NCBI GenBank assembly: GCA_038063455.1 | Contig: JBBTVB010000003.1 | Location: forward strand, 1,714 to 65,713 | Reading direction: 5' to 3' | From: Patescibacteria group bacterium | GTDB taxonomy: Bacteria > Patescibacteriota > Patescibacteriia > PEXW01 | Length of the DNA: 64,000 nt | Shown: positions 1 through 64,000 of the stretch, in pieces | Layout of the letters: each line of letters starts with the position of its first letter | Position numbering within the stretch: the stretch's first letter is position 1 | Notes under the pieces: model-generated | What the model saw: only the letters and a program-made list of their open reading frames with translations | The model's database searches: none | Told to the model about the DNA's origin: nothing | Made by a program: the position numbers and the translations under genes

Positions 1-2
1 TA

Positions 3-236
3 CTCACGGGTATCGAGGCAAAGGAGCCTGTTCTGGAACCGAATGTTCGATCCCTCGAACAAGCCATCGCCGATATGGAGAAAATTGAGGATGAAGACGA
101 ACGCAACGCGACTCTAGCAGCATTGGCAGAGATTATTACAGAAAATGGCGGGTCTGGCGGCGGAGTTAAGCGCATCAACTTCAAAAAAGAACTGGATGCG
201 GCGCGAGCAAAAGCCTCACCGGAAAAGCCAGAGTAA
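3..236 (+). CDS. 3' end of an unidentified protein (partial, enters from the left edge)
   Basis: Frame 3 is open from the window edge to TAA 234-236 (hand translation ...AALAEIITENGGSGGGVKRINFKKELDAARAKASPEKPE*). Terminator 259-290 follows. No family recognised. Confidence 0.4.
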   Translation, partial: LTGIEAKEPVLEPNVRSLEQAIADMEKIEDEDERNATLAALAEIITENGGSGGGVKRINFKKELDAARAKASPEKPE

Positions 237-258
237 CCCAGGATTTTTTTCTACCGAC

Positions 259-290
259 AAAAGTGTCAGCCATACGGTTGACACTTTTTT
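259..290 (+). terminator. Rho-independent terminator
   Basis: Perfect 10-bp stem AAAAGTGTCA (259-268) / TGACACTTTT (279-288), 10-nt loop, T-run to 290. Confidence 0.8.
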
Positions 291-341
291 ATGTTCACGC
301 TTTCTCTAGCTAAAAGCCTTCCCTGCGCCTACACAGCTGCG

Positions 342-350
342 TGCTACAAT
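342..350 (+). promoter_or_regulatory. Extended -10 box TGcTACAAT, 6 nt before ATG 357 (leaderless-type)
   Basis: TG 342-343, TACAAT 345-350, ATG 357. No SD in between. Confidence 0.5.
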
Positions 351-356
351 CAGGCC

Positions 357-1643
357 ATGCGCTTGATTGCCGACCTCCACGTCCACTCGCGTTTTTCCCG
401 CGCCGTGTCCAAAGACATGACCCTGCCGGTAATGCACCGCTGGACCGACTACAAAGGCATTGGCCTGGTGGGTACGGGCGACTTTACCCACCCCACCTGG
501 TTTGCCGAGCTGCGCGACCAGCTGGTCCAGACGGACGGCGGCTTTCTGGAATTGAAAAAATTGTTGCGTGATCCGGCGACGCAAACGAATCCCCTGTTCG
601 TGCCCACCACGGAACTCTCGTGCATCTACAGCGAGCAGGATAAGACGCGGCGCATTCACATCGTGGTGGTCGCACCGAGCCTGCAAGCCGTGGACAAAAT
701 TAACAAGAACCTAGACAAAGAATTTAACCTCCGCAGCGACGGCCGGCCGATTCTTGGCTGCACGGCGCACGACCTGACGGCCCGCCTCCTCTCTATTGAG
801 CCGAATCTCCTGATAATTCCTGCGCACATCTGGACACCGTGGTTTGCCCTGTTCGGCTCCGCCTCCGGCTACGATAGCGCCGACGACTGCTTCCGCGAGC
901 TCATCAAGCACATCCCGGCCATTGAAACCGGCCTTTCCTCTAATCCGACGATGAACTGGCAGTGGAGTCACTTGGACCGCTTTAATATCGTGTCGTTCGG
1001 CGACGCCCACTCGCCGCGCAAGTTCGGGCGCGAGGGCACGGTGTTTGAACTGGAACGGCCAGGATATAAGGAGCTCTTGGCCGCGCTGTGGAACAATCCC
1101 GTCACGGGCACGGGCAAAAGCCCCAACCACATTGTGGAAACGCTGGAATTCTTCCCCGAAGAAGGCAAATACCATTTGGACGGCCACGCCAAGTGCAAGC
1201 AGCGCCTGACCCCGGCGCAGAGCAAGAAGGCCGGCGGCCTGTGCCCGGTATGCAAGAAGCCCCTGACTATTGGCGTGCTTAACCGTGTGGAAAAACTCGC
1301 CGACCGACCCGAGGGTTTTATTGACTCCAAGCGTCCCCCATTCCGCACGCTTATCCCTCTGGAAGAAACCATTGGCGAGGCTATGGATGTGGGGCCGGCC
1401 AGTAAAAAGGTGCAGGCAGTTTATATGACGTTGGTAAAAAAATTTGCCGGCGAGTTTAATGTGCTGCTGGAAACGCCGATCAAAGACATTGCTGCGGTAG
1501 CCGGGGAAACCGTGGCCGATGCCATCCAGCGCGTGCGTAACGGCAAAGTGCACATTGACGCTGGCTATGACGGCATCTTCGGCACCGTCAAAATCTTCTC
1601 CGCCGCCGACCGCAAGAAGCAGGAACAGGCCGCGCTGTTTTAA
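357..1643 (+). CDS. Endonuclease Q-like (EndoQ / TIGR00375-type) PHP-domain nuclease
   Basis: Track ORF 291-1643. MRLIADLHVHSRFSRAVSKDM, GTGDFTHP, GKYHLDGH, Zn-ribbon CPVCKKPLTIGV and C-terminal DAGYDGIFGTVKIF match my memory of archaeal EndoQ. Start moved to M23 (357) because a -10 box lies at 345-350; 291 remains possible. Confidence 0.8.
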   Translation: MRLIADLHVHSRFSRAVSKDMTLPVMHRWTDYKGIGLVGTGDFTHPTWFAELRDQLVQTDGGFLELKKLLRDPATQTNPLFVPTTELSCIYSEQDKTRRIHIVVVAPSLQAVDKINKNLDKEFNLRSDGRPILGCTAHDLTARLLSIEPNLLIIPAHIWTPWFALFGSASGYDSADDCFRELIKHIPAIETGLSSNPTMNWQWSHLDRFNIVSFGDAHSPRKFGREGTVFELERPGYKELLAALWNNPVTGTGKSPNHIVETLEFFPEEGKYHLDGHAKCKQRLTPAQSKKAGGLCPVCKKPLTIGVLNRVEKLADRPEGFIDSKRPPFRTLIPLEETIGEAMDVGPASKKVQAVYMTLVKKFAGEFNVLLETPIKDIAAVAGETVADAIQRVRNGKVHIDAGYDGIFGTVKIFSAADRKKQEQAALF

Positions 1644-1656
1644 GCTTTTTCTCGCC

Positions 1657-1707
1657 GCGTAGGCAGGGATCCCTATCCCTGCCGGGGTTGGGGAACCCCG
1701 GCTACGC
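1657..1707. other. Two abutting GC hairpins closed by an outer stem
   Basis: GGCAGGGAT (1662-1670) / ATCCCTGCC (1675-1683); GGGGTT (1684-1689) / AACCCC (1694-1699); outer GCGTA (1657-1661) / TACGC (1703-1707). No U-run, so not a classic terminator. Confidence 0.5.
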
Positions 1708-1715
1708 ATATGTTA

Positions 1716-1721
1716 TACAAT
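1716..1721 (+). promoter_or_regulatory. -10 box TACAAT, 6 nt before ATG 1728 (leaderless-type)
   Basis: TACAAT 1716-1721, ACTGCC, ATG 1728. The box lies inside the track start at 1710. Confidence 0.45.
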
Positions 1722-1727
1722 ACTGCC

Positions 1728-2279
1728 ATGCTTACCTCGCTCCTCATCATCCTTTACGTCATCATTGGCCTTCTCGGCCTGTTACTCTTGGCCTTGCTCA
1801 TGAGCTTTGTAGTGCTGCTCATTATCCGCGTGCCATTCGTGCGCACGCCCAAACGCGCTACCCAGGCGCTCATTGACGCCAAGCTCATCCAACCAACCGA
1901 CCTGGTCTACGACCTGGGTGCAGGCGACGGCAAATTCTTGCATGACATTGTGAAAGCCACGGGCTGCCGCGGCGAAGGTTTTGAAATCTCCCCTTTTGTC
2001 TGGCTACTCGGCGAGCTGCGCGCGGCCACGTCCAAAAGGTGGAAAATGCACCTACAAAATTTCCTCAACGTGGACTTGAGCGAACCGACGATAATTTTTA
2101 ATTTCCTGGCCCCTGCCGGCATCCCCGGCCTGGCCCAAAAACTCAACACCGAAGTCAAAACTGGCCAAACGGTGATTAGTTACGGCTTCGAGCTCCCTGG
2201 CTGGACACCGATGCAAACCATAGACCCTCAACCCGAGCGGCCTACGGGGTCAAAATTTTACGTGTATAAGAAAGCGTAA
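1728..2279 (+). CDS. Class I SAM-dependent methyltransferase with N-terminal TM helix
   Basis: Track ORF 1710-2279. Hydrophobic N-terminus, SAM motif VYDLGAGDGKFL. Start 1728 preferred over 1710 because of the -10 box. Confidence 0.75.
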   Translation: MLTSLLIILYVIIGLLGLLLLALLMSFVVLLIIRVPFVRTPKRATQALIDAKLIQPTDLVYDLGAGDGKFLHDIVKATGCRGEGFEISPFVWLLGELRAATSKRWKMHLQNFLNVDLSEPTIIFNFLAPAGIPGLAQKLNTEVKTGQTVISYGFELPGWTPMQTIDPQPERPTGSKFYVYKKA

Positions 2280-2311
2280 ACTGGAAAATACAACCGACGG
2301 AACGTCGCCTA

Positions 2312-2340
2312 TTGACGAATAAGGCGATCAATGTTAACAT
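2312..2340 (+). promoter_or_regulatory. Sigma70-type promoter TTGACG-17-TAACAT
   Basis: TTGACG 2312-2317, 17-nt spacer, TAACAT 2335-2340. Lies upstream of the 2404 gene. Confidence 0.5.
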
Positions 2341-2403
2341 CGACTGCAATACATTCGCACATTCCCAAACTAAATTAGAACCCTGAAAGGAGGGTCTGTA
2401 CAA

Positions 2404-2931
2404 ATGACTGGATGGAAACAGACAATTTTGACACTGAAGTACCTCATTAGTAAATCAAAGGATGGGGACGACATTGCCAAGCGCATCCTTTTCTTTCTCA
2501 TTGATAACTCAAATGGACTGACTGAGCAGGTATCAATGACACTCACGCAAGACCATGATGGATACACGAAAGACGAAATCCACACCGCTGCGCACAAGCT
2601 TGATTATATGCGTAGCTCGAATGGCACAACCCACCTGAGCGAAATAATGCTTATCATGGGCGCTGAACTCGGGTTCAGTACGCACTATGGCCACTACAAT
2701 GAGATGGGCAAGTTGGACACTGAAGGCATGTTTCCTGGTTGTGGAGAGCTTGCGCCTGGTCACGAAAATGACCGAGAAGATATGCCGCTTCGATACACCT
2801 TCTGGTTGGCTGAAAAGGACTACGGCCACTCAGGACAAGGAAGGTCATTAGTCACGCCGCCAAAGCAAGAACTCATGAAAATCGACATGTCGAATTCGGA
2901 ACTGTATCCCCACCTCCAAAGAGTCGCGTAA
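2404..2931 (+). CDS. Hypothetical protein (175 aa)
   Basis: Strong SD AAGGAGGG (2387-2394) before ATG 2404. Visibly AT-richer than flanks. No family recognised. Confidence 0.6.
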   Translation: MTGWKQTILTLKYLISKSKDGDDIAKRILFFLIDNSNGLTEQVSMTLTQDHDGYTKDEIHTAAHKLDYMRSSNGTTHLSEIMLIMGAELGFSTHYGHYNEMGKLDTEGMFPGCGELAPGHENDREDMPLRYTFWLAEKDYGHSGQGRSLVTPPKQELMKIDMSNSELYPHLQRVA

Positions 2932-3041
2932 ACAGCTAGGTCCCATATTCAGATAAGGTCTCACCCATATCTTCTTGTGTGGGGCCTTTTTCATTTTGTC
3001 GACTATCTAAATAGGCTAAAGCTTTGCTTCTATAAAAAGAC

Positions 3042-3070
3042 TTGATTTAAGGGTACAATCTGGCTAGAGT
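3042..3070 (+). promoter_or_regulatory. Promoter of tRNA-Ser: TTGATT-17-TAGAGT
   Basis: TTGATT 3042-3047, 17-nt spacer, TAGAGT 3065-3070. The tRNA 5' end is 10 nt downstream. Confidence 0.55.
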
Positions 3071-3080
3071 ACCCACTCAC

Positions 3081-3170
3081 GGAAGGGTGGCTGAGTGGTC
3101 GAAAGCGCCGCACTCGAAATGCGGTATACCCGTAAGGGTATCGAGGGTTCGAATCCTTCCCCTTCCGCCA
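3081..3170 (+). tRNA. tRNA-Ser (anticodon CGA), CCA encoded
   Basis: Acceptor GGAAGGG / CCCTTCC, anticodon stem CCGCA / TGCGG with loop CTCGAAA (anticodon CGA). Long variable arm TACCC-GTAA-GGGTA, T-loop GGTTCGAATCC, 3' GCCA. Confidence 0.95.
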
Positions 3171-3437
3171 TGCACCACTCGCTACGCTCGGATGCATGGC
3201 AAGCCAGCTCTTGGTGCATGCCCTGTACCCGAACGCAGTGAGTGGTTCAGGGCAGCTCGTTTCGCCTTTCGAGCTTCGCGTGACTCGCATTTGCGAATCC
3301 CGCTCCGCCCTCAAGGCGAAGCCTCACTTTACCCCACGCACGCGTGCTCACTGCGTTCCGCGCCACGCGCGTGGGGACCCCGTCGGGCGCAGGCGCAGTT
3401 CGGCGTGCTGGCCACTGAATTCCTGCTGGTGACGTAT
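3171..3437. other. GC-rich non-coding spacer with long-range inverted repeats
   Basis: No credible ORF; track ORFs here overlap the tRNA or each other. Perfect 12-bp inverted repeat GAACGCAGTGAG (3231-3242) / CTCACTGCGTTC (3347-3358). 8-bp CCCCACGC (3332-3339) / GCGTGGGG (3368-3375), plus several 5-6-bp local hairpins. Confidence 0.5.
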
Positions 3438-3438
3438 T

Positions 3439-3472
3439 AAAAAACTGGCTCAGGAATTTATTCCTGAGCCAG
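3439..3472 (-). terminator. Rho-independent terminator of the sigma-like gene
   Basis: 12-bp perfect stem CTGGCTCAGGAA (3445-3456) / TTCCTGAGCCAG (3461-3472), loop TTTA. A6 at 3439-3444 gives a U-run on the minus strand. Confidence 0.8.
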
Positions 3473-3486
3473 CGATAAAAACACAA

Positions 3487-4986
3487 TTACGCGGCAATAC
3501 GTAGCCGAGTAAGGGCTTTAACTTCAAGCTGCTGCACACGTTGACGGGTGACACTCATTTTGTCAGCAACTTGCTGCAAGGTACGGTACACACCAGCGTC
3601 GGACATGTCGAGACCGAAACGTAGGATCAGCACCTGCGAGAGACGCGGATCGCTTTGCTGCATCTTCTCGAGCTGCCCACGTCGTCTGGCCGAAAGGATC
3701 TTTCGGAAGGTACCGAGACGACAAATGGGAAACTTCTGGGGAAGAGCAGACACCTGTAGCGCACGGCTCAAGCGGGCGTGATTTTGAAGTTCGCGCTGAC
3801 GCATGGCCTTTTTACGTTCCTGCTTCTCATACGCTTTCACCTGCGAGTGAACTCTCTTGACGTATGCGTACACGCTAGGTGCGGGGTGAAAATCTCTAGC
3901 ACCATAGCGCAGGTACAAGAGCACGGCATTCACCTGAACAGAAACGTAGCTATTGCACCGTTCAGAAAACCCAAACTGCATGCCAACAGCTGACTGCGTT
4001 ATGAACTCCTCACCCTGCAGGCAGAAGTACCGCGCAGTCATCCGGGCACAATGGAGATTGTAGCGGAGCAATTTTTCGAACTGCTTGCGTCGCAAACCTT
4101 GTAACTGCAGGAGAAATGTCCGCTGCCCCGCATAGGCGCGTGAACGGTTCTCTCCTGCTGACCAGCAACTGTCGGGCTGCTCATAGCCGAAGACGATTGC
4201 CACGTCTCGTGCTGTGCACAGCGCACGATAGTGTCCACTGATGATGCGCTCGCTCCCTGGTGGAATCCGAACGATCTTCAGGTTAGGGGCTTTTCGAAGC
4301 ACGCGCTTGAGTGCCCACAAAAAAGGATGGCCGTCAAAGTGCACCATTGTGGTTTCCGAACTGAGCTGTTCAAAACCCCGATGGCCATGCGAATAGCTAA
4401 TACCTACTATCTGCTTGACGAAAATGTCTGGCAGCTCACCAATTCCGGGCACGTAGACGGGCCCTGCAGCTTCTTGATACGCCACCTTCGAATCCGCCAG
4501 TTCCTCGTGGAGCGTGCGACCATCTTCAAAGCGTTCAGCATCCAACGACCTGGGCAGACCGGCCATACGTACTGACTCCACGATCCGCTTAACAGACCGT
4601 TCGGTTACATCAAGGTATTCAGCGACTTCCTGTTCTGTTGGCTTCCTGTGAAGATTGCTAGTGAGCTCTGCTTCCGCCTTTCGAAACGACCGAACCCAGC
4701 GTGCCTGAGACTGAGAAAGAGCCCCCACTCGATCAGCTTCACTCTGAAGGATACCTCGAATGCAGACGCGAAGGTATGCGTCGAGGTTCAAAATGTTCAC
4801 CAACTCCTTTCCCTTGGCGTCGAGAATCTTTGCAATCTCGACCACGCAGGCATTGATGAGATCATCTGGATCGGCCAAACCATTGCATTGCTGCAACCAT
4901 GGTTGGCGCCTGAGGAAGGCCCTAACACACGAACGAATGAGCGGCAACTTTTCTTCCAGAATGCAATTGCGCCTGGCTATTGTCAT
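3487..4986 (-). CDS. Sigma-70 family protein with a ~270-aa insertion between region 3/4.1 and region 4.2
   Basis: Residues 1-167 look like sigma regions 2-3 plus the start of region 4 (PTEQEVAEYLDVTERSVKRIVE; RSLDAERFEDGRTLHEELADS). The region 4.2 HTH (VLILRFGLDMSDAGVYRTLQQVADKMSVTRQRVQQLEVKALTRLR) appears only in the last ~60 aa. SD GGGAGA lies 8 nt before the ATG. Confidence 0.7.
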   Translation of the reverse strand: MTIARRNCILEEKLPLIRSCVRAFLRRQPWLQQCNGLADPDDLINACVVEIAKILDAKGKELVNILNLDAYLRVCIRGILQSEADRVGALSQSQARWVRSFRKAEAELTSNLHRKPTEQEVAEYLDVTERSVKRIVESVRMAGLPRSLDAERFEDGRTLHEELADSKVAYQEAAGPVYVPGIGELPDIFVKQIVGISYSHGHRGFEQLSSETTMVHFDGHPFLWALKRVLRKAPNLKIVRIPPGSERIISGHYRALCTARDVAIVFGYEQPDSCWSAGENRSRAYAGQRTFLLQLQGLRRKQFEKLLRYNLHCARMTARYFCLQGEEFITQSAVGMQFGFSERCNSYVSVQVNAVLLYLRYGARDFHPAPSVYAYVKRVHSQVKAYEKQERKKAMRQRELQNHARLSRALQVSALPQKFPICRLGTFRKILSARRRGQLEKMQQSDPRLSQVLILRFGLDMSDAGVYRTLQQVADKMSVTRQRVQQLEVKALTRLRIAA

Positions 4987-5166
4987 AATCTACGTCTCCC
5001 AGATTTTCAATTTTTACGATTTTCATTTTCATAACAAACTACCACTAAAAACGCCGTTTGTCAAGCCCAAAGAAACAACTACGCTCTCTATACAAACAGC
5101 TCCTTCCCTAACCAACGAAAAGGCCTCGTCGTAACTTCCCGCTCATGACATACTAAAGACGAACGA

Positions 5167-5514
5167 ATGCCCAAACTCATCCTCAAACTCGAAGGCCTGG
5201 CCATACTCGTCACGGCCATATACATGTACCACCTAAGTGGCGCGAGCTGGGTACTTTTCGCCCTGCTTATTTTGGTACCGGACATTTCTATGATCGGCTA
5301 CCTTAAGGATACTAAACTAGGCGCAATTACCTACAACTTAATGCACAATTACGTCCTCGCCATTATCCTGCTTATGGCGGGGGTGGTTATGAAAAATGTC
5401 ACCCTCGTTTCCCTGGGTCTTATCCTGGCCGCACATATTGGCATGGATCGGTTCCTAGGATTTGGACTCAAATATCCAACCAATTTTAAAGACACACACT
5501 TACAGAAAGTGTAG
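5167..5514 (+). CDS. DUF4260-family small membrane protein
   Basis: 115 aa, 3-4 TM segments. LVPDISMIGYL and C-terminal MDRFLGFGLKYPTNFKDTHL match my memory of DUF4260. Confidence 0.7.
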   Translation: MPKLILKLEGLAILVTAIYMYHLSGASWVLFALLILVPDISMIGYLKDTKLGAITYNLMHNYVLAIILLMAGVVMKNVTLVSLGLILAAHIGMDRFLGFGLKYPTNFKDTHLQKV

Positions 5515-5744
5515 TGCCACCCTAGAACAACTGTAAAAATCGGTACTTATAAAGGCTCTGCCGAGGTGAATTATAGGGTATATAGAGGCCTGTCCAGACA
5601 TTGGACAGGTACCTGCTGATATGTACAGTATTTTTTAAAATTTGGACACATACGCATAGGCCCTAAATAATCCTACGACCAGTTGCCTTCTTAAAATACG
5701 TACGAATACAGCAACCCAGCAAAATACATAAACATTTTGGAGTG

Positions 5745-5753
5745 TGCTAGTCT
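5745..5753 (+). promoter_or_regulatory. Extended -10 TGcTAGTCT, 6 nt before ATG 5760 (leaderless-type)
   Basis: TG 5745-5746, TAGTCT 5748-5753, ATG 5760. Confidence 0.4.
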
Positions 5754-5759
5754 ACGCCC

Positions 5760-7481
5760 ATGACCCAAGCAACCGCCCTAGCAATTCTCCAAACCGGCGT
5801 GAATGTCTTTCTTACCGGTGAACCGGGCAGCGGCAAAACCCATACGGTAAACAGTTACGTGCGCTGGCTGCGCAGTCACGGCATACCACCCGCGATAACC
5901 GCCTCCACCGGCATTGCGGCCACCCACATTAGCGGGATGACTATCCATTCCTGGTGCGGCATTGGCATAAAAAAATCCCTTTCAACACACGACCTCAACG
6001 CCCTGGCGGCAAACGAACGCGTGGCCCGACGGGTTCGGAACACGAGCGTGCTGATTATTGACGAAGTGTCTATGCTCTCGGCACAGACGCTCGCCATGGC
6101 GGATGCGGTGTGCCGTAAAATCCGGCAGGATACTGCGCCTTTCGGCGGCCTGCAGGTTGTTGTGGTCGGTGACTTTTTCCAATTGCCGCCCGTGGTCCCC
6201 CAGGAAAACCGTGACAGTGCCCAACTCGGCTTTGGCGAAGACGCGGTGGACAGTGCGCCCTTCGCCTTCCGTTCCCCCGCGTGGGACTCCGCCCAGCCGG
6301 TGGTCTGCTATCTCACCGAACAGCACCGCCAGGAAGATGCCGAATTTCTTTCACTTCTTTCGGCTGTACGCTCGGGTACCGCCGATGAAGACACGCACAG
6401 TGCCCTGGCAGCGCGGCGCGCTGATGTAGAACGTACACCGCAAGATCTGCCTCGGCTCTACGCGCACAATGCCGACGTGGACCGCGTGAACGAAACACGC
6501 CTGGCCGCTATTCCTGGCATTGCAAAACACTATACGATGATTTCGCACGGCAAAGAAGGCTTGGTGGCTACGTTACAGCGCGGCTGCCTTTCGCCGGAAA
6601 CCCTCTCACTAAAAGTCGGTGCCCGCGTCATGTTTACCAAGAATAATCCTGACGGCAGTTTTGTAAATGGCACGGTGGGCGAAGTGCAAGGCTTTGGTGA
6701 TGAAGACCAACCGGTAGTACGAACCCTGCGCGGTCGGCGCATAGAAGTGGAGCCAATGGAATGGACGATTACTGACGGCACCCGCACGCTGGCACGCATT
6801 ACGCAGCTCCCCCTCCGGCTTGCCTGGGCAATAACTATTCACAAGAGCCAGGGCATGACCCTGGATGCAGCGGTTATGGACCTTTCGCAGGCCTTTGAGT
6901 ATGGCCAAGGCTACGTTGCGCTCTCGCGAGTGCGCTCGCTCACGGGGCTGCACCTGCTGGGCTGGAACGAGCGCTCACTGGAGGTGCATCCTGAAGTTAT
7001 TGCGCAGGATCAAAATTTTCAACAAAGCTCAATTACGGCGGAAACTACATGTGCCGCTAGGTCAAAAAAAGAACAGGCTGCGCTTGTCCACGCATTTATT
7101 GTAAGCTCCGGTGGCAAACCGGCAGGTGGGGTGGTGATGAGCACCCGGAAAAATACATCCCGCGGCTCAACCTACGATGTGACGCTCGAGCTGGTACACA
7201 GCGGCGCATCTATTCACAAAATTGCCAAAGCCCGTTCGCTCACCGAAGGGACAATTATCTCGCATATGCTCAAGCTCTTTACCGACGGCCGCCTGACCCG
7301 TGCCGAATTAGAACCGCTCATCTCCCCAGCGCTACAAAAGTCGTTACCAAAAATCCAGGCGGTATTTAAAACGCTTGACGTTGAGCACCTCTCACCAATC
7401 TTCGAAAAGTTGGGTGGCGCGTATTCCTATGATGATTTACGCATCGCCCGGGCACTGCTGGAAACAAGCACTCCTGAATAA
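5760..7481 (+). CDS. Pif1/RecD-like ATP-dependent DNA helicase with C-terminal HTH
   Basis: Walker A GEPGSGKTH, Walker B VLIIDEVSML, VVGDFFQLPPV, ITIHKSQG. The C-terminal ~90 aa resembles the helicase-associated HTH (HTH_40-like). Confidence 0.85.
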   Translation: MTQATALAILQTGVNVFLTGEPGSGKTHTVNSYVRWLRSHGIPPAITASTGIAATHISGMTIHSWCGIGIKKSLSTHDLNALAANERVARRVRNTSVLIIDEVSMLSAQTLAMADAVCRKIRQDTAPFGGLQVVVVGDFFQLPPVVPQENRDSAQLGFGEDAVDSAPFAFRSPAWDSAQPVVCYLTEQHRQEDAEFLSLLSAVRSGTADEDTHSALAARRADVERTPQDLPRLYAHNADVDRVNETRLAAIPGIAKHYTMISHGKEGLVATLQRGCLSPETLSLKVGARVMFTKNNPDGSFVNGTVGEVQGFGDEDQPVVRTLRGRRIEVEPMEWTITDGTRTLARITQLPLRLAWAITIHKSQGMTLDAAVMDLSQAFEYGQGYVALSRVRSLTGLHLLGWNERSLEVHPEVIAQDQNFQQSSITAETTCAARSKKEQAALVHAFIVSSGGKPAGGVVMSTRKNTSRGSTYDVTLELVHSGASIHKIAKARSLTEGTIISHMLKLFTDGRLTRAELEPLISPALQKSLPKIQAVFKTLDVEHLSPIFEKLGGAYSYDDLRIARALLETSTPE

Positions 7482-7503
7482 AAATAGTGCAGACTAATCC
7501 CCT

Positions 7504-8130
7504 ATGGCCATCACCGAATCCATCATCCACATTGCGACGACGTTTATTGAGACTGCCGGCTACCCGGGCATTGGGGTGCTCATGATTATGGAAAGCATGA
7601 TTCTGCCGGTGCCGAGCGAAGCGGTGATGCCGTTTGCTGGTTTCCTCATTTTCGACGGCACGCTTACCTGGGCGGGCGTGATTATTGTCAGCACCATTGG
7701 CAGCATTCTCGGCTCCCTGCTCTCGTACTGGATTGGCGCCAAGGGCGGCCGACCACTGGTGGAACGCTGGGGCAAGTACGTGCTGGTAAGCCACCATGAC
7801 TTGGATATTACGGACCGCTTCTTTGCGCGGCGCGGAAGTTGGGCGGTGCTTATCAGCCGCTTTATTCCGGTTATCCGGCATATCATTTCTATCCCTGCGG
7901 GGGTGGCAAAAATGCCGCTGAAAAAATTTCTGGTCATGACCATTCTCGGTGCCACCCTGTGGAACACCTTCTTAACCTGGGTGGGCTTTAAGCTGGGCGA
8001 GAACTGGGAGAATCTGCACAAGTACAGTGAAAAAATTGATATCGTTATCGTAGCGATCCTCATCCTGCTGGTGGCAGCCTTTGTCTATCGTCACTGGCGC
8101 ACGCGAGACCGCGGGGTGGCCACCGGCTGA
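7504..8130 (+). CDS. DedA/SNARE-associated family membrane protein
   Basis: GYPGIGVLMIMESMILPVPSEAVMPFAGFL and FIPVIRHIISIPAGVAKMPLKKF are typical DedA motifs. Confidence 0.85.
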   Translation: MAITESIIHIATTFIETAGYPGIGVLMIMESMILPVPSEAVMPFAGFLIFDGTLTWAGVIIVSTIGSILGSLLSYWIGAKGGRPLVERWGKYVLVSHHDLDITDRFFARRGSWAVLISRFIPVIRHIISIPAGVAKMPLKKFLVMTILGATLWNTFLTWVGFKLGENWENLHKYSEKIDIVIVAILILLVAAFVYRHWRTRDRGVATG

Positions 8131-8146
8131 CCATTTTTAAAGCCTG

Positions 8147-8155
8147 TGGTATCAT
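8147..8155 (+). promoter_or_regulatory. Extended -10 TGgTATCAT
   Basis: TG 8147-8148, TATCAT 8150-8155. It contains the track start ATG 8154, which argues for the downstream start at 8190. Confidence 0.45.
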
Positions 8156-8189
8156 GTACCACGTCCTTTCTCGTCTTAGAAAAAAATGT

Positions 8190-8555
8190 ATGGCGAAAAA
8201 AATTCACAAAAAAGCATCGGCAAAGCCAGTGGTTGCCACACCAATGAATTGGGGAACGAAGGCATTCTTCCATTCGCTTGGCGTGGTGGCGTACATTAGT
8301 TTTGTTTCTTTCTTGATGTTCAATGCGGAGAGACTCTTTGGGGGAAAACCAGATACCGTCCTGGCACCTGTGGCCTTCTTACTGCTCCTTACCCTCTCGG
8401 CGGCCGTTGTGGGATTGCTGGTCTTGGGCCGACCGATAATGTTGTACCTGGATGGTAAGAAAAAAGAAGCAGTCCATTTTGCGGCAACCACGATTGGATT
8501 TCTATTCGTGGAAGCAGTTTTCATTATAATCATCTTGGCGCTCGCCAACTTGTAG
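8190..8555 (+). CDS. Hypothetical membrane protein
   Basis: Track ORF 8154-8555. Basic N-terminus MAKKIHKKASAK followed by 3 hydrophobic segments. Start 8190 preferred (see -10 box). Confidence 0.6.
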   Translation: MAKKIHKKASAKPVVATPMNWGTKAFFHSLGVVAYISFVSFLMFNAERLFGGKPDTVLAPVAFLLLLTLSAAVVGLLVLGRPIMLYLDGKKKEAVHFAATTIGFLFVEAVFIIIILALANL

Positions 8556-8827
8556 CATGCCAACAGCAACTTTCGATTTAAGTTAGCTCTACTATATAGG
8601 GTCGAAGAACACCCGCGGACGCAAGAATAATGAATTATTACTACTTAGAGAAGCGGCGCGACTAATAAGAGTGCTGGGGAACCTTAGCGCACTATAAAAA
8701 TATGCCTAAGAATAACCTTGACTAAATTTGCTTAATAGTCTAGGCTCACTCAAAATGTGCTTACAATAAAAAACTTACGGAGGTGAATATTGAATAGTAA
8801 AAAACAGCAGAAAATCACGATGGCAAC

Positions 8828-9094
8828 TTGGAAGTACCTAGTGACTCAAGCAGGTATACTCGTTACCATAAGCAATGGCGCAAAAGGAACCCGGAACTGT
8901 GGATTGCATGCAAAAAACGCAACTATGCTAAAAATCGATCGGATCCAAGGGCGGTTCGAAACACTGGTGAAGCCTGGAGCCAATCGGAAGACCGCGCAAT
9001 CCTTGCAGCTAACCGTCCAACTGACAGACAGCTTAGTATTCAATTAGGCAGGTCGGTACAAGCAATACAAATACGGCGCAGCCGTATTAGATAA
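8828..9094 (+). CDS. Small basic protein with Myb/SANT-like HTH (start unresolved)
   Basis: Frame with YHKQWRKRNPE..KKRNYAKNR and WSQSEDRAILAANRPTDRQLSIQLGRSVQAIQIRRSRI looks like a DNA-binding protein. It has only a TTG start without SD. The fully overlapping ORF 8790-9047 in another frame owns the SD (see finding). Confidence 0.45.
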   Translation: MEVPSDSSRYTRYHKQWRKRNPELWIACKKRNYAKNRSDPRAVRNTGEAWSQSEDRAILAANRPTDRQLSIQLGRSVQAIQIRRSRIR

Positions 9095-9117
9095 AAACAT
9101 TTGATGGTAATTGCCTG

Positions 9118-9151
9118 TATGGGTCCTCTTAAAGGATCCATATTCTTTTTT
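9118..9151 (+). terminator. Rho-independent terminator
   Basis: TATGGGTCC (9118-9126) / GGATCCATA (9134-9142), 9 bp with one G-U, then TTCTTTTTT. Confidence 0.75.
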
Positions 9152-9207
9152 GGATGGACTGGGCGTACCGAGTACATTCACGCCTTGCGACATTCGTTTA
9201 ATCGCCG

Positions 9208-9213
9208 TAGGAT
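9208..9213 (+). promoter_or_regulatory. -10 box TAGGAT, 6 nt before ATG 9220 (leaderless-type)
   Basis: TAGGAT 9208-9213, CAGCCT, ATG 9220. Confidence 0.4.
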
Positions 9214-9219
9214 CAGCCT

Positions 9220-9765
9220 ATGGGTAAAATAGGAGCGAACAATGCAACTTTCGGTTCTGGTTGTTTCTGGTGCACAGAAACAATTTTTTTGAGTCTCAAG
9301 GGCGTTACCAGTGTCATGCCGGGATATTCCGGCGGTAGAACCAAAAACCCCACCGACATGCAAGTGTACACGGGGAGAACCGGTCATGTTGAGGTTGCTA
9401 GGATTGAATTCGATCCAAGTATTATCACCTACGAACAACTAATCGAAGTGTTTTTTGGCTCGCATAACCCCACCACCCTCAACCGCCAAGGGAATGACGT
9501 GGGCGAGCAGTATCGATCCGTCATCTTTTTTCACGACGATGAGCAGAAGCAGGTTGCGGAAAAAGTAAAAGCAAAAATAGAGGCGGAAAAAACCTTTGAC
9601 GCCCCAATTGTGACGACCATTGAACCGCTGACGAGTTTCTACCCGGCCGAAGACTACCACCGCAACTACTACGCCAACAACCAAGACCAGCCCTATTGCC
9701 AGGCTGTGATTAGCCCCAAGCTGGCGAAGTTCCGGCAGCATTACAAAGCCCTACTCAAAGAATAA
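9220..9765 (+). CDS. msrA: Peptide-methionine (S)-S-oxide reductase
   Basis: GSGCFWCTE active site, GYSGG, GHVEVARIEFDP, QGNDVGEQYRS. Confidence 0.95.
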   Translation: MGKIGANNATFGSGCFWCTETIFLSLKGVTSVMPGYSGGRTKNPTDMQVYTGRTGHVEVARIEFDPSIITYEQLIEVFFGSHNPTTLNRQGNDVGEQYRSVIFFHDDEQKQVAEKVKAKIEAEKTFDAPIVTTIEPLTSFYPAEDYHRNYYANNQDQPYCQAVISPKLAKFRQHYKALLKE

Positions 9766-9771
9766 AGCCAC

Positions 9772-10185
9772 ATGGCCCGCCCAACAACGGCATTAGAAAA
9801 AGTCAGCGCGTCAGGAGTCAATGCGACGGCCGTCTTTGCGCTAACTACACCGGTTCTCCTCATGCAGGGCCCCAGCACATCCTGGCGAATACTAACAATT
9901 GGGCTCTTCTTTGTGTATACAATAGCCTGCCTACTGCTGCCTGAACGACGTGACCTAGGTATGTTCGTGGTTCGGTCAAAATATGCGCACGACTATCCTC
10001 TCTGGCAGCTAACCATATACAATCTGCTCTACACTGCCAGTTTTGCTACACTGTTCATACACCTGTGGTTCCCATTTGATGTCTTCCTCATCAACATCTT
10101 CATCATCCAACTACCAGTGGTCATATGGAAACAGACCACACTTCATGGCTATCTTGCTGGAAATATTCTCACCATAAAAAAATAG
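9772..10185 (+). CDS. Hypothetical membrane protein (137 aa)
   Basis: 4 hydrophobic segments. Starts 6 nt after the msrA stop. No family recognised. Confidence 0.55.
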   Translation: MARPTTALEKVSASGVNATAVFALTTPVLLMQGPSTSWRILTIGLFFVYTIACLLLPERRDLGMFVVRSKYAHDYPLWQLTIYNLLYTASFATLFIHLWFPFDVFLINIFIIQLPVVIWKQTTLHGYLAGNILTIKK

Positions 10186-10243
10186 AGGGGAGACCGCGCC
10201 GTACGAGCATGCCGAGATGTCTAGCATTTCTGCCCTGTTTTAA

Positions 10244-10252
10244 TGGTATACT
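10244..10252 (+). promoter_or_regulatory. Extended -10 TGgTATACT
   Basis: TG 10244-10245, TATACT 10247-10252. It overlaps the track start ATG 10243, favouring the start at 10282. Confidence 0.45.
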
Positions 10253-10281
10253 CAGGCTATCTCATTTCTCACTCTAGCCAT

Positions 10282-11040
10282 ATGGACCAGCCCACAAGTG
10301 CGCCAGCCACCGTGTACCTCACCCAGCCAAAACTGCTTGGGGAACTTTTTCAAGATGCCTGGAAAATCTTTCGCAAGCACTGGAAAAACATTGTGCTACT
10401 GACTCTCGCCATTACCCTGCCACTAAATCTACTTTCGGCAATACTGTCGACCATGAGCCCAGAAAGCGCATCTGGCGTATTCAGCGCAGGCTACGTGCTT
10501 AGTGCTGGAGTTGGCATCATCCTGTTGGTGCTTGTGGGCTTCCTCGTCCCCCTGGGTATTGTCGCAATCGTGCAAGCTGACGCAAAAAACCAAACCCTAG
10601 ACGTGCATGGCGCGCTTAAGGCCGCGACCTCCCGCTGGGCTGCAGGCGTTAGCACGTCGGTGCTCATGGGCATCCTGCTGTTGGGGCTTACCATCTTGCT
10701 GGTGGTACCGGCCATCTACTTCGGCATTTTTTGGTCGTTTGCCTTGTATGCGGTGATGCACGACAAACTGCAAGGCAAGGCTGCGCTCAATGAGAGCAAA
10801 CGCGTGGTTACCGGATTCTGGTGGAAAGTGTTAGGCAATCTATTTGTCTTCAGCTTGGTGACGAGCATCATCGGCGGCATTATCAGCGGCCTCTTCTCCG
10901 TCCTGCCAGACGGCATCGTCGAGTCCACAGTAAAAGCATGCATCTCGAGCGCGATTGGCTCATTTGCCTATGTTGCCGGCTACCTGCTCTACCGCAACCT
11001 CAAAGCCGTGCACGACCCCAAGACCGAAAGCGCTGCATAA
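10282..11040 (+). CDS. Hypothetical polytopic membrane protein
   Basis: Track ORF 10243-11040. About 6 TM segments. No family recognised. Confidence 0.55.
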   Translation: MDQPTSAPATVYLTQPKLLGELFQDAWKIFRKHWKNIVLLTLAITLPLNLLSAILSTMSPESASGVFSAGYVLSAGVGIILLVLVGFLVPLGIVAIVQADAKNQTLDVHGALKAATSRWAAGVSTSVLMGILLLGLTILLVVPAIYFGIFWSFALYAVMHDKLQGKAALNESKRVVTGFWWKVLGNLFVFSLVTSIIGGIISGLFSVLPDGIVESTVKACISSAIGSFAYVAGYLLYRNLKAVHDPKTESAA

Positions 11041-11162
11041 TGGCCGAGACGCCACAGAACCCAAACCTCACCCCCGAGCAGTACAACGTTTGCCCCGCAT
11101 CAGTCACACGGCTCCGGTGCGGGACTACACTCATTGGTGTAGAAGTCATGTATGGAAGATAA
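11040..11162 (+). pseudogene. Decayed 5' fragment of a second msrB copy
   Basis: MAETPQNPNLTPEQYNVC aligns with the MsrB N-terminus MEDNQQRNPNLTDEQMNVC (11 of 15 aligned residues). After VC the similarity continues only in the +1 frame (HGSGAGLHS vs PGSGKFLHN). Confidence 0.55.
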
Positions 11163-11535
11163 CCAACAGCGCAATCCGAACCTCACGGACGAACAGATGA
11201 ATGTTTGCTTCCGCAAAGGCACCGAGCCGCCAGGCAGCGGAAAATTCCTGCACAACGATGCGGCGGGTATGTACGTCTGCGTCAACTGCGGGCAGGAGCT
11301 GTTCAAATCTGACACGAAGTTTGACAGCGGCACCGGCTGGCCCAGTTTTTGGGACCCGACAGCTGGGGCAAATGTAAAGACGCAGGATGACATGGAAATG
11401 GGCGTGCGGCGCGTGGAAGTGCTGTGCAGCCGGTGCGATGCACACCTCGGACATGTGTTTGACGACGGGCCAGAACCGACGGGGAAGCGTTACTGCATAA
11501 ATTCGTTAGCCTTAGACTTTAAACCAAAGAACTAA
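11152..11535 (+). CDS. msrB: Peptide-methionine (R)-S-oxide reductase
   Basis: GxYxCxxCG, SGTGWPSF, CSRCDAHLGHVFDDGP, RYCINS. Confidence 0.95.
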   Translation: MEDNQQRNPNLTDEQMNVCFRKGTEPPGSGKFLHNDAAGMYVCVNCGQELFKSDTKFDSGTGWPSFWDPTAGANVKTQDDMEMGVRRVEVLCSRCDAHLGHVFDDGPEPTGKRYCINSLALDFKPKN

Positions 11536-11540
11536 AAGCG

Positions 11541-11546
11541 TATACT
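11541..11546 (+). promoter_or_regulatory. -10 box TATACT, 9 nt before ATG 11556
   Basis: TATACT 11541-11546, AAGGGTCCT, ATG 11556. Confidence 0.4.
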
Positions 11547-11555
11547 AAGGGTCCT

Positions 11556-12569
11556 ATGCAAGCACTCGTCTTTGAGGGGAAAGGCAAGCTTAACCTGCGC
11601 CACCTGCCGCGGCCAGAAATTGGGCCCAACGAAATATTGATGCGGGTGCGCGCCGTTGGCATTTGCGGTACCGACCTGCACATCTACAATGGCGGCACGC
11701 GAACCAAACCGGGTACGGTTATTGGCCATGAATTTTCTGGCGAGGTGGCTGCCGTTGGCAAAGCGGTAGACAACCTTACCGTTGGTGACCACATAGTGGG
11801 CGAACACGTGGTGGCCTGCAAGCAGTGCCTGTATTGCCGCACAGGGCGGCCCAACCTGTGCAACCGCGCCAGCGTGCTTGGTATAGATCGCAACGGCGCG
11901 CTCGCAGAGTATGTAGCGATTCCGGCGGACTTGGTCTACATCGTCCCCAAAAAAATACCTTTTGAAGAAGCCGCGCTCATTGAACCGCTGTCTATTGCCG
12001 TGTACGCCGCTCGCGAGGTGGGCTTCCTGTTGGAAAAACGGGTCGGCGTCATTGGCCAGGGGCCCATTGGCTTATTCCTGGACCAGGTGATGCATGCGGC
12101 TGGCGCGCAAGTAATCGGCATCGACACGCTCGACCACCGACTACGCTTTGCCAAAAAGCAGGGCTGGGTTGACTACACAATCAATCCAAAAACGGATGAC
12201 GTGCAGCGCTCGGTCGATGCTATTACCAAGCACGGCTTGGATATTGCCTTTGAAGCAGTGGGGAAGGAGCAAACCATGGACCTGGCGCTCCAAGTAGTGC
12301 GGCGCGGCGCGAAGGTGCTGGTATTGGGGGTGTTCGAGACGCCTGCCAAAATTGACATGATGCAAGTGGTGAAGAAGGAACTCTCGCTCGTGGGTTCGTG
12401 GACCTGCGCGCACGCCTTCCCAGCCAGTATCCGCCTAGTGGAAGAAGAGAAAGTGGAGCTGGGCAAACTCATTACACACCGATACCTCTTTACAGAGGCG
12501 GCTCGAGCATTTGCCGAAGCGTCCACCTACAACGAGAACCGCATCAAAAGCGTGATCACGTTTGAGTAA
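11556..12569 (+). CDS. Zn-dependent medium-chain dehydrogenase (sorbitol/threonine dehydrogenase-like)
   Basis: GICGTDLHIY, GHEFSGEV, CxxCxxCxxG structural-Zn motif (CKQCLYCRTGRPNLC), Rossmann GVIGQGPIG. Confidence 0.9.
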   Translation: MQALVFEGKGKLNLRHLPRPEIGPNEILMRVRAVGICGTDLHIYNGGTRTKPGTVIGHEFSGEVAAVGKAVDNLTVGDHIVGEHVVACKQCLYCRTGRPNLCNRASVLGIDRNGALAEYVAIPADLVYIVPKKIPFEEAALIEPLSIAVYAAREVGFLLEKRVGVIGQGPIGLFLDQVMHAAGAQVIGIDTLDHRLRFAKKQGWVDYTINPKTDDVQRSVDAITKHGLDIAFEAVGKEQTMDLALQVVRRGAKVLVLGVFETPAKIDMMQVVKKELSLVGSWTCAHAFPASIRLVEEEKVELGKLITHRYLFTEAARAFAEASTYNENRIKSVITFE

Positions 12570-12624
12570 GCGGATTTCTCGGTAACCCCTCACCTGCCTT
12601 TCGACTCACCCTACTCGCTCAAGG

Positions 12625-12655
12625 CATCCTCTCCCAGTGGAGAGGATGGGTTTTA
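12625..12655 (+). terminator. Rho-independent terminator
   Basis: CATCCTCTCC (12625-12634) / GGAGAGGATG (12639-12648), loop CAGT, then GGTTTT. Confidence 0.8.
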
Positions 12656-12722
12656 TGCGATAAGAGTTTCTCCAAGAGCCCTGCGCAGTCCCGTCATCAG
12701 ACGGGACGGAGCAGTCGTGGCC

Positions 12723-12879
12723 GGGGTAGGGGGTGTCGGGGGCATAGGGGGCGGCCTTCGAAACTCTGAGCCCCCTGGCCCCTGACAAAGAAACGTGATT
12801 GACCAGCAGCAACTGAACAAACACAAGTTCGTCGTTTCGAACACATGCAGGATTGCCACGCCCCTCGCCGAGCTCGGGG
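12723..12879 (+). repeat. Structured intergenic element, copy A (paralogue of 28692-28902)
   Basis: G-tract block. Stem AGGGGGC (12746-12752) / GCCCCCT (12770-12776). Conserved core 12791-12850 including the 12-mer TTCGTCGTTTCG (12828-12839). CCCC(12861-12864)...GGGG(12876-12879) hairpin. Confidence 0.6.
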
Positions 12880-12902
12880 CTCGCAATGACAGAAGGCTCA
12901 GG

Positions 12903-12931
12903 ATGACAATACAGATGAAACTTAGTATAAT
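12903..12931 (+). promoter_or_regulatory. galU promoter ATGACA-17-TATAAT
   Basis: ATGACA 12903-12908, 17-nt spacer, TATAAT 12926-12931. ATG is 27 nt downstream. Confidence 0.65.
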
Positions 12932-12958
12932 CACTACACTCACGTTGAACTTTTTGGT

Positions 12959-13834
12959 ATGCAAAAAATCCGCAAAGCCGTTATTCCCGCCGCAGGATTA
13001 GGCACGCGCTTCCTGCCCGCCACCAAGGCGATGCCCAAAGAAATGCTCCCCATCGTGGACAAGCCCATTATTCAGTACGTGGTAGAAGAGGCCGTGGCCA
13101 GCGGCATTGAAGATATCATCATTGTAACCAGCAGCAACAAGCGCTCGCTGGAAGACCACTTTGATTACCCATACGAACTCGAAAAAAAATTGGAAGAAGC
13201 TGGTAAACATGAACTCTTGCAGGAAATCCGTCGCATTGCCGGGCTAGCCAACTTCATTTACGTGCGCCAACGCGGGCCCTACGGCAACGCCTCCCCCGTC
13301 CTGACCGCCAAGCACATCGTGGGCGACGAACCCTTTGCCGTGCTGTGGGGCGACGAATTCATTCATGCCGAGCCACCACGACTCAAACAAATGGTGGACG
13401 TGTACAACGAATACGGAAAATCCGTGATTAGTGCGGTACGCATTCCTAACCCCCAAGATGTGAGCAAGTACGGCATTGCCGATGTCGAAACCGTGAAAGG
13501 CACGGTCCATCGGATTAAACAGATTGTCGAAAAGCCCAAGCCCGAAGAAGCACCCAGTAACCTGGCGGCGCATGGGGCGTATATCCTGACGCCAAAAATC
13601 TTCGAGCACCTCAAAGCACTTAAGCCCGGCAAAGGTGGGGAGCTGTGGCTGGTGGATGCCATTAATGCCCTGGCCAAAGCGGACGACGTGTACGCCAAGG
13701 AAATTGAAAATGGCGACTACTATGACACGGGCAACAAATTTGACTACTTGCGCGCGAACATTGAGTTTGCCTTGCAACGGGATGACCTGCGCGACAAACT
13801 GCTGGCCTACCTGCGCACCAAACTCCAAGACTAA
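12959..13834 (+). CDS. galU: UTP--glucose-1-phosphate uridylyltransferase
   Basis: KAVIPAAGLGTRFLPATKAMPKEMLPIVDKP, VLWGDEF and the overall GalU pattern. Confidence 0.95.
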   Translation: MQKIRKAVIPAAGLGTRFLPATKAMPKEMLPIVDKPIIQYVVEEAVASGIEDIIIVTSSNKRSLEDHFDYPYELEKKLEEAGKHELLQEIRRIAGLANFIYVRQRGPYGNASPVLTAKHIVGDEPFAVLWGDEFIHAEPPRLKQMVDVYNEYGKSVISAVRIPNPQDVSKYGIADVETVKGTVHRIKQIVEKPKPEEAPSNLAAHGAYILTPKIFEHLKALKPGKGGELWLVDAINALAKADDVYAKEIENGDYYDTGNKFDYLRANIEFALQRDDLRDKLLAYLRTKLQD

Positions 13835-13837
13835 CGT

Positions 13838-15235
13838 ATGGACCCATTTAAGAAGCGACTCATCATCCTCGGCGGCGTACTTATACTAACGGTCGCCGGC
13901 ATTATTGCGTACCGACTGCTTACTGGCGGCGGCGGCACGGCGGATTCCACCATCGTGAAAACTCCACCCAAAGCCGTGAAGTTAGCCTGGTGGGGTGATT
14001 TACCGACCGCACAAGCTCAGCCGATTATTTCAGCTTATACGGCGACCCGACCGTACGTAACTATTACCTACACCCAACTCGATGCAGCAACCGGCGAGCA
14101 GCAACTCATCGAGGCCTGGGCGCGCGATGCTGGGCCGGATATTTACGCGCTCCGCAACGAGGAGCTGCGCCATTTTGCCAGCTCCGGGCTGGTCACGCCC
14201 ATGCCCGCCACGACGGTAAGCTACACCTACACCAAAAAAAAGTCGTTGGGCATTAAAGAAACTATCGAAATCCGCAAAGCCGAACGCGCGGCACCATCAC
14301 GGGAAACCCTGCAAAGCAGTTTCGTGGCCGGGGCATTTAAAGACCTGTACCAAAACGGCCAAATTCTTGGGTTCCCCTTGCAATTCGACAGCGTGGCCAT
14401 GTTCTACAACCAGCAGCTCCTCGATGAGGCGGGCATCCTGACCCCCATGCAAAACTGGGACAGCTTCGTGCAACTGATTCCAAAACTTACCTTGGAAGAT
14501 GACAAAGGCGACCTGGTGCGGGCGGGCGTGGCGCTGGGACGGAGCACCAACGTGCTGCGGACCCCAGAAATTTTTACCGCGCTGTTCCGCAGCTACGGCA
14601 TTGAGCTCACGGATGCGACCAACACCCAGGTCACTTTTGCCAGCGATAAGAATGCAGCCGGCGCGCTGGCACTGCTGACGAGCTTTGCCACCCCGACAAA
14701 AAAGACCTACACCTGGAACGAAACGTTCCCCGCTGCACTAGATGCGCTGGCACAAGGGAAGGTTGCGATTGCCTTTGGTACAGCCGCAGATTATGCCGAT
14801 GTCACCAACCGCACCACCGGGGCGGACATTCGCGTGGCGGCATTCCCCCAAGGCTTCCAGAAGAGCTACGTGGCAGACTACAAGGTGCAGACGGTGGCAA
14901 AAAAAGTGAAGGATGCCAACGTCGCTTGGGACTTCTTGCGCTTTGCCGCCGACCCAGCCCAAGCCAAGACACTGGCCACCACCAGCGGCCGCACCCCGGC
15001 AATTCGCACGCTCGTAGACGAAATTGTTGCCAGCGAAACTGACGTCGCGGGGGCCAAGGTGTTTGCCCAGCAGGCCGCCACGGCCAGCGGCTGGTTTAGC
15101 GGCATCGACCCCGAGCAAGGCCGCAAAGCCCTAAATGAGCTCGTGGATGATGTGGCGAGCGGCAAAGCCACAGCCGCTGATGCCTTCACCCGCGCCGCAC
15201 AGCTCTTCACCCTCGCGCTGGGCAGCAAGAAATAA
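13838..15235 (+). CDS. TM-anchored extracellular solute-binding protein (ABC SBP family 1-like), orphan
   Basis: N-terminal TM helix, then an SBP_bac_1-like pattern (LAWWGD..., GPDIYAL, FPLQFDSVAMFYN). No permease or ATPase gene in the window. Confidence 0.65.
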   Translation: MDPFKKRLIILGGVLILTVAGIIAYRLLTGGGGTADSTIVKTPPKAVKLAWWGDLPTAQAQPIISAYTATRPYVTITYTQLDAATGEQQLIEAWARDAGPDIYALRNEELRHFASSGLVTPMPATTVSYTYTKKKSLGIKETIEIRKAERAAPSRETLQSSFVAGAFKDLYQNGQILGFPLQFDSVAMFYNQQLLDEAGILTPMQNWDSFVQLIPKLTLEDDKGDLVRAGVALGRSTNVLRTPEIFTALFRSYGIELTDATNTQVTFASDKNAAGALALLTSFATPTKKTYTWNETFPAALDALAQGKVAIAFGTAADYADVTNRTTGADIRVAAFPQGFQKSYVADYKVQTVAKKVKDANVAWDFLRFAADPAQAKTLATTSGRTPAIRTLVDEIVASETDVAGAKVFAQQAATASGWFSGIDPEQGRKALNELVDDVASGKATAADAFTRAAQLFTLALGSKK

Positions 15236-15238
15236 ATT

Positions 15239-16096
15239 ATGCGCAAGTCTTTCCTGGTCACGCTACTTATACTCGGCGCATGTGCAGCCTTCCCGCGGCC
15301 CACGCACGCGCTGGCAAATTTGCCGCCGATTATCCCCGACTGCGACCAGACTCGATACATTGTACAAGCCAAAGATGGCGTGGTGAGCAGCCCAAGTGGT
15401 CCAATCCCACCCAGGTTCAAAGAAACTATTTCACCTGACGTTTACGGTGAGGATAAGCCCTATCCAGATTCACAATGGAACCTGGTCGGCTACACCACCA
15501 GTGGCAACTGCACGCTTAACGACTTCCTGCAGCTGTTCATCAACTTGTTTGGCTGGATGCTGTACATCATCTCCATCCTGGCTGTTGTTATGTTCTTTAT
15601 CGGTGGGGGCACGCTGCTTACCTCTGCGGGCAGCGAAGAGCGGGTGCGCACCGGCAAGGCTATTCTCACCAATACCGTTATTGGCATTGCCATTGCCTTG
15701 GGCAGCTGGCTGATTATTAACACGGTGTACATTGCACTGCTGCCCGACGACAATACAAAAAATGGAATTGCATACATCATAAAAAACCAGCAACCGTGGT
15801 TTCGGACATCAGCTTCCAAGACCACGGCCGCGTGTTCTGAGCCACCCCAGTACCCATGTAAGGGCGGGGCTGGTGCCGGGGCCGTTCGGCAGGCGCAGGA
15901 CCTACTGTATACCAATGGCTGCTACGTCAGTGCCGGAACCCGTGAGCAAGAAGTGGACGGGAGTTTTGGTCAGAAGACCTTGGCCGCCTGGAAACTCTGG
16001 CAGCAAATAAATGGGCGTCCCACAACTGAAACTCTAACGGGCTATGAGGAGTTCGCTATAAGTTGCAGCACATTTTTTAACAACCTCACCCCATGA
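15239..16096 (+). CDS. TrbC/VirB2-like pilin domain fused to a C-terminal peptidoglycan-binding domain
   Basis: Signal peptide. Two-TM core LFGWMLYIISILAVVMFFIGGGTLLTSAGSEERVRTGKAIL..IGIAIALGSWLIIN resembles the two downstream paralogues. C-terminus VRQAQDLL..NGCY...VDGSFGQKTLAAWKLWQ resembles PG_binding_1. Confidence 0.6.
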   Translation: MRKSFLVTLLILGACAAFPRPTHALANLPPIIPDCDQTRYIVQAKDGVVSSPSGPIPPRFKETISPDVYGEDKPYPDSQWNLVGYTTSGNCTLNDFLQLFINLFGWMLYIISILAVVMFFIGGGTLLTSAGSEERVRTGKAILTNTVIGIAIALGSWLIINTVYIALLPDDNTKNGIAYIIKNQQPWFRTSASKTTAACSEPPQYPCKGGAGAGAVRQAQDLLYTNGCYVSAGTREQEVDGSFGQKTLAAWKLWQQINGRPTTETLTGYEEFAISCSTFFNNLTP

Positions 16097-16467
16097 AGCC
16101 ACAAAACTCCCCCGTGCACACCCAACATCGCATTGGTCTTGCGCTTACCACCGTCGGTCTCTGGCTTATGCCCCTGGCGGCGTTTGCCGATGGTACCGAT
16201 ACGCAACTCACGAATCCCCTTGGCGTCGATGACCCGAAGCTCTTCATTATCCGCATCCTGCGGTACGCCCTGGGTTTTCTGGGTATTGTTGCCCTGATTA
16301 TGATTATCTACGGAGGTTTCCTCATGCTCACGTCGGGCGGGAATGCGGATACGGTCAAACGTGCAAAATCCACACTTATCTGGGCAGCAGCGGGCATGGC
16401 GGTTATATTGGGTAGCTGGTCGATTATTAGCTTTATCTTCAATACTGCAAACGAAGTGGCTAAATAG
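16093..16467 (+). CDS. TrbC/VirB2-like (T4SS-pilin-like) small membrane protein
   Basis: Signal peptide, NPLG, LGFLGIVALIMIIYGGFLMLTSGGNADTVKRAKS, AAAGMAVILGSWSII. This family is common in CPR genomes (from memory). ATGA overlap with the upstream gene. Confidence 0.65.
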   Translation: MKPQNSPVHTQHRIGLALTTVGLWLMPLAAFADGTDTQLTNPLGVDDPKLFIIRILRYALGFLGIVALIMIIYGGFLMLTSGGNADTVKRAKSTLIWAAAGMAVILGSWSIISFIFNTANEVAK

Positions 16468-16469
16468 CG

Positions 16470-16499
16470 TTGACAGTGAGACGAAAATAGTGGTATAGT
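16470..16499 (+). promoter_or_regulatory. Promoter TTGACA-18-TGgTATAGT
   Basis: TTGACA 16470-16475, TG 16491-16492, TATAGT 16494-16499. About 85-nt leader with SD AAGGGGGTG before ATG 16592. Confidence 0.65.
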
Positions 16500-16591
16500 C
16501 TTGGTGTTCCGCAAGGGACAAAATATATACAATCTTGCGCTCGCTCACCTTCGGTGGGCACTGCACAACATTCGAAAGGGGGTGAAACAAC

Positions 16592-16951
16592 ATGAAATTA
16601 AACCGCAAATTGGTCGCTGGTCTCATTTCGGTAGGTGCGTTGGCACTGCCGTTTGCCGCATCGGCACTTAGTTTTGAGGATCCAAGCCTGACGATAGGCG
16701 TCGGTTCTGCTGACCTCAAAGAGACCGTTCTTAATATCATCACTTTCGTGCTCGGCCTGTTAGGCCTCATCGCTGTCATCATGATCCTCTACGGTGGATT
16801 CATCTGGCTGACAGCCGGTGGCAACGAAGACAAGGTTGGTTCTGCCAAGAAGATCATCTCGGCCGCTATCGTGGGCCTCATCGTGATCCTCCTGTCATGG
16901 GCAATCGTCAACTTCGTGGTCAAGAGCACCGTCAACGTGACGGGTGGCTAG
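16592..16951 (+). CDS. TrbC/VirB2-like (T4SS-pilin-like) small membrane protein, third paralogue
   Basis: Signal peptide, LGLLGLIAVIMILYGGFIWLTAGGNEDKVGSAKK, IVGLIVILLSWAIVNF. Confidence 0.65.
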   Translation: MKLNRKLVAGLISVGALALPFAASALSFEDPSLTIGVGSADLKETVLNIITFVLGLLGLIAVIMILYGGFIWLTAGGNEDKVGSAKKIISAAIVGLIVILLSWAIVNFVVKSTVNVTGG

Positions 16952-16975
16952 TTTTACTGACTTTCGAAACCAATG

Positions 16976-17005
16976 AGTCCTGCCATATGGCGGGACTTTT
17001 GGTTT
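16976..17005 (+). terminator. Rho-independent terminator
   Basis: AGTCCTGCC (16976-16984) / GGCGGGACT (16989-16997) with one G-U, loop ATAT, then TTTGGTTT. Confidence 0.65.
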
Positions 17006-17011
17006 ATCCAG

Positions 17012-17017
17012 TACACT
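17012..17017 (+). promoter_or_regulatory. -10 box TACACT, 7 nt before ATG 17025 (leaderless-type)
   Basis: TACACT 17012-17017, TAGCTCC, ATG 17025. Confidence 0.45.
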
Positions 17018-17024
17018 TAGCTCC

Positions 17025-18935
17025 ATGAACCGACGTACTGCTTACCTGACCATTAGTGCCCTTGGTCTAGTCGTCACCGGCTGGACGCTAACACTGGCAA
17101 TCGCAAAAATGCATGCGGGGGCAATGTCCGCGCTCGACCTAGGCATTTACACGCAGGTGGCCTGGCTTACCGCGCATGGCCACTGGTTTGGGCTCACTAT
17201 CCACCCCCACCTCTACCTGGGCGACCATGTGGAGCTCCTGTATGCGGTTGCCGCAATCCCCTTTCGGTTTGGCGCTGGGTCGTTGACGCTCATTGGCCTG
17301 CAGTGCCTTGCTGCCGTTGGCGCAGCGTTTGCGCTTTTTGGTTTTGCACGGCGTTGCCTTTCCGCTGCGATGGCCTGTGGCGTAGCCGCGCTCTTCTTGC
17401 TCAACCCGTTCACGCTTAATGCGCTCAACTTTGAATTCCATGCTGTCTGGTTTGGACTACCCTTTGCCTTCCTCGCTGCCACCGCGTTCGCGGACAAGCG
17501 CATGGGTAAATTCTGGCTCTGGGCGGGTATCATGTTGTTGGCGCGAGAAGACCTGACGCTGCTCTTGGCTGGCTTTGCGCTGCTTGCACTTTTAGAAAAA
17601 CGCGGTCGGGCCTGGTGGCTGTGGCCCGGGCTGGCAGCCATCATTTGGTATGTGGGTGCGGGCTTACTTGCAGGAGCAATGAACGGCGAAGGTTATAAGT
17701 TCCTCAGCTTCTTCCATCCCAGCACGCTCGGTGCTGGTACGGTGTCGAGTGGCCTACTGGGTATCCTCCAGCTTGGTAACCTCCTCGTGCTGGTAGCGCT
17801 CCTACTTTCTGTCCTCCTGCTGCCGCTGCTCGCCTGGCGCTGGCTCGTCTTGCTCGTCCTGCCACTTATTGGCATTGGTCTTGCTGGTATTAGCTCTGGC
17901 GATCTCATTTTGCAAACCCACTACGCCACTTTTTTCTTACCCGGATTATTCTGCGGCGCAGTGGTAGGGTGGCAAACATTATGGCAGCGTCCGCCACAGT
18001 GGCTTGCCAGCCTAGGTAACCACAGCCTGCCCCTTACGCTTGCGCTGATCGGTGTAGTAAGCCTCTACAGCGCGTTAACCTTTGGCCCCACCATTGGGGC
18101 AGTGCGCGCGTGGCAACAGGTTAGCCCTGCCGAAAAATACAAGGCGCGCGAAGCGGTGCGGAATATCTGGGAATACTCACCGCGTGACGCCTCGGTGCTA
18201 GCCGGTTATGCTACTCTGCCCTACTTTGCTGCACGACCGCAGGTGTATGCAGCGCACTATGCTTTCTTGGGCAAGCGCCAATTTAGTGAAAAACCATATC
18301 CTGTGCCTGAAAACTTAGACATGGTAGTTATGGACGCGCAAGATTTTGTAACCTATCAACTACAGTATAGCGACGGCAAGCACCAAGCCGCCTACCAAAG
18401 CGGCGCCGAGCGGTTTCGCGAACTCCTAGCAGCACGAAATTTACGCTTAACAAGTACTTTCGACACGCTGCTGCACTTCACGCGCTTTACAGGTGAAGAC
18501 AAACTCTTACAACTGGTTACCAGCACAACCGGCTCACCATTGAGCGGCGTAGAATTTTCTTTACAGAGCGTTTCGACAACGCTAGTGGTAGACCCAGACA
18601 CGCAACTTGCCACACTCCAACTCCGCGGCCAGGTTGGCAACCCAGCACTTCCAAACGTGCAGGCCCGGCTTCGCTGGCTAGATGCAAAAGGCAGAACGCT
18701 GGAAACGCGGCTGCTACCGCTTGGCTACGGACTCATGCCGACAACAAGCTGGAAAACGGATGAGGTGGTAACGACCATCTTCACCCTCATGACGCCAAAA
18801 AATGCGGCGAGTGCTAAGGTGGAGGCAATTGTGCCACACGGCCACCTGCAGCTTAACGGCTGGCGCGTACCGATGATGGTGCTTGATGAAGAGACGCGGG
18901 TGGTAAGCCAGCGTTTGAGCTTACCGCTGCAGTAG
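17025..18935 (+). CDS. DUF2079-family polytopic membrane protein (GT-C-like)
   Basis: N-terminal SALDLGIYTQVAWLTAHGHWFGLTIHPHLYLGDHVEL resembles the DUF2079 signature. About 12 TM segments plus a soluble C-terminal domain. Confidence 0.65.
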   Translation: MNRRTAYLTISALGLVVTGWTLTLAIAKMHAGAMSALDLGIYTQVAWLTAHGHWFGLTIHPHLYLGDHVELLYAVAAIPFRFGAGSLTLIGLQCLAAVGAAFALFGFARRCLSAAMACGVAALFLLNPFTLNALNFEFHAVWFGLPFAFLAATAFADKRMGKFWLWAGIMLLAREDLTLLLAGFALLALLEKRGRAWWLWPGLAAIIWYVGAGLLAGAMNGEGYKFLSFFHPSTLGAGTVSSGLLGILQLGNLLVLVALLLSVLLLPLLAWRWLVLLVLPLIGIGLAGISSGDLILQTHYATFFLPGLFCGAVVGWQTLWQRPPQWLASLGNHSLPLTLALIGVVSLYSALTFGPTIGAVRAWQQVSPAEKYKAREAVRNIWEYSPRDASVLAGYATLPYFAARPQVYAAHYAFLGKRQFSEKPYPVPENLDMVVMDAQDFVTYQLQYSDGKHQAAYQSGAERFRELLAARNLRLTSTFDTLLHFTRFTGEDKLLQLVTSTTGSPLSGVEFSLQSVSTTLVVDPDTQLATLQLRGQVGNPALPNVQARLRWLDAKGRTLETRLLPLGYGLMPTTSWKTDEVVTTIFTLMTPKNAASAKVEAIVPHGHLQLNGWRVPMMVLDEETRVVSQRLSLPLQ

Positions 18936-18936
18936 C

Positions 18937-20571
18937 CTACTGGCCGGACCCTGCCACTACGTATACCAGCGCATCAGTATTTTTGTAGGCTACGCGGAGC
19001 GGGAGAGAAAATGTTTGTAGCATTGCAAATGCGGCAACATCATCCTGCCGAATGACAACATGGGTAATGCGACTTTCACGTAAGAATGCTAGTCGATCGA
19101 TAGCAGCATTTGGGGTAAAAAATGCTTGTACCGAAACGGTTTTCGCCTTGCTCTTCGCCGTAAGATCAGCGTGGCCGAGAAAAACAGTCCGGCCAGCCCA
19201 ACCTGGGAGCAGGTTGCTGTCGTTGGGGCGCGCAAGCACTACCGCCTCGACATCGGAAGTATCGCGCACCCACTGGAATGCTTGTACAACGCCAGTGGGC
19301 ATGGAAACTGGTTCGCGGCCAAAGGCTGCATAGTACGCATCTTTTACCAGATGTGTCAGGCTTGTGATGCCCATGAGAATAATGACGAGTGTTATGCCGG
19401 TTGCAATTACTGCGCCTTCAACCAGCGCGCCGCGCTTTCGTGCCCGCTGCCAAAAAGCTTGCACGGCAACCGCACCCAGTACCACCAGGGCAATGAACCA
19501 ACCTTCCATCATCCGGCGCTGGTATGGAAAATAGGGCAAGTACAGCAGGAGTGGCACTACTCCCGCCCACGTAACCACTACAAAAGTGCGAGTGGTTCCG
19601 GTGCGGAGAGCTCGTGGAAAAGCCATAAAGGCCAAAACGCAAGGAATGAGATACGCTGGCAAGTACCACCACACGGCCGGGGATAATGTTACATTTTGCG
19701 CGGCCCAGCCAGCCAGGCCAGGCTGTATCGCAAAAATCGTTCGGAGGGTTCCCAAGGCCAAAACCGCAGGTAGCAACACCAGTACGAGTAGCCTGAGGTA
19801 GGAGCGAGCCCGTTGTACAGACCACGTGCGATCTCCCAGCACGCGGACAAAAAAATGCCCCGCGAGTACCGCGGCAATAAGGAACACATCATACGGATGG
19901 ATGATAGCAAGGATAAGCAGCAGGCCGCTGGCAAACCATGCCGCCACAGTATCTTGCTGGTCATAGGCGCGCTCAACGAGCATGAAAACCGCAAGAATAC
20001 CGCACAAACCCATGAGAAACAGCGGATTATGATACAACGATAAGAATGGAAATGCCTCGGGTACCCACAAGTCAATGGGGATAGCCAGGGTACGTACCGC
20101 ATGCGCTATATCCCCTATTGGCACAAATGCACCAAAACCCGTACCAAAACTTAGCACGGTCATGGCCACCATACGCACACGGTGGGCGGGGAGCATCCCG
20201 GCAATAAAATGGTACGCCAAGATTAAAAAAAGGATGCTAAAACCAACGCGCGTAAGTTGATACGCAACAATATTGGATACATGAAAAAGCTTTGCGAATT
20301 GACCAACCGCATACCATTGTGGGGTAAGCACTGCGGCAACCGGTTGGGCTTCGCTAGAAAATAGATTACGGCTAAAAACCTGCCCTTGACGGCCCTGTTC
20401 AATGAAAGAGTAGTACACAGAAATATCACCAGGCGTGAGCCGGTGAATGCCGGTGTACGTTCGATGCGCCGGGGTTGCAAGCCAGCCAAAAACGTAGGGC
20501 GCACTGGTAACCAAAACTACTGCGGTTATAAGCCAAATCAAAAACCTGACCTCCGCGCGCTGCAACTTCAT
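18937..20571 (-). CDS. Polytopic membrane protein, GT-C-fold glycosyltransferase-like
   Basis: 544 aa, more than 10 TM segments plus a C-terminal soluble domain. 4-nt start/stop overlap with the upstream GT2. Family not recognised precisely. Confidence 0.5.
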   Translation of the reverse strand: MKLQRAEVRFLIWLITAVVLVTSAPYVFGWLATPAHRTYTGIHRLTPGDISVYYSFIEQGRQGQVFSRNLFSSEAQPVAAVLTPQWYAVGQFAKLFHVSNIVAYQLTRVGFSILFLILAYHFIAGMLPAHRVRMVAMTVLSFGTGFGAFVPIGDIAHAVRTLAIPIDLWVPEAFPFLSLYHNPLFLMGLCGILAVFMLVERAYDQQDTVAAWFASGLLLILAIIHPYDVFLIAAVLAGHFFVRVLGDRTWSVQRARSYLRLLVLVLLPAVLALGTLRTIFAIQPGLAGWAAQNVTLSPAVWWYLPAYLIPCVLAFMAFPRALRTGTTRTFVVVTWAGVVPLLLYLPYFPYQRRMMEGWFIALVVLGAVAVQAFWQRARKRGALVEGAVIATGITLVIILMGITSLTHLVKDAYYAAFGREPVSMPTGVVQAFQWVRDTSDVEAVVLARPNDSNLLPGWAGRTVFLGHADLTAKSKAKTVSVQAFFTPNAAIDRLAFLRESRITHVVIRQDDVAAFAMLQTFSLPLRVAYKNTDALVYVVAGSGQ

Positions 20572-21299
20572 AAACGACCTCGCAGCATTGCTACCCGCAA
20601 ACGAAAAAGCTGGATAAGGTAATGCGTAATGGTCCGCAACACATGCACTTTACTTTTTCGCAATGCTGGCCGCGTTTCTACCCACGAAACAGGCAGCGCA
20701 CGTACCCGGAAACCCCGTCGTTCAGCCTGCAGCAGTAGCTCGGTATCGAAAAACCAGCCGTCGTCACGGACGGACGGCAACAATTGTACGGCGACTGCTT
20801 TTCGAATCGCCTTAAAACCACACTGTGCATCGCGCGTTTTCAATTGTATGCAAAGCCTAGTAAGAAAATTATAGCCCACCGACGTCACGCTGCGCATGAA
20901 TGAGCGTTGAATCTTTGCGCCAGTAGCATACCGCGAGCCTACCGCGATGTCCGCCGCCCCACTGGCAATCATGTCAACCAATGGGGCAACGGCATCAAGC
21001 GCAACCGCCAAATCTACATCCATGTACAAGCTAATATCAAAATCCATTGTATTCCAAGCAGTACGCAAAGCTATGCCGCGACCTTTCTGAGGAATCCGCA
21101 GGTACTGCAAGCCGGGCAGCTCTTGCTGGAGAGCCACGACCACGGCAGAAGTATTATCTGTTGAAGCATTATCAACAACCACTAACGACCAATCAAATGC
21201 CTGCAGAGCTGCCGATGCATAGCCCATTACCGTGCGCACGCTCCAGGGTAAGATGGTCGCTTCGTTGTATGCGGGAAGTATAAGCGTGAGTTTGGTCAT
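20568..21299 (-). CDS. GT2 glycosyltransferase (polyprenyl-phosphate sugar synthase-like)
   Basis: LILPAYNEA, VVVDNASTDNT, DVDLA (DxD), CGFKA, FFDTELL. Confidence 0.85.
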   Translation of the reverse strand: MTKLTLILPAYNEATILPWSVRTVMGYASAALQAFDWSLVVVDNASTDNTSAVVVALQQELPGLQYLRIPQKGRGIALRTAWNTMDFDISLYMDVDLAVALDAVAPLVDMIASGAADIAVGSRYATGAKIQRSFMRSVTSVGYNFLTRLCIQLKTRDAQCGFKAIRKAVAVQLLPSVRDDGWFFDTELLLQAERRGFRVRALPVSWVETRPALRKSKVHVLRTITHYLIQLFRLRVAMLRGRL

Positions 21300-22564
21300 G
21301 TAACAGCGCGTCGACGAGCCATCCGAGTGTACCAGAAAACTGTGGCAGCAAAAATGGCTACGTTAAGCATAGCGACTATGAGTGACCCGCCCCAAAAGTT
21401 ATCCAGGCGCGTACCCTCATGTTGCGTGAGAATAATAAACACCACCACAAGATTCCAAAGAAATGTACATGAAAGTGCTACGTACAGCCAGCGGGCGGGA
21501 CGAAAAGCCGGCAGCGCAGGGATGAGTAGTGCAAAAAATGGAAAGAGGTAGCGCTCGTGCATCTGGGTTGGAAGCATAAAAAATGCAAAGGCGAGAAATG
21601 CCGCGGCTAGCCACAGCCCTTCAGTGGCCTTTGCTCGTGATCGAAACCAAACTGCAAAAGCCACGGCACTAAAAAATAGCCCTGCCCCAATAAGCACCAT
21701 GGGCATACCGAAGAGTGAGGCAACATCGGTACGGTACGTCCAATACCCGCCAGAAAAAAACCACCAAAGATTAAATGCGTTCGCCGACGGCACAGGGTTG
21801 GTATCTTTTGCCTGAGCAATAACCTGGAATACTTGGTTGGTCTTACCAGTTAAAACAAAAGGCAAACATAACATGAACGCCGTCCCTAGCCCGGCTCCAA
21901 GACTCCGTATGAGGGTTCGCCAATATGGCCAACGATGAAATATGGCATACGCCAAAAGTGGAGCGAGTGCTAGGCTTTGTAATTTAATAAAAAATGCAGC
22001 TGTAAATGCCACCACCGCCCATGTTAACTTACGTTGCGTCAGCAGCCAGACACATAACACCATGAAGAAGGTATTAATGGCATCTACTTGGCCCCAAGCC
22101 GCAGTCGTAAACAACATTGCGGGGTTGGCTGCATACAGTACCGCGGCCCCCAGTGCCCAACTTTCGCCCCAGCGCCTTCGAACAATGTGGGCTAGGAGAA
22201 GTATTGTTGCCAGCTCAAAGAGTATTGCGGGTGTTTTAAAAATAATTGAGGATAAAGGGGTGCCTACCGCGGTTGCTGGTTCAAACAACGCATGTACTTG
22301 TGCAAGGACGTGCAACGTCATCAAGTAAGGCGGAAGGTAGTTAGGGAGCGCAATAATTCTATAGTCAGGATGTTCAATCGGGTGCTCGTATACCTTGGTT
22401 AGGCCGTACGTGCTTGCGCTATAGCCCCATAACTGGAAAAGTAATGTGTCGCCACGCGACTCGATGGATGTTTGTGGGGCGATGACAAAACGAATTGCGG
22501 CCGCCCCAAAAATAATGAAGGTGAGAATGCGGCGGTAGTTTAGCACTACTGAGGGTTTAGTCAT
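21296..22564 (-). CDS. GT-C-like membrane mannosyltransferase-type protein (DUF2029/PMT_2-like)
   Basis: 422 aa, about 11 TM segments. The first loop contains D/E residues and NYLPPYLM. Translationally coupled within the operon. Confidence 0.5.
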   Translation of the reverse strand: MTKPSVVLNYRRILTFIIFGAAAIRFVIAPQTSIESRGDTLLFQLWGYSASTYGLTKVYEHPIEHPDYRIIALPNYLPPYLMTLHVLAQVHALFEPATAVGTPLSSIIFKTPAILFELATILLLAHIVRRRWGESWALGAAVLYAANPAMLFTTAAWGQVDAINTFFMVLCVWLLTQRKLTWAVVAFTAAFFIKLQSLALAPLLAYAIFHRWPYWRTLIRSLGAGLGTAFMLCLPFVLTGKTNQVFQVIAQAKDTNPVPSANAFNLWWFFSGGYWTYRTDVASLFGMPMVLIGAGLFFSAVAFAVWFRSRAKATEGLWLAAAFLAFAFFMLPTQMHERYLFPFFALLIPALPAFRPARWLYVALSCTFLWNLVVVFIILTQHEGTRLDNFWGGSLIVAMLNVAIFAATVFWYTRMARRRAVT

Positions 22565-24116
22565 TGCGAGAGATTACCCAAGCCTTATGGGGATTTGAAA
22601 AGCCGCGAAGAGGTATGCGGCCCAATACATTGGTCCCAATATACTGGCCTGTAGATACTTCGGCGAAGACGGCGCCCGCCCGCGACGAGGGACACTGGGC
22701 TCGCTTGCAAAAGTGGTAACGGCCAAGACGCGTAGTACGGTACCAATTGATGCTCGTAATTTCGAAATCATGATCTTTCGCAAGTGTGGTTGGATTCCAT
22801 GGGCGCAAAAGCATGAAGAATATTTGCGGCTGATTCAAACCGTCGTCAACAATCCACACCTCATTTGCGGGCGTACGCTCTAGCCGCGCAACCAATGTGT
22901 GAATCTCCGGGGCAAAAAAAATATTTGCCTGCCCAAAACCTAAGCCAAAAAAATTCGATGGCTGAACAAATACTACCAAGCCAGCGGCTCCAAGGGCAAG
23001 CCCTACCGCAGCAGCACTAATTTGCTGCCACCGGAAACGCAACCACGTAGTCACTAGCGATTTGCTGCTGCGCACAATGCTCCAGGTACCTACGATAAAT
23101 AGTACGCTTAAAAGCCCACTTGGTCGTATTTGGTGAGGATTTGCATCGGTAAGCATGGCGGGTAAAAGCGCCGCCACCAACCAACTCAGAAGCATGACGT
23201 GAAACCAGCGCTCCGTGCCAGCTGGGCGGGCGGAGAAAAAGAAAAGGGGTATGCCAAAAAAGAAGAGCAAAAAATCAATGGGTCCAACGGAAATTTGTCC
23301 TAGGCCCCAATGCAAAAGATTGAAGTAGGCTAAAAAATTATTGCCAAGCTGACGCAGGCCCGGCACAACGCCGTTTTGAAAAATTGAAATCTCCTGAAAA
23401 TGTCCTGCCCCCAATTGGTTGGCAGAAAGTGAAAGCAGTGGAATAAGTAACACGGCAACAACCCCAAGCGCAACCCAAGTTGAGGGGTGGCGCCAGTGGA
23501 TGCGTCGAAAAGTGAGGCTAACTGTCAGAATCGATGCGAGTGGAAAAAACAACCTGCCTGCGCCGTAGCCAAAAAAACCCGCGCCCCAGGCCAGCACCGC
23601 CAGCGGCATAAGCCACGGGCGTCGGTCCACTGCAGAAAAGTATGCCACGGCACCTAGGCTAAACAGCGTTGGGAGCCACACCGCTTCGTGGCCCAGACGG
23701 CTTAGTGTAAGGTGCCAAGGCGAAACTGCAAGTGCAGCGCCCGCAAGTAAGCCAATATTCCAACTGCCACAAAGTCGCTTGCCCAAAAGAATCGTTGCCC
23801 AGACCAGCAGCACCCCGGCGAGGGCGGAAGGCAAACGAGTTGCAACTAGCCCGGGGCCAAAAATTGCCGTTGTTGGTATTGCGGCATATGCAGAAATAGC
23901 CGAAGCGTTATCATTTTCATGGCTAAATGCTTCTAGGGTAAGTGGCCACGGGTGGCCATGCTGGTCACGCCCGGTGGTAAGCAAACTATACGCTTCGTAG
24001 CCGCGCTCGGCTTCGTCTTGATTTATGCCGTACGGCACGCGCTCTAGGGCAACAATGCGCAACAGGCTTGCAATAAAGAGTACCGCAATAAAAAAAATAC
24101 GCTGGCGCGGTGTCAT
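22557..24116 (-). CDS. ArnT/PMT-like (GT39/GT83-type) membrane glycosyltransferase
   Basis: Track ORF 22557-24191. LLRIVALERVPYGINQDEAERGYEAYSLLTTGRDQHGHPWPL is the typical first-loop motif. Start set at ATG 24116, which forms an ATGA overlap with the upstream GT2 stop. Confidence 0.7.
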   Translation of the reverse strand: MTPRQRIFFIAVLFIASLLRIVALERVPYGINQDEAERGYEAYSLLTTGRDQHGHPWPLTLEAFSHENDNASAISAYAAIPTTAIFGPGLVATRLPSALAGVLLVWATILLGKRLCGSWNIGLLAGAALAVSPWHLTLSRLGHEAVWLPTLFSLGAVAYFSAVDRRPWLMPLAVLAWGAGFFGYGAGRLFFPLASILTVSLTFRRIHWRHPSTWVALGVVAVLLIPLLSLSANQLGAGHFQEISIFQNGVVPGLRQLGNNFLAYFNLLHWGLGQISVGPIDFLLFFFGIPLFFFSARPAGTERWFHVMLLSWLVAALLPAMLTDANPHQIRPSGLLSVLFIVGTWSIVRSSKSLVTTWLRFRWQQISAAAVGLALGAAGLVVFVQPSNFFGLGFGQANIFFAPEIHTLVARLERTPANEVWIVDDGLNQPQIFFMLLRPWNPTTLAKDHDFEITSINWYRTTRLGRYHFCKRAQCPSSRAGAVFAEVSTGQYIGTNVLGRIPLRGFSNPHKAWVISRND

Positions 24117-24910
24117 ACTGTCGCCGAAACAGTCGAACGTGAGAACTTTTGACTCTTGCGTAGCTTTACCCGCGACATAAGGTATTCGCACAATGCAAAA
24201 ATGATACTTATACCGTAGCGTACGCCAGCCCGAAAACCAACAGTATGCGCGTCTTTAAAGTACCGCGTGGGTATAGGAATTTCACGTATGCGGAAGCCGT
24301 GGACTTTACATTGGATAATAAACTCCGTGTCAAAAACAAAACTATTGCTATTGTGCTGAAATGGTAAAGTTTGTAGCACCTGGCGGCTGTAGGCGCGGAA
24401 GCCTGAATGGTACTCACTCAAGCGCAGCCCGAGAACGCTGTTCTCTAGTAACGTAAGTCCAATATTTGCAACCTGCTTCCACCACGGCATGCCGCCGCGG
24501 CGCGCACCACCTTTCCATAACATGCGTGAGCCAAAAACTACATCGGCCTCACCACGTAAAATCGGTAAAACCATTTCTGGCACCAGGACGGGGTCGTACT
24601 GGTGGTCGGGGTGAATCATGATGACCACATCGGCCTCTCGCCGCAACGCCTCGGTGTAGCACGTTTTTTGGTTGCCACCATAGCCGGTATTGTGTGCGTG
24701 GACGATAGGCGTTAGTCCCAAGCGTCGAGCCTCTGCGACAGTACCGTCGGGGCTCGCATCGTCCACCAAAACCACTTCGTCTACCCAGTCGCTCGGAATG
24801 TCATTTAAGGTTTTCTCAAGTGTGCGCTCTGCCTCGTATGCAGGTAAAACCGCAATGATTCGGTACTTTTTTCGGACTTCTTGAAGGTTCCACATGTTCT
24901 TAGGGTACAC
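24113..24910 (-). CDS. GT2 glycosyltransferase (polyprenyl-phosphate sugar synthase-like)
   Basis: AVLPAYEAE, VLVDDASPDGT, HPDHQYDP, SGFRAY, FDTEFI. GTG at 24910 is preceded by TACAAT (minus, 24919-24924) 8 nt upstream. ATG 24895 is an alternative start. Confidence 0.85.
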   Translation of the reverse strand: MYPKNMWNLQEVRKKYRIIAVLPAYEAERTLEKTLNDIPSDWVDEVVLVDDASPDGTVAEARRLGLTPIVHAHNTGYGGNQKTCYTEALRREADVVIMIHPDHQYDPVLVPEMVLPILRGEADVVFGSRMLWKGGARRGGMPWWKQVANIGLTLLENSVLGLRLSEYHSGFRAYSRQVLQTLPFQHNSNSFVFDTEFIIQCKVHGFRIREIPIPTRYFKDAHTVGFRAGVRYGISIIFALCEYLMSRVKLRKSQKFSRSTVSATV

Positions 24911-25071
24911 TACTCAACATTGTATGGGCAACGCGTTTGGCAACATTACTGCGAGCATCGCTGCCAGGCGGCCTCAACACTTTTTTGATCTAACGTACTA
25001 AAAAAATACAAATATTCTGTACCTGATTTTTTTAGCTACCAGTATCGAGCATCGAGAAGGTGCGGAACGCA

Positions 25072-25707
25072 TTATTGAATATTGACAGTTTTCAATTGTG
25101 TCTTTTCCAGCAGCAGCATGGTCCACGGGATTGGCTGCTTACCCGTCTGCACCACAAATGCCTGGCTTACAAACCGCCGAAAGCCCCAGGGCGTCCAGTG
25201 GTTAATGTGGCCTGGTGTATTGCCCCAGCCCCGCACGTACGTGCCCCGCGCCAGGTTCATAACCCGCCAGAGCGGCTCGTTGGGCACGCTAATTATGGCC
25301 CATTTCTTCGTGACGCGTGCCAATTCTTTCAGGGCGTCCAACGGGCGGTCCAAGTGCTCCAGCACTTCCAGAGCAAAAACAAGATCCACACTCGCGGCTT
25401 TGCGCTGCAAATCATAAATGGACTCGACGCTGCACTGCACCGTGGGGTTGCCCTGCTTCGTAAGTTCAACCAATGCCGGGGTGACATCGGAGGCGTGGAG
25501 CTGCGCGCTTGGCAAAAATGTTCGCAGTTTCTGGGTGGAATAGCCTTCACCACACCCAACTTCTAAGGCGCTCGTGACGTCGGCGGGAATCAGGTGGTGC
25601 AAGGTCGCAAAAAAATTCCGCAAGAACATTTGCATAATTGGGTTCTTCGATTCGTACTTGCCGCGGAAGTCTTCTTCCGGTTTGGTTATGTGGGGCGCGT
25701 GCATCAT
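25072..25707 (-). CDS. Class I SAM-dependent methyltransferase
   Basis: ALEVGCGEGYST, DLVFALEVLEHL. 4-nt overlap with the upstream membrane-protein gene. Confidence 0.85.
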   Translation of the reverse strand: MMHAPHITKPEEDFRGKYESKNPIMQMFLRNFFATLHHLIPADVTSALEVGCGEGYSTQKLRTFLPSAQLHASDVTPALVELTKQGNPTVQCSVESIYDLQRKAASVDLVFALEVLEHLDRPLDALKELARVTKKWAIISVPNEPLWRVMNLARGTYVRGWGNTPGHINHWTPWGFRRFVSQAFVVQTGKQPIPWTMLLLEKTQLKTVNIQ

Positions 25708-27308
25708 TGGGCAGCGGGGTTATGCCACGAGTAAATCCAAACTTCGGTGTCTTCGTAGGCCAGCATGACGCCAGGGACGGTGCGGACATTCACGTTCATG
25801 GCCGTGTGATCTTTCTCAACCAGAATCCACTTTGTTTTGAAGAGGTCAAAGGCTTCGGCCAGATTTTCCCGCCGCTCGCCCAGGGTGGTCTTGGCCCAAG
25901 CCCAGTAGCGCTCTTGGTCTTGGCGGTAGAGGAACGTGGGGTCCAAGCCGGCAATGTAGGCGTTGGTCGTGTCGTAGTAGAAGAGTACCGGAAAGTCGTC
26001 CCAGTCGCTATGGAACACCACGTCACCTTTTTGCGAGTGCTCGGCCAGCCACGTCGCGGAGGCCTGGAAGTGCGTGGCATTCACGCCCGACGTTAAGTTG
26101 CGGTAATTGGTCCGCTGGTCGCGGGCGATAATGTACGGCACGCTCACGATGACGTAGAGCGCAACCAACACCGTGACGCTGCGTCGACGCTGCCAAGCTT
26201 CCCGCAGAAAACTCTTGATGGTTTGCCAGTCGTGCCGGTCAAGCACGTCGGCCAGGAGCGTTGCGGCTGCCAGGGCAATGAACGGCACGGCGTACTCCAC
26301 GTAGCGTCGTGACTTCAGGGTGAAGGCGGTAAAAAATGCTGCCAGCACAACCATGGTCCAGCTGCGGCTGGTGGTCCGCCGCACGCGCACCAACGCCAGG
26401 ACAAAAGCGATAACAAACGGCACAATAACCACAACATTATTCCCAATAAACTCCGCGACTTTATACGGGTACCACTCCCCGCCCACGCCAATGACGTTAC
26501 GGTAATTGACCACGCCAATCTGGATGGCCTGCTCCCACAAAAAATTGAAGGTGTTGGGGAAGAATGGATTGGCAACCGTGCCCACGCCCACGCCAGCCAG
26601 CACGCACAAGAACATCTGAAGCGGTCGGTACTTTTTTAAACCTCGCCATTTCCACCATGGCGCGTGCAGGGCGTCGGTCATCCGAGTGCGCCAATTCCAC
26701 CAGTGCTGGATGAGATCAAAAGCCATGCTCACGGCCAGGTAGATGCCGGCGGCGGCAACCAGCACGAAAAAACCACCGTAGAGCAACACGAAAAACCAGG
26801 CGAGAAAGAAGCTGGCGATACGCTTCCCGTTGAAAATCAAAAATATGCCAAGAATAAGTGTGGCCAAGGAAAGGCTGGGCGCTTTAGCCAAACTCATCCG
26901 AAAGGTAAACGGCGTGGCTGCCAGCAAGACCAGGCCCCACGCCCAGGCATGTTTGACGCCATACCGTATGAGGAACCACACCGCGGTAGTAATAAGCAAG
27001 GCGGCAAAAAAGACGGTGGCGAGCTTGATACCCACCAAGGGATCCATGAGGGTCACAAATGGCACGAGCAGAGCATGATACAGCCAGTGCTGATCAATGT
27101 AGTGTTGGCCGAGCGTCGTATAGGGTAGCCAGGGAAATTCCCGCACTGCGCCCTGTTCCGCCGTCAGCACGCCGAGCCGCGCATGGTAGAACGAGTCGGG
27201 ATCGGCAAAAATCGGATTTGACTGCAAGGCAAAAAACACGCCGAAAGCAACGATGAAGGTGGCAAACAACGTAAGGACGGTGGCGTGCTCACGCCAGGGG
27301 TTGGTCAT
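25704..27308 (-). CDS. Polytopic membrane protein, GT-C-fold glycosyltransferase-like
   Basis: 534 aa, more than 10 TM segments. First-loop motif ADPDSFYHARL resembles the acidic loop of GT-C enzymes. C-terminal soluble domain. Confidence 0.5.
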   Translation of the reverse strand: MTNPWREHATVLTLFATFIVAFGVFFALQSNPIFADPDSFYHARLGVLTAEQGAVREFPWLPYTTLGQHYIDQHWLYHALLVPFVTLMDPLVGIKLATVFFAALLITTAVWFLIRYGVKHAWAWGLVLLAATPFTFRMSLAKAPSLSLATLILGIFLIFNGKRIASFFLAWFFVLLYGGFFVLVAAAGIYLAVSMAFDLIQHWWNWRTRMTDALHAPWWKWRGLKKYRPLQMFLCVLAGVGVGTVANPFFPNTFNFLWEQAIQIGVVNYRNVIGVGGEWYPYKVAEFIGNNVVVIVPFVIAFVLALVRVRRTTSRSWTMVVLAAFFTAFTLKSRRYVEYAVPFIALAAATLLADVLDRHDWQTIKSFLREAWQRRRSVTVLVALYVIVSVPYIIARDQRTNYRNLTSGVNATHFQASATWLAEHSQKGDVVFHSDWDDFPVLFYYDTTNAYIAGLDPTFLYRQDQERYWAWAKTTLGERRENLAEAFDLFKTKWILVEKDHTAMNVNVRTVPGVMLAYEDTEVWIYSWHNPAAQ

Positions 27309-27314
27309 GTAGGT

Positions 27315-27320
27315 AGTATA
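27315..27320 (-). promoter_or_regulatory. -10 box TATACT, 6 nt before ATG 27308 (leaderless-type)
   Basis: Forward AGTATA 27315-27320 reads TATACT on the minus strand. ACCTAC, then ATG (A at 27308). Confidence 0.45.
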
Positions 27321-27334
27321 GCGGTTTTCATGCG

Positions 27335-27500
27335 ACTCCTCCTCTCCTGCGAGAGGAGAGGAGAGGACGTTCTAAAATCCCCCTCTCCCCTTGCGGGAGA
27401 GGGTCTCGGGGAGAGGGGTTAAAAAACTGTTCCCCCTCTCGGAGCGAGAAACGAGAACGAAGCACCTCCGGACCAAGCATGGGCATCCGGAGGCGCATTC
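27335..27500. repeat. Cluster of four polypyrimidine/polypurine (CTCC/GGAG) hairpins
   Basis: TCCTCTCCT/AGGAGAGGA (27339-27361 region); CCCTCTCCC (27381-27389) / GGGAGAGGG (27395-27403); CCCCTCTC/GAGAGGGG alternatives around 27411-27440; GCACCTCCGGA/TCCGGAGGCGC (27461-27495 region). Confidence 0.6.
27373..27403 (-). terminator. Probable terminator of the PGI/PMI gene
   Basis: On the minus strand CCCTCTCCC-GCAA-GGGAGAGGG is followed by GGATTTT (forward AAAA 27374-27377). Confidence 0.55.
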
Positions 27501-27517
27501 GTTTTTGTATTGTGAGG

Positions 27518-28579
27518 TTATGTTCCGAGCTTCTGCTTGAAGTAGTTTACCCAGTGAATCTCGGAGGGGTTTACATGATGGCGTAAGCCTACACCCAGCG
27601 TCAGCGCGCCGCCAAGCACCAACGCTTCAATGGCTTGCGCTAAGGCTGTGCGGCCAGTGAGCCGGATCGAGATGACCTTAGCGCCATTCTTCTGGACCAC
27701 ATCCGCAGTGAGACGGAAACGTTTTTGAATGCGCGGACTGTAGAGCGCGGATTGCAACATGAGGAAGGTTGTCTGCTTAACGTTCGCTTTGGGGTTACCC
27801 AAACCTTCCATCAGGTGGTGGTTGAGTTCGGGAATGGCAAAAAATATTGCAACTGATTTCGCAGTTTCGTTAAACTGGTTGGCCATCGCATGCGCGGCGC
27901 CCACCAAGTGCTCGGCCGCAGTGACATAGACTGCGCGGCCTTGCAGTGCAGCACTCAAACCGACAATTGGACTTGTAGCTGACCGCAAGTCGGTGCGGCG
28001 GATAGTCCGCTCAGCAACTTTCAGGGCGTCATCCAAAATTGTTGGTGATATATCGAGTAGGCCCATCTTGCGGAGCATGCCCAGCAACCCAAACACCGCG
28101 TACCCTAAGCCAAGGCGCGGCTGCTTGGAGGGGTTTTCAATAGGGTTAAAGATATAGGCCGGGAGCTTATTCGTCTTTGCAATGCGTCCCAGCTGCCCAC
28201 CCGCAGCAATCACTGCCACGCGCGCACCAGATTTCTTGGCCGGCTGCCAGGCGGCAATGGTCTCTTCTGTGGTGCCAGAATAGCTAGCTAAAATAACCAG
28301 GGTCCGCTTGCCGACCCAGGCTGGCAATTGATAGTCGTTGATAATAACCAAGGGTACACGAAGTTCCTGACTGCAGGCCGCTTGAATAATGTGCGCGCCC
28401 AAAGCGCTCCCGCCCATGCCGGCCAGGAGAATCGTATCTACTTTGCCGCGCAATGCTGGGAACTTCAACGCGCGAATGTCACTAACCGCCTGGTGCCCTT
28501 GGCGCGCAAAACGCTCCACCGACCCGAACACATCTTGCGGGTCGAGCTGTTTGAGTAACGCAGGGAAGGGTGTAGGCAT
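27518..28579 (-). CDS. Bifunctional phosphoglucose/phosphomannose isomerase (SIS-domain, archaeal-type PGI/PMI)
   Basis: LLAGMGGSALGA, ILASYSGTTEET, second SIS half, C-terminal LGVGLRHHVNP. Confidence 0.75.
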   Translation of the reverse strand: MPTPFPALLKQLDPQDVFGSVERFARQGHQAVSDIRALKFPALRGKVDTILLAGMGGSALGAHIIQAACSQELRVPLVIINDYQLPAWVGKRTLVILASYSGTTEETIAAWQPAKKSGARVAVIAAGGQLGRIAKTNKLPAYIFNPIENPSKQPRLGLGYAVFGLLGMLRKMGLLDISPTILDDALKVAERTIRRTDLRSATSPIVGLSAALQGRAVYVTAAEHLVGAAHAMANQFNETAKSVAIFFAIPELNHHLMEGLGNPKANVKQTTFLMLQSALYSPRIQKRFRLTADVVQKNGAKVISIRLTGRTALAQAIEALVLGGALTLGVGLRHHVNPSEIHWVNYFKQKLGT

Positions 28580-28691
28580 TTCGGTTAGATTTTTTGTCTG
28601 CTCCCACCCTAGCGCGGGTTAAAAAATTATGCAAGTAGATAAGTTGTTTATTTTTTAAAATATTACAGAGTCCATATCCTATAAACAGATT

Positions 28692-28902
28692 TTGGGGGTC
28701 TGGGGGTTCGAAAAGCGGACCTTTGGTAGACGAAGTTTAGCCTACCTACTCTGGGCACGCGTTTGAGAACCCCCAGCGGTCTTTAGGCGCCACCCTTTCT
28801 GACGGCAGAAAGGGTGGCATAAACGTGACCGACCGATAGAAACAGAACAAAAATCCCTTCGTCGTTTCGTACAAACATGTAAATCCCCAAACGAGTTCGG
28901 GG
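28692..28902 (+). repeat. Structured intergenic element, copy B (paralogue of 12723-12879)
   Basis: Stem CTGGGGGTTC (28700-28709) / GAACCCCCAG (28767-28776). Copy-specific perfect 13-bp hairpin 28789-28818. Conserved core 28821-28885 with TTCGTCGTTTCG (28858-28869). CCCC(28885-28888)...GGGG(28899-28902). Confidence 0.6.
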
Positions 28903-28919
28903 TAACAGCGCAGAATGCA

Positions 28920-28948
28920 TTGACCAATGCGCCTTCATATTTTATAAT
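28920..28948 (+). promoter_or_regulatory. yebC promoter TTGACC-17-TATAAT
   Basis: TTGACC 28920-28925, 17-nt spacer, TATAAT 28943-28948. SD GGGAGGA at 28960-28966. Confidence 0.65.
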
Positions 28949-28981
28949 TCATGCACTTTGGGAGGAATTTTTGCTGTTGTT

Positions 28982-29704
28982 ATGTCCGGACATTCCAAGT
29001 GGTCAGTTATCAAACGCGCGAAAGGGGTTACGGATGCGCGGCGCAGCCAGGTCTTTACCAAACTCGGCCACGCCATTACGGTCGCCGCGCGCTTAGGTGG
29101 GGCCGACCCCACCATGAACTTCCGTTTGCGCTTGGCCATTGAAAAAGCCAAAGCCGCCAGCCTGCCCAAAGACAATATTGACCGGGCCATTGCCAAAGGC
29201 TCGGGTACGGATGGCAAACAAATTGAGGAAGTAACGTACGAAGGCTTTGGCCCGGGCGGCGCCAGCCTGGTTATCCAAACCATGACCGATAACCGCAATC
29301 GGACCGTAACCGAATTGCGGACGTTACTCGGCAAAAAAGGCGGGAACCTCGGCAATGAAAACAGTGTCGCCTGGCAGTTCAGCAGCAAAGGTGTTCTCCG
29401 CATCTCGGCTGACCAACTGACGGGCAAAGATAAAGACGCGTTGGAACTCGGCTGCATTGATGCCGGCGCGGATGACGTGCAAGACGATCCGGAAGGCATA
29501 ACGACTCTGTGCCCACCAACCGACCTCCCGAAACTGCAAACCTATATTGAAACGCAAAAGTTGACCCCTGCCTCGGCCGATGTTGAACTCGTACCGAACA
29601 CTCCCCTCGCTCTTGCTGAAGACGAAAATACAAAACTTCACAACCTCATCGAAGCCCTTGAAGAACACGACGATGTCACCGCAGTCTGGACGAACGCGAA
29701 GTAA
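28982..29704 (+). CDS. yebC: YebC/PmpR-family transcriptional regulator
   Basis: MSGHSKWSVIKRAKGVTDARRSQVFTKL is the canonical N-terminus. The track ORF starts at TTG 28958; ATG 28982 preferred. Confidence 0.9.
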   Translation: MSGHSKWSVIKRAKGVTDARRSQVFTKLGHAITVAARLGGADPTMNFRLRLAIEKAKAASLPKDNIDRAIAKGSGTDGKQIEEVTYEGFGPGGASLVIQTMTDNRNRTVTELRTLLGKKGGNLGNENSVAWQFSSKGVLRISADQLTGKDKDALELGCIDAGADDVQDDPEGITTLCPPTDLPKLQTYIETQKLTPASADVELVPNTPLALAEDENTKLHNLIEALEEHDDVTAVWTNAK

Positions 29705-30224
29705 ATCCCGCCCGGCATCGCCTGCGGCTTCAGCCGTTGGCGGACGGGCGCGAACGATCCTGGGTATTGACCCGGGCTTTGGTCGGGTTGGCTGGGGCGT
29801 TATCCGTGAGACCAATGGGAAGCTGTCGGCCGTAGACTACGGCATCATCGAAACCCCAGCCGGCACGCCGTTTGCAGAGCGGATTCAGAAAATTTTCACA
29901 AAAATCTGCCAACTTATAGCGCGGCACCAGCCAGACCTGGGCGGCGTGGAGCGGCTCTTCTTCTCTAGCAACACCACCACAGCCATGAAAGTGAGCGAGG
30001 CCCGCGGGGTTATCCTGCTTGCACTGGCTCAGGCAAAAATTCCCGTGCACGAATGCACCCCGCAAGCCGTCAAACAAACCCTCTCCAGTTACGGCCGCGC
30101 CGACAAAGCCCAAGTCCAACGTATGGTTAAAGTCCTACTCAACCTCAAAGACATTCCCAAGCCCGACGACATTGCGGATGCGCTGGCGATTGCAGTGACT
30201 GCCGCGGTAAGCGAAAAACTATGA
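29673..30224 (+). CDS. ruvC: Crossover junction endodeoxyribonuclease RuvC (start uncertain)
   Basis: ILGIDPGFGRVGWGVI, VERLFF, ADALAIA. The nearest canonical start is ATG 29673, 32 nt inside yebC. There is no ATG/GTG/TTG between it and the ILGIDPG motif. Confidence 0.85.
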   Translation: MSPQSGRTRSKSRPASPAASAVGGRARTILGIDPGFGRVGWGVIRETNGKLSAVDYGIIETPAGTPFAERIQKIFTKICQLIARHQPDLGGVERLFFSSNTTTAMKVSEARGVILLALAQAKIPVHECTPQAVKQTLSSYGRADKAQVQRMVKVLLNLKDIPKPDDIADALAIAVTAAVSEKL

Positions 30225-31498
30225 AACGTATTGCTTTAGTGAACGTCCACTGCGACCCCCTGGAACAGCTCGGCTCGGCCGAAGCGGGTGGCCAGAATGT
30301 CTACGTCTTCCACCTGGCCAAAGCACTCGGCAAACTTGGCTACCAAGTCGATGTTTTTTCCCGTTTAAACTCCCGGCTCAAAAAAGAACGCGTACGGCTT
30401 ACCAAGCAAGTCCAATTTATCCGCTTGCGCGCTGGGCACCGCCAATTTATTCCCAAGAACCAGCTCGGCCCCCTGCTGCCAGAATTCATTAGCAACTTTT
30501 TAGCTTGGCAGAAAAAAGAACATGCCCACTACGACGTGCTGCACTCGCACTACTGGGAAGCCGGCTGGGTTACCACGCAGCTCAAGTACATTCTCAAGGT
30601 GCCGCAGCTCCACACCTTCCACTCCCTGGGCATCATGCGCTACAACGCGCTCAAGGGTTTTCGCGAGCAAAGCATGAACACCAAAGAGATGAAGCACCGC
30701 ATTGCCATTGAACGGGACATTGTGAAAAAAGCGGACTGCATTGTTAGCACCAGCACGTACGAACGGGAATATTTGGAGAAACACTACGATGCTCGGCCGG
30801 ATAAAATTCGCGTCGTGCCCGCCGGCGTAGACCTGCTGCGCTTCCGCCCGGTGGACCGCCAGCTTGCCCGCAAGAAAATTGGCGCGCCAGTGAATGACAA
30901 AATCATTCTCTACACTGGCCGCATTGAATGGCGCAAAGGCGTGGGCACGCTAGCCATTGCCGTGGCCAAACTATTCAAGCACCATCCAGAACTCCGAGAA
31001 AAGACCTGGCTCTACATCGTGGGCGGCAACCTGGGCCGCCGCGCCGAGCCCGAAGTGCGGGATGAAATCCGACGCCTAAAGGATGTGTGTCGCGAGTACG
31101 GCATTCGGGACCGGGCCATTTTCACCGGCGCCGTGCAGCAAGAACAGCTGCACTACTACTACTCGGCCGCCAACGCCTGCGTTATTCCCAGCTATTACGA
31201 GCCCTTTGGCATGGTGCCGCTCGAGGCCATGGCCAGCAAAGTCCCGGTTATTGCCAGCAACACCGGCGGACTGCCGTACAGCGTACGGGATGGGAAGAGC
31301 GGCACCTTGGTGCCAGTGCGCAACCCGGCCGCCATCGCTAACCAACTCTATGACATCTTGACGAACCATGAGCTCGCCGACAAGCTCATCCGCGGTGGGC
31401 GGGAGCTAGTGAAATCAACCTTTAGCTGGAAGATTATTGCCAAGCAAGTGGCCCACGCCTACGAGCGGACGATTGAGAAGACGACGGGGAAAAAATAA
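30221..31498 (+). CDS. GT4 glycosyltransferase, sucrose-phosphate-synthase-like
   Basis: VHCDPLEQLGSAEAGGQNVYVFHLAKALGKLGYQVDVFSR resembles the SPS/MshA-type N-terminus. C-terminal EPFGMVPLEAMASKVPVIASNTGG. ATGA overlap with ruvC. Confidence 0.7.
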   Translation: MKRIALVNVHCDPLEQLGSAEAGGQNVYVFHLAKALGKLGYQVDVFSRLNSRLKKERVRLTKQVQFIRLRAGHRQFIPKNQLGPLLPEFISNFLAWQKKEHAHYDVLHSHYWEAGWVTTQLKYILKVPQLHTFHSLGIMRYNALKGFREQSMNTKEMKHRIAIERDIVKKADCIVSTSTYEREYLEKHYDARPDKIRVVPAGVDLLRFRPVDRQLARKKIGAPVNDKIILYTGRIEWRKGVGTLAIAVAKLFKHHPELREKTWLYIVGGNLGRRAEPEVRDEIRRLKDVCREYGIRDRAIFTGAVQQEQLHYYYSAANACVIPSYYEPFGMVPLEAMASKVPVIASNTGGLPYSVRDGKSGTLVPVRNPAAIANQLYDILTNHELADKLIRGGRELVKSTFSWKIIAKQVAHAYERTIEKTTGKK

Positions 31499-32596
31499 CT
31501 ACGCCGCCTTATCCCGTTCCTCGCGAATCTTCTTGATGTTGTCCGCGCGTTGCAAAACTTCCCCGGCATAGTTAATGCTCTCGGGCCCTTTGCGGTCGCC
31601 GCGCTCCACGTACATTGCTTTGAGCGTTCCATCTTCGCCCACTACTCGGCGGAAGCTGCTCTTGCCGGGTTTTTCTACTGCCGTAGCATCAACCGCAGAC
31701 GTAAGCTCTGACTTTGCGCCGCCGACAATAACTGCCTGCAGCTTGCCAGATTTCATGAGCATGTCCGTATCGTTGCCGCTGTCTCCAGCGACCAGGCCTT
31801 TTTTCACTTCGGTACGTTTGACGACGTACTCTACAGCTCCAGCTTTGGTTATTGGTACTACATCCAAACAGTACTTCTTCCGTTGCGCTTCTGGTGATAA
31901 TTGGTTGTTGTAATTGATCTCTTCACAAATAACCAGCTCTTGGCCAGGAAACCGCTGTTCGGCTTCACGCGCAATGGTCTCCACGCCTTCGGGTGAATCG
32001 GCGAAGAAGTGGAAGCTGACCTTGAACTCTTGCACGCTCTCTTTGTTCGCTTCGGGATCTTTCACGTATGCCTCTTCGGCCTGACGGTACGGCGACAGCT
32101 CGGTGCCTTGGTAATTAAGTTCGGCTTCGGGAATGTGCTCGGCAAGGTCGGCAATTAACTCGGCAGCAGCACGCGCTATGGTCGGCCGGTCAAAGTGCTT
32201 TTCTTTAAGGAGCATTTCTCGAAATTCTTCATCCCGATGGTACGTACCATCGGGTTGCAGGACATGAATTTCCGTACCCACAGAACCTATGAGTACGGGA
32301 AACTTTGGCAACTCATTAGTGGCCTGCCGCTTTTCGATGCCAGCCAGATCGTTACCGGTTACGGCCACTAGTGGTATCTGCTCGCGTTCGGCTTGCTCGG
32401 CGAGCGCATCAGACGCTGTCTGCCGGTCTTTGCGATGGAAGGTATTATCAACATCTGTAAAAGCTGCCGTAAAATCCTGCCCCCGCTCGGCCTGGGCGGC
32501 ACGCATTTGAGCAAAGGGAGAATGCGCGTAGACGTCCTCAGCCTGTTGCTCCCGCAGTTCTGGGTTGGTGCGTGGACCCTCAAGATTCTCTGTCAT
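31499..32596 (-). CDS. HAD-IIB phosphatase, sucrose-phosphate-phosphatase-like
   Basis: Motif I FTDVDNTF, motif II VAVTGN, motif IV VAGDSGNDTDML (GDSGND is typical of the SPP family). The ~45-aa N-terminal extension leaves the start uncertain. Confidence 0.7.
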   Translation of the reverse strand: MTENLEGPRTNPELREQQAEDVYAHSPFAQMRAAQAERGQDFTAAFTDVDNTFHRKDRQTASDALAEQAEREQIPLVAVTGNDLAGIEKRQATNELPKFPVLIGSVGTEIHVLQPDGTYHRDEEFREMLLKEKHFDRPTIARAAAELIADLAEHIPEAELNYQGTELSPYRQAEEAYVKDPEANKESVQEFKVSFHFFADSPEGVETIAREAEQRFPGQELVICEEINYNNQLSPEAQRKKYCLDVVPITKAGAVEYVVKRTEVKKGLVAGDSGNDTDMLMKSGKLQAVIVGGAKSELTSAVDATAVEKPGKSSFRRVVGEDGTLKAMYVERGDRKGPESINYAGEVLQRADNIKKIREERDKAA

Positions 32597-32637
32597 ATAC
32601 GTAAGTGATTACGAAAAAATATAGCGGGCGCGCTTTC

Positions 32638-33912
32638 TTATTTTTTATTTGCGTTAACCGCACGCAATGCATACAAGTACATCCCGGCAGACCACGCTTG
32701 GCGTGGCATACCCAAGGGCTTTTTCGTTTTGCCGTGGAACCATTCATTAAATTCCCAAGCTTCTTTTTTACCCAGGCGATTGGCTTTGGCTAAGGCGAGG
32801 AGCGCAGTCTTTGCATCGGCACGACGGCCGACTTTCACCAGTGCCGCAACGTATAACCCGCCCAAGTACGGCCAGTAGCCGCCGTTGTGGTACTGGTCAG
32901 GTAAATTGAGTTTATTGAGCGTGTAGTAATGCTGCCAGTCTTTCATCCCCGGCTTGCGTGCTGGCCAAGTGGCTTTGATGGCAAACGGCTGAGCAAGTTT
33001 ATGCTTCTCAATAAATGTAACGATCGTCTGGGCTTGAGCCGAAGTAGCGGCGCCGGTAATGATGGCCAGTAAATTTCCCAAGCTATCAAACCACTCACCG
33101 AAGTTAAGGAAAGTAATATAGGGCAGGAAAAAGGAATTGGCGCTCATGAACTTTGCGTCCTGGATAAACTGCTTGCGACCATGGCCCCGGATCTGCCTGC
33201 GCCGCTCCGGGCCCTTGCTGCCAAAGCTATCTTGGATTATTTGGAATACGTCGCGGCTGGGCGTGTACCAAAAGCGGTCGCGGATCATCGCCTGCAACTG
33301 CCGCGCTTGCGCTGTCCACTCCTTAGCGAGACTGGGTTTGCTGAATTTCTTCGCCAAGCCACCGGCGGTGCGGAGCGCGTGGGCATATAAAACATTGACG
33401 GTCAGGCCTTTGCCGCGGACGCCAAAAATATCTTCCCAGTCTGCAGCTTCATCCATAGTTATGAACCCGCTTCGGTCCGGCGACTGGGTTGCGTACCAGG
33501 CCAACACGCGCTGGAGGTTCGGGAAGATTTTCCGGACAAAGGCCCAGTCTTTGGTCTGCCGGCCGTAGGCGGCGGCACCGATAACAAACCACAGGCCACC
33601 GTCGGCATACGCGCGGAACGTGGCCTTGCCCGTCACCGTATCCACGTAATTCGGAATTTGGCCCAGCGGTGCCTGGAAACGGACAAGGGTGTGCAGGCTT
33701 TGGCGGAATGCGCGGCGCAGTTTGGCATCGGCAAATGGCAAAGTGCCGAGCAGCGTGATCATGCTATCCCGCGCCCACACCTTCTTATACAACGCGGAAC
33801 TGGCCGAGGCCTGGATACCGAGCGGGTGGATGCAGCGCCGAAGCACCTCGAGCGCGTGACGTTTGGCTTCGGCAAGAAATTGGTCAGCGGCAGGAAGAGT
33901 GGAATGAGACAT
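32638..33912 (-). CDS. (alpha/alpha)6 glycoside hydrolase, GDE_C / GH100 neutral-invertase-like
   Basis: Track ORF 32638-34068 overlaps the divergent GT4 by 110 nt. Start moved to ATG 33912 (MSHSTLPAADQF). VWARDSMITLLG, GQIPNYVD, DGGLWFVIGAAAY, ADWEDIFGVRGKGLTVNVLYAHAL. Confidence 0.65.
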   Translation of the reverse strand: MSHSTLPAADQFLAEAKRHALEVLRRCIHPLGIQASASSALYKKVWARDSMITLLGTLPFADAKLRRAFRQSLHTLVRFQAPLGQIPNYVDTVTGKATFRAYADGGLWFVIGAAAYGRQTKDWAFVRKIFPNLQRVLAWYATQSPDRSGFITMDEAADWEDIFGVRGKGLTVNVLYAHALRTAGGLAKKFSKPSLAKEWTAQARQLQAMIRDRFWYTPSRDVFQIIQDSFGSKGPERRRQIRGHGRKQFIQDAKFMSANSFFLPYITFLNFGEWFDSLGNLLAIITGAATSAQAQTIVTFIEKHKLAQPFAIKATWPARKPGMKDWQHYYTLNKLNLPDQYHNGGYWPYLGGLYVAALVKVGRRADAKTALLALAKANRLGKKEAWEFNEWFHGKTKKPLGMPRQAWSAGMYLYALRAVNANKK

Positions 33913-33920
33913 GTGAGTAC

Positions 33921-33928
33921 AGTATACT
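33921..33928. promoter_or_regulatory. Palindromic AGTATACT giving a TATACT -10 box on both strands
   Basis: Plus-strand TATACT 33923-33928 (ATG 33959, 30 nt downstream). Minus-strand TATACT from 33921-33926 (ATG 33912, 8 nt downstream). Confidence 0.45.
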
Positions 33929-33958
33929 ACCAGCATCTCACCTTGGGACACCAACTGT

Positions 33959-35008
33959 ATGAAGAAGCTCCGCATTGCCCAACTCGTGCCGTTTGAAGAA
34001 ACCGTGCCGCCCACCAAGTACGGCGGGACGGAACTCGTCGCCTCCAACTTGTCCGACGGCTTGGTCAAGCAAGGCTACGATGTCACGCTCTTCTCCGTGG
34101 GCGGCTCCAAAACCACGGCCAAGCTGGTCAAAGTCTTTCCTGGTCCCCTACGCGCCCATACCGGTTCGGAACTCAAAGCGCGAGAAGCTCTTAAATTTAT
34201 GGGCGTGGGCAAGGTGCTGACCGCGGTGGTGAAAGGCAAATTTGACGTCGTACACAACCACATTGGCTGGCGCGTGCTACCGTTCTTAGAAATTATCCCG
34301 GCCCCGACGGTAACCACCTTGCACGGCCCGCTCGACATTGCGTACCAGCGCATGGTGTACAAACCGTTTGCCCGCACGCCGTTTGTTTCGATCTCCAACA
34401 ACCAACGCAAGCCGCTCAAGCTCAACTATGCGGCCACGGTGTACAACGGCATCCGCGTGGACCGCTTCGACTACTTAGAAAAGAAAGATGATTACCTGGC
34501 CTTCCTCGGCCGGATGAGCCCGGAGAAGGGGCCGGTGCAGGCAATCCAGGTGGCAAAAAAAACCAAGCGCCGTTTAATTATGGCCGCCAAGGTCGACCAA
34601 GTCGACATAAAATTTTTTAACGAGAAGGTGAAGCCGCTCATCGATGGCAAGCAAATCAAATTTCTTGGCGAAGTCGGCCACGAAGGGAAATCGAAGCTGC
34701 TGGCCCATGCGGCCGGGCTGCTGGCGCTTATCCAGTGGGAAGAGCCGTTTGGCTTGTTCATGGCCGAAGCCAACGCTTGCGGCACGCCGGTTATCGCCAT
34801 GGCTCGCGGTGCTGCGCCAGAAGTCATTGCGCACAAGAAGACTGGCTACCTGGTGCATTCCACTGCGGAAGCTGCCAGCATGGTGAGTAAACTCGGCATG
34901 ATCAAACCCAAGGACTGCCGGACGCGCGCCCAAGCGCACTTCTCGGTGGAAGCCATGGTGGCGGGCTACGTGAAGGTGTACGAAAGACTCATCCGCCAGT
35001 GGCGCTGA
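33959..35008 (+). CDS. GT4 glycosyltransferase, paralogue 1 of 3
   Basis: VPPTKYGGTELV, YLAFLGRMSPEKGPVQAIQ, WEEPFGLFMAEANACGTPVIA. Confidence 0.8.
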   Translation: MKKLRIAQLVPFEETVPPTKYGGTELVASNLSDGLVKQGYDVTLFSVGGSKTTAKLVKVFPGPLRAHTGSELKAREALKFMGVGKVLTAVVKGKFDVVHNHIGWRVLPFLEIIPAPTVTTLHGPLDIAYQRMVYKPFARTPFVSISNNQRKPLKLNYAATVYNGIRVDRFDYLEKKDDYLAFLGRMSPEKGPVQAIQVAKKTKRRLIMAAKVDQVDIKFFNEKVKPLIDGKQIKFLGEVGHEGKSKLLAHAAGLLALIQWEEPFGLFMAEANACGTPVIAMARGAAPEVIAHKKTGYLVHSTAEAASMVSKLGMIKPKDCRTRAQAHFSVEAMVAGYVKVYERLIRQWR

Positions 35009-35121
35009 GTCCCGCTTAAACTCGTCATGTCACACGCGTTGCAATTATCTTGTGGGACGAAACCCCGCACCGGAGCCACACAGCAGTGTGACGACTGGTG
35101 CGCGGGTAACCACCTAAAACT

Positions 35122-36105
35122 ATGACCCGAGCGGCCTTGCTCAAACACGTCCGCTCCCTCCTAGCCAAGCGCGGACTCACGCCGGACGCTGACGTCAAAG
35201 AAATCCTCAACCACCAGCGGCGGTTTTTCCGCACGCGCTGCATCGATGCGAAAGGCAAGCAGTACACCTTTAAAGTGTACCTCCTTACCGTCCCCACCAC
35301 GCGCCACGACTTCCAGCACGAAATTGCCTTCTACCATTTTGCCGCCCAAGGCCGACTAACGCAATTTCCCCGCTGGATAGCGGGTGAACGCAATCGCGCC
35401 CATCCCTGGATTCTCTACACCTACATCCCCGGCGTACCGTTTACTACCTACCTCCGCCGCAAACGGAACCATGTGCCGCCACGGCTGCTGAACACGCTCG
35501 CGCGCGTGCTCGCGCACTACACCCACCTCCGCATTCCCGAGCCCACCCGACGCCTGCTCCACCTCCACGCCCATCGAGCCAGCGATTTTAGCAAACGTTT
35601 CACCCAGTACACGCGCGGCCGCAACCGCAAAATGATCCTGCAGCACCTGACGGAAACCGAGCTGGAGGCTGCCGCCCGGATTATTGCTTTCCACCAAACC
35701 GAGAAGCGCTTGCCACGCCAGCTGGGGCTGAGCCACGGCGACTTGAGTACGGCCAACTTGCTGGTGGATGGCGAGAGCTTTGCAGTGCTGGACTGGGAGC
35801 ACATTCAAATTGCCTCCCCCGCCTACGACATTGCCGAACTGTGGGTCAAAGAATTCAGCCGCGCGCCCTGGCGCAACAAGCTGGCGCTGCAGGTGGGCGC
35901 GCTGCAACCGCAGCCGGAACTCTTCGGCGCCCTCTTTAGTATCGAAGTCCTACTCTTCTGCCTGCGGGATATTCTTTTGCACGACCGGATCGTGCACGAA
36001 CTCAAGCATCGCCGGAGCAAAGCAATTATTCGGCGAGTGCTCAGCTACTACAGCCGCACCTTCCGCGCCGCGCTCCGCGGTTTTCCAGTTCTGCTAAAAA
36101 CCTAA
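35122..36105 (+). CDS. APH-fold (aminoglycoside phosphotransferase/choline-kinase family) small-molecule kinase
   Basis: Catalytic loop LSHGDLSTANLLVD and DWEHIQIASPAYDIAELW (HGDxxxxN ... DWE). Confidence 0.7.
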   Translation: MTRAALLKHVRSLLAKRGLTPDADVKEILNHQRRFFRTRCIDAKGKQYTFKVYLLTVPTTRHDFQHEIAFYHFAAQGRLTQFPRWIAGERNRAHPWILYTYIPGVPFTTYLRRKRNHVPPRLLNTLARVLAHYTHLRIPEPTRRLLHLHAHRASDFSKRFTQYTRGRNRKMILQHLTETELEAAARIIAFHQTEKRLPRQLGLSHGDLSTANLLVDGESFAVLDWEHIQIASPAYDIAELWVKEFSRAPWRNKLALQVGALQPQPELFGALFSIEVLLFCLRDILLHDRIVHELKHRRSKAIIRRVLSYYSRTFRAALRGFPVLLKT

Positions 36106-36108
36106 CCT

Positions 36109-37161
36109 ATGAAAAGACTCCGCATTGCCCTGGTTGCGCCGCTGGCCGAGCGCGTCCCGCCCCGCAAGTACGGTGGCACCGAACTGGTCATTGGCAACTT
36201 GGCCAACGGTCTAGTAGCGCGCGGCCACAAGGTAACGCTGCTGGCCCGCTCGGATTCCAAAACCAAAGCCAAGCTCGTCTCCTTCTACCATCCCGACCCG
36301 CGGGCCCGCTCCCGCTACGCTTCTCGTGGCTACATGGTGCCCAACTACTGGCAGACCTTGGAGTTGGGTTGGGCTTTTGAACGGGCTAGGCAATTTGACG
36401 TGATGCACTTTCACATTGGCTCGACCTTCTTCCCCTACACCCGGCTAGTACAAACGCCGTGCGTACTCACGCTGCACGGCCGCTTGAATACCACAGAAGC
36501 AAAAAAGGTGCACACGGCGTACAAAGAGGTGCCCCTGGTTTCCATCTCGAACAACCAGCGCACGCCCATCCCGAAACTCAACTTCATTCGGACAGTGTAC
36601 AACGGCATTGATATGGCGGCGCATCGCATGGGTACGGGCAAGGGGAATTACCTCGCTTTCCTGGGCCGCATGAGCCCGGAGAAAGGGCCGGTGCAGGCTA
36701 TCCAGGCCGCCAAGCGCGCTGGGATGAAACTCGTGATGGCTGCCAAGGTAGATACCGTTGACGCTGGCTACTTTACCAAAAAGGTGAAGCCGTTCATCGA
36801 TGGCAAGCAAATTCGATTTATCGGCGAAGTTGACCACGCGGGCAAAGTAAAACTCCTCCAGGGTGCCGTTGGTCTGCTTGCGCTCATCCAGTGGGAAGAG
36901 CCCTTCGGCTTGTTCATGACCGAGGCCATGGCCAGCGGCACACCGGTTATTGCCACCCATCGCGGCTCGGTGCCAGAAATTGTCGCGGATGGCAAAACCG
37001 GCTTTGTGGTGGGTGACGTGACCGACGCCGTTCGGGCCATTAAAAGTCTGCACACCATCAACCGCCAAGCCTGCCGTGCGCGCGTGGAAAAATACTTTTC
37101 CATCGAGGCAATGGTCAACGGGTACGAAGCTGTGTACGCTAAGCTTACGCACAAAAGATGA
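36109..37161 (+). CDS. GT4 glycosyltransferase, paralogue 2 of 3
   Basis: VPPRKYGGTELV, YLAFLGRMSPEKGPVQAIQ, WEEPFGLFMTEAMASGTPVIA. Confidence 0.8.
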   Translation: MKRLRIALVAPLAERVPPRKYGGTELVIGNLANGLVARGHKVTLLARSDSKTKAKLVSFYHPDPRARSRYASRGYMVPNYWQTLELGWAFERARQFDVMHFHIGSTFFPYTRLVQTPCVLTLHGRLNTTEAKKVHTAYKEVPLVSISNNQRTPIPKLNFIRTVYNGIDMAAHRMGTGKGNYLAFLGRMSPEKGPVQAIQAAKRAGMKLVMAAKVDTVDAGYFTKKVKPFIDGKQIRFIGEVDHAGKVKLLQGAVGLLALIQWEEPFGLFMTEAMASGTPVIATHRGSVPEIVADGKTGFVVGDVTDAVRAIKSLHTINRQACRARVEKYFSIEAMVNGYEAVYAKLTHKR

Positions 37162-38186
37162 AACCCAAAATCGCCATTCTCGCCTCCAACCTCTACCCCA
37201 TCCCGCCGCAGCGTACGTCGGCGGCCGAACTTATTGTGTCAGAAATTACCGAGGGGTTAGTAAGGCGCGGTTTCCCGGTGACGCTCTACGCCGCAGGGGA
37301 CACCAAAACTCGCGCACGCTTGGTAAGCGTGACAAAACGCGCATCCATTCGCGATCCCAAAATCGGCCAGCCAAACCACAAAGCCTACGAATTTATGCTG
37401 GCTAGCCGAGCCTACAAAGATGCCCAAACCTGGGGCGCAAAAATTATACTCTCGCATATTCCCATGGTGAGCGCACACTTTGCCGCGTTTGCAAAGTTCC
37501 CCACCGTTGCCCTGCTGCACAGCCCGCCCACGCCGACGGATGCCGCAGTCATGGCCAGCGCGCCGAACCAAAAGTACATCTCCATCTCTAACAACCAACG
37601 CAAAACCGCAGCCGGTTCAAAGTTTGTTACTACCATCTACCACGGCGTCAACACGAAACAGCTAAAATTCCAAGCGCAACCAGGCAACTACCTAGCCTTC
37701 CTGGGGCGCATCCGCGAGTACAAAGGGGTAAAGGAAGCAATTGCGGTTTCCGGCGCAACGAAAATCCCGCTGCGCATTGCCGGCCCCATCGGCGACCCGG
37801 CGTACTTTGCAAAATTCGTGAAGCCAGCGCTGTCAAAAACCATTCGCTACGTCGGTGAAATTACCCATAGCCAAAAGTCTGCATTCCTCGGCGGCGCGCT
37901 GGCCACACTCTTCCCCATTGGTTGGGAAGAGCCGTTTGGTTTGGTTATCCCCGAATCCCTGGCCTGCGGCACGCCGGTGATTGCCTTCAAGCGCGGCTCG
38001 GTGCCTGAACTGCTGCGGGACAAAAAGACGGGCTACATTGTAAAAACCGTCCCACAGATGATTACCGCGGTACAAAAAATTGAACACATCAAACGTTCTG
38101 CCTGCCGCGCGGAAGCCGTGCGCCGCTTCTCGCTCGACCGGATGGTGGATGACTACGCAACGCTACTGACCAAACTCGCGAGGTAA
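37158..38186 (+). CDS. GT4 glycosyltransferase, paralogue 3 of 3 (more divergent)
   Basis: YLAFLGRIREYKG, WEEPFGLVIPESLACGTPVIA. ATGA overlap with paralogue 2. Confidence 0.8.
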   Translation: MKPKIAILASNLYPIPPQRTSAAELIVSEITEGLVRRGFPVTLYAAGDTKTRARLVSVTKRASIRDPKIGQPNHKAYEFMLASRAYKDAQTWGAKIILSHIPMVSAHFAAFAKFPTVALLHSPPTPTDAAVMASAPNQKYISISNNQRKTAAGSKFVTTIYHGVNTKQLKFQAQPGNYLAFLGRIREYKGVKEAIAVSGATKIPLRIAGPIGDPAYFAKFVKPALSKTIRYVGEITHSQKSAFLGGALATLFPIGWEEPFGLVIPESLACGTPVIAFKRGSVPELLRDKKTGYIVKTVPQMITAVQKIEHIKRSACRAEAVRRFSLDRMVDDYATLLTKLAR

Positions 38187-38188
38187 CT

Positions 38189-39103
38189 ATGCAAGGCTCC
38201 GAACTCCGCATTGACCCCATCCACGACCGCGCGGTTATTGTGGCGCCCAAACGCGGCGCTCGTCCGCACGACATTCCAGAAGAAACCCTCAGTGTGGTCC
38301 CGCGCGATTGCCCATTTTGCCTAGAGGCACTCAAGAAGAAGGGCATTGTCCATACCAGCGGCAAAGGCGCCACTGCCATTCGGGTTATTAAGAATGGGTT
38401 CCCTGCCGTGTCGCTGGATAACCCCAAAGCCCACGGCTACCAAGAAGTGCTTATCGAGACGCCCGCCCACAGCGTGGAGCTGGCCGAGCTCCCGGTACAA
38501 AAAATTGACCACTTGCTGCACGTCTACCAGCACCGCACCCGAGCCATAGCCAAGAAACGCGGCATCGAGTACATTCTCATTTTTAAGAACCACGGCGGCA
38601 AAGCCGGGGCCAGCCTGGTGCACGCCCACTCGCAAATTTTTGCAACCGGGTTTGTGCCGCCGCATATCATTCAAAAGCTCACCAATGTCCGCGCGTACAG
38701 CATTGCAAAGGGCCACTGCTACTACTGCGACACGCTGGCCAAAGAACAGCGCGGCCCGCGGCGCATTCTGGCCAACAAACATGTCGTGGCCTTTGCCCCC
38801 TACGTCTCGGCCTACCCATACGAGGCGTGGATCTTCCCGCGTCGCCACGTCGACAACCTGACGCGCCTTTCGCATGCAGAACGACGCGCCTTTGCCGTGG
38901 CCATGCGCACCATCTTGGGCAAGCTCAATGGCATTAACGTGCCGTACAACTACTACCTGCACCAAACCCTTACGGACAAAGACGAACACTTCTACCTGCG
39001 CATTGCCCCCCGCCAATCAACCTGGGGTGGGCTGGAAGTCGGCTCGCGGCTAATTATCAACCAAGTCGCGCCCGAGGATGCGGCAAAGTTTTATCGGAAG
39101 TAA
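38189..39103 (+). CDS. GalT-type hexose-1-phosphate nucleotidyltransferase (HIT superfamily)
   Basis: CPFC Zn motif, FKNHGGKAGASLVHAHSQIFA (HxHxQ). A second half-domain follows. Confidence 0.75.
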   Translation: MQGSELRIDPIHDRAVIVAPKRGARPHDIPEETLSVVPRDCPFCLEALKKKGIVHTSGKGATAIRVIKNGFPAVSLDNPKAHGYQEVLIETPAHSVELAELPVQKIDHLLHVYQHRTRAIAKKRGIEYILIFKNHGGKAGASLVHAHSQIFATGFVPPHIIQKLTNVRAYSIAKGHCYYCDTLAKEQRGPRRILANKHVVAFAPYVSAYPYEAWIFPRRHVDNLTRLSHAERRAFAVAMRTILGKLNGINVPYNYYLHQTLTDKDEHFYLRIAPRQSTWGGLEVGSRLIINQVAPEDAAKFYRK

Positions 39104-39119
39104 CTGCTACCTAAGTGAA

Positions 39120-40184
39120 CTATATGAGGATACGTCCCTGCTTACCTGTCGGGCGCGCTCTTTGAATCATAAACTCAACGTTCTCGTTCATATTAGTCGG
39201 GTCGATTCTAATGTCTGTATGATGGTTTTGCCATACTCGAAAAATCTCATCGGCAAAAGCTTGGCCAATGGTGTCTACTCCCGAAAAGTCCAACTCAACA
39301 ACTTTAAAATTCTCCAAATTCATGGTTACTCGTTTTGCCTCAGATCGAGAAGGTAAGTCGCGGCCAAATTGAAAGAGCTTTACAGTCACGCGCGTCTTGT
39401 CAAACAAATATTCATCCTCTCCGTTCCCCGTAAAAGCATTAAATATACCTCTAAGATCTCGCTGGGATGTGAGATGAATACTAAAACTTACGCGCGTACC
39501 CCTAAGCGATTTTCGATCAGAAATGAATATGTCAGGCAATAAGTTATTCACCGTCAACCGTTTCTCATAACTATCAATAACGAACACATCGCCCATTTTT
39601 GAAGTAAAAAATACTCCTTCGCCTGTGTGCTGTTTTGGGTCCGTAGTCGCTTTACCTTTTAAAATTTCCTGAATGGCAGCAAGTGTCCCCGGTAAACGAA
39701 ATTTGTCACGAACATTATTAAAAATACCGATACCAAAATCACGAACGACAAAAGTTATGGCTGTATCTGTTTTGCGGCAATCAATCTCAATACGCCCCGA
39801 TTGTGAATGATCAATGGCGTTATTAACCATTTCGGTAAAACCATGACGAATAATTTTATGAATATTTTCTTTCGCATCCAAAAAGATGCCCGTTTCTTGC
39901 TCGATTCTTTTAAATACTGTGTCTTCATCAAGATTAGCATTTTTTAGACGAAAAAATATATGACGAATTGCCCGTTTTACGTTACGAACGGCTGTCGTGT
40001 CTGAGGCTAAAACGTACCTAGCTTGATTGGACTTCCCAATGAGAAGTACCGTTCCCTCTTCGCGGAGCTCTTGTAAAAGAAGGTGTGCGTAGTTCCTACT
40101 GACGCTTAAGTCATCACCAATTTGGCGGGTGGTAACCGACCCCTTCTTATGTAGTACAGATAAAATATGGTCTTTTGATTGCAT
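39120..40184 (-). CDS. wHTH - GHKL ATPase (HATPase_c) - STAS-like (DUF4325) protein, low-GC
   Basis: N-terminal winged-helix-like ILSVLHKKGSVTTRQIGDDLSVSRNYAHLLLQEL. N-box MVNNAIDHS, G1 VRDFGIGI, GEGVFF. C-terminal VELDFSGVDTIGQAFADEIFRVW. Visibly AT-richer than both neighbours. Confidence 0.6.
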   Translation of the reverse strand: MQSKDHILSVLHKKGSVTTRQIGDDLSVSRNYAHLLLQELREEGTVLLIGKSNQARYVLASDTTAVRNVKRAIRHIFFRLKNANLDEDTVFKRIEQETGIFLDAKENIHKIIRHGFTEMVNNAIDHSQSGRIEIDCRKTDTAITFVVRDFGIGIFNNVRDKFRLPGTLAAIQEILKGKATTDPKQHTGEGVFFTSKMGDVFVIDSYEKRLTVNNLLPDIFISDRKSLRGTRVSFSIHLTSQRDLRGIFNAFTGNGEDEYLFDKTRVTVKLFQFGRDLPSRSEAKRVTMNLENFKVVELDFSGVDTIGQAFADEIFRVWQNHHTDIRIDPTNMNENVEFMIQRARPTGKQGRILI

Positions 40185-40205
40185 AATAATTTACTTTACA
40201 ACTCT

Positions 40206-40234
40206 ATTATAGAGTAAAGTATAAAAGTTGTCAA
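40206..40234 (-). promoter_or_regulatory. Consensus promoter TTGACA-17-TATAAT with overlapping inverted repeat
   Basis: Minus strand: TTGACA from 40229-40234, TATAAT from 40206-40211. Imperfect inverted repeat TACTTTAC-AA-CTCTAT (40192-40207) / ATAGAG-TAAAGTA (40209-40221) spans the -10 box. Confidence 0.7.
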
Positions 40235-40295
40235 CTAGTCATACTATATATTCACCTTCGGGTTAAATACATACAAATAACTGAATACTTGTGAG

Positions 40296-40304
40296 TGCTA
40301 TCAT
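40296..40304 (+). promoter_or_regulatory. Extended -10 TGcTATCAT, 6 nt before ATG 40311 (leaderless-type)
   Basis: TG 40296-40297, TATCAT 40299-40304, GTACCT, ATG 40311. Confidence 0.5.
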
Positions 40305-40310
40305 GTACCT

Positions 40311-42173
40311 ATGCCCCAGTTGGAACCCAACCTCTGGATCGAAGGCGGCTATTACATCGACTTCGACCAGCTCGACCAGTTTCGCATCCTCGGCCCCAAC
40401 AACCACTTGTACTGTGGGTTTATTGACGCGCCGCGGCACCGGCTGGCCATTGATAAACTGGAAACCACGCCGGAGCAGAAGCTGGTGGTCACGGGCCGGT
40501 TCCTGAAGTCCACCTTCAACCTCTACAACCCGGTCATGGGCGATATGCGCACGATGCGCGGCTTAGTAGTGGAAGAGCAGACGAACAAGCTGGTTACCTT
40601 TTTAGAACTCCGCAAGCGCGAGACCAGCCAGTCCGTACCCATGTGGATCCACCGCAGCCAAGGCCGGGACGGCAAGGCGCTGCTTTTCCGGCGCTCGTAC
40701 GGCGACAAGTGGTACGGCACCACCTTCCACTTCCCTACCTGGGTCAACATCACGGCCATCCAGCGGCCGTTCGGCGGGTTCAAGCTGGAGGCGCGCGGCA
40801 AGAAGCACATTCCCTTCACTATTACCGCCGACACCAACGACCTCACCGAGCGCACGTACCGCAGCTCGGTAATGCCGGACGAAGCTATTGAGTGGAAAAC
40901 CTTTGGTAAAGAAGCGGCGGTCATAAAAAAGTTCTGGCAGCGGTCAAAGATTGAAGCCGACCACCTGATTACCTGGGGCAAAACCTCGGGCGACCGGTTT
41001 GGCACAGTCTTCCCGCGGGACTGGATGGAATCCGTACTCCTCGGCGCGGGCGACATCCCCTCCGAGACGATCGATGCCATGATTATCCAGTGCTTGGCAA
41101 ACGTGGATGGCCGTGGCCGCATGTGGCACGAGGACGTCGTGGGCGAGTACCGCTACCGCCACCAACTCTCTGGGCGGGATTTGTTCGACCGCAAAATGAT
41201 TGATATTGAGCCGCTGGTGATTCTGGCCTTGCGCTACACCTCGGCAAACTTTTGGACCAACACCGACGCGCTGACCAAGCTGCGCCGGATGGCAAAATAC
41301 GTAGTGGCCAACGCCCACAAGAAGCACTGGATTGCCTTCAAGCGCAAACCCAAATCTCATCAAACTGCCGATGAGCAATACTACCTGGTGGGCAACTGGC
41401 GGGACAGCACCTGGGCCTTTAAAAAAGTGCACCCCCACCTAGCGCCGTTTGACGTGAATGCTGTGCTTTACCCCGAAGCACTACGCGAGCTCCAGCTGCT
41501 GAGTAGTAAATTGCAATTGACCAATGCCGCCGCGCTGGCGACGCTCCGGAAACGTTGGGACAAGCAGAGCGAGCACTTTGCAATAACCAACCCGGATACA
41601 TTGCCTGCCTACGCCCTGGCCGTGTACGGCATGAACAGCAACGTGTACAGCGCGGGCCGCAAGGTAAAGTTCCAACAATATAAAGTGAACCACCTGGACG
41701 AGTGCTATCGCTACGCGCTCAGCGAAGGCACAGAAACCGAACTCGCCAGCTACTGCAAGCGCCTGGCCGACAAAAAGTACTTCTGGACCGCCAGCGGCCC
41801 TTTGCTGGTCGCGGCCAACAACAGCATGGGCTACACCTCGCAGGAGTACCATGGCCTGGTTATCTGGACCAAGCAGGTGGCCTTTGCGCTACTGGGCCTA
41901 ACGCGCCATTTGGAACAAGCCAAAAGCCGCACGTGGAGCCTGAGCACGCAAAAACTCTTGCGTGCCACGGCGCTCGACATCTGCCGCCGAATGGTTAGCA
42001 CGTTTGCCAAACTCAATGCGATTCCGGAGCTGCACTTTGACGACCGCAACACCCCACGGCTGTTCACCGACCAGCAAGCCACGGGCGAGCACATGAGCAA
42101 GGTACAGCTGTGGTCAGCAATCGGCGCGCGTCGGATTTTCCGCGAGTACTACAAGCTGCTGAAGCAAAAATAG
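40311..42173 (+). CDS. Large uncharacterised protein, C-terminal part GDE_C-like (alpha/alpha)6 glycosidase fold
   Basis: 620 aa. GTVFPRDWMESVLLG, GRGRMWHEDVVGEY and MIDIEPLVILALRY resemble the FGRD / G-IPHE / VDATPL pattern of amylo-alpha-1,6-glucosidase-type domains. The N-terminal ~200 aa are unrecognised. Confidence 0.4.
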   Translation: MPQLEPNLWIEGGYYIDFDQLDQFRILGPNNHLYCGFIDAPRHRLAIDKLETTPEQKLVVTGRFLKSTFNLYNPVMGDMRTMRGLVVEEQTNKLVTFLELRKRETSQSVPMWIHRSQGRDGKALLFRRSYGDKWYGTTFHFPTWVNITAIQRPFGGFKLEARGKKHIPFTITADTNDLTERTYRSSVMPDEAIEWKTFGKEAAVIKKFWQRSKIEADHLITWGKTSGDRFGTVFPRDWMESVLLGAGDIPSETIDAMIIQCLANVDGRGRMWHEDVVGEYRYRHQLSGRDLFDRKMIDIEPLVILALRYTSANFWTNTDALTKLRRMAKYVVANAHKKHWIAFKRKPKSHQTADEQYYLVGNWRDSTWAFKKVHPHLAPFDVNAVLYPEALRELQLLSSKLQLTNAAALATLRKRWDKQSEHFAITNPDTLPAYALAVYGMNSNVYSAGRKVKFQQYKVNHLDECYRYALSEGTETELASYCKRLADKKYFWTASGPLLVAANNSMGYTSQEYHGLVIWTKQVAFALLGLTRHLEQAKSRTWSLSTQKLLRATALDICRRMVSTFAKLNAIPELHFDDRNTPRLFTDQQATGEHMSKVQLWSAIGARRIFREYYKLLKQK

Positions 42174-42347
42174 TCCGCATCTCGACGAAAATGCCGGTCC
42201 CGTGTAAAGTATTGAACTGATTATAGGTAATGGGTGTTGAGGCTGGTTAGGATGTCGGCTAGTGGGAGTGGGGAATGTGAGCCCTCCTTCTATGCCCTTC
42301 GCACTACACTTGCTTCTACACCTTTACCCGCCCTCTACCCCACCCAC

Positions 42348-44885
42348 ATGCCCCTACCCATCCTGCACAAAGTCCACCGCCGGCCAGTCCGTGACGATGA
42401 GTCGCACGACCATAAACGCCGCTGGGATCGTCGACGCATCCTGCGCCTGGTTGGTATTATCGCCGGCTTTGGCATACTCGCGGGCATCATCTTGGCCATT
42501 GGTGCGTTTGCCTGGATCAGCCGGGACTTGCCCGACCCAAATCGGATTAAAGACCGCGTCGTGGCGCAGAGCACAAAAATTTACGCCCGCGACGGCACCA
42601 CGCTGCTCTACGACGTGCACGGCGACCAAAAACGCACGCTGGTAAAACTGCAGGATATCCCCGAGCACGTGCGCCAGGCCACTATTGCCCTGGAAGACCG
42701 CGACTTCTACAAGCACAACGGCGTGAGCATCCGCGGTCTGCTCCGCGGCGTCATTCTGGACACGCTGCGCGGCCGGGCCACGGGCGGCTCCACCATTACC
42801 CAGCAGTTTGTCAAAAATTCCATCCTCACCTCGGAGCGGAAAATTTCGCGCAAGCTCAAAGAGATAATTCTAGCGTACGAACTGGAGCGGAAATTTAGCA
42901 AGGACGACATTCTGCAACTCTACTTCAACGAAATTCCGTACGGCAGCACCATCTACGGCATCGAAGCGGCCAGCCAGAGCTTCTTCGGCAAATCGGTAAA
43001 AGATTTGAGCATTGCCGAGGGCGCACTGCTGGCTTCCATCCCCCAGCGGCCAACCTACTTGAGCCCGTACGGCAACCACACCGAAGACTTGGTCGGCCGC
43101 CAACGCTACGCGCTGGAGCAAATGCACGCCCAGAACTACATTACCCAGCAGCAACTCGACGATGCGCTCAAGATAGACATTCTCAAAAAGGTCCAGACCA
43201 AGCGCGAAGAAATCAAAGCCCCCCACTTTGTGCTCATGGTCAAAGAGCAGCTGGCCGACCGCTATGGCGAGAACGTCCTGGAGCGCGGCGGCTTGAAGGT
43301 GATTACGACGCTGGACTGGCACGTGCAGGGCATTGCGGAAAAAGCCATTACCGACGGCGTGAAAAAGAATGAGAAAAAGTACAAGGCCGAAAACATGGCC
43401 ATGTCCGCTATCGACCCCAAAACCGGCCAGGTGGTGGCCTTGGTTGGCTCGCGGGACTACTTTGACACGGCCCACGACGGCAACGTCAACGTTACCATCC
43501 GCGAACGCAACCCGGGTTCCTCATTCAAGCCCATTATCTACCTTACGGCTTTCACCAAAGGCTACTCGCCAGACACGCTCATGTTCGACCTGCGCACCAA
43601 CTTCGGCGGGCGGCCAGCGTACGTGCCCAACAACTACGACGGTAAAGACCATGGCCCGCTGACCATGCGGCAGACGTTGGCTGGTTCGCTCAATATTCCC
43701 GCGGTCAAAACGCTGTACCTGGCCGGTATTCCTAGCGCCATCGATATGGCGCGCAAGCTTGGCTACACCACCCTCACCGAGCCAGACAAGTATGGCCTGG
43801 CCCTGGCGCTCGGCGCGGGCGGCACCAAACTCATCGAGCACACCAATGCCTTTGCGACCATTGCTGCAAACGGCCAACACCGACCGATTGTTACCATCTT
43901 GAAAGTGCAGGATAAAAATGGCAAAACCTTGGAGCAATTCCGCGATCAACCCGAACAGGTGGTGGACAAAGACGCCGTGGCAAAACTCCTCAGCATCCTG
44001 ACGGACAACCAAGCACGGAGTTTCGTGTTCGGCTCCCGCTCGCCACTGATTCTGCCCGACCGCACGCTCTTTGCCAAAACCGGCACCACCAACGACTGGC
44101 GCGACGGCTGGACTATGGGCGGCACGCCCTCACTCGTGGCCGGTTTCTGGGCGGGCAACAATGACAACTCCACCATGGCCAAAGGCGCAGACGGCGTGCT
44201 GGTGGCCGCCCCGGCCTGGAACCAATTCCTGAAAGAAGCCTTAAAGGGCAGCAAGCGGGAAAACTATCCGGCGCTGCCCAAGAATACCGCCACCAAGCCT
44301 GTGCTGCTCGGACAGTTAACGGCCGACACACCTATTCCCGTCGACCGCGTCACCGGCAAGCGCATTCCTGACGCGTGCGTCGCCACCTACCCTGCGGCCT
44401 ACGTGAGCTCGGTCACGGTAAAAACCGTGCACGACATTTTATTCTACGTGCAGAAAGAAGACCCCCAAGGCGACGCGCCGACAAACCCTGCCGCCGACCC
44501 ACAGTACACGCGCTGGGAAGAACCGGTGCAAAAATGGGCAAAGTCTAAAGGTTACCTAGCGCAGGAGCCTGAACTGGGAGATTGTAATCTGCGCGACCCC
44601 GGGGCTGCGCCGACCGTGAGTATTACCAACCCGACGCTCAACCAAACCATTAGCTCAACCTCGCTGGCCGTAAGCACAGCCACCGGTGGTCCCCGGCCAA
44701 TTGTAAAAGTAGTCTACACCGTGGACGACAAGATTGTCGGTGAGTCTGCGGTGGGCCCAGACTTTGCTGCCATGCTGGGTCTCACTGGCTTTGAGAGCGG
44801 CTTCCACACCCTAGCCGCCCAAGTGGTGGACGCCGTGGAAAACACCAGCAGCACGAACATTACGTTTAACTACTTAGTACCCTAA
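42348..44885 (+). CDS. Class A penicillin-binding protein (PBP1A: GT51 transglycosylase + transpeptidase)
   Basis: EDRDFYKHNGV, GGSTITQQFVKN, RKLKEIILAYELE, SSFKP, KTGTT. The track ORF starts at GTG 42234; ATG 42348 (MPLPILHK...) just precedes the TM anchor. Start uncertain. Confidence 0.9.
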   Translation: MPLPILHKVHRRPVRDDESHDHKRRWDRRRILRLVGIIAGFGILAGIILAIGAFAWISRDLPDPNRIKDRVVAQSTKIYARDGTTLLYDVHGDQKRTLVKLQDIPEHVRQATIALEDRDFYKHNGVSIRGLLRGVILDTLRGRATGGSTITQQFVKNSILTSERKISRKLKEIILAYELERKFSKDDILQLYFNEIPYGSTIYGIEAASQSFFGKSVKDLSIAEGALLASIPQRPTYLSPYGNHTEDLVGRQRYALEQMHAQNYITQQQLDDALKIDILKKVQTKREEIKAPHFVLMVKEQLADRYGENVLERGGLKVITTLDWHVQGIAEKAITDGVKKNEKKYKAENMAMSAIDPKTGQVVALVGSRDYFDTAHDGNVNVTIRERNPGSSFKPIIYLTAFTKGYSPDTLMFDLRTNFGGRPAYVPNNYDGKDHGPLTMRQTLAGSLNIPAVKTLYLAGIPSAIDMARKLGYTTLTEPDKYGLALALGAGGTKLIEHTNAFATIAANGQHRPIVTILKVQDKNGKTLEQFRDQPEQVVDKDAVAKLLSILTDNQARSFVFGSRSPLILPDRTLFAKTGTTNDWRDGWTMGGTPSLVAGFWAGNNDNSTMAKGADGVLVAAPAWNQFLKEALKGSKRENYPALPKNTATKPVLLGQLTADTPIPVDRVTGKRIPDACVATYPAAYVSSVTVKTVHDILFYVQKEDPQGDAPTNPAADPQYTRWEEPVQKWAKSKGYLAQEPELGDCNLRDPGAAPTVSITNPTLNQTISSTSLAVSTATGGPRPIVKVVYTVDDKIVGESAVGPDFAAMLGLTGFESGFHTLAAQVVDAVENTSSTNITFNYLVP

Positions 44886-44978
44886 GTCTTGGGGCCTTGG
44901 TCGTCACTGTTGACGGGTACGTAGGTTTTGTCGTAGGGTAAGCCAAAATAACAACTCAAGCTTTCCAAGGAGGAAAAA

Positions 44979-45347
44979 GTGTACGTTTGTATTATTATTG
45001 TACAAAAGGAATTGCGCGAGCAACTGCACCAGGTCGTGAAAAAGAATTTTCCAAACAGCACTCACCCTGCGTTTGCTAACTTGACTGCCCTTGAGGATGT
45101 TCGTTTCAAGAAACAGCTGCTGCAAGTAGACCTAGCCATCGTCCACACCGCCGATGCCTCTAGAAATCTTGGTATCTACATAAGTAGAATTCAATCAACG
45201 ACGGGCTGCGGCAAGGTACTGCTCATGCGCCGGCCAAATGAATCAATGGAGCTGCACGAGTCTAGCTGCGGCGTTGTTACTTTGGTCGAGCCACTCAATG
45301 AGAGCTTGCTTGCTGTTAAGGTGGGGTATGTGTTAGCACTTCCGTAA
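44979..45347 (+). CDS. Hypothetical protein (122 aa), possibly a degenerate receiver-like fold
   Basis: SD AAGGAGG (44967-44973) before GTG 44979. AT-richer. No confident family. Confidence 0.5.
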   Translation: MYVCIIIVQKELREQLHQVVKKNFPNSTHPAFANLTALEDVRFKKQLLQVDLAIVHTADASRNLGIYISRIQSTTGCGKVLLMRRPNESMELHESSCGVVTLVEPLNESLLAVKVGYVLALP

Positions 45348-45363
45348 ACACCCAAATATGCTT

Positions 45364-45391
45364 ATCTCGAGACCACTCTCGGGATTTTTTT
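45364..45391 (+). terminator. Rho-independent terminator
   Basis: ATCTCGAGA (45364-45372) / TCTCGGGAT (45377-45385) with one G-U, loop CCAC, T6 at 45386-45391 (overlaps the dnaN stop codon). Confidence 0.75.
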
Positions 45392-46499
45392 ATTGCCGAA
45401 TGGGCATGACCAAGTAGCGGAACATGGGCTGCAGCTTGTCTGGCGCTTTGGGCACGAGCAGGCCCGGCCCTTTTTCGTCGTTGAGCCGCAGCTCCACCTC
45501 GTCGCTACCCATAGCTTGCAGGCCATCCAATAAGAAGCGCCAGTTAAATACAATGCGCACCTCACCCCCGGTCACGCTCGCCGGAAAATGTGCCTCACCA
45601 GTACCAACCTGGGCATTAGCGGCGTTCACGGTCACTGCATCTGCGCTCGCCGCAGCGCTCAACGTCACGTCGTTGACGCCCGAGCGGCAGAACAAACTCA
45701 CCTGCCGCACCGTCTTGGCAAAGCTCTCAACCCCGGCGGTTACCTGGGTGGTAAAGGCCACTGGAATAATTTGCTCGTAGTCGGGGAACTGGCCTTCGAT
45801 GAGGCGTGAAACAATGTCGAGCTCGTCCGTGGTAAAACCCACCTGATTCTCACCCACCACCACACCCACCTCGCCACTCTCGGGCAGAATGCGGATAAGC
45901 TCCAGCAAGCTGCGGCTCGGCACAATTACCCGCTGCTCGTCTTTTGCTGTGGCGAGGGGCACTTGGGCCTCAGCCAAGCGGTAACTATCTGTGGCGGCAA
46001 ACGTAAGATGTTGGTTGTGGAGGTGGAGCAGCACGCCGCTGATTTCTGGGCGCGACTCGTCCGTAGCCACCGCAAACACCGTTTTACTCAAAGCGGCCTT
46101 TAGTGTTGCTACGGGCAGGCTAAAACGCGTGCCGTCTTGGACCTTCGGGATAACTGGAAAATCCTCTGCCGCCAAGCCTTTCAGGCTCGTCCTTGCGCCG
46201 CCGCCGGCTACCCGCAGCTCATTATTCTCCAGCTCAACAGTCACATTTCCAGTGGGCAGCAAGCTAGCGTAGTCCAGCAGCACCCGCGCCTGCACCGTAA
46301 AGCTACCAGTGGTATCAACCTTACCCCGAACTTTAGCGGTAATCCCAAGCTCTAAATTCGTCGAGATGAGGGTGATACCATCCTTCTCGGCGACCATAAG
46401 AATATTTTTCAAAATCGGCAGCGTGCTCGTGCGGCCAGTGATGTGACTCACACTCTGCAACCCTCGAACGAAGTTTTCTTGCGTGCAAGTGAATTTCAT
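45390..46499 (-). CDS. dnaN: DNA polymerase III beta sliding clamp
   Basis: MKFTCTQENFVRGLQSVSHITGRTSTLPILKNILM. Three-domain length. Immediately downstream of dnaA. Confidence 0.95.
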   Translation of the reverse strand: MKFTCTQENFVRGLQSVSHITGRTSTLPILKNILMVAEKDGITLISTNLELGITAKVRGKVDTTGSFTVQARVLLDYASLLPTGNVTVELENNELRVAGGGARTSLKGLAAEDFPVIPKVQDGTRFSLPVATLKAALSKTVFAVATDESRPEISGVLLHLHNQHLTFAATDSYRLAEAQVPLATAKDEQRVIVPSRSLLELIRILPESGEVGVVVGENQVGFTTDELDIVSRLIEGQFPDYEQIIPVAFTTQVTAGVESFAKTVRQVSLFCRSGVNDVTLSAAASADAVTVNAANAQVGTGEAHFPASVTGGEVRIVFNWRFLLDGLQAMGSDEVELRLNDEKGPGLLVPKAPDKLQPMFRYLVMPIRQ

Positions 46500-46500
46500 A

Positions 46501-46727
46501 TTTTATATAGATAGAGTTAGAAGTAGTTAGTAGGGGATGTGGACGGTGGGGAAAAATATTTTTGTGCTAGTAGGTATTGGTGTTTAGATGCTTTTTTGGC
46601 GCGCAACCTGCGGAGAGAATTGTGTGTAGGGTGGTGGTGAAATTTTGGGTTTTTACGTAGTGTGTTTTACGCGCAGTTTGTACACACTTCTTCCTAATAC
46701 TTTCCCACAACATAACCCACACGTTGC
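46501..46727. other. dnaA-dnaN intergenic region: AT-rich tract, TAG-rich run, weak DnaA-box-like sites
   Basis: TTTTATATAG (46501-46510). Six TAG triplets between 46508 and 46533, followed by GGGG and ATGTGGAC (46535-46543). TTTCCCACA (46701-46709) and TAACCCACA (46713-46721) each have 2 mismatches to TTATCCACA. Confidence 0.4.
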
Positions 46728-48098
46728 TCACATGTAGAGCCGCTGCTTGATGAGGGTGAGGTCTTGCTGGAGTTTAAGATCTTCTTTAAGTTGCCTCGTC
46801 ATTTTTTCGATTGCGTGCATAGCGGTGGAGTGGTCCCGGCCACCGAGCTCTTCGCCGATGGTTGGGAACGACGCTTGAATCTCTTCCCGCATGAGGTACA
46901 TAACTATTTGCCGCGGTTTTACCAGCTCTTGGCGGCGGCTCTGGCCCAGCACCTCAGAGACTTTTACGTCGTAGTACTGGCACACCGCCCCAATAATTTG
47001 CTTCGGCGTGACCGCGTGTTGCCGTTTGGTGTGCGTGGCTTGTGTAATGGAAGAGAGAATGTCTTTAATAGAGTCTACGGTGGGCGCGGTGTGGCTTAGG
47101 TTGTGTACCGCGACAATCCGGTTGAGCGCGCCTTCCAGCTCCCGGACGCTATTCTGGATGACGTTGGCAATGTATACCAGCGCGTCGTCACTCATGTGGA
47201 GTTTACGCTCGCTGCATTTGGCCCGCAGGATAGCAATGCGCGTTTCCAGGTCGGGTTCCTGCACGTCGGCGATCATCCCCCACTCAAAACGAGTAAGCAG
47301 CCGAGCTTCCAGCGCCGCAATGGCCTTGGGCGGCCGATCGGACGACAAGATGATTTGCTTATTTTCTTGGTGGAGCGTGTTGAAGGTGTGGAAGAACTCT
47401 TCTTGCGTTCCTTCTTTGCCAGTGAGGAACTGCACGTCGTCCACGAGCAGCACGTCGACCGACCGCCAGCGTTCGCGGAATTTTGCCATTGTCCCTTTGT
47501 AAATAGCCTGTACGAATTCGTTGGTGAATTGCTCGCAACTCACGTACAGGACACGAGCTTTTGGGCTGTGCGCCAGAATGCCGTGGCCAATGGCCTGCAT
47601 CAGGTGGGTCTTGCCCAAGCCCGCACCGCCGTAGATGAAGAGTGGATTGTAGATGTCGCCCGGCTTCTCGGCGCAAGCTTTGGCCGCGGCCTGGGCCAGC
47701 TCGTTGCCCTTACCAACGATAAAGGTGCCAAAGGTGTAGCGCGGGTTGAGGCCGCCCTTGCCCCCCATGGCCTTCAGCAAAGGGGCGGCTTCCTCGACCA
47801 CCTCGGGTGGGGCACTGGTTACCGCATCCACCGAGGCTTTTGGGCTTTCTACTCGGTAGGCAACGCTTGCTATCTCTTTCTCGGTTAGGTGTTGCAGGGC
47901 GTTGAGGATGTGAGAGTGGTATTTGGTCTCCAGCCAGGACTTTACGAAGTCCGTGGGCACGCCAATAACCGCCTGGTCGCCCTCAATGGTGCTGATGAAG
48001 GTGTTTTTGAACCAGGTCGTGAAGTTGGCTTTGCTCAAATGCAGCTCTAATTCGCCTAGTGTGGCTTCCCAGAGCTTATCATTTGGTAATTTCGGCAT
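46728..48098 (-). CDS. dnaA: Chromosomal replication initiator DnaA
   Basis: YTFGTFIVGKGNELA, NPLFIYGGAGLGKTHL, LLVDDVQFL, C-terminal DNA-binding domain HSTAMHAIEK. Confidence 0.97.
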   Translation of the reverse strand: MPKLPNDKLWEATLGELELHLSKANFTTWFKNTFISTIEGDQAVIGVPTDFVKSWLETKYHSHILNALQHLTEKEIASVAYRVESPKASVDAVTSAPPEVVEEAAPLLKAMGGKGGLNPRYTFGTFIVGKGNELAQAAAKACAEKPGDIYNPLFIYGGAGLGKTHLMQAIGHGILAHSPKARVLYVSCEQFTNEFVQAIYKGTMAKFRERWRSVDVLLVDDVQFLTGKEGTQEEFFHTFNTLHQENKQIILSSDRPPKAIAALEARLLTRFEWGMIADVQEPDLETRIAILRAKCSERKLHMSDDALVYIANVIQNSVRELEGALNRIVAVHNLSHTAPTVDSIKDILSSITQATHTKRQHAVTPKQIIGAVCQYYDVKVSEVLGQSRRQELVKPRQIVMYLMREEIQASFPTIGEELGGRDHSTAMHAIEKMTRQLKEDLKLQQDLTLIKQRLYM

Positions 48099-48150
48099 GG
48101 TCGAAATTTGGCTAACCTAAGCGATTTTCTGATAATACCACAGAACCCAC

Positions 48151-48221
48151 TGTGGAAAAATACCTCAAAAGTGTATAGCTGGGGAATAACCTGTGGATAG
48201 TGTATGGATAACTGTGGCGCA
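48151..48221. promoter_or_regulatory. Cluster of DnaA boxes (probable oriC core)
   Basis: TGTGGAAAA (48151-48159), TGTGGATAG (48192-48200) and TATGGATAA (48203-48211) each differ by 1 nt from TGTGGATAA. Weaker TGTGGCGCA at 48213-48221. Lies between divergent dnaA and rpmH. Confidence 0.6.
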
Positions 48222-48237
48222 TGCACCAAGCACACCT

Positions 48238-48266
48238 TTGACGTGAGCGATTATGATTGGTACACT
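48238..48266 (+). promoter_or_regulatory. rpmH promoter TTGACG-17-TACACT
   Basis: TTGACG 48238-48243, 17-nt spacer, TACACT 48261-48266, ATG 13 nt downstream. Confidence 0.5.
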
Positions 48267-48279
48267 CCCCCTACTCTTT

Positions 48280-48420
48280 ATGCCAAAGCGAACCTACCAA
48301 CCCAAGAAACGTCGCCGCGCCCGCGTGCACGGTTTTCGTGCGCGTAAAGCCCACCCCAACGGTCGGGCCGTGCTCACGCGCCGCCGCCGCAAGGGCCGCA
48401 AGCGCGTTACTGTCCAGTAG
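48280..48420 (+). CDS. rpmH: 50S ribosomal protein L34
   Basis: Hand translation [46 protein letters not shown]. Below the 60-aa track cutoff. Confidence 0.95.
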
Positions 48421-48421
48421 C

Positions 48422-48787
48422 ATGCTGCCCCGGAGTGCCCGCTTGCATGCCGACCGGGACATTGCCCGCGTGCTGAAGCACGGCTACCGTAGCAGGCATG
48501 CGCTACTCCAAGTGCTGCTCGCCGCCGGGACAGGCATGCGTAGTCGGGCCACCGTTGTGGTGTCTAAGCAAGTGTCCAAGCACGCGACCGATCGTAACCG
48601 CCTTCGCCGTCAGGTGCAGGCGGTGCTGCCCAAGGCGCTGGCCCTACTCCCCGGGCCCGTGGACGCGCTCGTTCGGCTCTTCCCGCCTGCGGCTCGCGCC
48701 ACGCGCAACGAGCTCATCGCGGCGCTTCGCACTACCTGGCCGACCCATGTCCCCACTTACACTTCGCGCTCGCCACACCGTCGTTAG
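48422..48787 (+). CDS. rnpA: Ribonuclease P protein component
   Basis: In frame within track ORF 48257-48787. [42 protein letters not shown]. Starts 1 nt after the rpmH stop. Confidence 0.85.
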
Positions 48788-49088
48788 CCTCATTCGGCTC
48801 TACCAGCTCACGCTTTCGCCAGACCACAGCTGGGTGCGGCATCGGCGGGGTATTGGTGCCTGCCGGTTCTCCCCTACCTGCTCCGAGTATGGCATCGAGG
48901 CAGTTGAGCGCCACGGCGTGCTGCGCGGCGGCTGGCTCACCATCAAACGCATCCTGCGCTGCAACCCCTTTCACGCCATCGGCGTTGATCCCTGCCCGCC
49001 AGTGCCCCCGCCCGTTTCGACAAGCGAAGCGCGTCGGGCGGGTACTGCAGCAGGCGTTGGCAGGCGGGCTGTCCCTCCCTCAAACTAA
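48747..49088 (+). CDS. yidD: Membrane protein insertion efficiency factor YidD (with Pro/Ala-rich C-terminal extension)
   Basis: [38 protein letters not shown]. Start ATG 48747 is inside track ORF 48498-49088 and overlaps rnpA by 41 nt. Confidence 0.85.
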
Positions 49089-49091
49089 TTT

Positions 49092-49883
49092 ATGAATATC
49101 TTCACCATCGTTCTCTACGAGCCGCTCTACAACGCCCTCATGTTCCTGTACAAGAATGTGCCCGGGCAGGATTTAGGCGTGGCTATCATCCTCCTTACCC
49201 TACTTATTAAGGGTCTGCTCTTCTGGCCGTCACTCTCGGCTATTCATAGCCAGCAGAAGATGCAGGAAATCCAACCGAAGCTGAAAGAGCTGCAGGAGAA
49301 GTATAAAGATAAGAAGGAAGAGCTCTCCCGCCAGCTCATGGGTTTTTACAAACAGCACAAGGTCAATCCATTTTCCTCTTGCCTGCCGCTGCTGCTGCAA
49401 TTGCCCATTCTTATTGCGCTGTACCGCGTGTTTTTTACGGGGTTGGCGATCGACCCAGCCACCCACCTGCTCAATGCCACCCAGCTCGGGCACTTGTACA
49501 CCCCCCTGCGCGTCGCTTTTGAAACCCTGCAGGTCGACACCTTAAGCTTTAACTTCATCAACCTGGGTGCCAAGCATAACGTCATCCTGGCTTTGCTGGC
49601 TGGTGCCGCCCAATTTTGGCAGTCCAAGATGATGATGAGCCAGCGCCCACCCAAAGTACCCGGAGCGAAAGACGAGGACACCGCCGCACTGGTGAGCAAG
49701 CAAATGACCTACCTCTTGCCAGTCATGACCATTATTTTCGGCTACCAGTTCCCAGCCGGCCTCGCCTTGTACTGGCTGGTGTCCACCCTTTTTCAAGTCT
49801 TGCAGCAGTACTACTACTTCCGTTGGCACAAACCCAGGCAGACCCCGCCAGGCACGCCCGAGGTATTGCCAAAAGCTGCCTAA
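49092..49883 (+). CDS. yidC: YidC/Oxa1-family membrane protein insertase (short form)
   Basis: GVAIILLTLLIKGLLFWP, KMQEIQPKLKELQEKYKDK, KVNPFSSCLPLLLQLPILIALY. Confidence 0.9.
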   Translation: MNIFTIVLYEPLYNALMFLYKNVPGQDLGVAIILLTLLIKGLLFWPSLSAIHSQQKMQEIQPKLKELQEKYKDKKEELSRQLMGFYKQHKVNPFSSCLPLLLQLPILIALYRVFFTGLAIDPATHLLNATQLGHLYTPLRVAFETLQVDTLSFNFINLGAKHNVILALLAGAAQFWQSKMMMSQRPPKVPGAKDEDTAALVSKQMTYLLPVMTIIFGYQFPAGLALYWLVSTLFQVLQQYYYFRWHKPRQTPPGTPEVLPKAA

Positions 49884-49886
49884 CAT

Positions 49887-50192
49887 ATGCGCATGGCCTG
49901 GAGCCAACTCAAGAATCTTCCGGTCATTACCCGTGGCGGGCAGTCGTTGGGACAGGTCGAGGGTCTGCTTTTTGACCCCGAAACCCATGCGATTGTGCAG
50001 TATGAAGTCCGCCAAGGTCTGCCGCTCGCCCGTCGAACATTGTTGGTTGCCGCCAGTCAGGTGGTTAGCATCACTGCCGAGCAGATGATTGTGGAAGATC
50101 TGGTTGGTAAAACGGCCGACGAGCGAACCAGCGCGTTGCCGATAGCCGAAACGACCGCGAGCGGTTTGGCCACGACGCGGAAGATTGGCTGA
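49887..50192 (+). CDS. PRC-barrel-like small protein
   Basis: LKNLPVITRGGQSLGQVEGLLFDPETHAIVQYEV resembles a PRC-barrel/YlmC-like fold. It occupies the position usually held by jag after yidC. Confidence 0.45.
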   Translation: MRMAWSQLKNLPVITRGGQSLGQVEGLLFDPETHAIVQYEVRQGLPLARRTLLVAASQVVSITAEQMIVEDLVGKTADERTSALPIAETTASGLATTRKIG

Positions 50193-50209
50193 CTATTTTT
50201 GCACGGTGG

Positions 50210-50632
50210 TTACCGTACGGTTATCCGCCGGTTTTGATCCCCCACTACACTCAGTGTCACCCACATTACCTTTTTGTCCGAGAGGAAATTTTTTATACGT
50301 TCCGCCCATTCAATAACAATGAGCGCCTTTGGTTGTTGCAACCAGTGCGCCAGGTCCAGGGCGGGTAGTTCCCGGTCAGGGTTTTCTAGCCGGTAACAAT
50401 CCACATGCACCAGCGTGTCGTACGCCGCATGATGTGCTGGATAAATATGCTGCAAGCCAAAGCTGGGCGAGGTTATGCGTTCCCGCACCCCCAGATGCTT
50501 CCCCAGTTCTTGGGTAAGCGTCGTTTTGCCCGCCCCCAGCGGGCCGGTAAGGGCAACAATGCGCGGCTGGTCGCCGAGGATCTGCTTAGCTAGTGCGGGT
50601 AGCTCCGCCTGATTGTGGAGCGCGATCTGCAT
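50210..50632 (-). CDS. tsaE: tRNA t6A37 biosynthesis ATPase TsaE
   Basis: Track ORF 50210-50752. Start set at MQIALHN (50632). LTGPLGAGKTTLTQ, ITSPSFGL, HVDCYRL. Confidence 0.85.
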   Translation of the reverse strand: MQIALHNQAELPALAKQILGDQPRIVALTGPLGAGKTTLTQELGKHLGVRERITSPSFGLQHIYPAHHAAYDTLVHVDCYRLENPDRELPALDLAHWLQQPKALIVIEWAERIKNFLSDKKVMWVTLSVVGDQNRRITVR

Positions 50633-50747
50633 GTTTCCGAGTGTAGCATGAGTGACCCCGCCCAACCCTTGACGTGGGTGCCAGCACAAGGTATCTTCAC
50701 CAACTACCCGTCTCGCCGTGCGAGTCGAGGCAGGCCCTGGAGGGCGG

Positions 50748-50753
50748 TACACT
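50748..50753 (+). promoter_or_regulatory. -10 box TACACT, 7 nt before ATG 50761 (leaderless-type)
   Basis: TACACT 50748-50753, ATTACTT, ATG 50761. Confidence 0.45.
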
Positions 50754-50760
50754 ATTACTT

Positions 50761-51891
50761 ATGGACATGACCACTCTCCAGCAAGCCACCGAGCTGCTCA
50801 AAAAATCTAATTCCGTCCTCATCTGCCTGCCGCATATCCTTTCTACGGACGCGGTGGCAAGTGGCGTGGCGCTCAGCCTGGCTCTTAGCCAGCAGGGCAA
50901 GCAGGTTAAAGTTGTCGGTGCAAATTTTGCCCTGCCGCCGACCCACGCCTTCCTGCCCAAGACCGACGAAATCGGTAAGGACTTGCAGCACCTCAAGAAA
51001 TTTGTGATTAGCCTGGACACGCGCAACGCGCCGTTGGCCGAGTTGTCGTACGACACCACGGATGGCAAACTCAACATCCTCATCACCCCCAAGTCCGGCG
51101 GCTACGCGCCTGCAGATGTGAGCACGCGGACTACCGAACCAACTTTTGACTGCGTCATTACGTTGGATTGCCAAGACCTCGACCACCTGGGGCCGCTCTT
51201 CGCGCACAATGCCGAGTTTTTTTACGCCACGCCCATTATCAACATTGACCACAGCGCAGCTAACGAACACTTTGGCCAGGTGAATGTGGTAGACATGGTG
51301 GCGACATCCGTGGCCGAAATTGTTACCGAGCTGGTGCGCGGACTTGATCCCGCCCTGCTCACGGGCGAGCTTGCCACTGCCTTGCTGACCGGCATGATTG
51401 CCAAGACGAAGAGTTTCCAGACCTCGACGGTAACACCCAAGGTGCTCAGCATGGCCTCGGAGCTCGTGACAGCAGGCGCGCGCCGTGAGGATATTATTCG
51501 CAACCTTTTCCAAACCAAGTCTCTCTCAGTCCTCAAGTTGTGGGGTCGGGCTTTGGCCCGCCTACGCGCCACCGACGACGGCAAGTTGGTATGGGCGGTG
51601 CTCAACCGAGCAGACTTTGAACGGGCTGGCGCCTCGCCGATTTCGTTGCCCGGGGTGTTGGACGAGCTTATTGTGAACACGCCCGACGCGCTGGTGATGG
51701 CAGTGCTCTACGAAGACCCGGCCGGGGGCGTGCGCGCTTTGGTGCAGACGCATCGTTCGGTTAACGGGCTCAAGCTTTTTACTAGCTACAAGCCTGAGGG
51801 CACGGCGCATACTTTTTCGTGGCGTTTGCCCGCCGGCAGCACTACTGACCTGGAAACCCAGCTTCGAGCTGTCGTCGAACAACTGCCATAG
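50761..51891 (+). CDS. DHH-family phosphoesterase (NrnA-like)
   Basis: Track ORF 50674-51891. Start at MDMTT (50761). DHH-type layout with INIDHSAANEHFG and a DHHA1-like C-terminal domain. Confidence 0.75.
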   Translation: MDMTTLQQATELLKKSNSVLICLPHILSTDAVASGVALSLALSQQGKQVKVVGANFALPPTHAFLPKTDEIGKDLQHLKKFVISLDTRNAPLAELSYDTTDGKLNILITPKSGGYAPADVSTRTTEPTFDCVITLDCQDLDHLGPLFAHNAEFFYATPIINIDHSAANEHFGQVNVVDMVATSVAEIVTELVRGLDPALLTGELATALLTGMIAKTKSFQTSTVTPKVLSMASELVTAGARREDIIRNLFQTKSLSVLKLWGRALARLRATDDGKLVWAVLNRADFERAGASPISLPGVLDELIVNTPDALVMAVLYEDPAGGVRALVQTHRSVNGLKLFTSYKPEGTAHTFSWRLPAGSTTDLETQLRAVVEQLP

Positions 51892-52052
51892 GTGCAAGTG
51901 CTTTTATTAATCTAGTGCGGGCGGCTCTGCCCGCAGGCACAGCGGCCTGCGCTTGGATTTGTGGTGTCCCATATCCTTCCAGACCCCCGAAGACGCACTC
52001 ATTGTGCGCCACGCTTTATTTTGGGATGCTCGCTGCGCAGTCGGCACTCCGC

Positions 52053-52058
52053 TATACT
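52053..52058 (+). promoter_or_regulatory. -10 box TATACT, 8 nt before ATG 52067 (leaderless-type)
   Basis: TATACT 52053-52058, GTGTGCAT, ATG 52067. Confidence 0.45.
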
Positions 52059-52066
52059 GTGTGCAT

Positions 52067-53743
52067 ATGGCAGACGCCCACCTTCAAGTTGCACCCGAAG
52101 AAGCGCAGGAAAAATTTCGGGACAAGATGACGGAGATCACACTCAAAGAACAAGAGCAATCGGTGCAACGCCGGGCGCAGGAACTCGGTATTGGGTACAT
52201 TAACCTGAAGGGCTTTCCTATTGGCCCCGAAGTGCTTACCTTAGTACCAGAGAACGTGGCCCGCGACCTGCAGGCGCTCTGTTTTTTCCACCAAGACGGC
52301 CAAGCGCGCGTTGGTGCCACCGACCCGGCGAACGAGCATGTTCTGACGCTCATGGAGAACCTTACGGCTGACCTGCACGCGAATGTGGAGCCCTACATTA
52401 TTTCCCAGCACAGCTTTGACCAGGCCGCCAAACTCTACGCGGCCGTGCCAAAAATTAAAAAGTTTACGGCCGGCGTGCAAATTCGGCCCGAAGACATTAC
52501 CGACTTTCAAAAAGGCCTCACCTCTATCCGCGACCTGGACGCCAAGTTGAAGACGATCTCGCTGACCCAGGTTATTACCGCGCTCATTGCTGGGGCCATT
52601 GTTGGCCGGGCGTCGGACATCCACATCGAGGCCGAGGAGCACGATGTGAAAGTCCGCTACCGTATTGACGGTGTGCTGCACGAAGTGGCTCGCTTGCCCG
52701 CCGAGAGCTGGAAGAAAATTATTTCCCGCATCAAGCTGCTGGCGCACCTCAAGCTGAATATCACCACCAAGCCACAGGACGGCCGTTTTACCATCTACCT
52801 CGATAAAGAGACCGTAGAGGTCCGCGTCTCGGCATTGCCCACGGCCTATGGCGAGAGCGTGGTCATGCGGCTGCTCATGTCATCTTCGGTCGGGCTCAAG
52901 CTGGATGACCTGGGCATGCGTGGCAATGCGCTGGCCCTCATTAAGAAGCAGGTGCTGCGCCCCAACGGCATGATTCTAACCACTGGCCCCACCGGCTCCG
53001 GAAAAACGACCACACTCTACGCGTTCATGACCCAGCTCAATACGCCAGACACGAATATCATTACGTTAGAAAATCCGGTGGAATACCACCTAGCGGGCGT
53101 GAACCAGAGCCAGGTAGATGACGTGGGTGGCTACACTTTTGCCAAAGGCCTGCGCTCCGTGCTGCGCCAAGACCCCGACGTAGTTATGGTCGGCGAAATC
53201 CGCGACGGCGAGACTGCCGAGATTGCCACGAATGCCGCACTCACCGGCCACGTCGTGCTTTCCACCCTACATACGAATGATGCTGCCGGGGCGATCCCCC
53301 GCTTGCTCGCGCTGGGCGTTAAACCCTTTCTACTCGCCCCGGCCATGAATGCAATTATTGCCCAACGGCTGGTGCGTCGCATTTGCCAAGACTGCAAAGC
53401 GCCAACCGAGCTGGATGATGAAACGCGTGATCGGGTGGTCACGGCGCTGCGCGAGATTGCCCCAGCCAGCGGCGAGAATGTTGACCTGGAAAAGCTGACC
53501 TTCTACAAAGGCCAAGGTTGCGAGCAGTGCCAGCACATTGGTTACAAGGGTCGGATTGGGATTTACGAAGTGCTGACCATGAACGAAGAAATTGAAAAAA
53601 TCGTCTTATCGAATCAGGTGTCGGAGTACGACATTCGGGCCATTGCCAAAAAAGCCGGCATGGTGACCATGGTGCAAGATGGGTTGCTCAAGGCGCTCGA
53701 AGGCATTACGACGGTAAACGAGGTGTTTGAGGTGGCGGAATAA
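52067..53743 (+). CDS. pilB: PilB/GspE-family type IV pilus / type II secretion assembly ATPase
   Basis: Track ORF 51953-53743. Start at MADAHLQV (52067). T2SSE N-domain, ASDIHIE, GPTGSGKTTTLYA, VMVGEIRD, tetracysteine CQDC...CEQC. Confidence 0.9.
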   Translation: MADAHLQVAPEEAQEKFRDKMTEITLKEQEQSVQRRAQELGIGYINLKGFPIGPEVLTLVPENVARDLQALCFFHQDGQARVGATDPANEHVLTLMENLTADLHANVEPYIISQHSFDQAAKLYAAVPKIKKFTAGVQIRPEDITDFQKGLTSIRDLDAKLKTISLTQVITALIAGAIVGRASDIHIEAEEHDVKVRYRIDGVLHEVARLPAESWKKIISRIKLLAHLKLNITTKPQDGRFTIYLDKETVEVRVSALPTAYGESVVMRLLMSSSVGLKLDDLGMRGNALALIKKQVLRPNGMILTTGPTGSGKTTTLYAFMTQLNTPDTNIITLENPVEYHLAGVNQSQVDDVGGYTFAKGLRSVLRQDPDVVMVGEIRDGETAEIATNAALTGHVVLSTLHTNDAAGAIPRLLALGVKPFLLAPAMNAIIAQRLVRRICQDCKAPTELDDETRDRVVTALREIAPASGENVDLEKLTFYKGQGCEQCQHIGYKGRIGIYEVLTMNEEIEKIVLSNQVSEYDIRAIAKKAGMVTMVQDGLLKALEGITTVNEVFEVAE

Positions 53744-53748
53744 AAAGA

Positions 53749-53780
53749 GGCAGGCGCTATGATATACGCCTGCTTGTCTT
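53749..53780. terminator. Shared hairpin between the convergent pilB-type gene and the 76-aa gene
   Basis: GCAGGCG (53750-53756) / CGCCTGC (53767-53773). The T-run is better on the minus strand (forward AAAAA at 53742-53746). Confidence 0.55.
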
Positions 53781-54010
53781 TAGTTCGCTTCCGGCTTGAA
53801 GTTAACATCGAGCATGAAGCAAACGTTTTCCTTCGTGTTGCTTAGCATCTCGATTTCGACGCCTGGAATGTTCAGCTTCTGTTTTTGGCCCGTACGGAGG
53901 GCGAGGACGAATGGCAGCGAAAGCTCGAATGCTTGTCGCAAAAGCGCTGCGCGTGGGTCTGGCGCGACGGCTTCGGTTTCGGTTGCCTGAGGAGCGATTT
54001 GAGGCTGCAT
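53780..54010 (-). CDS. Hypothetical small protein (76 aa)
   Basis: SD AAAGGGGG (forward 54018-54025) 7 nt before the ATG. Upstream promoter-like TTGACA (54084-54089) and TATACT (54063-54068) on the minus strand, with only a 15-nt spacer. Confidence 0.55.
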   Translation of the reverse strand: MQPQIAPQATETEAVAPDPRAALLRQAFELSLPFVLALRTGQKQKLNIPGVEIEMLSNTKENVCFMLDVNFKPEAN

Positions 54011-54097
54011 TCGCTAACCCCCTTTGGTTTTCCGGGGGCGGCATGCCCCCAGGTTTGCCCCTAGTATAGCGCGTCTGTGGTGGTGTCAAGGCTTGAT

Positions 54098-54131
54098 CCC
54101 GCACCACTTTTACTCTGAAAAGTGGTGCGGG
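54098..54131. promoter_or_regulatory. Perfect 14-bp-arm palindrome between two divergent promoters
   Basis: CCCGCACCACTTTT (54098-54111) / AAAAGTGGTGCGGG (54118-54131), 6-nt spacer. Flanked by the minus-strand -35 (54084-54089) and the plus-strand promoter TTGACA (54133-54138)-17-TATGAT (54156-54161). Confidence 0.55.
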
Positions 54132-54196
54132 GTTGACATGCGGCGACAGCAATGATATGATGCACGGCCATAAACACACAACAAAAGAGGCGCCCG

Positions 54197-54358
54197 ATGC
54201 AGGATAAGAACCGCAAGGACGCGGGCGCTAAAAAAACGCCCGCAAAAATAGTGCCCGTACAAACCCCCACGGGCTCAAAAGTAAATTTTCACTCCACGGA
54301 TGCGCCCCGCCGTCGTCGGAAGCAACGAAAGACTATGCTGCCCGTCGATGATGACTAA
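54197..54358 (+). CDS. Candidate small basic protein (53 aa), not in the ORF track
   Basis: Hand translation MQDKNRKDAGAKKTPAKIVPVQTPTGSKVNFHSTDAPRRRRKQRKTMLPVDDD*. SD AAGAGG (54185-54190) 6 nt before the ATG, with its own TTGACA-17-TATGAT promoter. The 3' end overlaps the convergent 349-aa gene by 26 nt. Confidence 0.35.
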   Translation: MQDKNRKDAGAKKTPAKIVPVQTPTGSKVNFHSTDAPRRRRKQRKTMLPVDDD

Positions 54359-55382
54359 GTGTCTGGACTGTGCGATCAGCTATCAAGGTGTCTGGATTTT
54401 CCCCGGCACCTTTTTCATTGCGGACCGAAACAATTTGGGCTAGCGTTTCGTTTAGCACTTCTACATTTTTCCCCCAGTCACCATCTACCTGCTCCAGGCG
54501 CGCGTGGTCTTGCTGCAACACCTCTTGGAGCGCAGCAATGTGCTCACGGGATAGTCCGGTATCTTCGCTTTCGTTGGGCAAGCGCTGTTCCCAATCAGCA
54601 AAAGCCTCGAGAATTTTTGGCGGATCGTGTCGAACGTCAAAACGTTTCCCCAGCGCTTCAACAGCAGCCGCAAGTTGCTCGCGCAGTTGCCCCTCAATTT
54701 CAGTCAGGAGTGCGTGCTGCAAGTGGTGCTCCCCTAAACCGCGTTTGCCACCCTTTTCAAAGACGGTAGCAAAGGCTTCGGTGAGTTGCTTTGCGTTTTC
54801 CGCATTAGCCCCAATGACCACGCGCGGCATGCTGGTCATGCCACGCTTTTGTACTTGCCCATCCAATTTGCCTGGGGTGTCGAAATACTTCAGCGTTGCA
54901 AGCTTCCCGTGCTTTATGTCCTGGCGCGAGCGTTCAGTTTTATGGTCCAGCGCCGCCGCGTCTTCCGTGGTAGTCGCATCTACAGCTAGGATAATTGACT
55001 CGGCATCTTCCCGTGTGAACACCACCACAAAGTCAACGCCATGTCGGATATCATCGTAGCGAGATGCAGGGATAACCTCTGCATCAGGGCCTAGCCAGTC
55101 GTATGCGACAATACCTTCCATGGTGCCGTAGTACATGCCGGTCGCCGCTTCGCCTTCTCGGGCGCTATCAAACTGTTGTTCTTCTTTTTCGCGGACGTAG
55201 GCAAGATCAGCTTCCACTTCTTCCGTGCTGTAGGGTTTGCGGTTACCAAAGCTTGCTTCACGGATGCGCGCCTTTCGCCAGGGCGCTACAATTTCTCGAT
55301 CAAAGGTTTCGTTACCACTCGTCTCGCGGTGTTTGAGCAACATGGTCTCGGGCGTGGCACCGCGTTGGTAGAAGTCCCGCAT
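54333..55382 (-). CDS. Hypothetical protein (349 aa), co-transcribed with valS
   Basis: Starts 2 nt after the valS stop. Acidic, helical C-terminal half. No family recognised. Confidence 0.6.
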   Translation of the reverse strand: MRDFYQRGATPETMLLKHRETSGNETFDREIVAPWRKARIREASFGNRKPYSTEEVEADLAYVREKEEQQFDSAREGEAATGMYYGTMEGIVAYDWLGPDAEVIPASRYDDIRHGVDFVVVFTREDAESIILAVDATTTEDAAALDHKTERSRQDIKHGKLATLKYFDTPGKLDGQVQKRGMTSMPRVVIGANAENAKQLTEAFATVFEKGGKRGLGEHHLQHALLTEIEGQLREQLAAAVEALGKRFDVRHDPPKILEAFADWEQRLPNESEDTGLSREHIAALQEVLQQDHARLEQVDGDWGKNVEVLNETLAQIVSVRNEKGAGENPDTLIADRTVQTLSHHRRAA

Positions 55383-55384
55383 AG

Positions 55385-57970
55385 CTAGCTGGTTAGTTGC
55401 CGAAGCTTCGCTTTTGCCTCATCCAGTTTTTTTTGCTCCCCCGCCACGACGCTCGTTGGCGCGTTTTTGGCGAACGCTTGGTTAGCGAGCTTACGCTCTA
55501 AAGCCTGGATGTACTGTTGCAGGCTGGCAGCCCCTTTTTGAACTTCCGCGGTATCTCTTTTCACTGCAAGGAAGAAGAAGTTGACTCCACTAATGTGACC
55601 ATCCGGTTTACTTGATGTTTGCCGCTCCGCTTCAATTTTTTCAGGAAAGATTACTCTTGCGAGCGCCTGGAAAGTCCCTGCGTGCTGCACGAACAAGGAC
55701 TTTATCTTCATTGAACCCTTAAGGACAACCGGTTCAATAATATGAGGTGGAATTTTTTTGATTGCCCGAATATTGCGCATTTGCGTAACTGCATCCTGAA
55801 TAATCTGAAATTCCTTCGTAGCTATGGTTTTTTGAGTTTTGGCTTTGGGCCAAGCCTGAATCATCAGCATATCCTCGTTGGCTTTTCCATGGCGTTTCTC
55901 CCACAAGGCTTCGGTCACGAACGGGGCAAAGGGGTGCAGCAGCTTGAGCACGGTTTCGTACGCCTCAATAAGCAGTACAGTATTTGGCTGGATTTTCTGG
56001 ATTTCCACGTACCAGTCGGCCAGTTCGTGCCACACAAAGTCATAGAGTGCTTGGCCAGCTTCGGAGAGTTTGTTGCGCTGGAGGTTTTTTGTTACCTCGG
56101 TAATCAGCCAGTTCGTCCGCTCCCTTATCCACTTGTCCGCGAGGGAAATTCGACTACCCCCCTGCCCCCCTCCTCGGACAGGAGGGGGTGTGCGCTGTAG
56201 ACTCTCCTGTCGCTCCACAAAGTTCCCAATGTTCCACAGCTTATTGATGAAGTTGCGGTAGCCGGCAATCTTTTCCTCGCTCAAGCGGAAGTCCTGGCCC
56301 GGCGTGGTGCCCAGAATCAACGACAAGCGGATAGCATCCGTACCGTACTTCTCGGCCATGGGCAGCGGATCAATGCCCGTGCCTTTGCTCTTGGACATTT
56401 TCTTGCCGTGCTTATCCAGCACCAAGCCGTGAATGTACACTGTCTTAAATGGTACCTGCTTGGTGAATTTAAGGGAGAGCATGATCATTCGTGCCACCCA
56501 GAAGAACAGAATATCCCAGCCGGTTTCCATGACATTCGTTGGGTGGAAGGTTTGTAGGTCCTTGGTGTTTTTTGGCCAGCCCAGTGTGGAGAAGGTCCAC
56601 AAGCCGGAACTGAACCACGTGTCGAGCGTGTCTTGGTCTTGCACGAAGTGGACGCCTTTGCAGGTGGCGCACTTCTTTGGTTCGGTTACCGAGGCAACGG
56701 GCTTGCAGTCCTTGTCCATTTCATTGCGGCAGTACCACACCGGAATCTGGTGGCCCCACCACAGCTGACGCGAGATGCACCAGTCGCGGATGTTATGCAT
56801 CCAGTGGAAGTACACTTTGTCGAAGCGCTTGGGAATAAGCTGGATTTTCCCAGACTTTACAGCTGTAATAGCCGGCTTGGCCAAGGGCTGCATGGACATA
56901 AACCACTGCTTGCTCAACAGCGGTTGCACCACGGAGTTGCAGCGCTCGCAGTGCGGCACGTTGGCGGTATGGGGTTCGGTCTTTACCAGCAGGCCTTTGG
57001 CTTGGAGGTCGGCTACAATACTATCCCGCGCCTCGGTCACCAGCATGCCGGCATACTTGCCCGCGAGTTTGGTCATGCGGTTGTCCTCACCAATCACCTG
57101 CTTGATTTCCAGGTGGTGGCGCTCACCCATTTCCCAATCGGCCGGGTCGTGCGCCGGCGTAACTTTCACCACACCCGTCCCAAATTTCGGGTCAACCAGT
57201 TTATCGGCAACTACGGGTAAGGTCAGCTCGCCAGTCTCGGTGGCAAAGGTTATTTTTTTGCCAATGTACTTGGCGTAGCGTTTATCCGTTGGGTGCACAG
57301 CAAGTGCTGTATCGCCCACCTTGGTTTCGGGGCGGGTGGTGGCCACGGTGAATGGGCCGTAGGTAAGGTAGTAGAGGTGGCCGGCTTCTTGCACGTGTTT
57401 CACTTCCAAATCCGAGAGGGCGGTTTGGCAGCGGCTGCACCAGTGAATCAGGCGTTCACCACGATAAATGAGTCCCTCATCAAAAAGTTGGATGAAGGCT
57501 TTTTGCACGGCCAAGGTTAGGGCCGGGTCCATGGTAAAGTGCTCGCGGCTCCAGTCGCAGCTGGCGCCCAGCGCGCGCACCTGGTCGGTAATGCGGTCAC
57601 CATGCTTTTGCTTCCAGGCCCAGACATGTTTCAAAAACGTTTCCCGGCCAATTTCATGGCGGCTTATCCCCTCCTTCTGCAGCAAACGTTCCACCATAAT
57701 TTGCGTGGCAATGCCGGCGTGGTCCGTGCCCGGCACCCACAAGGCCTTTTCGCCGAGCATGCGATGGAAGCGCGTGAGAATATCTTGCACGCTCACACCC
57801 ACGGCATGGCCCAGGTGCAGCTCGCCGGTCACGTTGGGCGGAGGCATGGCAATGCTAAAGGCGTTCGTTCTTTTTCCGGGCAGGTTATCCGGATTGAAAT
57901 AGCCGGACGCCTCCCACCGTTTGTAGATGGGCTGTTCAACGCCGAGTGGATTGTACGCTTCGGATGCCAT
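55385..57970 (-). CDS. valS: Valine--tRNA ligase
   Basis: PPPNVTGELHLGHA (HIGH), KMSKSKGT (KMSKS), editing-domain signature TRPETKVGDTA, C-terminal coiled coil. Confidence 0.97.
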   Translation of the reverse strand: MASEAYNPLGVEQPIYKRWEASGYFNPDNLPGKRTNAFSIAMPPPNVTGELHLGHAVGVSVQDILTRFHRMLGEKALWVPGTDHAGIATQIMVERLLQKEGISRHEIGRETFLKHVWAWKQKHGDRITDQVRALGASCDWSREHFTMDPALTLAVQKAFIQLFDEGLIYRGERLIHWCSRCQTALSDLEVKHVQEAGHLYYLTYGPFTVATTRPETKVGDTALAVHPTDKRYAKYIGKKITFATETGELTLPVVADKLVDPKFGTGVVKVTPAHDPADWEMGERHHLEIKQVIGEDNRMTKLAGKYAGMLVTEARDSIVADLQAKGLLVKTEPHTANVPHCERCNSVVQPLLSKQWFMSMQPLAKPAITAVKSGKIQLIPKRFDKVYFHWMHNIRDWCISRQLWWGHQIPVWYCRNEMDKDCKPVASVTEPKKCATCKGVHFVQDQDTLDTWFSSGLWTFSTLGWPKNTKDLQTFHPTNVMETGWDILFFWVARMIMLSLKFTKQVPFKTVYIHGLVLDKHGKKMSKSKGTGIDPLPMAEKYGTDAIRLSLILGTTPGQDFRLSEEKIAGYRNFINKLWNIGNFVERQESLQRTPPPVRGGGQGGSRISLADKWIRERTNWLITEVTKNLQRNKLSEAGQALYDFVWHELADWYVEIQKIQPNTVLLIEAYETVLKLLHPFAPFVTEALWEKRHGKANEDMLMIQAWPKAKTQKTIATKEFQIIQDAVTQMRNIRAIKKIPPHIIEPVVLKGSMKIKSLFVQHAGTFQALARVIFPEKIEAERQTSSKPDGHISGVNFFFLAVKRDTAEVQKGAASLQQYIQALERKLANQAFAKNAPTSVVAGEQKKLDEAKAKLRQLTS

Positions 57971-57979
57971 AGTGCACTC

Positions 57980-57985
57980 ATCCTA
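57980..57985 (-). promoter_or_regulatory. -10-like TAGGAT, 9 nt before valS ATG
   Basis: Forward ATCCTA 57980-57985. ATG A at 57970. Confidence 0.35.
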
Positions 57986-57996
57986 GCAGCGTCTGG

Positions 57997-58025
57997 TTGA
58001 CATTTCCAGTGGTTTTTCGTACAAT
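57997..58025 (+). promoter_or_regulatory. Near-consensus promoter TTGACA-17-TACAAT
   Basis: TTGACA 57997-58002, 17-nt spacer, TACAAT 58020-58025. About 80-nt leader to the SD-led gene at 58112. Confidence 0.7.
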
Positions 58026-58111
58026 AATCCATTCTTTGAAAAATGCCCAAACATGGGACCGACCCTTACCGGATGTGAGGAAAAAAACAAAGCGAAAGGA
58101 GGGTGATAACA

Positions 58112-58729
58112 ATGGGCGCATTGATTACACCCGGACAGGAAAAACAACTGCGACGAATGCTAGTGGATGCAGTGGAAAATGGCGTAACGGAAGCCATTGA
58201 AAGTATCCCATTGGACCACTACATGGCGCAGACATTTCTGGAACAAGGAGACATGCTAACGAAAGCGTTGCTGAGCGATCTGCTAAAGCACGCCAAGCTG
58301 CTTGCGATGACGAGCAAGCATCGTGTCGATCTGAATGTTGATCCCATTGTGCCTGAGGGGTATACAGTAAAAGTACATCGCAAAGGTGGTATTTTTTACT
58401 ACGACAAGGAAAGGGTTGCGATCTACTATGCACCTGTACAAGCAATAGGCCGATCGGTTGGCGGCGCGGTATTTCTTGAAGCGTTCGCTGGTAAGGAGCC
58501 ATTTAATGCATGCCTCTTCGACTATTTGCTCTTGCATCCTGAGTTACCACGACCTATTGGACTCAACCTAGTGTTCTTGGGGACAGTGTTTCTAGACAAA
58601 TGGCGGAAAGAACATGTTCGTTTTTTACGCGTTGACCAATATGCATACGTGCATTATGGGATGCTACCATTCGATTTCAATTTTTTACATGATTGCCCAG
58701 CACTCATAAAAAAAGCATCGCCACATTGA
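58112..58729 (+). CDS. Hypothetical protein (205 aa)
   Basis: SD AAAGGAGGG (58095-58103) before ATG 58112 (the track starts at GTG 58103). AT-richer. No family recognised. Confidence 0.55.
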   Translation: MGALITPGQEKQLRRMLVDAVENGVTEAIESIPLDHYMAQTFLEQGDMLTKALLSDLLKHAKLLAMTSKHRVDLNVDPIVPEGYTVKVHRKGGIFYYDKERVAIYYAPVQAIGRSVGGAVFLEAFAGKEPFNACLFDYLLLHPELPRPIGLNLVFLGTVFLDKWRKEHVRFLRVDQYAYVHYGMLPFDFNFLHDCPALIKKASPH

Positions 58730-58741
58730 CATTGCTCGTTT

Positions 58742-58775
58742 ACCCAGCATTTCATCTGAGATGCTGGGTTTTTAT
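58742..58775 (+). terminator. Rho-independent terminator
   Basis: ACCCAGCAT (58742-58750) / ATGCTGGGT (58761-58769), then TTTTT. Confidence 0.8.
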
Positions 58776-58830
58776 TATCTTCCCATTTCCCACACCGGGT
58801 TCACGTCGAGCTTTTTACTTGGGCTAGATG
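58775..58830 (-). pseudogene. Remnant copy of the tsaD 3' end
   Basis: The minus-strand translation SPSKKLDVNPVWEMGR* matches the TsaD C-terminus TPWQKLDVNPVWEVGR*. About 32 of 39 nt are identical to 59565-59603 by hand alignment. Confidence 0.6.
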
Positions 58831-58841
58831 CCGCGCGTCTC

Positions 58842-59366
58842 CTATTCAACTCTGTCGACGTACTTGCTCAGATCTTTTGTCAGTGCCCACCAAAGCGATG
58901 TCTTGGTCGTGCTGGGTAGAGGTGCTGCGGGTATGGTCAACGTGTCGTCCTGCAACTCCGCATAGGTAAATTTTCCCGGGGCGAAAAGGTATACGTACGC
59001 TGGGTAGTCTGGATTCGGGTGTTTGAGGAAGTTAATGGCACCATCCTTGTTTACAACCTCTCGTAGAAACAGCGCTTGTCGGTAGTCATTGTTTGGCGTC
59101 TGGAATGGGTCGCTAGCCGGCGCGAGTGCGCTGTAGGCGTAGAAGCGGAACGTGCCCGCGAATGTCGGGCTGGCCTTGTAGTAGACGCACAGGGTGGCTC
59201 CGTAGAAACCCAGAAGTGCGAAGAGCCCAGCAATCGCAAGACCAGTTTTTTTCCAGGCGGTCACGCGCACCTTCACAATCATCCAAACAACACCCGCAAA
59301 CGCAAGAATGAATATTGGGAGGAGGACGTATAGGAAGAAGGTGTTCGTGCCGAGATTTGGGTCCAT
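58842..59366 (-). CDS. Hypothetical membrane protein (174 aa)
   Basis: Two N-terminal TM segments, then a soluble domain. No family recognised. Confidence 0.55.
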   Translation of the reverse strand: MDPNLGTNTFFLYVLLPIFILAFAGVVWMIVKVRVTAWKKTGLAIAGLFALLGFYGATLCVYYKASPTFAGTFRFYAYSALAPASDPFQTPNNDYRQALFLREVVNKDGAINFLKHPNPDYPAYVYLFAPGKFTYAELQDDTLTIPAAPLPSTTKTSLWWALTKDLSKYVDRVE

Positions 59367-59456
59367 ATGTTTTGGTGATTAGTGATGAATGACGTAGTAG
59401 TGCGGCTGTGTATAGTATACGTCTCTGCTTCCCTATCTCCCACTTTGGTTATTTAT

Positions 59457-59560
59457 TTGTCATCCCGAGCCCCGCACATGCGGGACGAGGGATCTCGCAT
59501 TTTGGAGAGTCATAAATTCGAGATTCCTCCCCCTCGATAAACTCGGGGTCGGAATGACAA
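59457..59560. repeat. 104-nt inverted-repeat / nested-stem element
   Basis: Terminal arms TTGTCAT+CCCGAG (59457-59469) vs CTCGGG...ATGACAA (59542-59560). Inner 11-bp stem GAGGGATCTCG (59487-59497) / CGAGATTCCTC (59519-59529) with one G-U. Small hairpin CCCGC-ACAT-GCGGG (59471-59484). Confidence 0.5.
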
Positions 59561-59564
59561 GAGG

Positions 59565-60590
59565 CTACCTTCCCACTTCCCACACTGGGTTCACATCCAG
59601 TTTCTGCCAAGGCGTCGAATGTCCACGTGCAAGCTCCATTGCGCCAGCCACAGCGATCATGGCGCCGTTGTCTGTGGTGTACTGCAGTGGAGCGACGCTG
59701 AAGTGAAAGCCGGCAGCTTGTGACTCTTTCGCCAGGCGCTCACGCAGTACGCTATTTGCCGCGACGCCACCCCCAAGGAGAATGCACTTGGGTTTTTTTG
59801 TTTGTGCGGCGCGGAGTGTTTTACCCACCAGCACATCCACAATTGCGGTTTGTACCGAGGCGGCCAAGTCGGCTTTGCCTTGCGGGTTCAGGCGCGGGTG
59901 TTTTTGCACAAATGTTGCGACGGCAGTTTTGAGGCCGGCAAAGCTAAACTCAAAGTTTTGTTCTTTCAGCATTGGCCGTGGCAGTGGGATAATTGCCCTG
60001 CCCTTGAGTGCCAGTTGCCCAATAGCTGGGCCGCCAGGGTAGGGCAAGCCCATGAGCTTGGCGGCTTTATCAAAACATTCGCCTGCTGCGTCGTCGCGGG
60101 TTTTGCCGATGAGTTTCACTTTGTCTTTTTCCAGCCACAACAGTTCTGTGTGGCCGCCAGAAACAACCAGCGCCAGCGCGGGGAGTTGCGGTTGCGTATC
60201 GTTGAGCCAGCAACTCGCCAAATGGCCGGCAATATGGTTTACGCCGATGAGCGGCTTGTTGAGCGCAAAGCTCAGCGTGCGTGCGGTTTCGACGCCCACC
60301 AGTAGCGCGGTGCTTAAGCCCGGGCCACTCGTCACGGCAATCGCATCAATGCCCGCCAGCTTGGTGTGGGCTTTTCGGAGCGCGGCTTCCAACGTCGGCA
60401 TGATAGTGGCCGCGTGTTCCCGCGCCGCAACCTCCGGCACCACGCCGCCGGTCTTGCGGTGGGCCAGGACTTGCGATGCTGTGACCATACTGATCACGCG
60501 ATAGCACCCGCGGTGCGTTTCCACCACGGCAATAGACGTGTCGTCGCAGGATGTCTCGATGCCGAGGATGGTGTGGTATGGGGCTGACAT
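59565..60590 (-). CDS. tsaD: tRNA N6-adenosine threonylcarbamoyltransferase TsaD
   Basis: ILGIETSCDDTS, GVVPEVAAREH, VTSGPGLSTALLVG, VNHIAGH, GGGVAAN. Confidence 0.95.
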   Translation of the reverse strand: MSAPYHTILGIETSCDDTSIAVVETHRGCYRVISMVTASQVLAHRKTGGVVPEVAAREHAATIMPTLEAALRKAHTKLAGIDAIAVTSGPGLSTALLVGVETARTLSFALNKPLIGVNHIAGHLASCWLNDTQPQLPALALVVSGGHTELLWLEKDKVKLIGKTRDDAAGECFDKAAKLMGLPYPGGPAIGQLALKGRAIIPLPRPMLKEQNFEFSFAGLKTAVATFVQKHPRLNPQGKADLAASVQTAIVDVLVGKTLRAAQTKKPKCILLGGGVAANSVLRERLAKESQAAGFHFSVAPLQYTTDNGAMIAVAGAMELARGHSTPWQKLDVNPVWEVGR

Positions 60591-60848
60591 GTGGGCTAGT
60601 GAAGAGTAGTATTATGTAGTTGAAAAGGAAAATATACAAACCCCAAAAGGAGTATTGTCGTGAATAAGGTCGGCAGTGATCGTGTAAAAGAAATTGTACG
60701 CAGCGTCATTGTGCACTAACGGAGTGACGGTGAGCTTGAGTATTTGCTATTTCCAAAGAACAAAGCATGTCAGGCGTTACGCGCGAAAGTTTGAATGCGT
60801 AAGAGGCACAGTTTTTCCCGGAGAAGGAAAAAACCGGTAGGAGGAATT

Positions 60849-61169
60849 GTGCGTGAAACTGCAGAAGAATATGGCATCACTGTGATCCGTGTGGGTCGAG
60901 TCATCTACGAGGAAGAACGAGAATGGATTGCGTTTCCGGATGATACGGAATTTTACGATCTATATCGTGCGCGCTACTATGAAGTGGAAACTGAACCAAT
61001 TACGAATGTTCGCTTGAGTTGTGAGCATAGTGGTTCAATCTGGCTGACAATACCAGAAATTGCACGGATTTCTGCTTGCATTCGGCCTAGATGCTTTGCG
61101 GCTCTTCAGCAATTCCACATTAGCGTTAAAAGCGCAGAGATTACAGTTGTACAAGAGTGTTTAGTTTAG
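60849..61169 (+). CDS. Hypothetical protein (106 aa from GTG 60849; 124 aa if ATG 60795)
   Basis: Track ORF 60795-61169. The strong SD TAGGAGGA (60838-60845) precedes the in-frame GTG 60849. No family recognised. Confidence 0.45.
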   Translation: MRETAEEYGITVIRVGRVIYEEEREWIAFPDDTEFYDLYRARYYEVETEPITNVRLSCEHSGSIWLTIPEIARISACIRPRCFAALQQFHISVKSAEITVVQECLV

Positions 61170-61210
61170 CGCGTTTAGTTGCGACCCCTACGGGTGCGAT
61201 TTTTATGTAT

Positions 61211-61250
61211 GTCAAGTTAACTTGACACGCTCATCCCCATCCCTTATGCT
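61211..61250 (+). promoter_or_regulatory. Promoter TTGACA-17-TATGCT with a perfect 16-bp palindrome over the -35
   Basis: GTCAAGTTAACTTGAC (61211-61226). TTGACA 61222-61227, TATGCT 61245-61250, ATG 61257 only 6 nt downstream. Confidence 0.6.
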
Positions 61251-61256
61251 TTGTTT

Positions 61257-61460
61257 ATGCCCAAGCAGCTCATGAACCATGTACGGGACTGTCGGGAAAA
61301 AATTGGTTTGACCCAGCAGGATGTGGCCGGCCGCGTACGCGTCAGTCGTCAAACCATTGTGGCCATTGAGAAAGGCAATTACACCCCCTCAGTTGCACTA
61401 GCGCTTGAGCTTGCCCGCCTGTTACGCTGTTCGGTAGAGCAACTCTTTTTTTGGCAGTGA
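61257..61460 (+). CDS. XRE/Cro-family HTH transcriptional regulator
   Basis: IGLTQQDVAGRVRVSRQTIVAIEKGNYTPSVALALELARLL. The track starts at TTG 61251; ATG 61257 preferred. Confidence 0.85.
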   Translation: MPKQLMNHVRDCREKIGLTQQDVAGRVRVSRQTIVAIEKGNYTPSVALALELARLLRCSVEQLFFWQ

Positions 61461-61467
61461 AGGCTTT

Positions 61468-61812
61468 ATGAAAAAACTTCTCATCATCACCGTTGCCGCA
61501 GTTATTCTGGAGCTTATTGCTATGGAAGCAGAGCTGATGCAGTTGCCCGCGGGGCTAGGCATGGGCTTGGGTATAACGGGTATTCTTGGTTTGGTGCTGG
61601 CACTCTTCGATAAAGCGCGCCCAGACGAACGTGAGCAAGTGCTTACATACGAGTCGAGCCATGTTGCCTTCTTGACGGTGGCGGCGGTATTGCTGGGCAT
61701 ATTACTGTACCAAACGTTGCAGCGCAGCGTTGAGGCGTGGCTTGTGGTTACCATTTTGGCGCTGGTTATCGGCAAAGTAGGCGGCCGCTGGTATATTCAA
61801 CGTAAGAAATAA
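61468..61812 (+). CDS. Small membrane protein partnered with the XRE regulator
   Basis: 114 aa, 4 TM segments. Starts 7 nt after the regulator stop. Confidence 0.55.
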   Translation: MKKLLIITVAAVILELIAMEAELMQLPAGLGMGLGITGILGLVLALFDKARPDEREQVLTYESSHVAFLTVAAVLLGILLYQTLQRSVEAWLVVTILALVIGKVGGRWYIQRKK

Positions 61813-61840
61813 TTTTTCTCTTTTTTCATCATACACACGT

Positions 61841-62512
61841 ATGCAGAAGAAATTTCTCCTCATTGCCCTAGCGGTGATTATCGTTGTCGGCGGCGGTATA
61901 GCTCTGTACATGGCAGACACCGATGATGTAGTGAACACTAATGGTGCGACGCAGAACGTGAATGCGAGCACGACCACCACCGACCGGGTGGAAGCCGATG
62001 GAACGGTAATTAAGCCTGACGGTACTATGGTTAAGCCTGATGGCACTATGATTGGGCCGGACGGCAAGGAAATAGTCGAAACCAATACCAATACGAATAG
62101 CGCAAACGCCAATTCCTCGAGCAGCAATACGAATGCGGCAACAGCAAATACGAACAGCGTCAAGAATAGCAACACGAATGCCACCGCAGCCGCGGCTCCT
62201 GCTGCGCTTGTGGACTACTCAGCGGCTGCACTAGCAGCAGCACAGGCCGGGACAGGTGCAACCGTGCTGTACTTCCATGCGGACTGGTGCCCCACCTGCC
62301 GCGTGCTGGAGCCCGATATTCAGAAGAACTTGAGCAACCTGCCGAAGAACCTAACCATCTTAAAAGTAAACTACGATAAAGAAACCATGCTCAAGAAACA
62401 GCATGGCGTAACGTACCAGCACACCTTCGTGCAGGTAGATGATAGCGGCAACAAGCTAAAACTTTGGAGCGGCAGCACGAACGCCTTGGATATTTCTGCT
62501 GAGCTGATTTAG
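61841..62512 (+). CDS. Membrane-anchored thioredoxin-family protein
   Basis: N-terminal TM. Low-complexity Thr/Asn-rich linker with KPDGTM repeats. WCPTC active site in the C-terminal thioredoxin fold. Confidence 0.75.
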   Translation: MQKKFLLIALAVIIVVGGGIALYMADTDDVVNTNGATQNVNASTTTTDRVEADGTVIKPDGTMVKPDGTMIGPDGKEIVETNTNTNSANANSSSSNTNAATANTNSVKNSNTNATAAAAPAALVDYSAAALAAAQAGTGATVLYFHADWCPTCRVLEPDIQKNLSNLPKNLTILKVNYDKETMLKKQHGVTYQHTFVQVDDSGNKLKLWSGSTNALDISAELI

Positions 62513-62520
62513 CCATACCG

Positions 62521-64000
62521 ATGCTTACCCTTCTTCTCGCCTTTGCTGCGGGCTTGGTCACGGTGCTGGCACCGTGCATCCTACCAATTTTGCCTATAGT
62601 GCTATCGGGCGGGTCAGCCAAGGGGCGGTTGCGCCCGTGGGGTATTATTGTCGGCGTAGTTATTTCATTCTCGGTGTTCACCCTCGCCCTTTCGTGGGCA
62701 GTGCAGCGCCTGGGGCTCTCGCCGAACTTTTCGCGCAACTTGGGCATCTTTATGCTAGCTGCTCTGGGCGCCTTATTTTTGGTGCCGCGCATGCTAGAAC
62801 GATTGGAAGCGTGGGTAAGCAGTCGTGTGGGTGGCAGCGTGAATGGCGAGCGGCATGGTTTTGGCGGCGGTTTGCTTATTGGCATTAGCCTGGGTGCAGT
62901 GTGGACGCCTTGCGCCGGCCCGATTTTGGCCAGCGTTGTGGCCGCGGCCCAGACCGGCACCGTTACGGGCGAGACCATTGGGGTGACCATTGCCTACGCC
63001 ATTGGGGCTGCGCTGCCCATGGGCCTTATTGCCGCACTCGGCCAGCGGATTACTACCCGGGTTCGGTGGCTTAGCCAGCGGGCCGGTACGGTCCAGAAAG
63101 TGTTTGGCATTGTGCTTATTCTGGTTGCCTCGCTCATGTTCACCGGGCTGGATCGGCGCGTGCAAAGCTGGATTATTACGGTTACACCCAACTGGCTGCC
63201 TCAGTTACAAAAATTTGAAGAACGCACCATGGATTCACCAACACCTATCCCAACTTCTGATACGTTGCCAAATTTGGGCCAAGCCGCAGAGCTTATAGAC
63301 ATTACCGGTTGGATCAACAGTGAGCCGAAAACTCTTGCCGAACTTCGCGGCAAGGTTGTTTTGGTAAAGTTTTGGACATATACATGCATTAACTGCATTC
63401 GTACCCTGCCATATGTTCAAGCTTGGTACGATAAGTACCAGGACAAAGGGTTTACTATTCTGGCAGTGCACACACCAGAGTTCGCTTTTGAAAAAATTCC
63501 GGCGAACGTCGAGGACGCGGTGAAAGATTTTAACATTACCTATCCGGTGGCGCTCGACCCGGCTTACGCAACCTGGACTGCCTATCGAAATCGCTACTGG
63601 CCGGCCGCGTACTTAGTGGATGCCCAAGGCCGACTACGCTACACCCATTTTGGTGAGGGTGACTACGATATCACCGAAGGCGCAATTCAAACTTTGCTGG
63701 CAGAGGCCGGTCAGGATGTAGCTGACATGCAAAAATCGCTACCCACCGCGAAGCTAGCATTCAACCAAACCCCGGAGACATATTTTGGTACCGCCCGAGC
63801 CGAACGCATGGGTCACACGCCGGAGTTGGCACGCGGCACGCAGACGTACACCCCGATTGCAAGCCTGCCGTTGCATGCGTGGGCGTTTGGCGGCAGCTGG
63901 ATTGTGGGCGAAGAAGATACGCAAGCGACGAAAGGCAGCACGTTGGATTTTCGTGTTCGGGCCAAAGAAGTGTACCTGGTGCTTGGCAACCAGCGTGGTG
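62521..64000 (+). CDS. dipZ: DipZ-like protein: CcdA/DsbD membrane domain + thioredoxin-like (redoxin) domain (partial, runs off the right edge)
   Basis: Absent from the ORF track because no stop occurs in the window. Hand translation MLTLLLAFAAGLVTVLAPCILPILP..., second TM Cys motif WTPCAGPIL, then KFWTYTCINCIRTLPYV and YWPAAYLVDAQG. Confidence 0.8.
   Translation, partial: MLTLLLAFAAGLVTVLAPCILPILPIVLSGGSAKGRLRPWGIIVGVVISFSVFTLALSWAVQRLGLSPNFSRNLGIFMLAALGALFLVPRMLERLEAWVSSRVGGSVNGERHGFGGGLLIGISLGAVWTPCAGPILASVVAAAQTGTVTGETIGVTIAYAIGAALPMGLIAALGQRITTRVRWLSQRAGTVQKVFGIVLILVASLMFTGLDRRVQSWIITVTPNWLPQLQKFEERTMDSPTPIPTSDTLPNLGQAAELIDITGWINSEPKTLAELRGKVVLVKFWTYTCINCIRTLPYVQAWYDKYQDKGFTILAVHTPEFAFEKIPANVEDAVKDFNITYPVALDPAYATWTAYRNRYWPAAYLVDAQGRLRYTHFGEGDYDITEGAIQTLLAEAGQDVADMQKSLPTAKLAFNQTPETYFGTARAERMGHTPELARGTQTYTPIASLPLHAWAFGGSWIVGEEDTQATKGSTLDFRVRAKEVYLVLGNQRG

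Follow-up and report, generated by a model that had tools for sequence, protein, structure and literature searches.

In the ultrasmall bacterium (Patescibacteria) considered here, a conserved block links a sugar-activating enzyme and a solute-binding protein (SBP) lacking a transporter with three genes for VirB2-type pilins, and a cell-wall-binding domain is fused to the first of these pilins. The block lies in a window of 64,000 nucleotides, the whole stretch of DNA analysed, and its features and those of its flank are as follows, in window coordinates.

12625..12648, plus strand: terminator-like hairpin 3' of the upstream ADH gene, the left boundary of the unit
12903..12931, plus strand: promoter-like site P1 (ATGACA-17-TATAAT) 5' of galU, 11/12 consensus matches
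12959..13834, plus strand: galU, UTP-glucose-1-phosphate uridylyltransferase, 291 aa (TIGR01099)
13838..15235, plus strand: TM-anchored family-1 solute-binding-fold protein (the SBP), 465 aa (SBP_bac_8, SBP_bac_1)
15239..16096, plus strand: position-1 pilin-like fusion, 285 aa (PF18895 plus a PG_binding_1-like C-terminus)
15536..15739, plus strand: VirB2-type two-helix hairpin of the fusion, aa 100-167 (PF18895; model helices 93-128 and 133-167)
15791..15802, plus strand: QPWF motif just past TM2, aa 185-188 (Q185, P186, W187 and F188 invariant in the family)
15827..16093, plus strand: PG_binding_1-like domain, aa 197-285, with four conserved Cys
16093..16467, plus strand: second pilin-like paralogue, 124 aa (PF18895)
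16470..16499, plus strand: internal promoter P2 (TTGACA-18-TATAGT, extended -10 TG) 5' of the third pilin, 11/12 consensus matches
16574..16584, plus strand: strong Shine-Dalgarno (SD) sequence GAAAGGGGGTG of the third pilin, near-invariant in nine species
16592..16951, plus strand: third pilin-like paralogue, 119 aa (PF18895)
16975..16998, plus strand: terminator-like hairpin 3' of the third pilin
17025..18935, plus strand: DUF2079 polytopic membrane protein, 636 aa (PF09852, 125 bits)
18937..24895, minus strand: envelope-glycosylation genes (Pfam), comprising a 544-aa 11-TM protein, a GT2, an ALG3/GT87-like protein, a PMT_2 and a second GT2
25704..27308, minus strand: 534-aa, ~10-TM protein with homologues flanking pilin arrays in distant lineages

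The five open reading frames from galU to the third pilin were all found as the initial annotation had described them, together with the junctions of 3 nt (galU/SBP), 3 nt (SBP/fusion) and an ATGA overlap (fusion/124-aa pilin); the tight junctions are kept in related loci and suggest translational coupling. galU scores 347 bits against TIGR01099 (cut-off 327, NCBIfam profile search) and is 82-90% identical across the clade. Since the order galU-SBP-fusion-pilin-pilin-DUF2079 is kept in 14 of 14 related loci, representing 8 GTDB species, the five-gene block is beyond chance; in these clade loci the block and its tight junctions are constant and the outer flanks vary. Both bounding hairpins have a 10-bp stem with 6 GC pairs and a T-rich tail. 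The -10 box of P1, TTAGTATAAT, is invariant in an alignment of nine species, and TTGAC and TGnTATAnT of P2 are likewise kept in nine species, so that the promoter (TTGACA-18-(TG)gTATAGT) and SD earlier assigned to the third paralogue are both present and conserved. P2 is the stronger of the two conserved promoters, and no obvious SD is seen at the other genes of the unit. Judged from the sequence, co-transcription of galU, the SBP, the 285-aa and the 124-aa genes from P1 is most likely.

Identification of the three short proteins as pilin-like was upheld by HMM search, in which each scored above the Pfam gathering score of 26.6 bits for PF18895 (T4SS_pilin): 32.8 for the fusion, 35.0 for the 124-aa protein (which also reached 22 bits, under the cut-off, against TrbC) and 47.7, the best of the three, for the 119-aa third pilin. 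Each is predicted to have a signal-peptide-like segment followed by two hydrophobic helices, and the paralogues are 26-40% identical to one another. A core motif, YGG(F/G)..LTxGG(N/S)...(K/R).AK, had been proposed for all three; it is found in the two short paralogues (YGGF..LTxGGN..xAK), and only an approximate version (IGGGTLLTSAGSEERVRTGK) occurs in the fusion. Within the clade, conservation of the pilins is highest for the third (66-87% identity), lower for the 124-aa pilin (60-74%) and lowest for the fusion (41-59%), which is also the fastest-evolving gene of the block. The 119-aa third pilin is likely the candidate major subunit.

As had been noted, no T4SS ATPase or coupling protein is nearby: the scan of window ORFs gave no family of the VirB4, VirD4 or VirB6 type, and the sole secretion ATPase in the window is a T2SSE/PilB protein at 51953-53743. 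Nor were VirB4, VirB6 or VirD4 seen in the ~9-kb flanks of more than 80 related loci, among the families listed (25 of 67). With none of the three linked, assembly of the array by a T4SS is unproven. Conjugative VirB2/TraA/CedA1 pilins share with the fusion a signal peptide and, after it, a hairpin of two helices with a short loop of basic character, and the Aeropyrum pernix conjugation pilin 8dfu aligned to the whole fusion model with a target-normalised TM of 0.61 at a non-significant E of 0.8 (Foldseek); they differ in that VirB4, VirB6 and a coupling protein are not linked here. To our knowledge, canonical conjugative pilins lack globular N- and C-terminal domains.

The fusion consists of a signal peptide, a beta-rich, Cys-bonded N-domain, the VirB2-type helical hairpin (PF18895 match at aa 100-162), the QPWF motif and the C-terminal PG_binding_1-like domain. 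A full-length AF2 model has a pLDDT of 74, and the C-terminal domain alone 87; an alignment of the 17 family members shows invariant Cys residues. The earlier assignment of the C-terminus as PG-binding is supported by four independent routes. Against Pfam PG_binding_1 it scored 21.4 bits (E 2.8e-4), just missing the cut-off of 23, and matches were obtained in 7 of the 17 family members. A profile of the domain matched L,D-transpeptidase, SleB and 1lbu in the PDB. The modelled fold was closest to the SleB N-domain (Foldseek, prob 0.90, RMSD 2.0 A, every E-value at least 0.46). In reverse, a profile from the domain alone pulls in 3,063 proteins, and nine of nine sampled non-fusion top matches were canonical PG_binding_1 repeat proteins. 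With modules of the SleB N-domain (6tci), SleC, L,D-transpeptidases (4lpq/8da2), Zn D-Ala-D-Ala carboxypeptidase (1lbu) and CtpB, the domain has in common a three-helix fold and the signature V..Q..L...G.Y....DG.FG..T..A...Q; the best module aligns with it over 56 columns at 30% identity, with the RMSD given above. In contrast to those enzymes, the module here is joined to a membrane hairpin rather than a hydrolase, has a 6-8-residue insertion and the four conserved Cys, and scores just under the Pfam cut-off. The fusion survey limited this architecture to one Kerfeldbacteria-like clade of ~17 proteins in 8 species. It had been put forward as undescribed, and the PG-binding pilin fusion does appear new to the literature searched.

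The array itself is not new, since tandem VirB2-like pilin arrays away from virB4 have been documented in Patescibacteria, in which PF18895 pilin arrays are common (Quinonero-Coronel et al. 2025, PMC12102498); in that work a pilin lay near virB4 in 1,135 of 1,948 assemblies and array paralogues had ~25% mean identity; the pilin series of Southlakia epibionticum is essential (Wang et al. 2023, PMC10633639). The present array agrees with these in its tandem chromosomal PF18895/TrbC-like genes, low paralogue identity and a position away from virB4, which is frequent among such arrays. It differs in that the first member bears extra extracellular domains including PG_binding_1, and in that galU and a transporter-less SBP precede the array and DUF2079 comes after it. 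An SBP, DUF2079 or PG-binding pilin is unmentioned in PMC12102498 and in the S. epibionticum cluster annotation (PMC10633639).

The SBP scores 75 bits against SBP_bac_8 and 74 against SBP_bac_1 (Pfam cut-offs 27 and 26), has a single N-terminal TM segment (aa 7-25) and retains many invariant aromatic residues typical of sugar-binding SBPs. That it stands without a transporter partner agrees with the scan of window ORFs, among which no ABC permease or ATPase was found, and neither ever adjoins the SBP in related loci. In distant homologues (26-36% identity) the next gene encodes a PF18895 pilin in 70 of 76 loci (92%), against a background of 3.4%, and all 65 of 65 first-position ORFs after the SBP match PF18895. 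The SBP-pilin gap has a median of 14 nt, and -4 overlaps are common. First-position pilins have N-terminal and post-TM2 motifs in common, including an aromatic W-F/W-W motif at the position of QPWF in distant members from seven loci, and C-terminal appendages that vary by lineage. Two contexts were seen: type A, galU-SBP-array-DUF2079, and type B, SMC-ComM-SBP-pilin-RodZ-like-RecA. The type-B loci are fairly close kin (one cluster at 55% identity), and independent contexts are therefore few, about four. As read from genes and their order, the SBP is a conserved partner of a distinct position-1 pilin class across deep lineages, with translational coupling apparently frequent; pilins of this class are always accompanied by a membrane-anchored SBP-fold protein that has no ABC partner. 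This pairing is a more general finding than the array and was undervalued in the initial annotation; across distant relatives it appears undescribed in the literature searched.

The reading preferred here, with middling confidence, is that a Kerfeldbacteria-like Patescibacterium carries on its chromosome a surface-filament module in which the position-1 protein ties the filament to peptidoglycan, with the SBP as partner. P1 would drive the four genes from galU to the 124-aa pilin, whereas P2 with its near-perfect SD would drive the 119-aa pilin, likely the major subunit, and the hairpin terminator would end the unit. The three PF18895 proteins are helical hairpins of the VirB2 type, inserted by Sec. 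In the position-1 protein, the disulfide domain at the N-terminus, the aromatic motif past TM2 and the appendage at the C-terminus would all face outward, and the protein would be a low-copy minor or nucleating subunit by which peptidoglycan is linked to the filament or to the site of its assembly. The SBP-fold protein would then be an extracytoplasmic partner of the position-1 pilin (adaptor, receptor or chaperone) and not a transporter component; surface glycosylation linked to the module probably comes from galU, DUF2079 and the GT2 (polyprenyl-phosphate-sugar) and GT-C genes. Such a module may function as a wall anchor, a host adhesin or an aid to uptake.

It is possible, though unlikely, that the position-1 pilin is inserted first as the putative tip and that its lineage-specific appendage, a PG_binding_1 module in this clade and a Cys-rich tail in others, serves to recognise the surface of the host cell, with the SBP helping host glycan recognition. 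PG-binding-domain proteins were proposed to act in Patescibacteria host attachment by Kuroda et al. (PMC10936435), who also found T4SS pilins among the most highly expressed genes in Patescibacteria. The variable appendage and fast-evolving fusion (against the third pilin) are as expected of a host-facing protein, but relaxed constraint could also explain the latter; only some hosts expose peptidoglycan, and no host is known for the clade.

SBP-fold proteins outside classical ABC operons have precedents. In the Sulfolobus bindosome, SBPs are assembled with pilin-like Bas proteins, and mycobacterial LpqW is an SBP-fold lipoprotein working with GT-C mannosyltransferases. Both resemble the present locus in that the SBP-fold protein is found with pilin-like proteins or envelope glycosyltransferases, and differ in pilin superfamily (type IV vs VirB2-type) and SBP family. 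A bindosome-like capture or uptake apparatus, in which a VirB2-type scaffold or conduit positions the SBP in the envelope or feeds it host-derived carbohydrates or metabolites that it passes to an unlinked importer or filament channel, is rather doubtful. It would suit the invariant aromatic residues and the near-obligate presence, in deep lineages, of pilin genes beside an SBP that has no transporter, and uptake from the host through the Patescibacteria pilus is raised as a speculation in a T4SS review (PMC12857230). However, no permease or channel gene is linked to the SBP, it has no known ligand, and the proteins on which the analogy draws are type IV pilin-like rather than VirB2-like.

The downstream genes bear on an envelope-glycosylation module, in which galU makes UDP-glucose, DPMS-like GT2s and GT-C-type enzymes (PMT_2, ALG3/GT87-like, perhaps DUF2079 and the 534- and 544-aa proteins) glycosylate surface proteins, and the PF18895 proteins and SBP are glycosylated clients or membrane scaffolds, with T4SS membership not required. 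Both GT2s are nearest to dolichol-phosphate mannose synthase 5mlz (E 7.6e-15 and 1.5e-8), and PMT_2 is a protein O-mannosyltransferase family. DUF2079 is always 3' of the array in type-A loci (17 loci), and a distant clade of these also has galU directly 5' of the SBP, so that the array is bordered by both genes in two clades, between which SBP identity is only ~32%. Homologues of the 534-aa protein adjoin pilin arrays in ten loci (jackhmmer, E 1e-98 to 1e-160) and a family member lies beside a GT2 in one more; a GT2 and a 534-aa family member thus stand beside pilin arrays in type-B loci as in the window, and T4SS genes are absent nearby. Against this, just 13 of the 65 distant loci have galU immediately 5' of the SBP, and searches for a GT-C relationship of DUF2079 and the 534-aa protein demonstrated none; the latter has no match in Pfam or the PDB, and the 544-aa protein is without Pfam annotation. 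As the whole explanation glycosylation is improbable, and it is compatible with a pilus role rather than an alternative to it.

Inherited synteny, with the SBP serving an ABC transporter encoded elsewhere and placed beside pilins by historical accident, would fit the compact, syntenic genomes of Patescibacteria and a SelR, ADH and methyltransferase neighbourhood also kept within the clade, but is most improbable given an adjacency that persists where both flanks have been fully replaced and the SBPs have diverged to 26-36% identity, and that occurs in 92% of loci against the 3.4% background with start/stop overlaps.

A chromosomal surface-filament module remains the preferred reading, and two minor observations concern its setting. 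The wider neighbourhood (SelR, ADH, methyltransferase) is, like the block, kept within the clade. Published Patescibacteria arrays are sometimes origin-proximal, and dnaA lies in the present window at 46728-48098, with the pilin block ~30 kb away.

The initial annotation had grouped galU, a solute-binding protein (SBP) and three pilin-like paralogues into one tight unit, with one pilin-like protein fused to a peptidoglycan-binding domain. That observation is confirmed, and the interpretation given with it is supported. The five open reading frames were recovered at exactly the same positions, with junctions of 3 nt, 3 nt and an ATGA overlap, as follows.

Features of the pilin unit (percentages are identities across the clade)
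12625-12648: hairpin terminator, predicted from sequence
12903-12931: P1, promoter-like site upstream of galU, ATGACA-17-TATAAT; -10 box TTAGTATAAT invariant in nine species
12959-13834, plus strand: galU (82-90% to the window protein)
13838-15235, plus strand: SBP (54-83%)
15239-16096, plus strand: pilin fusion, 285 aa (41-59%)
16093-16467, plus strand: second pilin, 124 aa (60-74%)
16470-16499: P2, promoter-like site before the third pilin, TTGACA-18-TG.TATAGT; kept in nine species
SD of the third pilin: GAAAGGGGGTG; kept in nine species
16592-16951, plus strand: third pilin, 119 aa (66-87%)
16975-16998: hairpin terminator, predicted from sequence
17025-18935, plus strand: DUF2079 protein (45-75%)

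GalU is identified by the TIGR01099 equivalog HMM (347.2 bits, trusted cut-off 326.8), and the SBP matches its families above cut-off (SBP_bac_8, 75.4 bits; SBP_bac_1, 73.7 bits) and has one N-terminal transmembrane segment. The pilin-like assignment holds for all three small proteins, which exceed the PF18895 (T4SS_pilin) gathering score of 26.6 with 32.8, 35.0 and 47.7 bits; 17 of 17 members of the fusion family also match. All three proteins of the window comprise a signal-peptide-like segment and a pair of hydrophobic helices with a short charged loop between them, as revealed by hydropathy, an AF2 model of the fusion (helices 93-128 and 133-167) and a comparison of the aligned cores. The fusion's core shares 26-27% identity with the short paralogues, and these share about 40% with each other.

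With PF18895 and PF04956 as queries, Quinonero-Coronel et al. (2025) surveyed 3,035 genomes of Patescibacteria and reported VirB2-like pilins in 1,948 assemblies, with virB4 nearby in only 1,135 of these, and 441 arrays of 2-11 divergent pilin genes that were tandem or separated by one gene (PMC12102498). Like those arrays, the window has tandem divergent paralogues, here three genes with 26-40% identity, and its relatives carry 1-11. Wang et al. (2023) found the six PF18895 pilins of the S. epibionticum T4SS cluster to be essential (PMC10633639). Lack of a T4SS ATPase or coupling protein near the window's pilins, as first described, was also borne out: VirB4, VirB6 and T4CP were not found in the 64-kb window, and a T4SS ATPase was not seen among the best 25 of 67 families into which the large ORFs around 80 related loci fall. 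Given these two studies, an array with no adjoining ATPase is an established feature of the phylum, and the pilin array itself is thus of a known kind. Neither study mentions an SBP, DUF2079 or a peptidoglycan-binding pilin, and full-text literature searches on SBP with pilin, peptidoglycan-binding VirB2, and DUF2079 in CPR/Patescibacteria returned nothing relevant; the peptidoglycan-binding fusion and the pairing of the SBP with the pilin directly after it (the position-1 pilin) appear to be undescribed variants. In S. epibionticum the annotated T4SS cluster lacks an SBP; the pairing therefore does not extend to the whole phylum.

The pairing was seen in lineages far from the window's own. 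Three SBP homologues with 26-32% identity each have PF18895 genes close downstream, in surroundings that otherwise differ: a Falkowbacteria contig has the SBP, then about 11 pilins, then DUF2079, and two other distant loci have gyrA upstream of the SBP and pilins 0-3 genes downstream. A metagenome scan with the four-sequence SBP alignment gave 347 relatives, from which 80 loci were kept; ORFs were called in 82 loci and searched with HMMs built from the window proteins. An ORF follows the SBP in 76 of the 82, and it is pilin-like in 70 of these 76, compared with 17 of 501 other genes of at least 100 aa that have a pilin as the following gene in the same pilin-rich loci. Pfam confirmed PF18895 in 65 of 65 first-position ORFs. 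SBP and pilin are separated by a median of 14 nt, with frequent -4 overlaps. Clustering of the 94 SBPs gives 44 groups at 70% identity and 3-4 groups at 40-50%, and the window SBP is 28-36% identical to the others. By profile search the family has 2,665 members at E <= 1e-10, those with names being labelled Falkowbacteria, Buchananbacteria or Patescibacteria, plus one labelled Bacillota. Two gene orders recur around the pair, both confirmed by independent gene calls.

Architectures of SBP-pilin loci
Type A (the window's type): galU-SBP-(3-11 pilins)-DUF2079
Type B: SMC-ComM-SBP-one pilin-RodZ-like HTH-RecA or methyltransferase-UPF0102

Type B loci often have a second array of 4-6 pilins about 5 kb away. 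Their upstream ORFs (about 900 and 505 aa) were considered as VirB4 and VirB6 and ruled out, as they match SMC and a ComM/Mg-chelatase-like protein. The type B setting (SMC, ComM, RodZ-like, RecA or methyltransferase, UPF0102; one large lineage, related loci L021-L099, for example L099 5582-13879) has a competence and recombination flavour, and recalls a published remark that comF, recG and radA occur in T4SS loci of the ABY1 class. An insertion of about 26 residues (…SLGIKE…, window SBP residues ~125-150) is common to the window-type SBPs and those of Falkowbacteria type (locus L016), and is absent from P0191 and P0192, which are more distant homologues.

Position-1 pilins form a distinct class, marked across architectures by a Cys...N-x-x-L-N-D-F segment before TM1 and an aromatic W-F/W-W motif just after TM2. 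Their median length is 158 aa, versus about 130 for later array members. Their C-terminal tails are lineage-specific, being Cys-rich in three related loci (L017, L032, L094) and containing PG_binding_1 only in the window's clade. With common motifs and variable tails, the window fusion is a local version of a conserved SBP-associated pilin. A survey of the fusion found 17 full-length relatives with 41-75% identity, all from Patescibacteria, and the species-level genome scan found it in 8 species, labelled Kerfeldbacteria, Parcubacteria or Patescibacteria. The signal peptide ends A-x-A/ANL, as judged from the family alignment and the model (full-length AF2, pLDDT 74), and is followed by a beta-rich N-domain in which Cys35 and Cys91 are conserved. 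The loop between the helices reads GGGTLL.S.GSEERVR.GK; an invariant QPWF motif, an S/T-rich disordered linker and a C-terminal domain with four conserved cysteines complete the protein.

The peptidoglycan-binding assignment of this last domain held up: the direct Pfam match (PF01471, 21.4 bits, E 2.8e-4) falls slightly below the cut-off of 23, but the domain profile retrieves PG_binding_1 proteins. Seven of the 17 family members match PG_binding_1 at E <= 0.01. A profile of residues 190-285 from 17 homologues has as its best PDB matches, at marginal E values of 0.02-0.3, the PG_binding_1 domains of an L,D-transpeptidase (8da2), SleB (6tci/4fet) and a Zn carboxypeptidase (1lbu), in alignments resting on a V..Q..L / DG.FG..T..A..FQ signature. 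As to the three-helix PG_binding_1 fold, AF2 modeled the isolated domain with a pLDDT of 87, and Foldseek placed the SleB N-domain first (probability 0.90, RMSD 2.0 Å, 30% identity), then SleC, L,D-transpeptidase, SltB3, CtpB, endolysins and YcbB; E is 0.46 or higher for all of these, as expected since the domain has only about 60 residues. The whole fusion gave no significant Foldseek match in the PDB (best E 0.59), so that only the kinds of match are informative. Searched in reverse against 1.84 billion representative proteins, the C-terminal profile gave 3,063 matches at E <= 1e-3. Of ten top matches sampled, nine are PG_binding_1 proteins of the canonical multi-repeat kind (Pfam E 2e-27 to 8e-193), some also carrying amidase or VanY/M15 peptidase domains, and the tenth, P0118, is a fusion-type pilin; the pilin-fusion layout occurs in only three 50%-identity clusters among the top 150. 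Homology of the C-terminal domain to PG_binding_1 is, in our view, established, and we infer that the domain binds peptidoglycan. VirB2 topology would put both appended domains outside the membrane, a fitting place for a wall-binding module. To our knowledge, this clade-specific appendage would be the first wall-binding module on a VirB2-type pilin.

The reading that we favor, at about an even chance of being correct, is a VirB2-type filament module in which a minor first subunit carries the wall-binding domain and the SBP-fold protein is its extracytoplasmic partner. The pairing and the distinct position-1 class are consistent with it; against it, no T4SS ATPase is linked. In the only Patescibacterium amenable to genetics, VirB2-type pilins are essential. 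For the question of what they do in a monoderm without conjugation functions, the conserved transporter-less SBP and the special first pilin offer testable handles: whether the two bind, which ligand the SBP takes, and whose wall the peptidoglycan-binding domain recognises. The same appended domain would also suit a host-binding tip adhesin, which we consider rather unlikely.

The SBP had been noted to have no permease or ATPase partner, and indeed no ABC component was found in the window; nor does an ABC permease or ATPase adjoin it in any of the over 80 related loci, where the SBP gene is preceded by galU or ComM and followed by a pilin. An SBP so placed might belong to a bindosome-like capture or uptake device, an unlikely explanation in our judgment. 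A bolder proposal, for Patescibacteria of Kerfeld-, Falkow- and Buchananbacteria type, would make the transporter-less SBP the dedicated extracellular part of a VirB2-type filament system, docked on a specialised first pilin whose appendage, here a peptidoglycan-binding domain, fixes the complex to a cell wall, and together forming a new capture or uptake apparatus for host material in auxotrophic epibionts; we regard it as improbable. Separately, S. epibionticum SEML1_0634, a family-5 peptide SBP by secG and a tRNA, is essential in Tn-seq (PMC10633639 supplement) and among the Tn-seq rows listed has no ABC partner beside it; it may be a further case, in a Patescibacterium, of an SBP that lacks a transporter and has an important role.

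The surroundings of the array suggest lipid-linked-sugar glycosylation tied to pilins. A polytopic DUF2079 protein lies 3' of the array in type A loci of both clades, and downstream on the opposite strand are two GT2s, both with dolichol-phosphate mannose synthase as closest PDB match, a PMT_2, an ALG3/GT87-like protein and two unannotated proteins with 10-11 TM segments. A 534-aa family recurs in these settings.

The 534-aa protein and a homologue
25704-27308, minus strand: window protein, about 10 TM segments, conserved DPDxGWH first-loop motif, no Pfam or PDB match
L099 14623-16212, minus strand: homologue in a type B locus

Ten distant loci have strong homologues next to their pilin arrays, as does a complete 911-kb genome carrying the type B module, where a GT2 adjoins; in all, PF18895 arrays have this neighbor in at least 11 distant loci, and a GT2 is frequently there too. 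The only pointers to GT-C in the DUF2079 and 534-aa families are the polytopic topology and the conserved first-loop motif: comparing DUF2079, PMT_2 and the 534-aa family with one another by hhalign gave probabilities of 0.3-7%, and the 534-aa family profile had no match in PDB or Pfam. DUF2079 sequence searched against the PDB gave ISG15 matches only, which are spurious. A glycosylation module with the pilins as its clients is a quite improbable account of the whole unit. The SBP, position-1 pilin, DUF2079 and 534-aa family form a recurrent gene set that could serve to annotate hypothetical proteins in their thousands across such genomes.

The order galU-SBP-fusion-pilin-pilin-DUF2079 is kept in 14 of 14 related loci with junctions of -4 to about 20 nt, and the outer genes vary, ADH being present or absent and the glycosyltransferase sets differing. 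Inherited synteny alone could give such an order within a clade, and with the pair recurring in otherwise different contexts we give it very little credence. The third pilin had been credited with its own promoter and SD, and the retention of both agrees with this; the leader between P2 and the gene is conserved in neither sequence nor length (nine species). These signals, as predicted from sequence, would fit galU, the SBP and two minor pilins being co-expressed at a low level, and strong expression of the third, most conserved pilin as the putative major subunit.

Several other window genes deserve mention. Large ORFs without a Pfam family (E <= 0.001) lie at 291-1643 (plus, 450 aa), 40311-42173 (plus, 620 aa), 54333-55382 (minus, 349 aa) and 18937-20571 (minus, 544 aa); the 544-aa product, with 11 TM-like segments, has homologues 3' of DUF2079 in related loci. 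A 499-aa sigma-70-like protein (3487-4986, minus) matches regions 3 and 4 only, with a long N-terminal part that has no family match. Between the glycosyltransferase genes and the 620-aa ORF, a 354-aa protein (39120-40184, minus) combines a histidine-kinase-like ATPase, a STAS-like DUF4325 and a weak N-terminal match to a FaeA-like HTH. An origin-proximal set at 45390-50192 consists of dnaN, dnaA, then yidD, yidC and a PRC-barrel protein, with the pilin module about 30 kb from dnaA. An Rfam match to AsdA (RF02674, antisense RNA of dnaA mRNA) at 47553-47633 (plus; 57.7 bits, gathering score 52) lies antisense inside dnaA (46728-48098, minus) and may merely reflect the conserved dnaA coding sequence.

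What the first reader, a model, noticed from the sequence alone, without database searches (positions are those of the whole stretch)
17025..27308. Ten-kb extracytoplasmic glycosylation island: five GT-C-like polytopic proteins, two polyprenyl-phosphate-sugar-type GT2s and a methyltransferase
DUF2079 (17025-18935, +) converges with 1 nt of spacing onto a five-gene minus-strand operon in which every junction overlaps:
- GT2 24113-24910
- ArnT/PMT-like 22557-24116
- GT-C-like 21296-22564
- GT2 20568-21299
- GT-C-like 18937-20571

A second leaderless minus operon (GT-C-like 25704-27308 plus methyltransferase 25072-25707) lies upstream.

Pairing of DPM1/ArnC-like GT2s with GT-C enzymes is the standard logic for building lipid-linked sugars and transferring them outside the membrane. 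Five such transferases directly downstream of three pilin-like genes suggests surface-protein or pilin glycosylation, or an unusual cell-envelope glycan. Acceptors are unknown.
Basis: inference. Interest (0 to 1): 0.6.

Follow-up and report, generated by a model that had tools for sequence, protein, structure and literature searches.

The report
Swappable surface-sugar locus beside pilin genes
An uncultured ultrasmall (Patescibacteria) bacterium carries a gene block for attaching sugars outside the cell membrane; its enzyme set is swapped between close relatives, it always sits next to an array of pilin-like genes, and it points to an undescribed way these host-dependent bacteria vary their surface.

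Summary
All eight genes are at the stated coordinates, every minus-strand junction overlaps, and DUF2079 and G1 end 1 nt apart. All five large membrane proteins are GT-C-type. G1 (18937-20571) and G3 (25704-27308) have no Pfam, NCBIfam or PDB sequence match, but confident AlphaFold models hit only GT-C enzymes. PMT_2, G2 and DUF2079 are placed by Pfam and profile comparison. All five keep invariant acidic residues in the first outer loop. Both GT2s best match dolichol-phosphate-mannose synthase.

The unit is larger than reported. The conserved anchors are GalU, an orphan sugar-type SBP, a VirB2-like pilin array and DUF2079 on one side, and G3, a methyltransferase and PGI on the other. The genes between them vary from 0 to 7 or more. 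Here the five cassette genes have low GC3 (0.49-0.55 against 0.60-0.73). The closest relative shares the anchors at 75-90% identity but carries a different cassette.

Starting from the pilin side, 23 of 27 arrays with enough flank have a GT-C gene in the locus.

The most likely function is polyprenyl-phosphate-hexose-dependent glycosylation of a strain-variable surface structure. The acceptor is unproven. The exposed Thr/Ser-rich tail of the conserved pilin is my preferred candidate, by analogy to pilA-tfpW. An OST identity for G3 is not supported.

The parts
12628..12645 (.). CCTCTCC...GGAGAGG hairpin with a T-run, at the left edge of the module. Probably the terminator of the upstream ADH gene.
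   Evidence: It is one of only three such hairpins in 64 kb (0 expected by chance).
12903..12931 (+). Sigma-70-like promoter (11 of 12 matches) in front of the GalU-SBP-pil1-pil2 operon.
   Evidence: This is a consensus match only.
12959..13834 (+). GalU, UTP-glucose-1-phosphate uridylyltransferase. It supplies UDP-glucose and is the first gene of the pilin operon.
   Evidence: NCBIfam TIGR01099 equivalog, 347.2 bits against a cutoff of 326.8. GalU+SBP lies directly upstream of the array in 21 of 33 related loci.
13838..15235 (+). Membrane-anchored orphan solute-binding protein of the carbohydrate type. No ABC permease or ATPase gene is adjacent.
   Evidence: Pfam SBP_bac_8 and SBP_bac_1. Weak NCBIfam carbohydrate-SBP hits. 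One N-terminal hydrophobic segment.
15239..16096 (+). pil1: a VirB2-like pilin hairpin with a C-terminal Cys-containing PG_binding_1 domain.
   Evidence: PF18895 at 32.8 bits (gathering score 26.6) and PG_binding_1. Ortholog alignment.
16093..16467 (+). pil2: a VirB2/TrbC-like pilin with a signal peptide and two TM helices.
   Evidence: PF18895 at 35.0 bits, plus TrbC. Alignment.
16470..16499 (+). Strong sigma-70-like promoter (11 of 12 matches, with an extended TG) dedicated to pil3.
   Evidence: This is a consensus match only.
16592..16951 (+). pil3: the most conserved VirB2-like pilin. It ends in a predicted outside-facing tail, KSTVNVTGG, which is my candidate glycan acceptor.
   Evidence: PF18895 at 47.7 bits. 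79-87% identity in relatives whose DUF2079 is only 42-75% identical. Tail statistics.
16975..16998 (+). Terminator-like hairpin between pil3 and DUF2079. Partial read-through could give high pilin and low enzyme expression.
   Evidence: Function is inferred.
17025..18935 (+). DUF2079 membrane protein, GT-C-like, with a C-terminal domain of about 200 aa beyond the Pfam domain. This is anchor 1: in relatives that have it, it lies just after the pilin array, on the same strand.
   Evidence: Pfam 5.7e-36. hhalign to the PMT_2 family: 85.8%, E 5.3e-6. Invariant D38, D67 and E70. Synteny.
18937..20571 (-). G1: a GT-C-fold enzyme from a small family with no annotation. Cassette gene.
   Evidence: No Pfam, NCBIfam or PDB sequence hit. 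AlphaFold pLDDT 88. Top 28 Foldseek hits are all GT-C. Invariant D49 after TM1. Distant paralog of G3.
20568..21299 (-). GT2a: a polyprenyl-phosphate sugar synthase-type GT2. Cassette gene.
   Evidence: Pfam GT2 8.5e-22. Best PDB hit is P. furiosus Dol-P-Man synthase 5mlz at 7.6e-15, then ArnC. Best NCBIfam hits are AglJ, Dol-P-hexose transferase and PpgS, all far below cutoffs.
21296..22564 (-). G2: a GT-C enzyme resembling ALG3/GT87/MptA_B. Cassette gene.
   Evidence: ALG3 24.5 bits (gathering score 23.6); GT87 1.6e-3. The L007 ortholog carries a precomputed GT87 hit. hhalign to PMT_2: 88.9%, E 2.4e-6 over 305 columns. Invariant E35 and D39.
22557..24116 (-). PMT_2 (ArnT/Pmt-type) GT-C enzyme. 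Cassette gene.
   Evidence: PF13231 at 34.7 bits (gathering score 26.1). Invariant D34-E35 'DE' motif in loop 1.
24113..24910 (-). GT2b: a second polyprenyl-phosphate sugar synthase-type GT2. First gene of the cassette operon. Public calls start it at 24895.
   Evidence: Pfam GT2 1.6e-18. Best PDB hit 5mlz at 1.5e-8. Best NCBIfam hit AglJ at 7.8e-20.
25072..25707 (-). Soluble SAM-dependent methyltransferase, translationally coupled to G3.
   Evidence: Methyltransf_11 1.1e-15. No TM segment. The G3-MT pair is conserved at 40-86% G3 identity.
25704..27308 (-). G3: a GT-C-fold enzyme from a very large Patescibacteria family with no annotation. This is anchor 2.
   Evidence: No Pfam, NCBIfam or PDB sequence hit. 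AlphaFold pLDDT 92.8. Top 38 Foldseek hits are all GT-C fold. Invariant D35-P-D37 after TM1. 3,438 representative clusters.
27341..27402 (.). Two CCTCTCC...GGAGAGG hairpins between PGI and G3, at the right edge of the module. Probably the PGI terminator.
27518..28579 (-). Bifunctional phosphoglucose/phosphomannose isomerase-like enzyme for hexose-phosphate supply. Conserved next to G3.
   Evidence: Pfam bact-PGI_C. Best NCBIfam hits are PGI/PMI, below cutoffs. Synteny.
7504..8130 (+). DedA/VTT-domain membrane protein. Tentatively, it recycles polyprenyl phosphate. It lies outside the block.
   Evidence: PF09335 2.4e-24. Also near the block in L007. The role comes from published work on the DedA family (title of 10.1101/2022.02.03.479048, listed) and was not tested here.

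Best explanation
The region 12959-28579 is a two-part locus for glycosylation outside the cytoplasmic membrane, using sugars carried on polyprenyl phosphate.

Proposed steps:
1. GalU, with PGI/PMI, makes the activated hexose (UDP-glucose).
2. The two small GT2 enzymes load single sugars onto polyprenyl phosphate at the inner face of the membrane.
3. The lipid-linked sugars are flipped outward by an unidentified protein.
4. Five GT-C enzymes (DUF2079, G1, G2, PMT_2, G3) each transfer sugars to an acceptor outside the membrane. Each uses the acidic residues in its first outer loop.
5. The soluble methyltransferase coupled to G3 probably modifies a sugar or a lipid-linked intermediate before it is flipped.

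The locus has fixed anchors and a replaceable middle. The anchors are GalU-SBP-pilin array-DUF2079 on one side and G3-MT-PGI on the other. The middle here is GT2b-PMT-G2-GT2a-G1. The result is a surface glycan whose structure differs between close relatives.

My preferred acceptor is the set of envelope proteins of the co-conserved operon. Above all it is the exposed, membrane-proximal Thr/Ser/Asn-rich C-terminal tail of the highly conserved VirB2-like pilin pil3. DUF2079 would play the role that TfpW or TfpO plays next to pilA in Pseudomonas, and the cassette enzymes would extend the glycan.

What is shown: gene content, folds, motifs, synteny and cassette turnover. What is inferred: the donor sugar, the flipping step, the role of the methyltransferase and the acceptor.
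For: GT-C identity:
- G1 and G3 AlphaFold models have pLDDT 88 and 92.8. Foldseek matches are exclusively GT-C at E 1e-10 to 1e-5, with TM 0.5-0.66.
- PMT_2 scores above the Pfam gathering score.
- G2 hits ALG3/GT87, and its ortholog hits GT87.
- hhalign links: PMT to G2 at 88.9%, PMT to DUF2079 at 85.8%, G1 to G3 at 96.4%.
- All five have invariant acidic residues just after TM1.

Donor side:
- Both GT2s best match Dol-P-Man synthase 5mlz, and GT2a next matches ArnC.
- Their best NCBIfam hits are AglJ, Dol-P-hexose transferase and PpgS.
- GalU scores at equivalog level.

Operon structure: overlapping junctions.

Anchors and cassette:
- The number of genes between DUF2079 and G3 ranges from 0 (L020) through 2 (L011), 3 (L010) and 5 (this window) to 7 or more (L003, L007, L014).
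- Cassette GC3 is 0.49-0.55 against 0.60-0.73 for the anchors and housekeeping genes.
- The closest relative, L011/L024, shares the anchors at 75-90% identity but has only two G1-family paralogs as its cassette. More distant relatives carry this window's cassette, with GT2b at 80-83% identity.

Link to the pilins:
- In every related locus annotated from the DUF2079 side that has upstream sequence, except L017, a pilin array lies directly upstream of DUF2079 on the same strand.
- From the pilin side, 20 of 35 loci have a GT-C gene within 500 nt of the array end, and 23 of 27 arrays have one in the locus.
- pil3 has its own strong promoter and a terminator just before DUF2079.
- The pil3 tail averages 3.6 Ser/Thr in its last 10 residues, against 2.0 for other array members.

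Precedent: tfpW encodes a 646-aa GT-C with a large periplasmic C-terminal domain. It lies immediately downstream of pilA and is required for pilin glycosylation with D-arabinofuranose made by a decaprenyl-phosphate pathway (10.1101/2020.04.19.049825).
Against: - There is no biochemical or proteomic evidence for any step.
- No flippase (GtrA, MATE or Wzx type) is encoded in or beside the block.
- The GT2 hits to named polyprenyl-phosphate synthases are far below the equivalog cutoffs, so donor and lipid specificity are unknown.
- The Ser/Thr-rich tail is a trait of the whole pil3 subfamily. Lone pil3-like genes without a GT-C neighbour also have it, so it does not discriminate.
- The N-x-T sequon in the tail is present in only 16 of 24 cases, and N is replaced by D, Q or T in the rest.
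- A set of 5-10 GT-C enzymes that includes MptA_B/GT87-like members is also typical of lipoglycan or wall-glycan assembly.
- The related loci come from one broad clade and are not phylogenetically independent. My HMMs were built from that same clade.
Confidence: 0.6

Rival explanations
1. The enzymology is the same, but the acceptor is not a protein. The GT-C set assembles or decorates a lipoglycan or wall-linked polysaccharide. Comparable cases are mycobacterial lipomannan/LAM (Ppm1 plus PimE, MptA, MptB and Emb) and Gram-positive teichoic-acid glycosylation (CsbB plus YfhO). The pilin array is a neighbour because both belong to the envelope, not because the pilins are substrates.
For: - G2 and several cassette genes in relatives match MptA_B/GT87.
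- Distant G1 homologs sit with YfhO and a Bac_transf phosphoglycosyl transferase, with no pilins nearby.
- The number of GT-C genes (up to 9 or more) suggests many different linkages.
- Cassette variability resembles that of polysaccharide loci.
- GT2 plus GT-C pairs that glycosylate teichoic acids are described in PMC5836110 (listed).
Against: - It does not explain why GalU and an orphan SBP head the pilin operon.
- It does not explain why the array abuts DUF2079 or G3 across 26-87% sequence divergence.
- The block contains no initiating phosphoglycosyl transferase, polymerase, ligase or LCP-type attachment enzyme.
Confidence: 0.3
2. G3, and perhaps G1, is a highly divergent oligosaccharyltransferase. 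The locus would then be a bacterial counterpart of archaeal Agl-type N-glycosylation, with GalU in the role of AglF, the GT2s in the role of AglJ/AglD, the methyltransferase in the role of AglP and G3 in the role of AglB. It would transfer a lipid-linked glycan to Asn in N-x-S/T sites such as the pil3 tail NVT.
For: - The top Foldseek hits of G3 and G1 are STT3, AglB and PglB.
- The C-terminal domain of G3 matches the AglB-S2 C-terminal globular domain 3vu0 (TMt 0.50, probability 0.98-0.99).
- G3 has a D-x-D in loop 1 and an invariant HSDWD[DE]FP just after the last TM helix, about where OSTs carry WWDYG.
- The best NCBIfam hit of both GT2s is AglJ.
- 16 of 24 pil3-type tails carry N-x-S/T.
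Against: - Neither G3 nor its family gives a Pfam STT3 hit.
- There is no WWDYG motif.
- Neither the full-length profile nor the C-terminal-domain profile finds any OST in the PDB.
- TM-scores to DPY19, AftA, ArnT and AftD are as high as those to STT3, so the fold match is generic.
- The tail Asn is replaced by D, Q or T in a third of orthologs.
- No cytoplasmic GTs or phosphoglycosyl transferase that would build a lipid-PP-oligosaccharide are present in the block.
Confidence: 0.07
3. The pilin array and the GT-C genes are not functionally linked. Their adjacency is inherited gene order within one Patescibacteria lineage, next to conserved housekeeping genes (PGI, YebC, RuvC).
For: - All loci with the full architecture come from related Patescibacteria, many labelled Kerfeldbacteria.
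- Housekeeping genes are part of the conserved order.
- 8 of 35 pil3-like loci are lone pilins with no GT-C neighbour.
- In Ca. Southlakia the essential pilins lie inside the T4SS cluster (PMC10633639).
Against: - The outer flanks are not conserved. ADH-MsrB lies beyond GalU here, while ceramidase and Asp decarboxylase genes do in L003.
- The interior is rearranged repeatedly, yet the array still abuts DUF2079 or G3, including at 26% DUF2079 identity.
- In some lineages GT2 and G3 have moved to the other side of the array and face the same direction as it (L079, L083, L103).
Confidence: 0.2
4. The large polytopic proteins are transporters or other non-glycosyltransferase membrane proteins.
For: G1 and G3 have no Pfam, NCBIfam or PDB sequence match.
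Against: - Foldseek places both among GT-C-fold proteins only. Transporters appear at E of 0.08 or worse with TM around 0.1.
- Both have conserved loop-1 acidic residues.
- They are translationally coupled to GT2 or methyltransferase genes.
Confidence: 0.03

Closest known systems
Pseudomonas aeruginosa pilA-tfpW (group IV pilins) and pilA-tfpO (group I pilins)
   Same: - A gene for a polytopic glycosyltransferase with a large outside-facing C-terminal domain lies immediately downstream of the major pilin gene.
- TfpW is a 646-aa GT-C, and DUF2079 here is 636 aa.
- The sugar comes from a polyprenyl-phosphate pathway, and pilin Ser/Thr residues are modified.
- From my own knowledge: TfpO modifies the C-terminal Ser.
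- Source for the rest: 10.1101/2020.04.19.049825.
   Different: - Those pilins are type IV pilins of a diderm bacterium. Here they are VirB2/TrbC-like two-helix T4SS-type pilins of a Patescibacterium.
- The enzyme families differ (DUF2079, G1, G3).
- There are five or more GT-C genes rather than one.
- No glycosylation has been shown here.
Actinobacterial polyprenyl-phosphate-mannose pathways: Ppm1 with Pmt (protein O-mannosylation) and PimE/MptA/MptB (lipomannan)
   Same: - A small GT2 makes polyprenyl-phosphate-hexose for several GT-C enzymes of the PMT_2 and GT87/MptA_B types in a monoderm-type envelope.
- No dedicated flippase gene is known.
- Basis: Pfam hits, plus my own knowledge of the pathway. 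PMC12041525 and PMC13223929 are listed.
   Different: - Here the genes are clustered in one operon beside a pilin array.
- Two of the GT-C families have no described relatives.
- The sugar is probably glucose (GalU) rather than mannose.
- The cassette is exchanged between close relatives.
Three-component extracytoplasmic glycosylation systems (GtrA/GtrB/GtrC; polyprenyl-phosphate sugar synthase + flippase + GT-C, e.g. GT136)
   Same: - A polyprenyl-phosphate sugar synthase paired with a GT-C enzyme.
- They modify a surface glycan after export and drive antigenic diversity (PMC11127046).
   Different: - No flippase gene is present.
- Five GT-C and two GT2 genes replace the one-of-each arrangement.
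- There is no O-antigen context.
Oligosaccharyltransferases STT3/AglB/PglB (GT66)
   Same: - They are the best fold matches for G1 and G3.
- G3 has a D-x-D in loop 1.
- G3 has a small C-terminal outside-facing domain that resembles the AglB-S2 domain.
   Different: - No STT3 Pfam hit, no WWDYG motif and no sequence-level link.
- The fold match is equally good to DPY19, AftA and ArnT.
VirB2-like pilin arrays of Patescibacteria
   Same: Tandem arrays of 2-11 divergent PF18895/PF04956 pilin genes are a described feature of the group, and they are essential in Ca. Southlakia (10.1101/2025.01.22.634366; PMC10633639).
   Different: - The described arrays were analysed relative to virB4.
- Here no VirB4 lies within the 64-kb window.
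- The array is embedded between GalU-SBP and GT-C genes. The papers I could search do not report this neighbourhood.

Membership tests
GT-C glycosyltransferase superfamily (fold level) | Polytopic membrane protein with about 8-13 TM helices | tested here: met
   Hydropathy scan of all five proteins. The AlphaFold secondary structure of G1 and G3 shows about 13 long helices plus a small C-terminal alpha/beta domain.
GT-C glycosyltransferase superfamily (fold level) | Conserved Asp/Glu in the first extracytoplasmic loop | tested here: met
   Invariant across orthologs: DUF2079 D38 (also D67 and E70), G1 D49, G2 E35/D39, PMT D34-E35, G3 D35/D37. The outside location is inferred from their position after TM1.
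GT-C glycosyltransferase superfamily (fold level) | Structural similarity to solved GT-C enzymes | tested here: met
   Met for G1 and G3 only. Their top 28 and top 38 Foldseek PDB hits are all GT-C fold, with TMq 0.5-0.66 among the best matches. DUF2079, G2 and PMT were not modelled. They rest on Pfam and hhalign links of 86-89%.
GT-C glycosyltransferase superfamily (fold level) | Uses a lipid-phosphate-linked sugar donor | not testable with these tools
   Inferred only from co-encoded DPMS/ArnC-like GT2s.
Oligosaccharyltransferase STT3/AglB/PglB (GT66) | Match to the STT3 sequence family (PF02516) | tested here: not met
   No STT3 hit for G1 or G3, or for 67 family members scanned at E up to 1. 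No OST was found by PDB profile searches.
Oligosaccharyltransferase STT3/AglB/PglB (GT66) | WWDYG motif at the start of the C-terminal domain | tested here: not met
   G3 has an invariant HSDWD[DE]FP in a similar position. G1 has no equivalent. Structural equivalence could not be checked because no coordinates were available.
Oligosaccharyltransferase STT3/AglB/PglB (GT66) | D-x-D in the first external loop | tested here: met
   G3 has an invariant D35-P-D37. The feature is shared with other GT-C families, so it is not diagnostic.
PMT_2 / ArnT / Pmt type GT-C (GT39/GT83-like) | Pfam PMT_2 above the gathering score, and a loop-1 'DE' motif | tested here: met
   34.7 bits against 26.1. D34-E35 is invariant in 7 orthologs and paralogs. 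The acceptor (protein, lipid A or other) was not tested.
GT87 / MptA_B / ALG3-like GT-C (G2) | Pfam family match above the gathering score | tested here: inconclusive
   For the window protein, ALG3 scores 24.5 against 23.6 (barely met) and GT87 scores 18.6 against 25 (not met). The orthologs in L007 (GT87) and L003 (ALG3, weak) have precomputed hits. hhalign to PMT_2 gives 88.9%.
Polyprenyl-phosphate glycosyltransferase GT2 (DPM1 / GtrB / ArnC / AglJ / PpgS type) | GT2 catalytic domain that most resembles known polyprenyl-phosphate sugar synthases | tested here: met
   Pfam GT2. The best PDB hit for both is Dol-P-Man synthase 5mlz (7.6e-15 and 1.5e-8), with ArnC next for GT2a.
Polyprenyl-phosphate glycosyltransferase GT2 (DPM1 / GtrB / ArnC / AglJ / PpgS type) | Equivalog-level assignment to a specific synthase, which would give sugar and lipid specificity | tested here: not met
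   AglJ scores 51-71 bits against a cutoff of 325. PpgS scores 42-60 against 370.
Three-component Gtr-type system | Dedicated flippase (GtrA, MATE or Wzx) encoded with the GT2 and the GT-C | tested here: not met
   No such Pfam family appears among the ORFs of at least 150 aa scanned across the window and all called genes from 10243 to 29499. The block has no room for an extra gene because its junctions overlap.
T4SS pilin (VirB2/TrbC, PF18895) | Pfam match above the gathering score, plus a signal peptide and a two-TM hairpin | tested here: met
   32.8, 35.0 and 47.7 bits against 26.6. Hydropathy and alignments.
T4SS pilin (VirB2/TrbC, PF18895) | Encoded with a T4SS (VirB4 and others) | tested here: not met
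   No VirB4-like ATPase appears among the ORFs of at least 150 aa scanned in the 64-kb window. The rest of the genome was not available.
GalU | NCBIfam equivalog score above the cutoff | tested here: met
   TIGR01099 at 347.2 bits against 326.8.

The most novel reading that the evidence does not exclude
Patescibacteria have a dedicated, previously undescribed system that glycosylates VirB2-like (T4SS-type) pilins. Two unannotated GT-C families carry it out: DUF2079, and the G3 family with more than 3,000 sequence clusters. A hot-swappable cassette of further GT-C and GT2 enzymes sets the glycan structure. This would give these episymbionts strain-specific sugar coats on the appendage or envelope proteins that they present to hosts and phages. 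It would be the first case of T4SS-type pilin glycosylation, and a surface-variation mechanism comparable to O-antigen or type IV pilin glycan switching.
Probability: 0.25. Interest if true: 0.8.

Novelty: new variant of a known kind. Interest (0 to 1): 0.62.

Why it matters
Patescibacteria make up a large share of bacterial diversity, and the cultivated ones live attached to host cells. How they build and vary their surface is almost unknown. One recent paper calls their glycosylation 'unexplored' (PMC11623550).

This locus contributes four things:
- Two GT-C-fold families with no Pfam or NCBIfam model. One of them has more than 3,000 clusters at 50% identity.
- A reproducible genomic link between VirB2-like pilin arrays, which are known to be essential in one cultivated species, and extracytoplasmic glycosyltransferases.
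- A clear case of cassette replacement at a fixed site, which is the signature of selection for surface variation.
- A concrete hypothesis that can be tested in existing groundwater metaproteomes: hexose-modified pil3 C-terminal peptides.

If the acceptor proves to be a lipoglycan instead, the locus is still the first candidate pathway for such a polymer in this group.

Tried and rejected
Tried, with no useful result:
- Single-sequence and profile searches of G1, G3, G2, DUF2079 and PMT against PDB sequences found nothing meaningful. The hits were nanobodies, ISG15 and polyphenol oxidase at chance level.
- The search for related loci with the G1 alignment failed because it had no conserved 7-10-column stretch.
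- hhalign of the small DUF2079 alignment against G3 gave only 19%. It rose to 41% with more sequences.
- Relaxed Pfam scans of G1 and G3 family members gave only scattered weak hits (Dpy19, DUF6541, DUF6798, Glyco_transf_22, DUF7649).
- The exhaustive representative search with the G3 profile lists only the best 150 of 3,438 hits. I could not reach the distant tail to find an annotated neighbouring family.
- Literature searches for DUF2079, for Patescibacteria with GT-C, and for Southlakia with glycosyltransferase found nothing relevant.

Considered and rejected or downgraded:
- Transporter identity is rejected on fold evidence.
- OST identity for G3: no WWDYG, no STT3 match, and the fold match is generic.
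- N-linked modification of the pil3 tail: the Asn is not conserved.
- Using the Ser/Thr-rich tail as a test of DUF2079 dependence: lone pil3-like genes share the tail.
- The whole module as a mobile island bounded by the GGAGAGG hairpins: the flanking PGI-YebC-RuvC order is conserved in relatives, so the hairpins are more likely terminators.
- A nearby T4SS: no VirB4 in the window.

Full report
**Source and observation**

The window comes from an uncultured Patescibacteria (CPR) genome, GCA_964364675.1, contig CAYIMS010000004.1.

Read from the sequence, every junction in the two minus-strand units overlaps. GT2b/PMT, G2/GT2a, GT2a/G1 and G3/MT share ATGA, and PMT/G2 overlap by 8 nt. DUF2079 and G1 converge with 1 nt between their stop codons.

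Two small corrections apply. GT2b is publicly called from 24895. 'Leaderless' fits the sequence upstream of G3 but was not tested.

**What the proteins are**

- DUF2079, 5.7e-36
- two GT2 domains, 8.5e-22 and 1.6e-18
- PMT_2, 2.5e-8, above the gathering score
- a class I methyltransferase
- for G2, a marginal ALG3 hit (24.5 bits against 23.6) and a sub-threshold GT87 hit

G1 (18937-20571) and G3 (25704-27308) have no Pfam or NCBIfam match and no PDB match, by single sequence or by profile. I therefore built family alignments and modelled both.
- G1: pLDDT 88, pTM 0.88.
- G3: pLDDT 92.8, pTM 0.92.

Foldseek against the PDB returned only GT-C-fold proteins at the top of both lists: STT3, AglB, PglB, DPY19, AftA, ArnT, AftD and ALG12. 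E-values ran from 1e-10 to 1e-5 with TM 0.5-0.66. Transporters appeared only at E around 0.1 with TM around 0.1.

Profile-profile comparison links the five families:
- G1 to G3: 96.4%, over the last helices and a shared small C-terminal domain
- PMT_2 to G2: 88.9%
- PMT_2 to DUF2079: 85.8%

All five keep invariant acidic residues just after the first TM helix: DUF2079 D38, G1 D49, G2 E35/D39, PMT D34-E35 and G3 D35/D37. That is where GT-C enzymes carry their catalytic or metal-binding carboxylates (established knowledge of the superfamily).

The evidence is strong for G1, G3 and PMT, and good for G2 and DUF2079.

**Donor side**

- Both GT2s best match the Pyrococcus dolichol-phosphate-mannose synthase structure 5mlz (7.6e-15 and 1.5e-8). 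GT2a next matches ArnC.
- Their best NCBIfam models are AglJ, dolichyl-phosphate hexose transferase and PpgS, all far below equivalog cutoffs. The enzyme type is supported, but the sugar and lipid are unknown.
- The nucleotidyltransferase at 12959 is GalU at equivalog level.
- The gene beside G3 resembles a bifunctional phosphoglucose/phosphomannose isomerase.
- No flippase gene is present. A DedA/VTT protein lies 9 kb away.

**The unit is larger than reported and has two parts**

The three upstream 'pilin-like' genes pass the PF18895 T4SS_pilin threshold, so they are VirB2/TrbC-like two-helix pilins.

They form an operon, GalU-SBP-pil1-pil2, behind an 11/12 promoter match. pil3 has its own 11/12 promoter with an extended TG, and a terminator hairpin 26 nt before DUF2079.

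Relatives found through G1, G3 and DUF2079 show the same order: GalU-SBP-pilin array-DUF2079, converging on a run of GT-C and GT2 genes that ends with G3(-MT)-PGI-YebC-RuvC.

The outer anchors are conserved, but the genes between DUF2079 and G3 vary:
- none in L020, where DUF2079 is 26% identical and abuts G3 directly
- two in L011
- three in L010
- five in this window
- seven or more in L003, L007 and L014

These genes are drawn from a few families: G1 paralogs, PMT_2, MptA_B/GT87 and GT2.

**Cassette turnover**

In this window the five cassette genes have GC3 of 0.49-0.55. DUF2079, MT, G3, PGI, GalU, dnaA and PBP1 have 0.60-0.73. The change falls exactly at the DUF2079/G1 and GT2b/MT junctions.

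The closest relative (L011 = L024) shares the anchors at high identity:
- GalU 90%
- SBP 83%
- pil3 87%
- DUF2079 75%
- MT 90%
- G3 86%
- PGI 83%

Between those anchors it has only two G1-family genes, 28% identical to G1, and no GT2a, G2, PMT or GT2b. More distant relatives (DUF2079 57-62% identical) carry this window's cassette, with GT2b at 80-83%.

This is the pattern of cassette replacement at a fixed site, as seen in surface-polysaccharide loci.

**Link to the pilins, tested from the other direction**

A metagenome scan seeded with pil3 gave 80 loci at 40-87% identity. I annotated them with my own family HMMs:
- Of the 35 loci with at least 3 kb beyond the array, 20 have a GT-C gene within 500 nt of the array end.
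- 23 of those 35 have a GT-C gene somewhere in the locus. That is 23 of 27 once the eight lone pilins are set aside.
- GalU+SBP lies directly upstream in 21 of 33 loci.
- Arrays range from 1 to about 10 genes.
- In lineages without DUF2079, the array faces G3 directly or follows GT2-G3.

Two caveats apply. The loci are related and not independent, and my HMMs come from this clade.

**Acceptor**

pil3 is very conserved: 79-87% identical in relatives whose DUF2079 is only 42-75% identical.

With the positive loop inside, its C-terminal tail (KSTVNVTGG) should lie outside, close to the membrane (inference).

Pilins next to DUF2079 average 3.6 Ser/Thr in their last 10 residues, against 2.0 for 197 other array members. 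16 of 24 carry N-x-S/T there. However, the Asn is replaced by D, Q or T in the others, and lone pil3-like genes share the tail. The tail is therefore suggestive, not diagnostic.

The nearest precedent is Pseudomonas pilA-tfpW. TfpW is a 646-aa GT-C with a large periplasmic domain, encoded immediately downstream of the pilin it modifies. The sugar it adds is made by a decaprenyl-phosphate pathway (10.1101/2020.04.19.049825).

I favour protein glycosylation of the pilin-like or SBP products, with extension of the glycan by the cassette enzymes. A lipoglycan or wall-glycan acceptor is nearly as likely.

**OST question**

STT3, AglB and PglB are the top fold hits. The G3 C-terminal domain resembles the AglB-S2 domain, and G3 has D-x-D and an invariant HSDWD[DE]FP.

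Against that, there is no STT3 Pfam match, no WWDYG and no sequence-level link, even with a C-terminal-domain profile. DPY19, AftA and ArnT match equally well. I do not file G3 as an OST.

**Literature**

- VirB2-like arrays of 2-11 genes are known in Patescibacteria (10.1101/2025.01.22.634366).
- They are essential in Ca. Southlakia, where they lie inside the T4SS cluster (PMC10633639).
- I found no description of GT-C islands, DUF2079 or GalU-SBP next to such arrays.
- No VirB4 lies in this window.

**Verdict**

The biochemical logic is known: GT2 polyprenyl-phosphate sugar synthases feeding GT-C transferases.

The new elements are:
- two unannotated GT-C families, one of them very large (3,438 clusters)
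- the conserved coupling to VirB2-like pilin arrays, GalU and an orphan SBP
- the swappable cassette

I rate this as a new variant of a known kind, interest 0.62.

Noticed in passing
window 30221-39103: A second carbohydrate cluster lies just beyond RuvC. It has four GT4 glycosyltransferases (30221, 33959, 36109, 37158), an S6PP-like HAD phosphatase (31499-32596, minus), a GH100/GDE_C-like glycosidase (32638-34068, minus), an APH-type kinase (35122) and a GalT-like uridylyltransferase (38189). Relatives keep GT4, GT5, GH57 and APH genes in the same position (L009, L010).
   Followed up: partly
window 12628-12645, 27341-27366, 27382-27402: These are the only three CCTCTCC...GGAGAGG hairpins in 64 kb (0 expected in shuffles). 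They sit at the two outer edges of the GalU-to-G3 module. They are probably terminators of ADH and PGI, but their placement is striking.
   Followed up: partly
window 47553-47633 (+), inside dnaA (46728-48098, minus): Rfam AsdA (antisense RNA of dnaA mRNA) scores 57.7 bits, above its gathering score of 52. This probably reflects conservation of the dnaA coding sequence rather than a real antisense RNA in this phylum.
   Followed up: no
window 7504-8130 (+): A DedA/VTT-domain protein. The family has been reported as polyprenyl-phosphate transporters. A homolog also lies near the block in L007. It could recycle the lipid carrier after GT-C transfer.
   Followed up: no
window 15239-16096 (+): pil1 fuses a VirB2-like hairpin to a C-terminal Cys-containing PG_binding_1 domain. 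It is a pilin-like membrane protein that may be tethered to peptidoglycan. The architecture is conserved in orthologs.
   Followed up: partly
L055, L061/L063, L074, L091, L096, L099: Relatives carry arrays of about 9-10 tandem VirB2-like genes behind GalU-SBP. Some end in DUF2079 facing G1/GT2 (L055, L061/L063, L099), so array size varies as much as the GT-C cassette does.
   Followed up: partly
window 40311-42173 (+): A 620-aa protein with no Pfam or NCBIfam match lies immediately upstream of the class A PBP (42234-44885).
   Followed up: no
window 51953-53743 (+): A PilB-like type II/IV secretion ATPase (T2SSE, 9.5e-128). Type IV pilus machinery is therefore also in the window, but 25 kb from the VirB2-like array and beyond dnaA.
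   Followed up: no
L005 and L006 (distant G1 homologs, 24-28% identity): In these more distant relatives the G1-like gene sits with a 606-716-aa unannotated protein, YfhO (GT-C-like) and a Bac_transf phosphoglycosyl transferase, next to Tad-pilus-type genes (RcpC, a CpaE-like ATPase). This is a different, polysaccharide-type context.
   Followed up: no
window 3487-4986 (minus) and 5760-7481 (+): An unusually long (499 aa) sigma-70-like protein that matches only regions 3 and 4, and a PIF1-family helicase with an HTH_40 domain.
   Followed up: no
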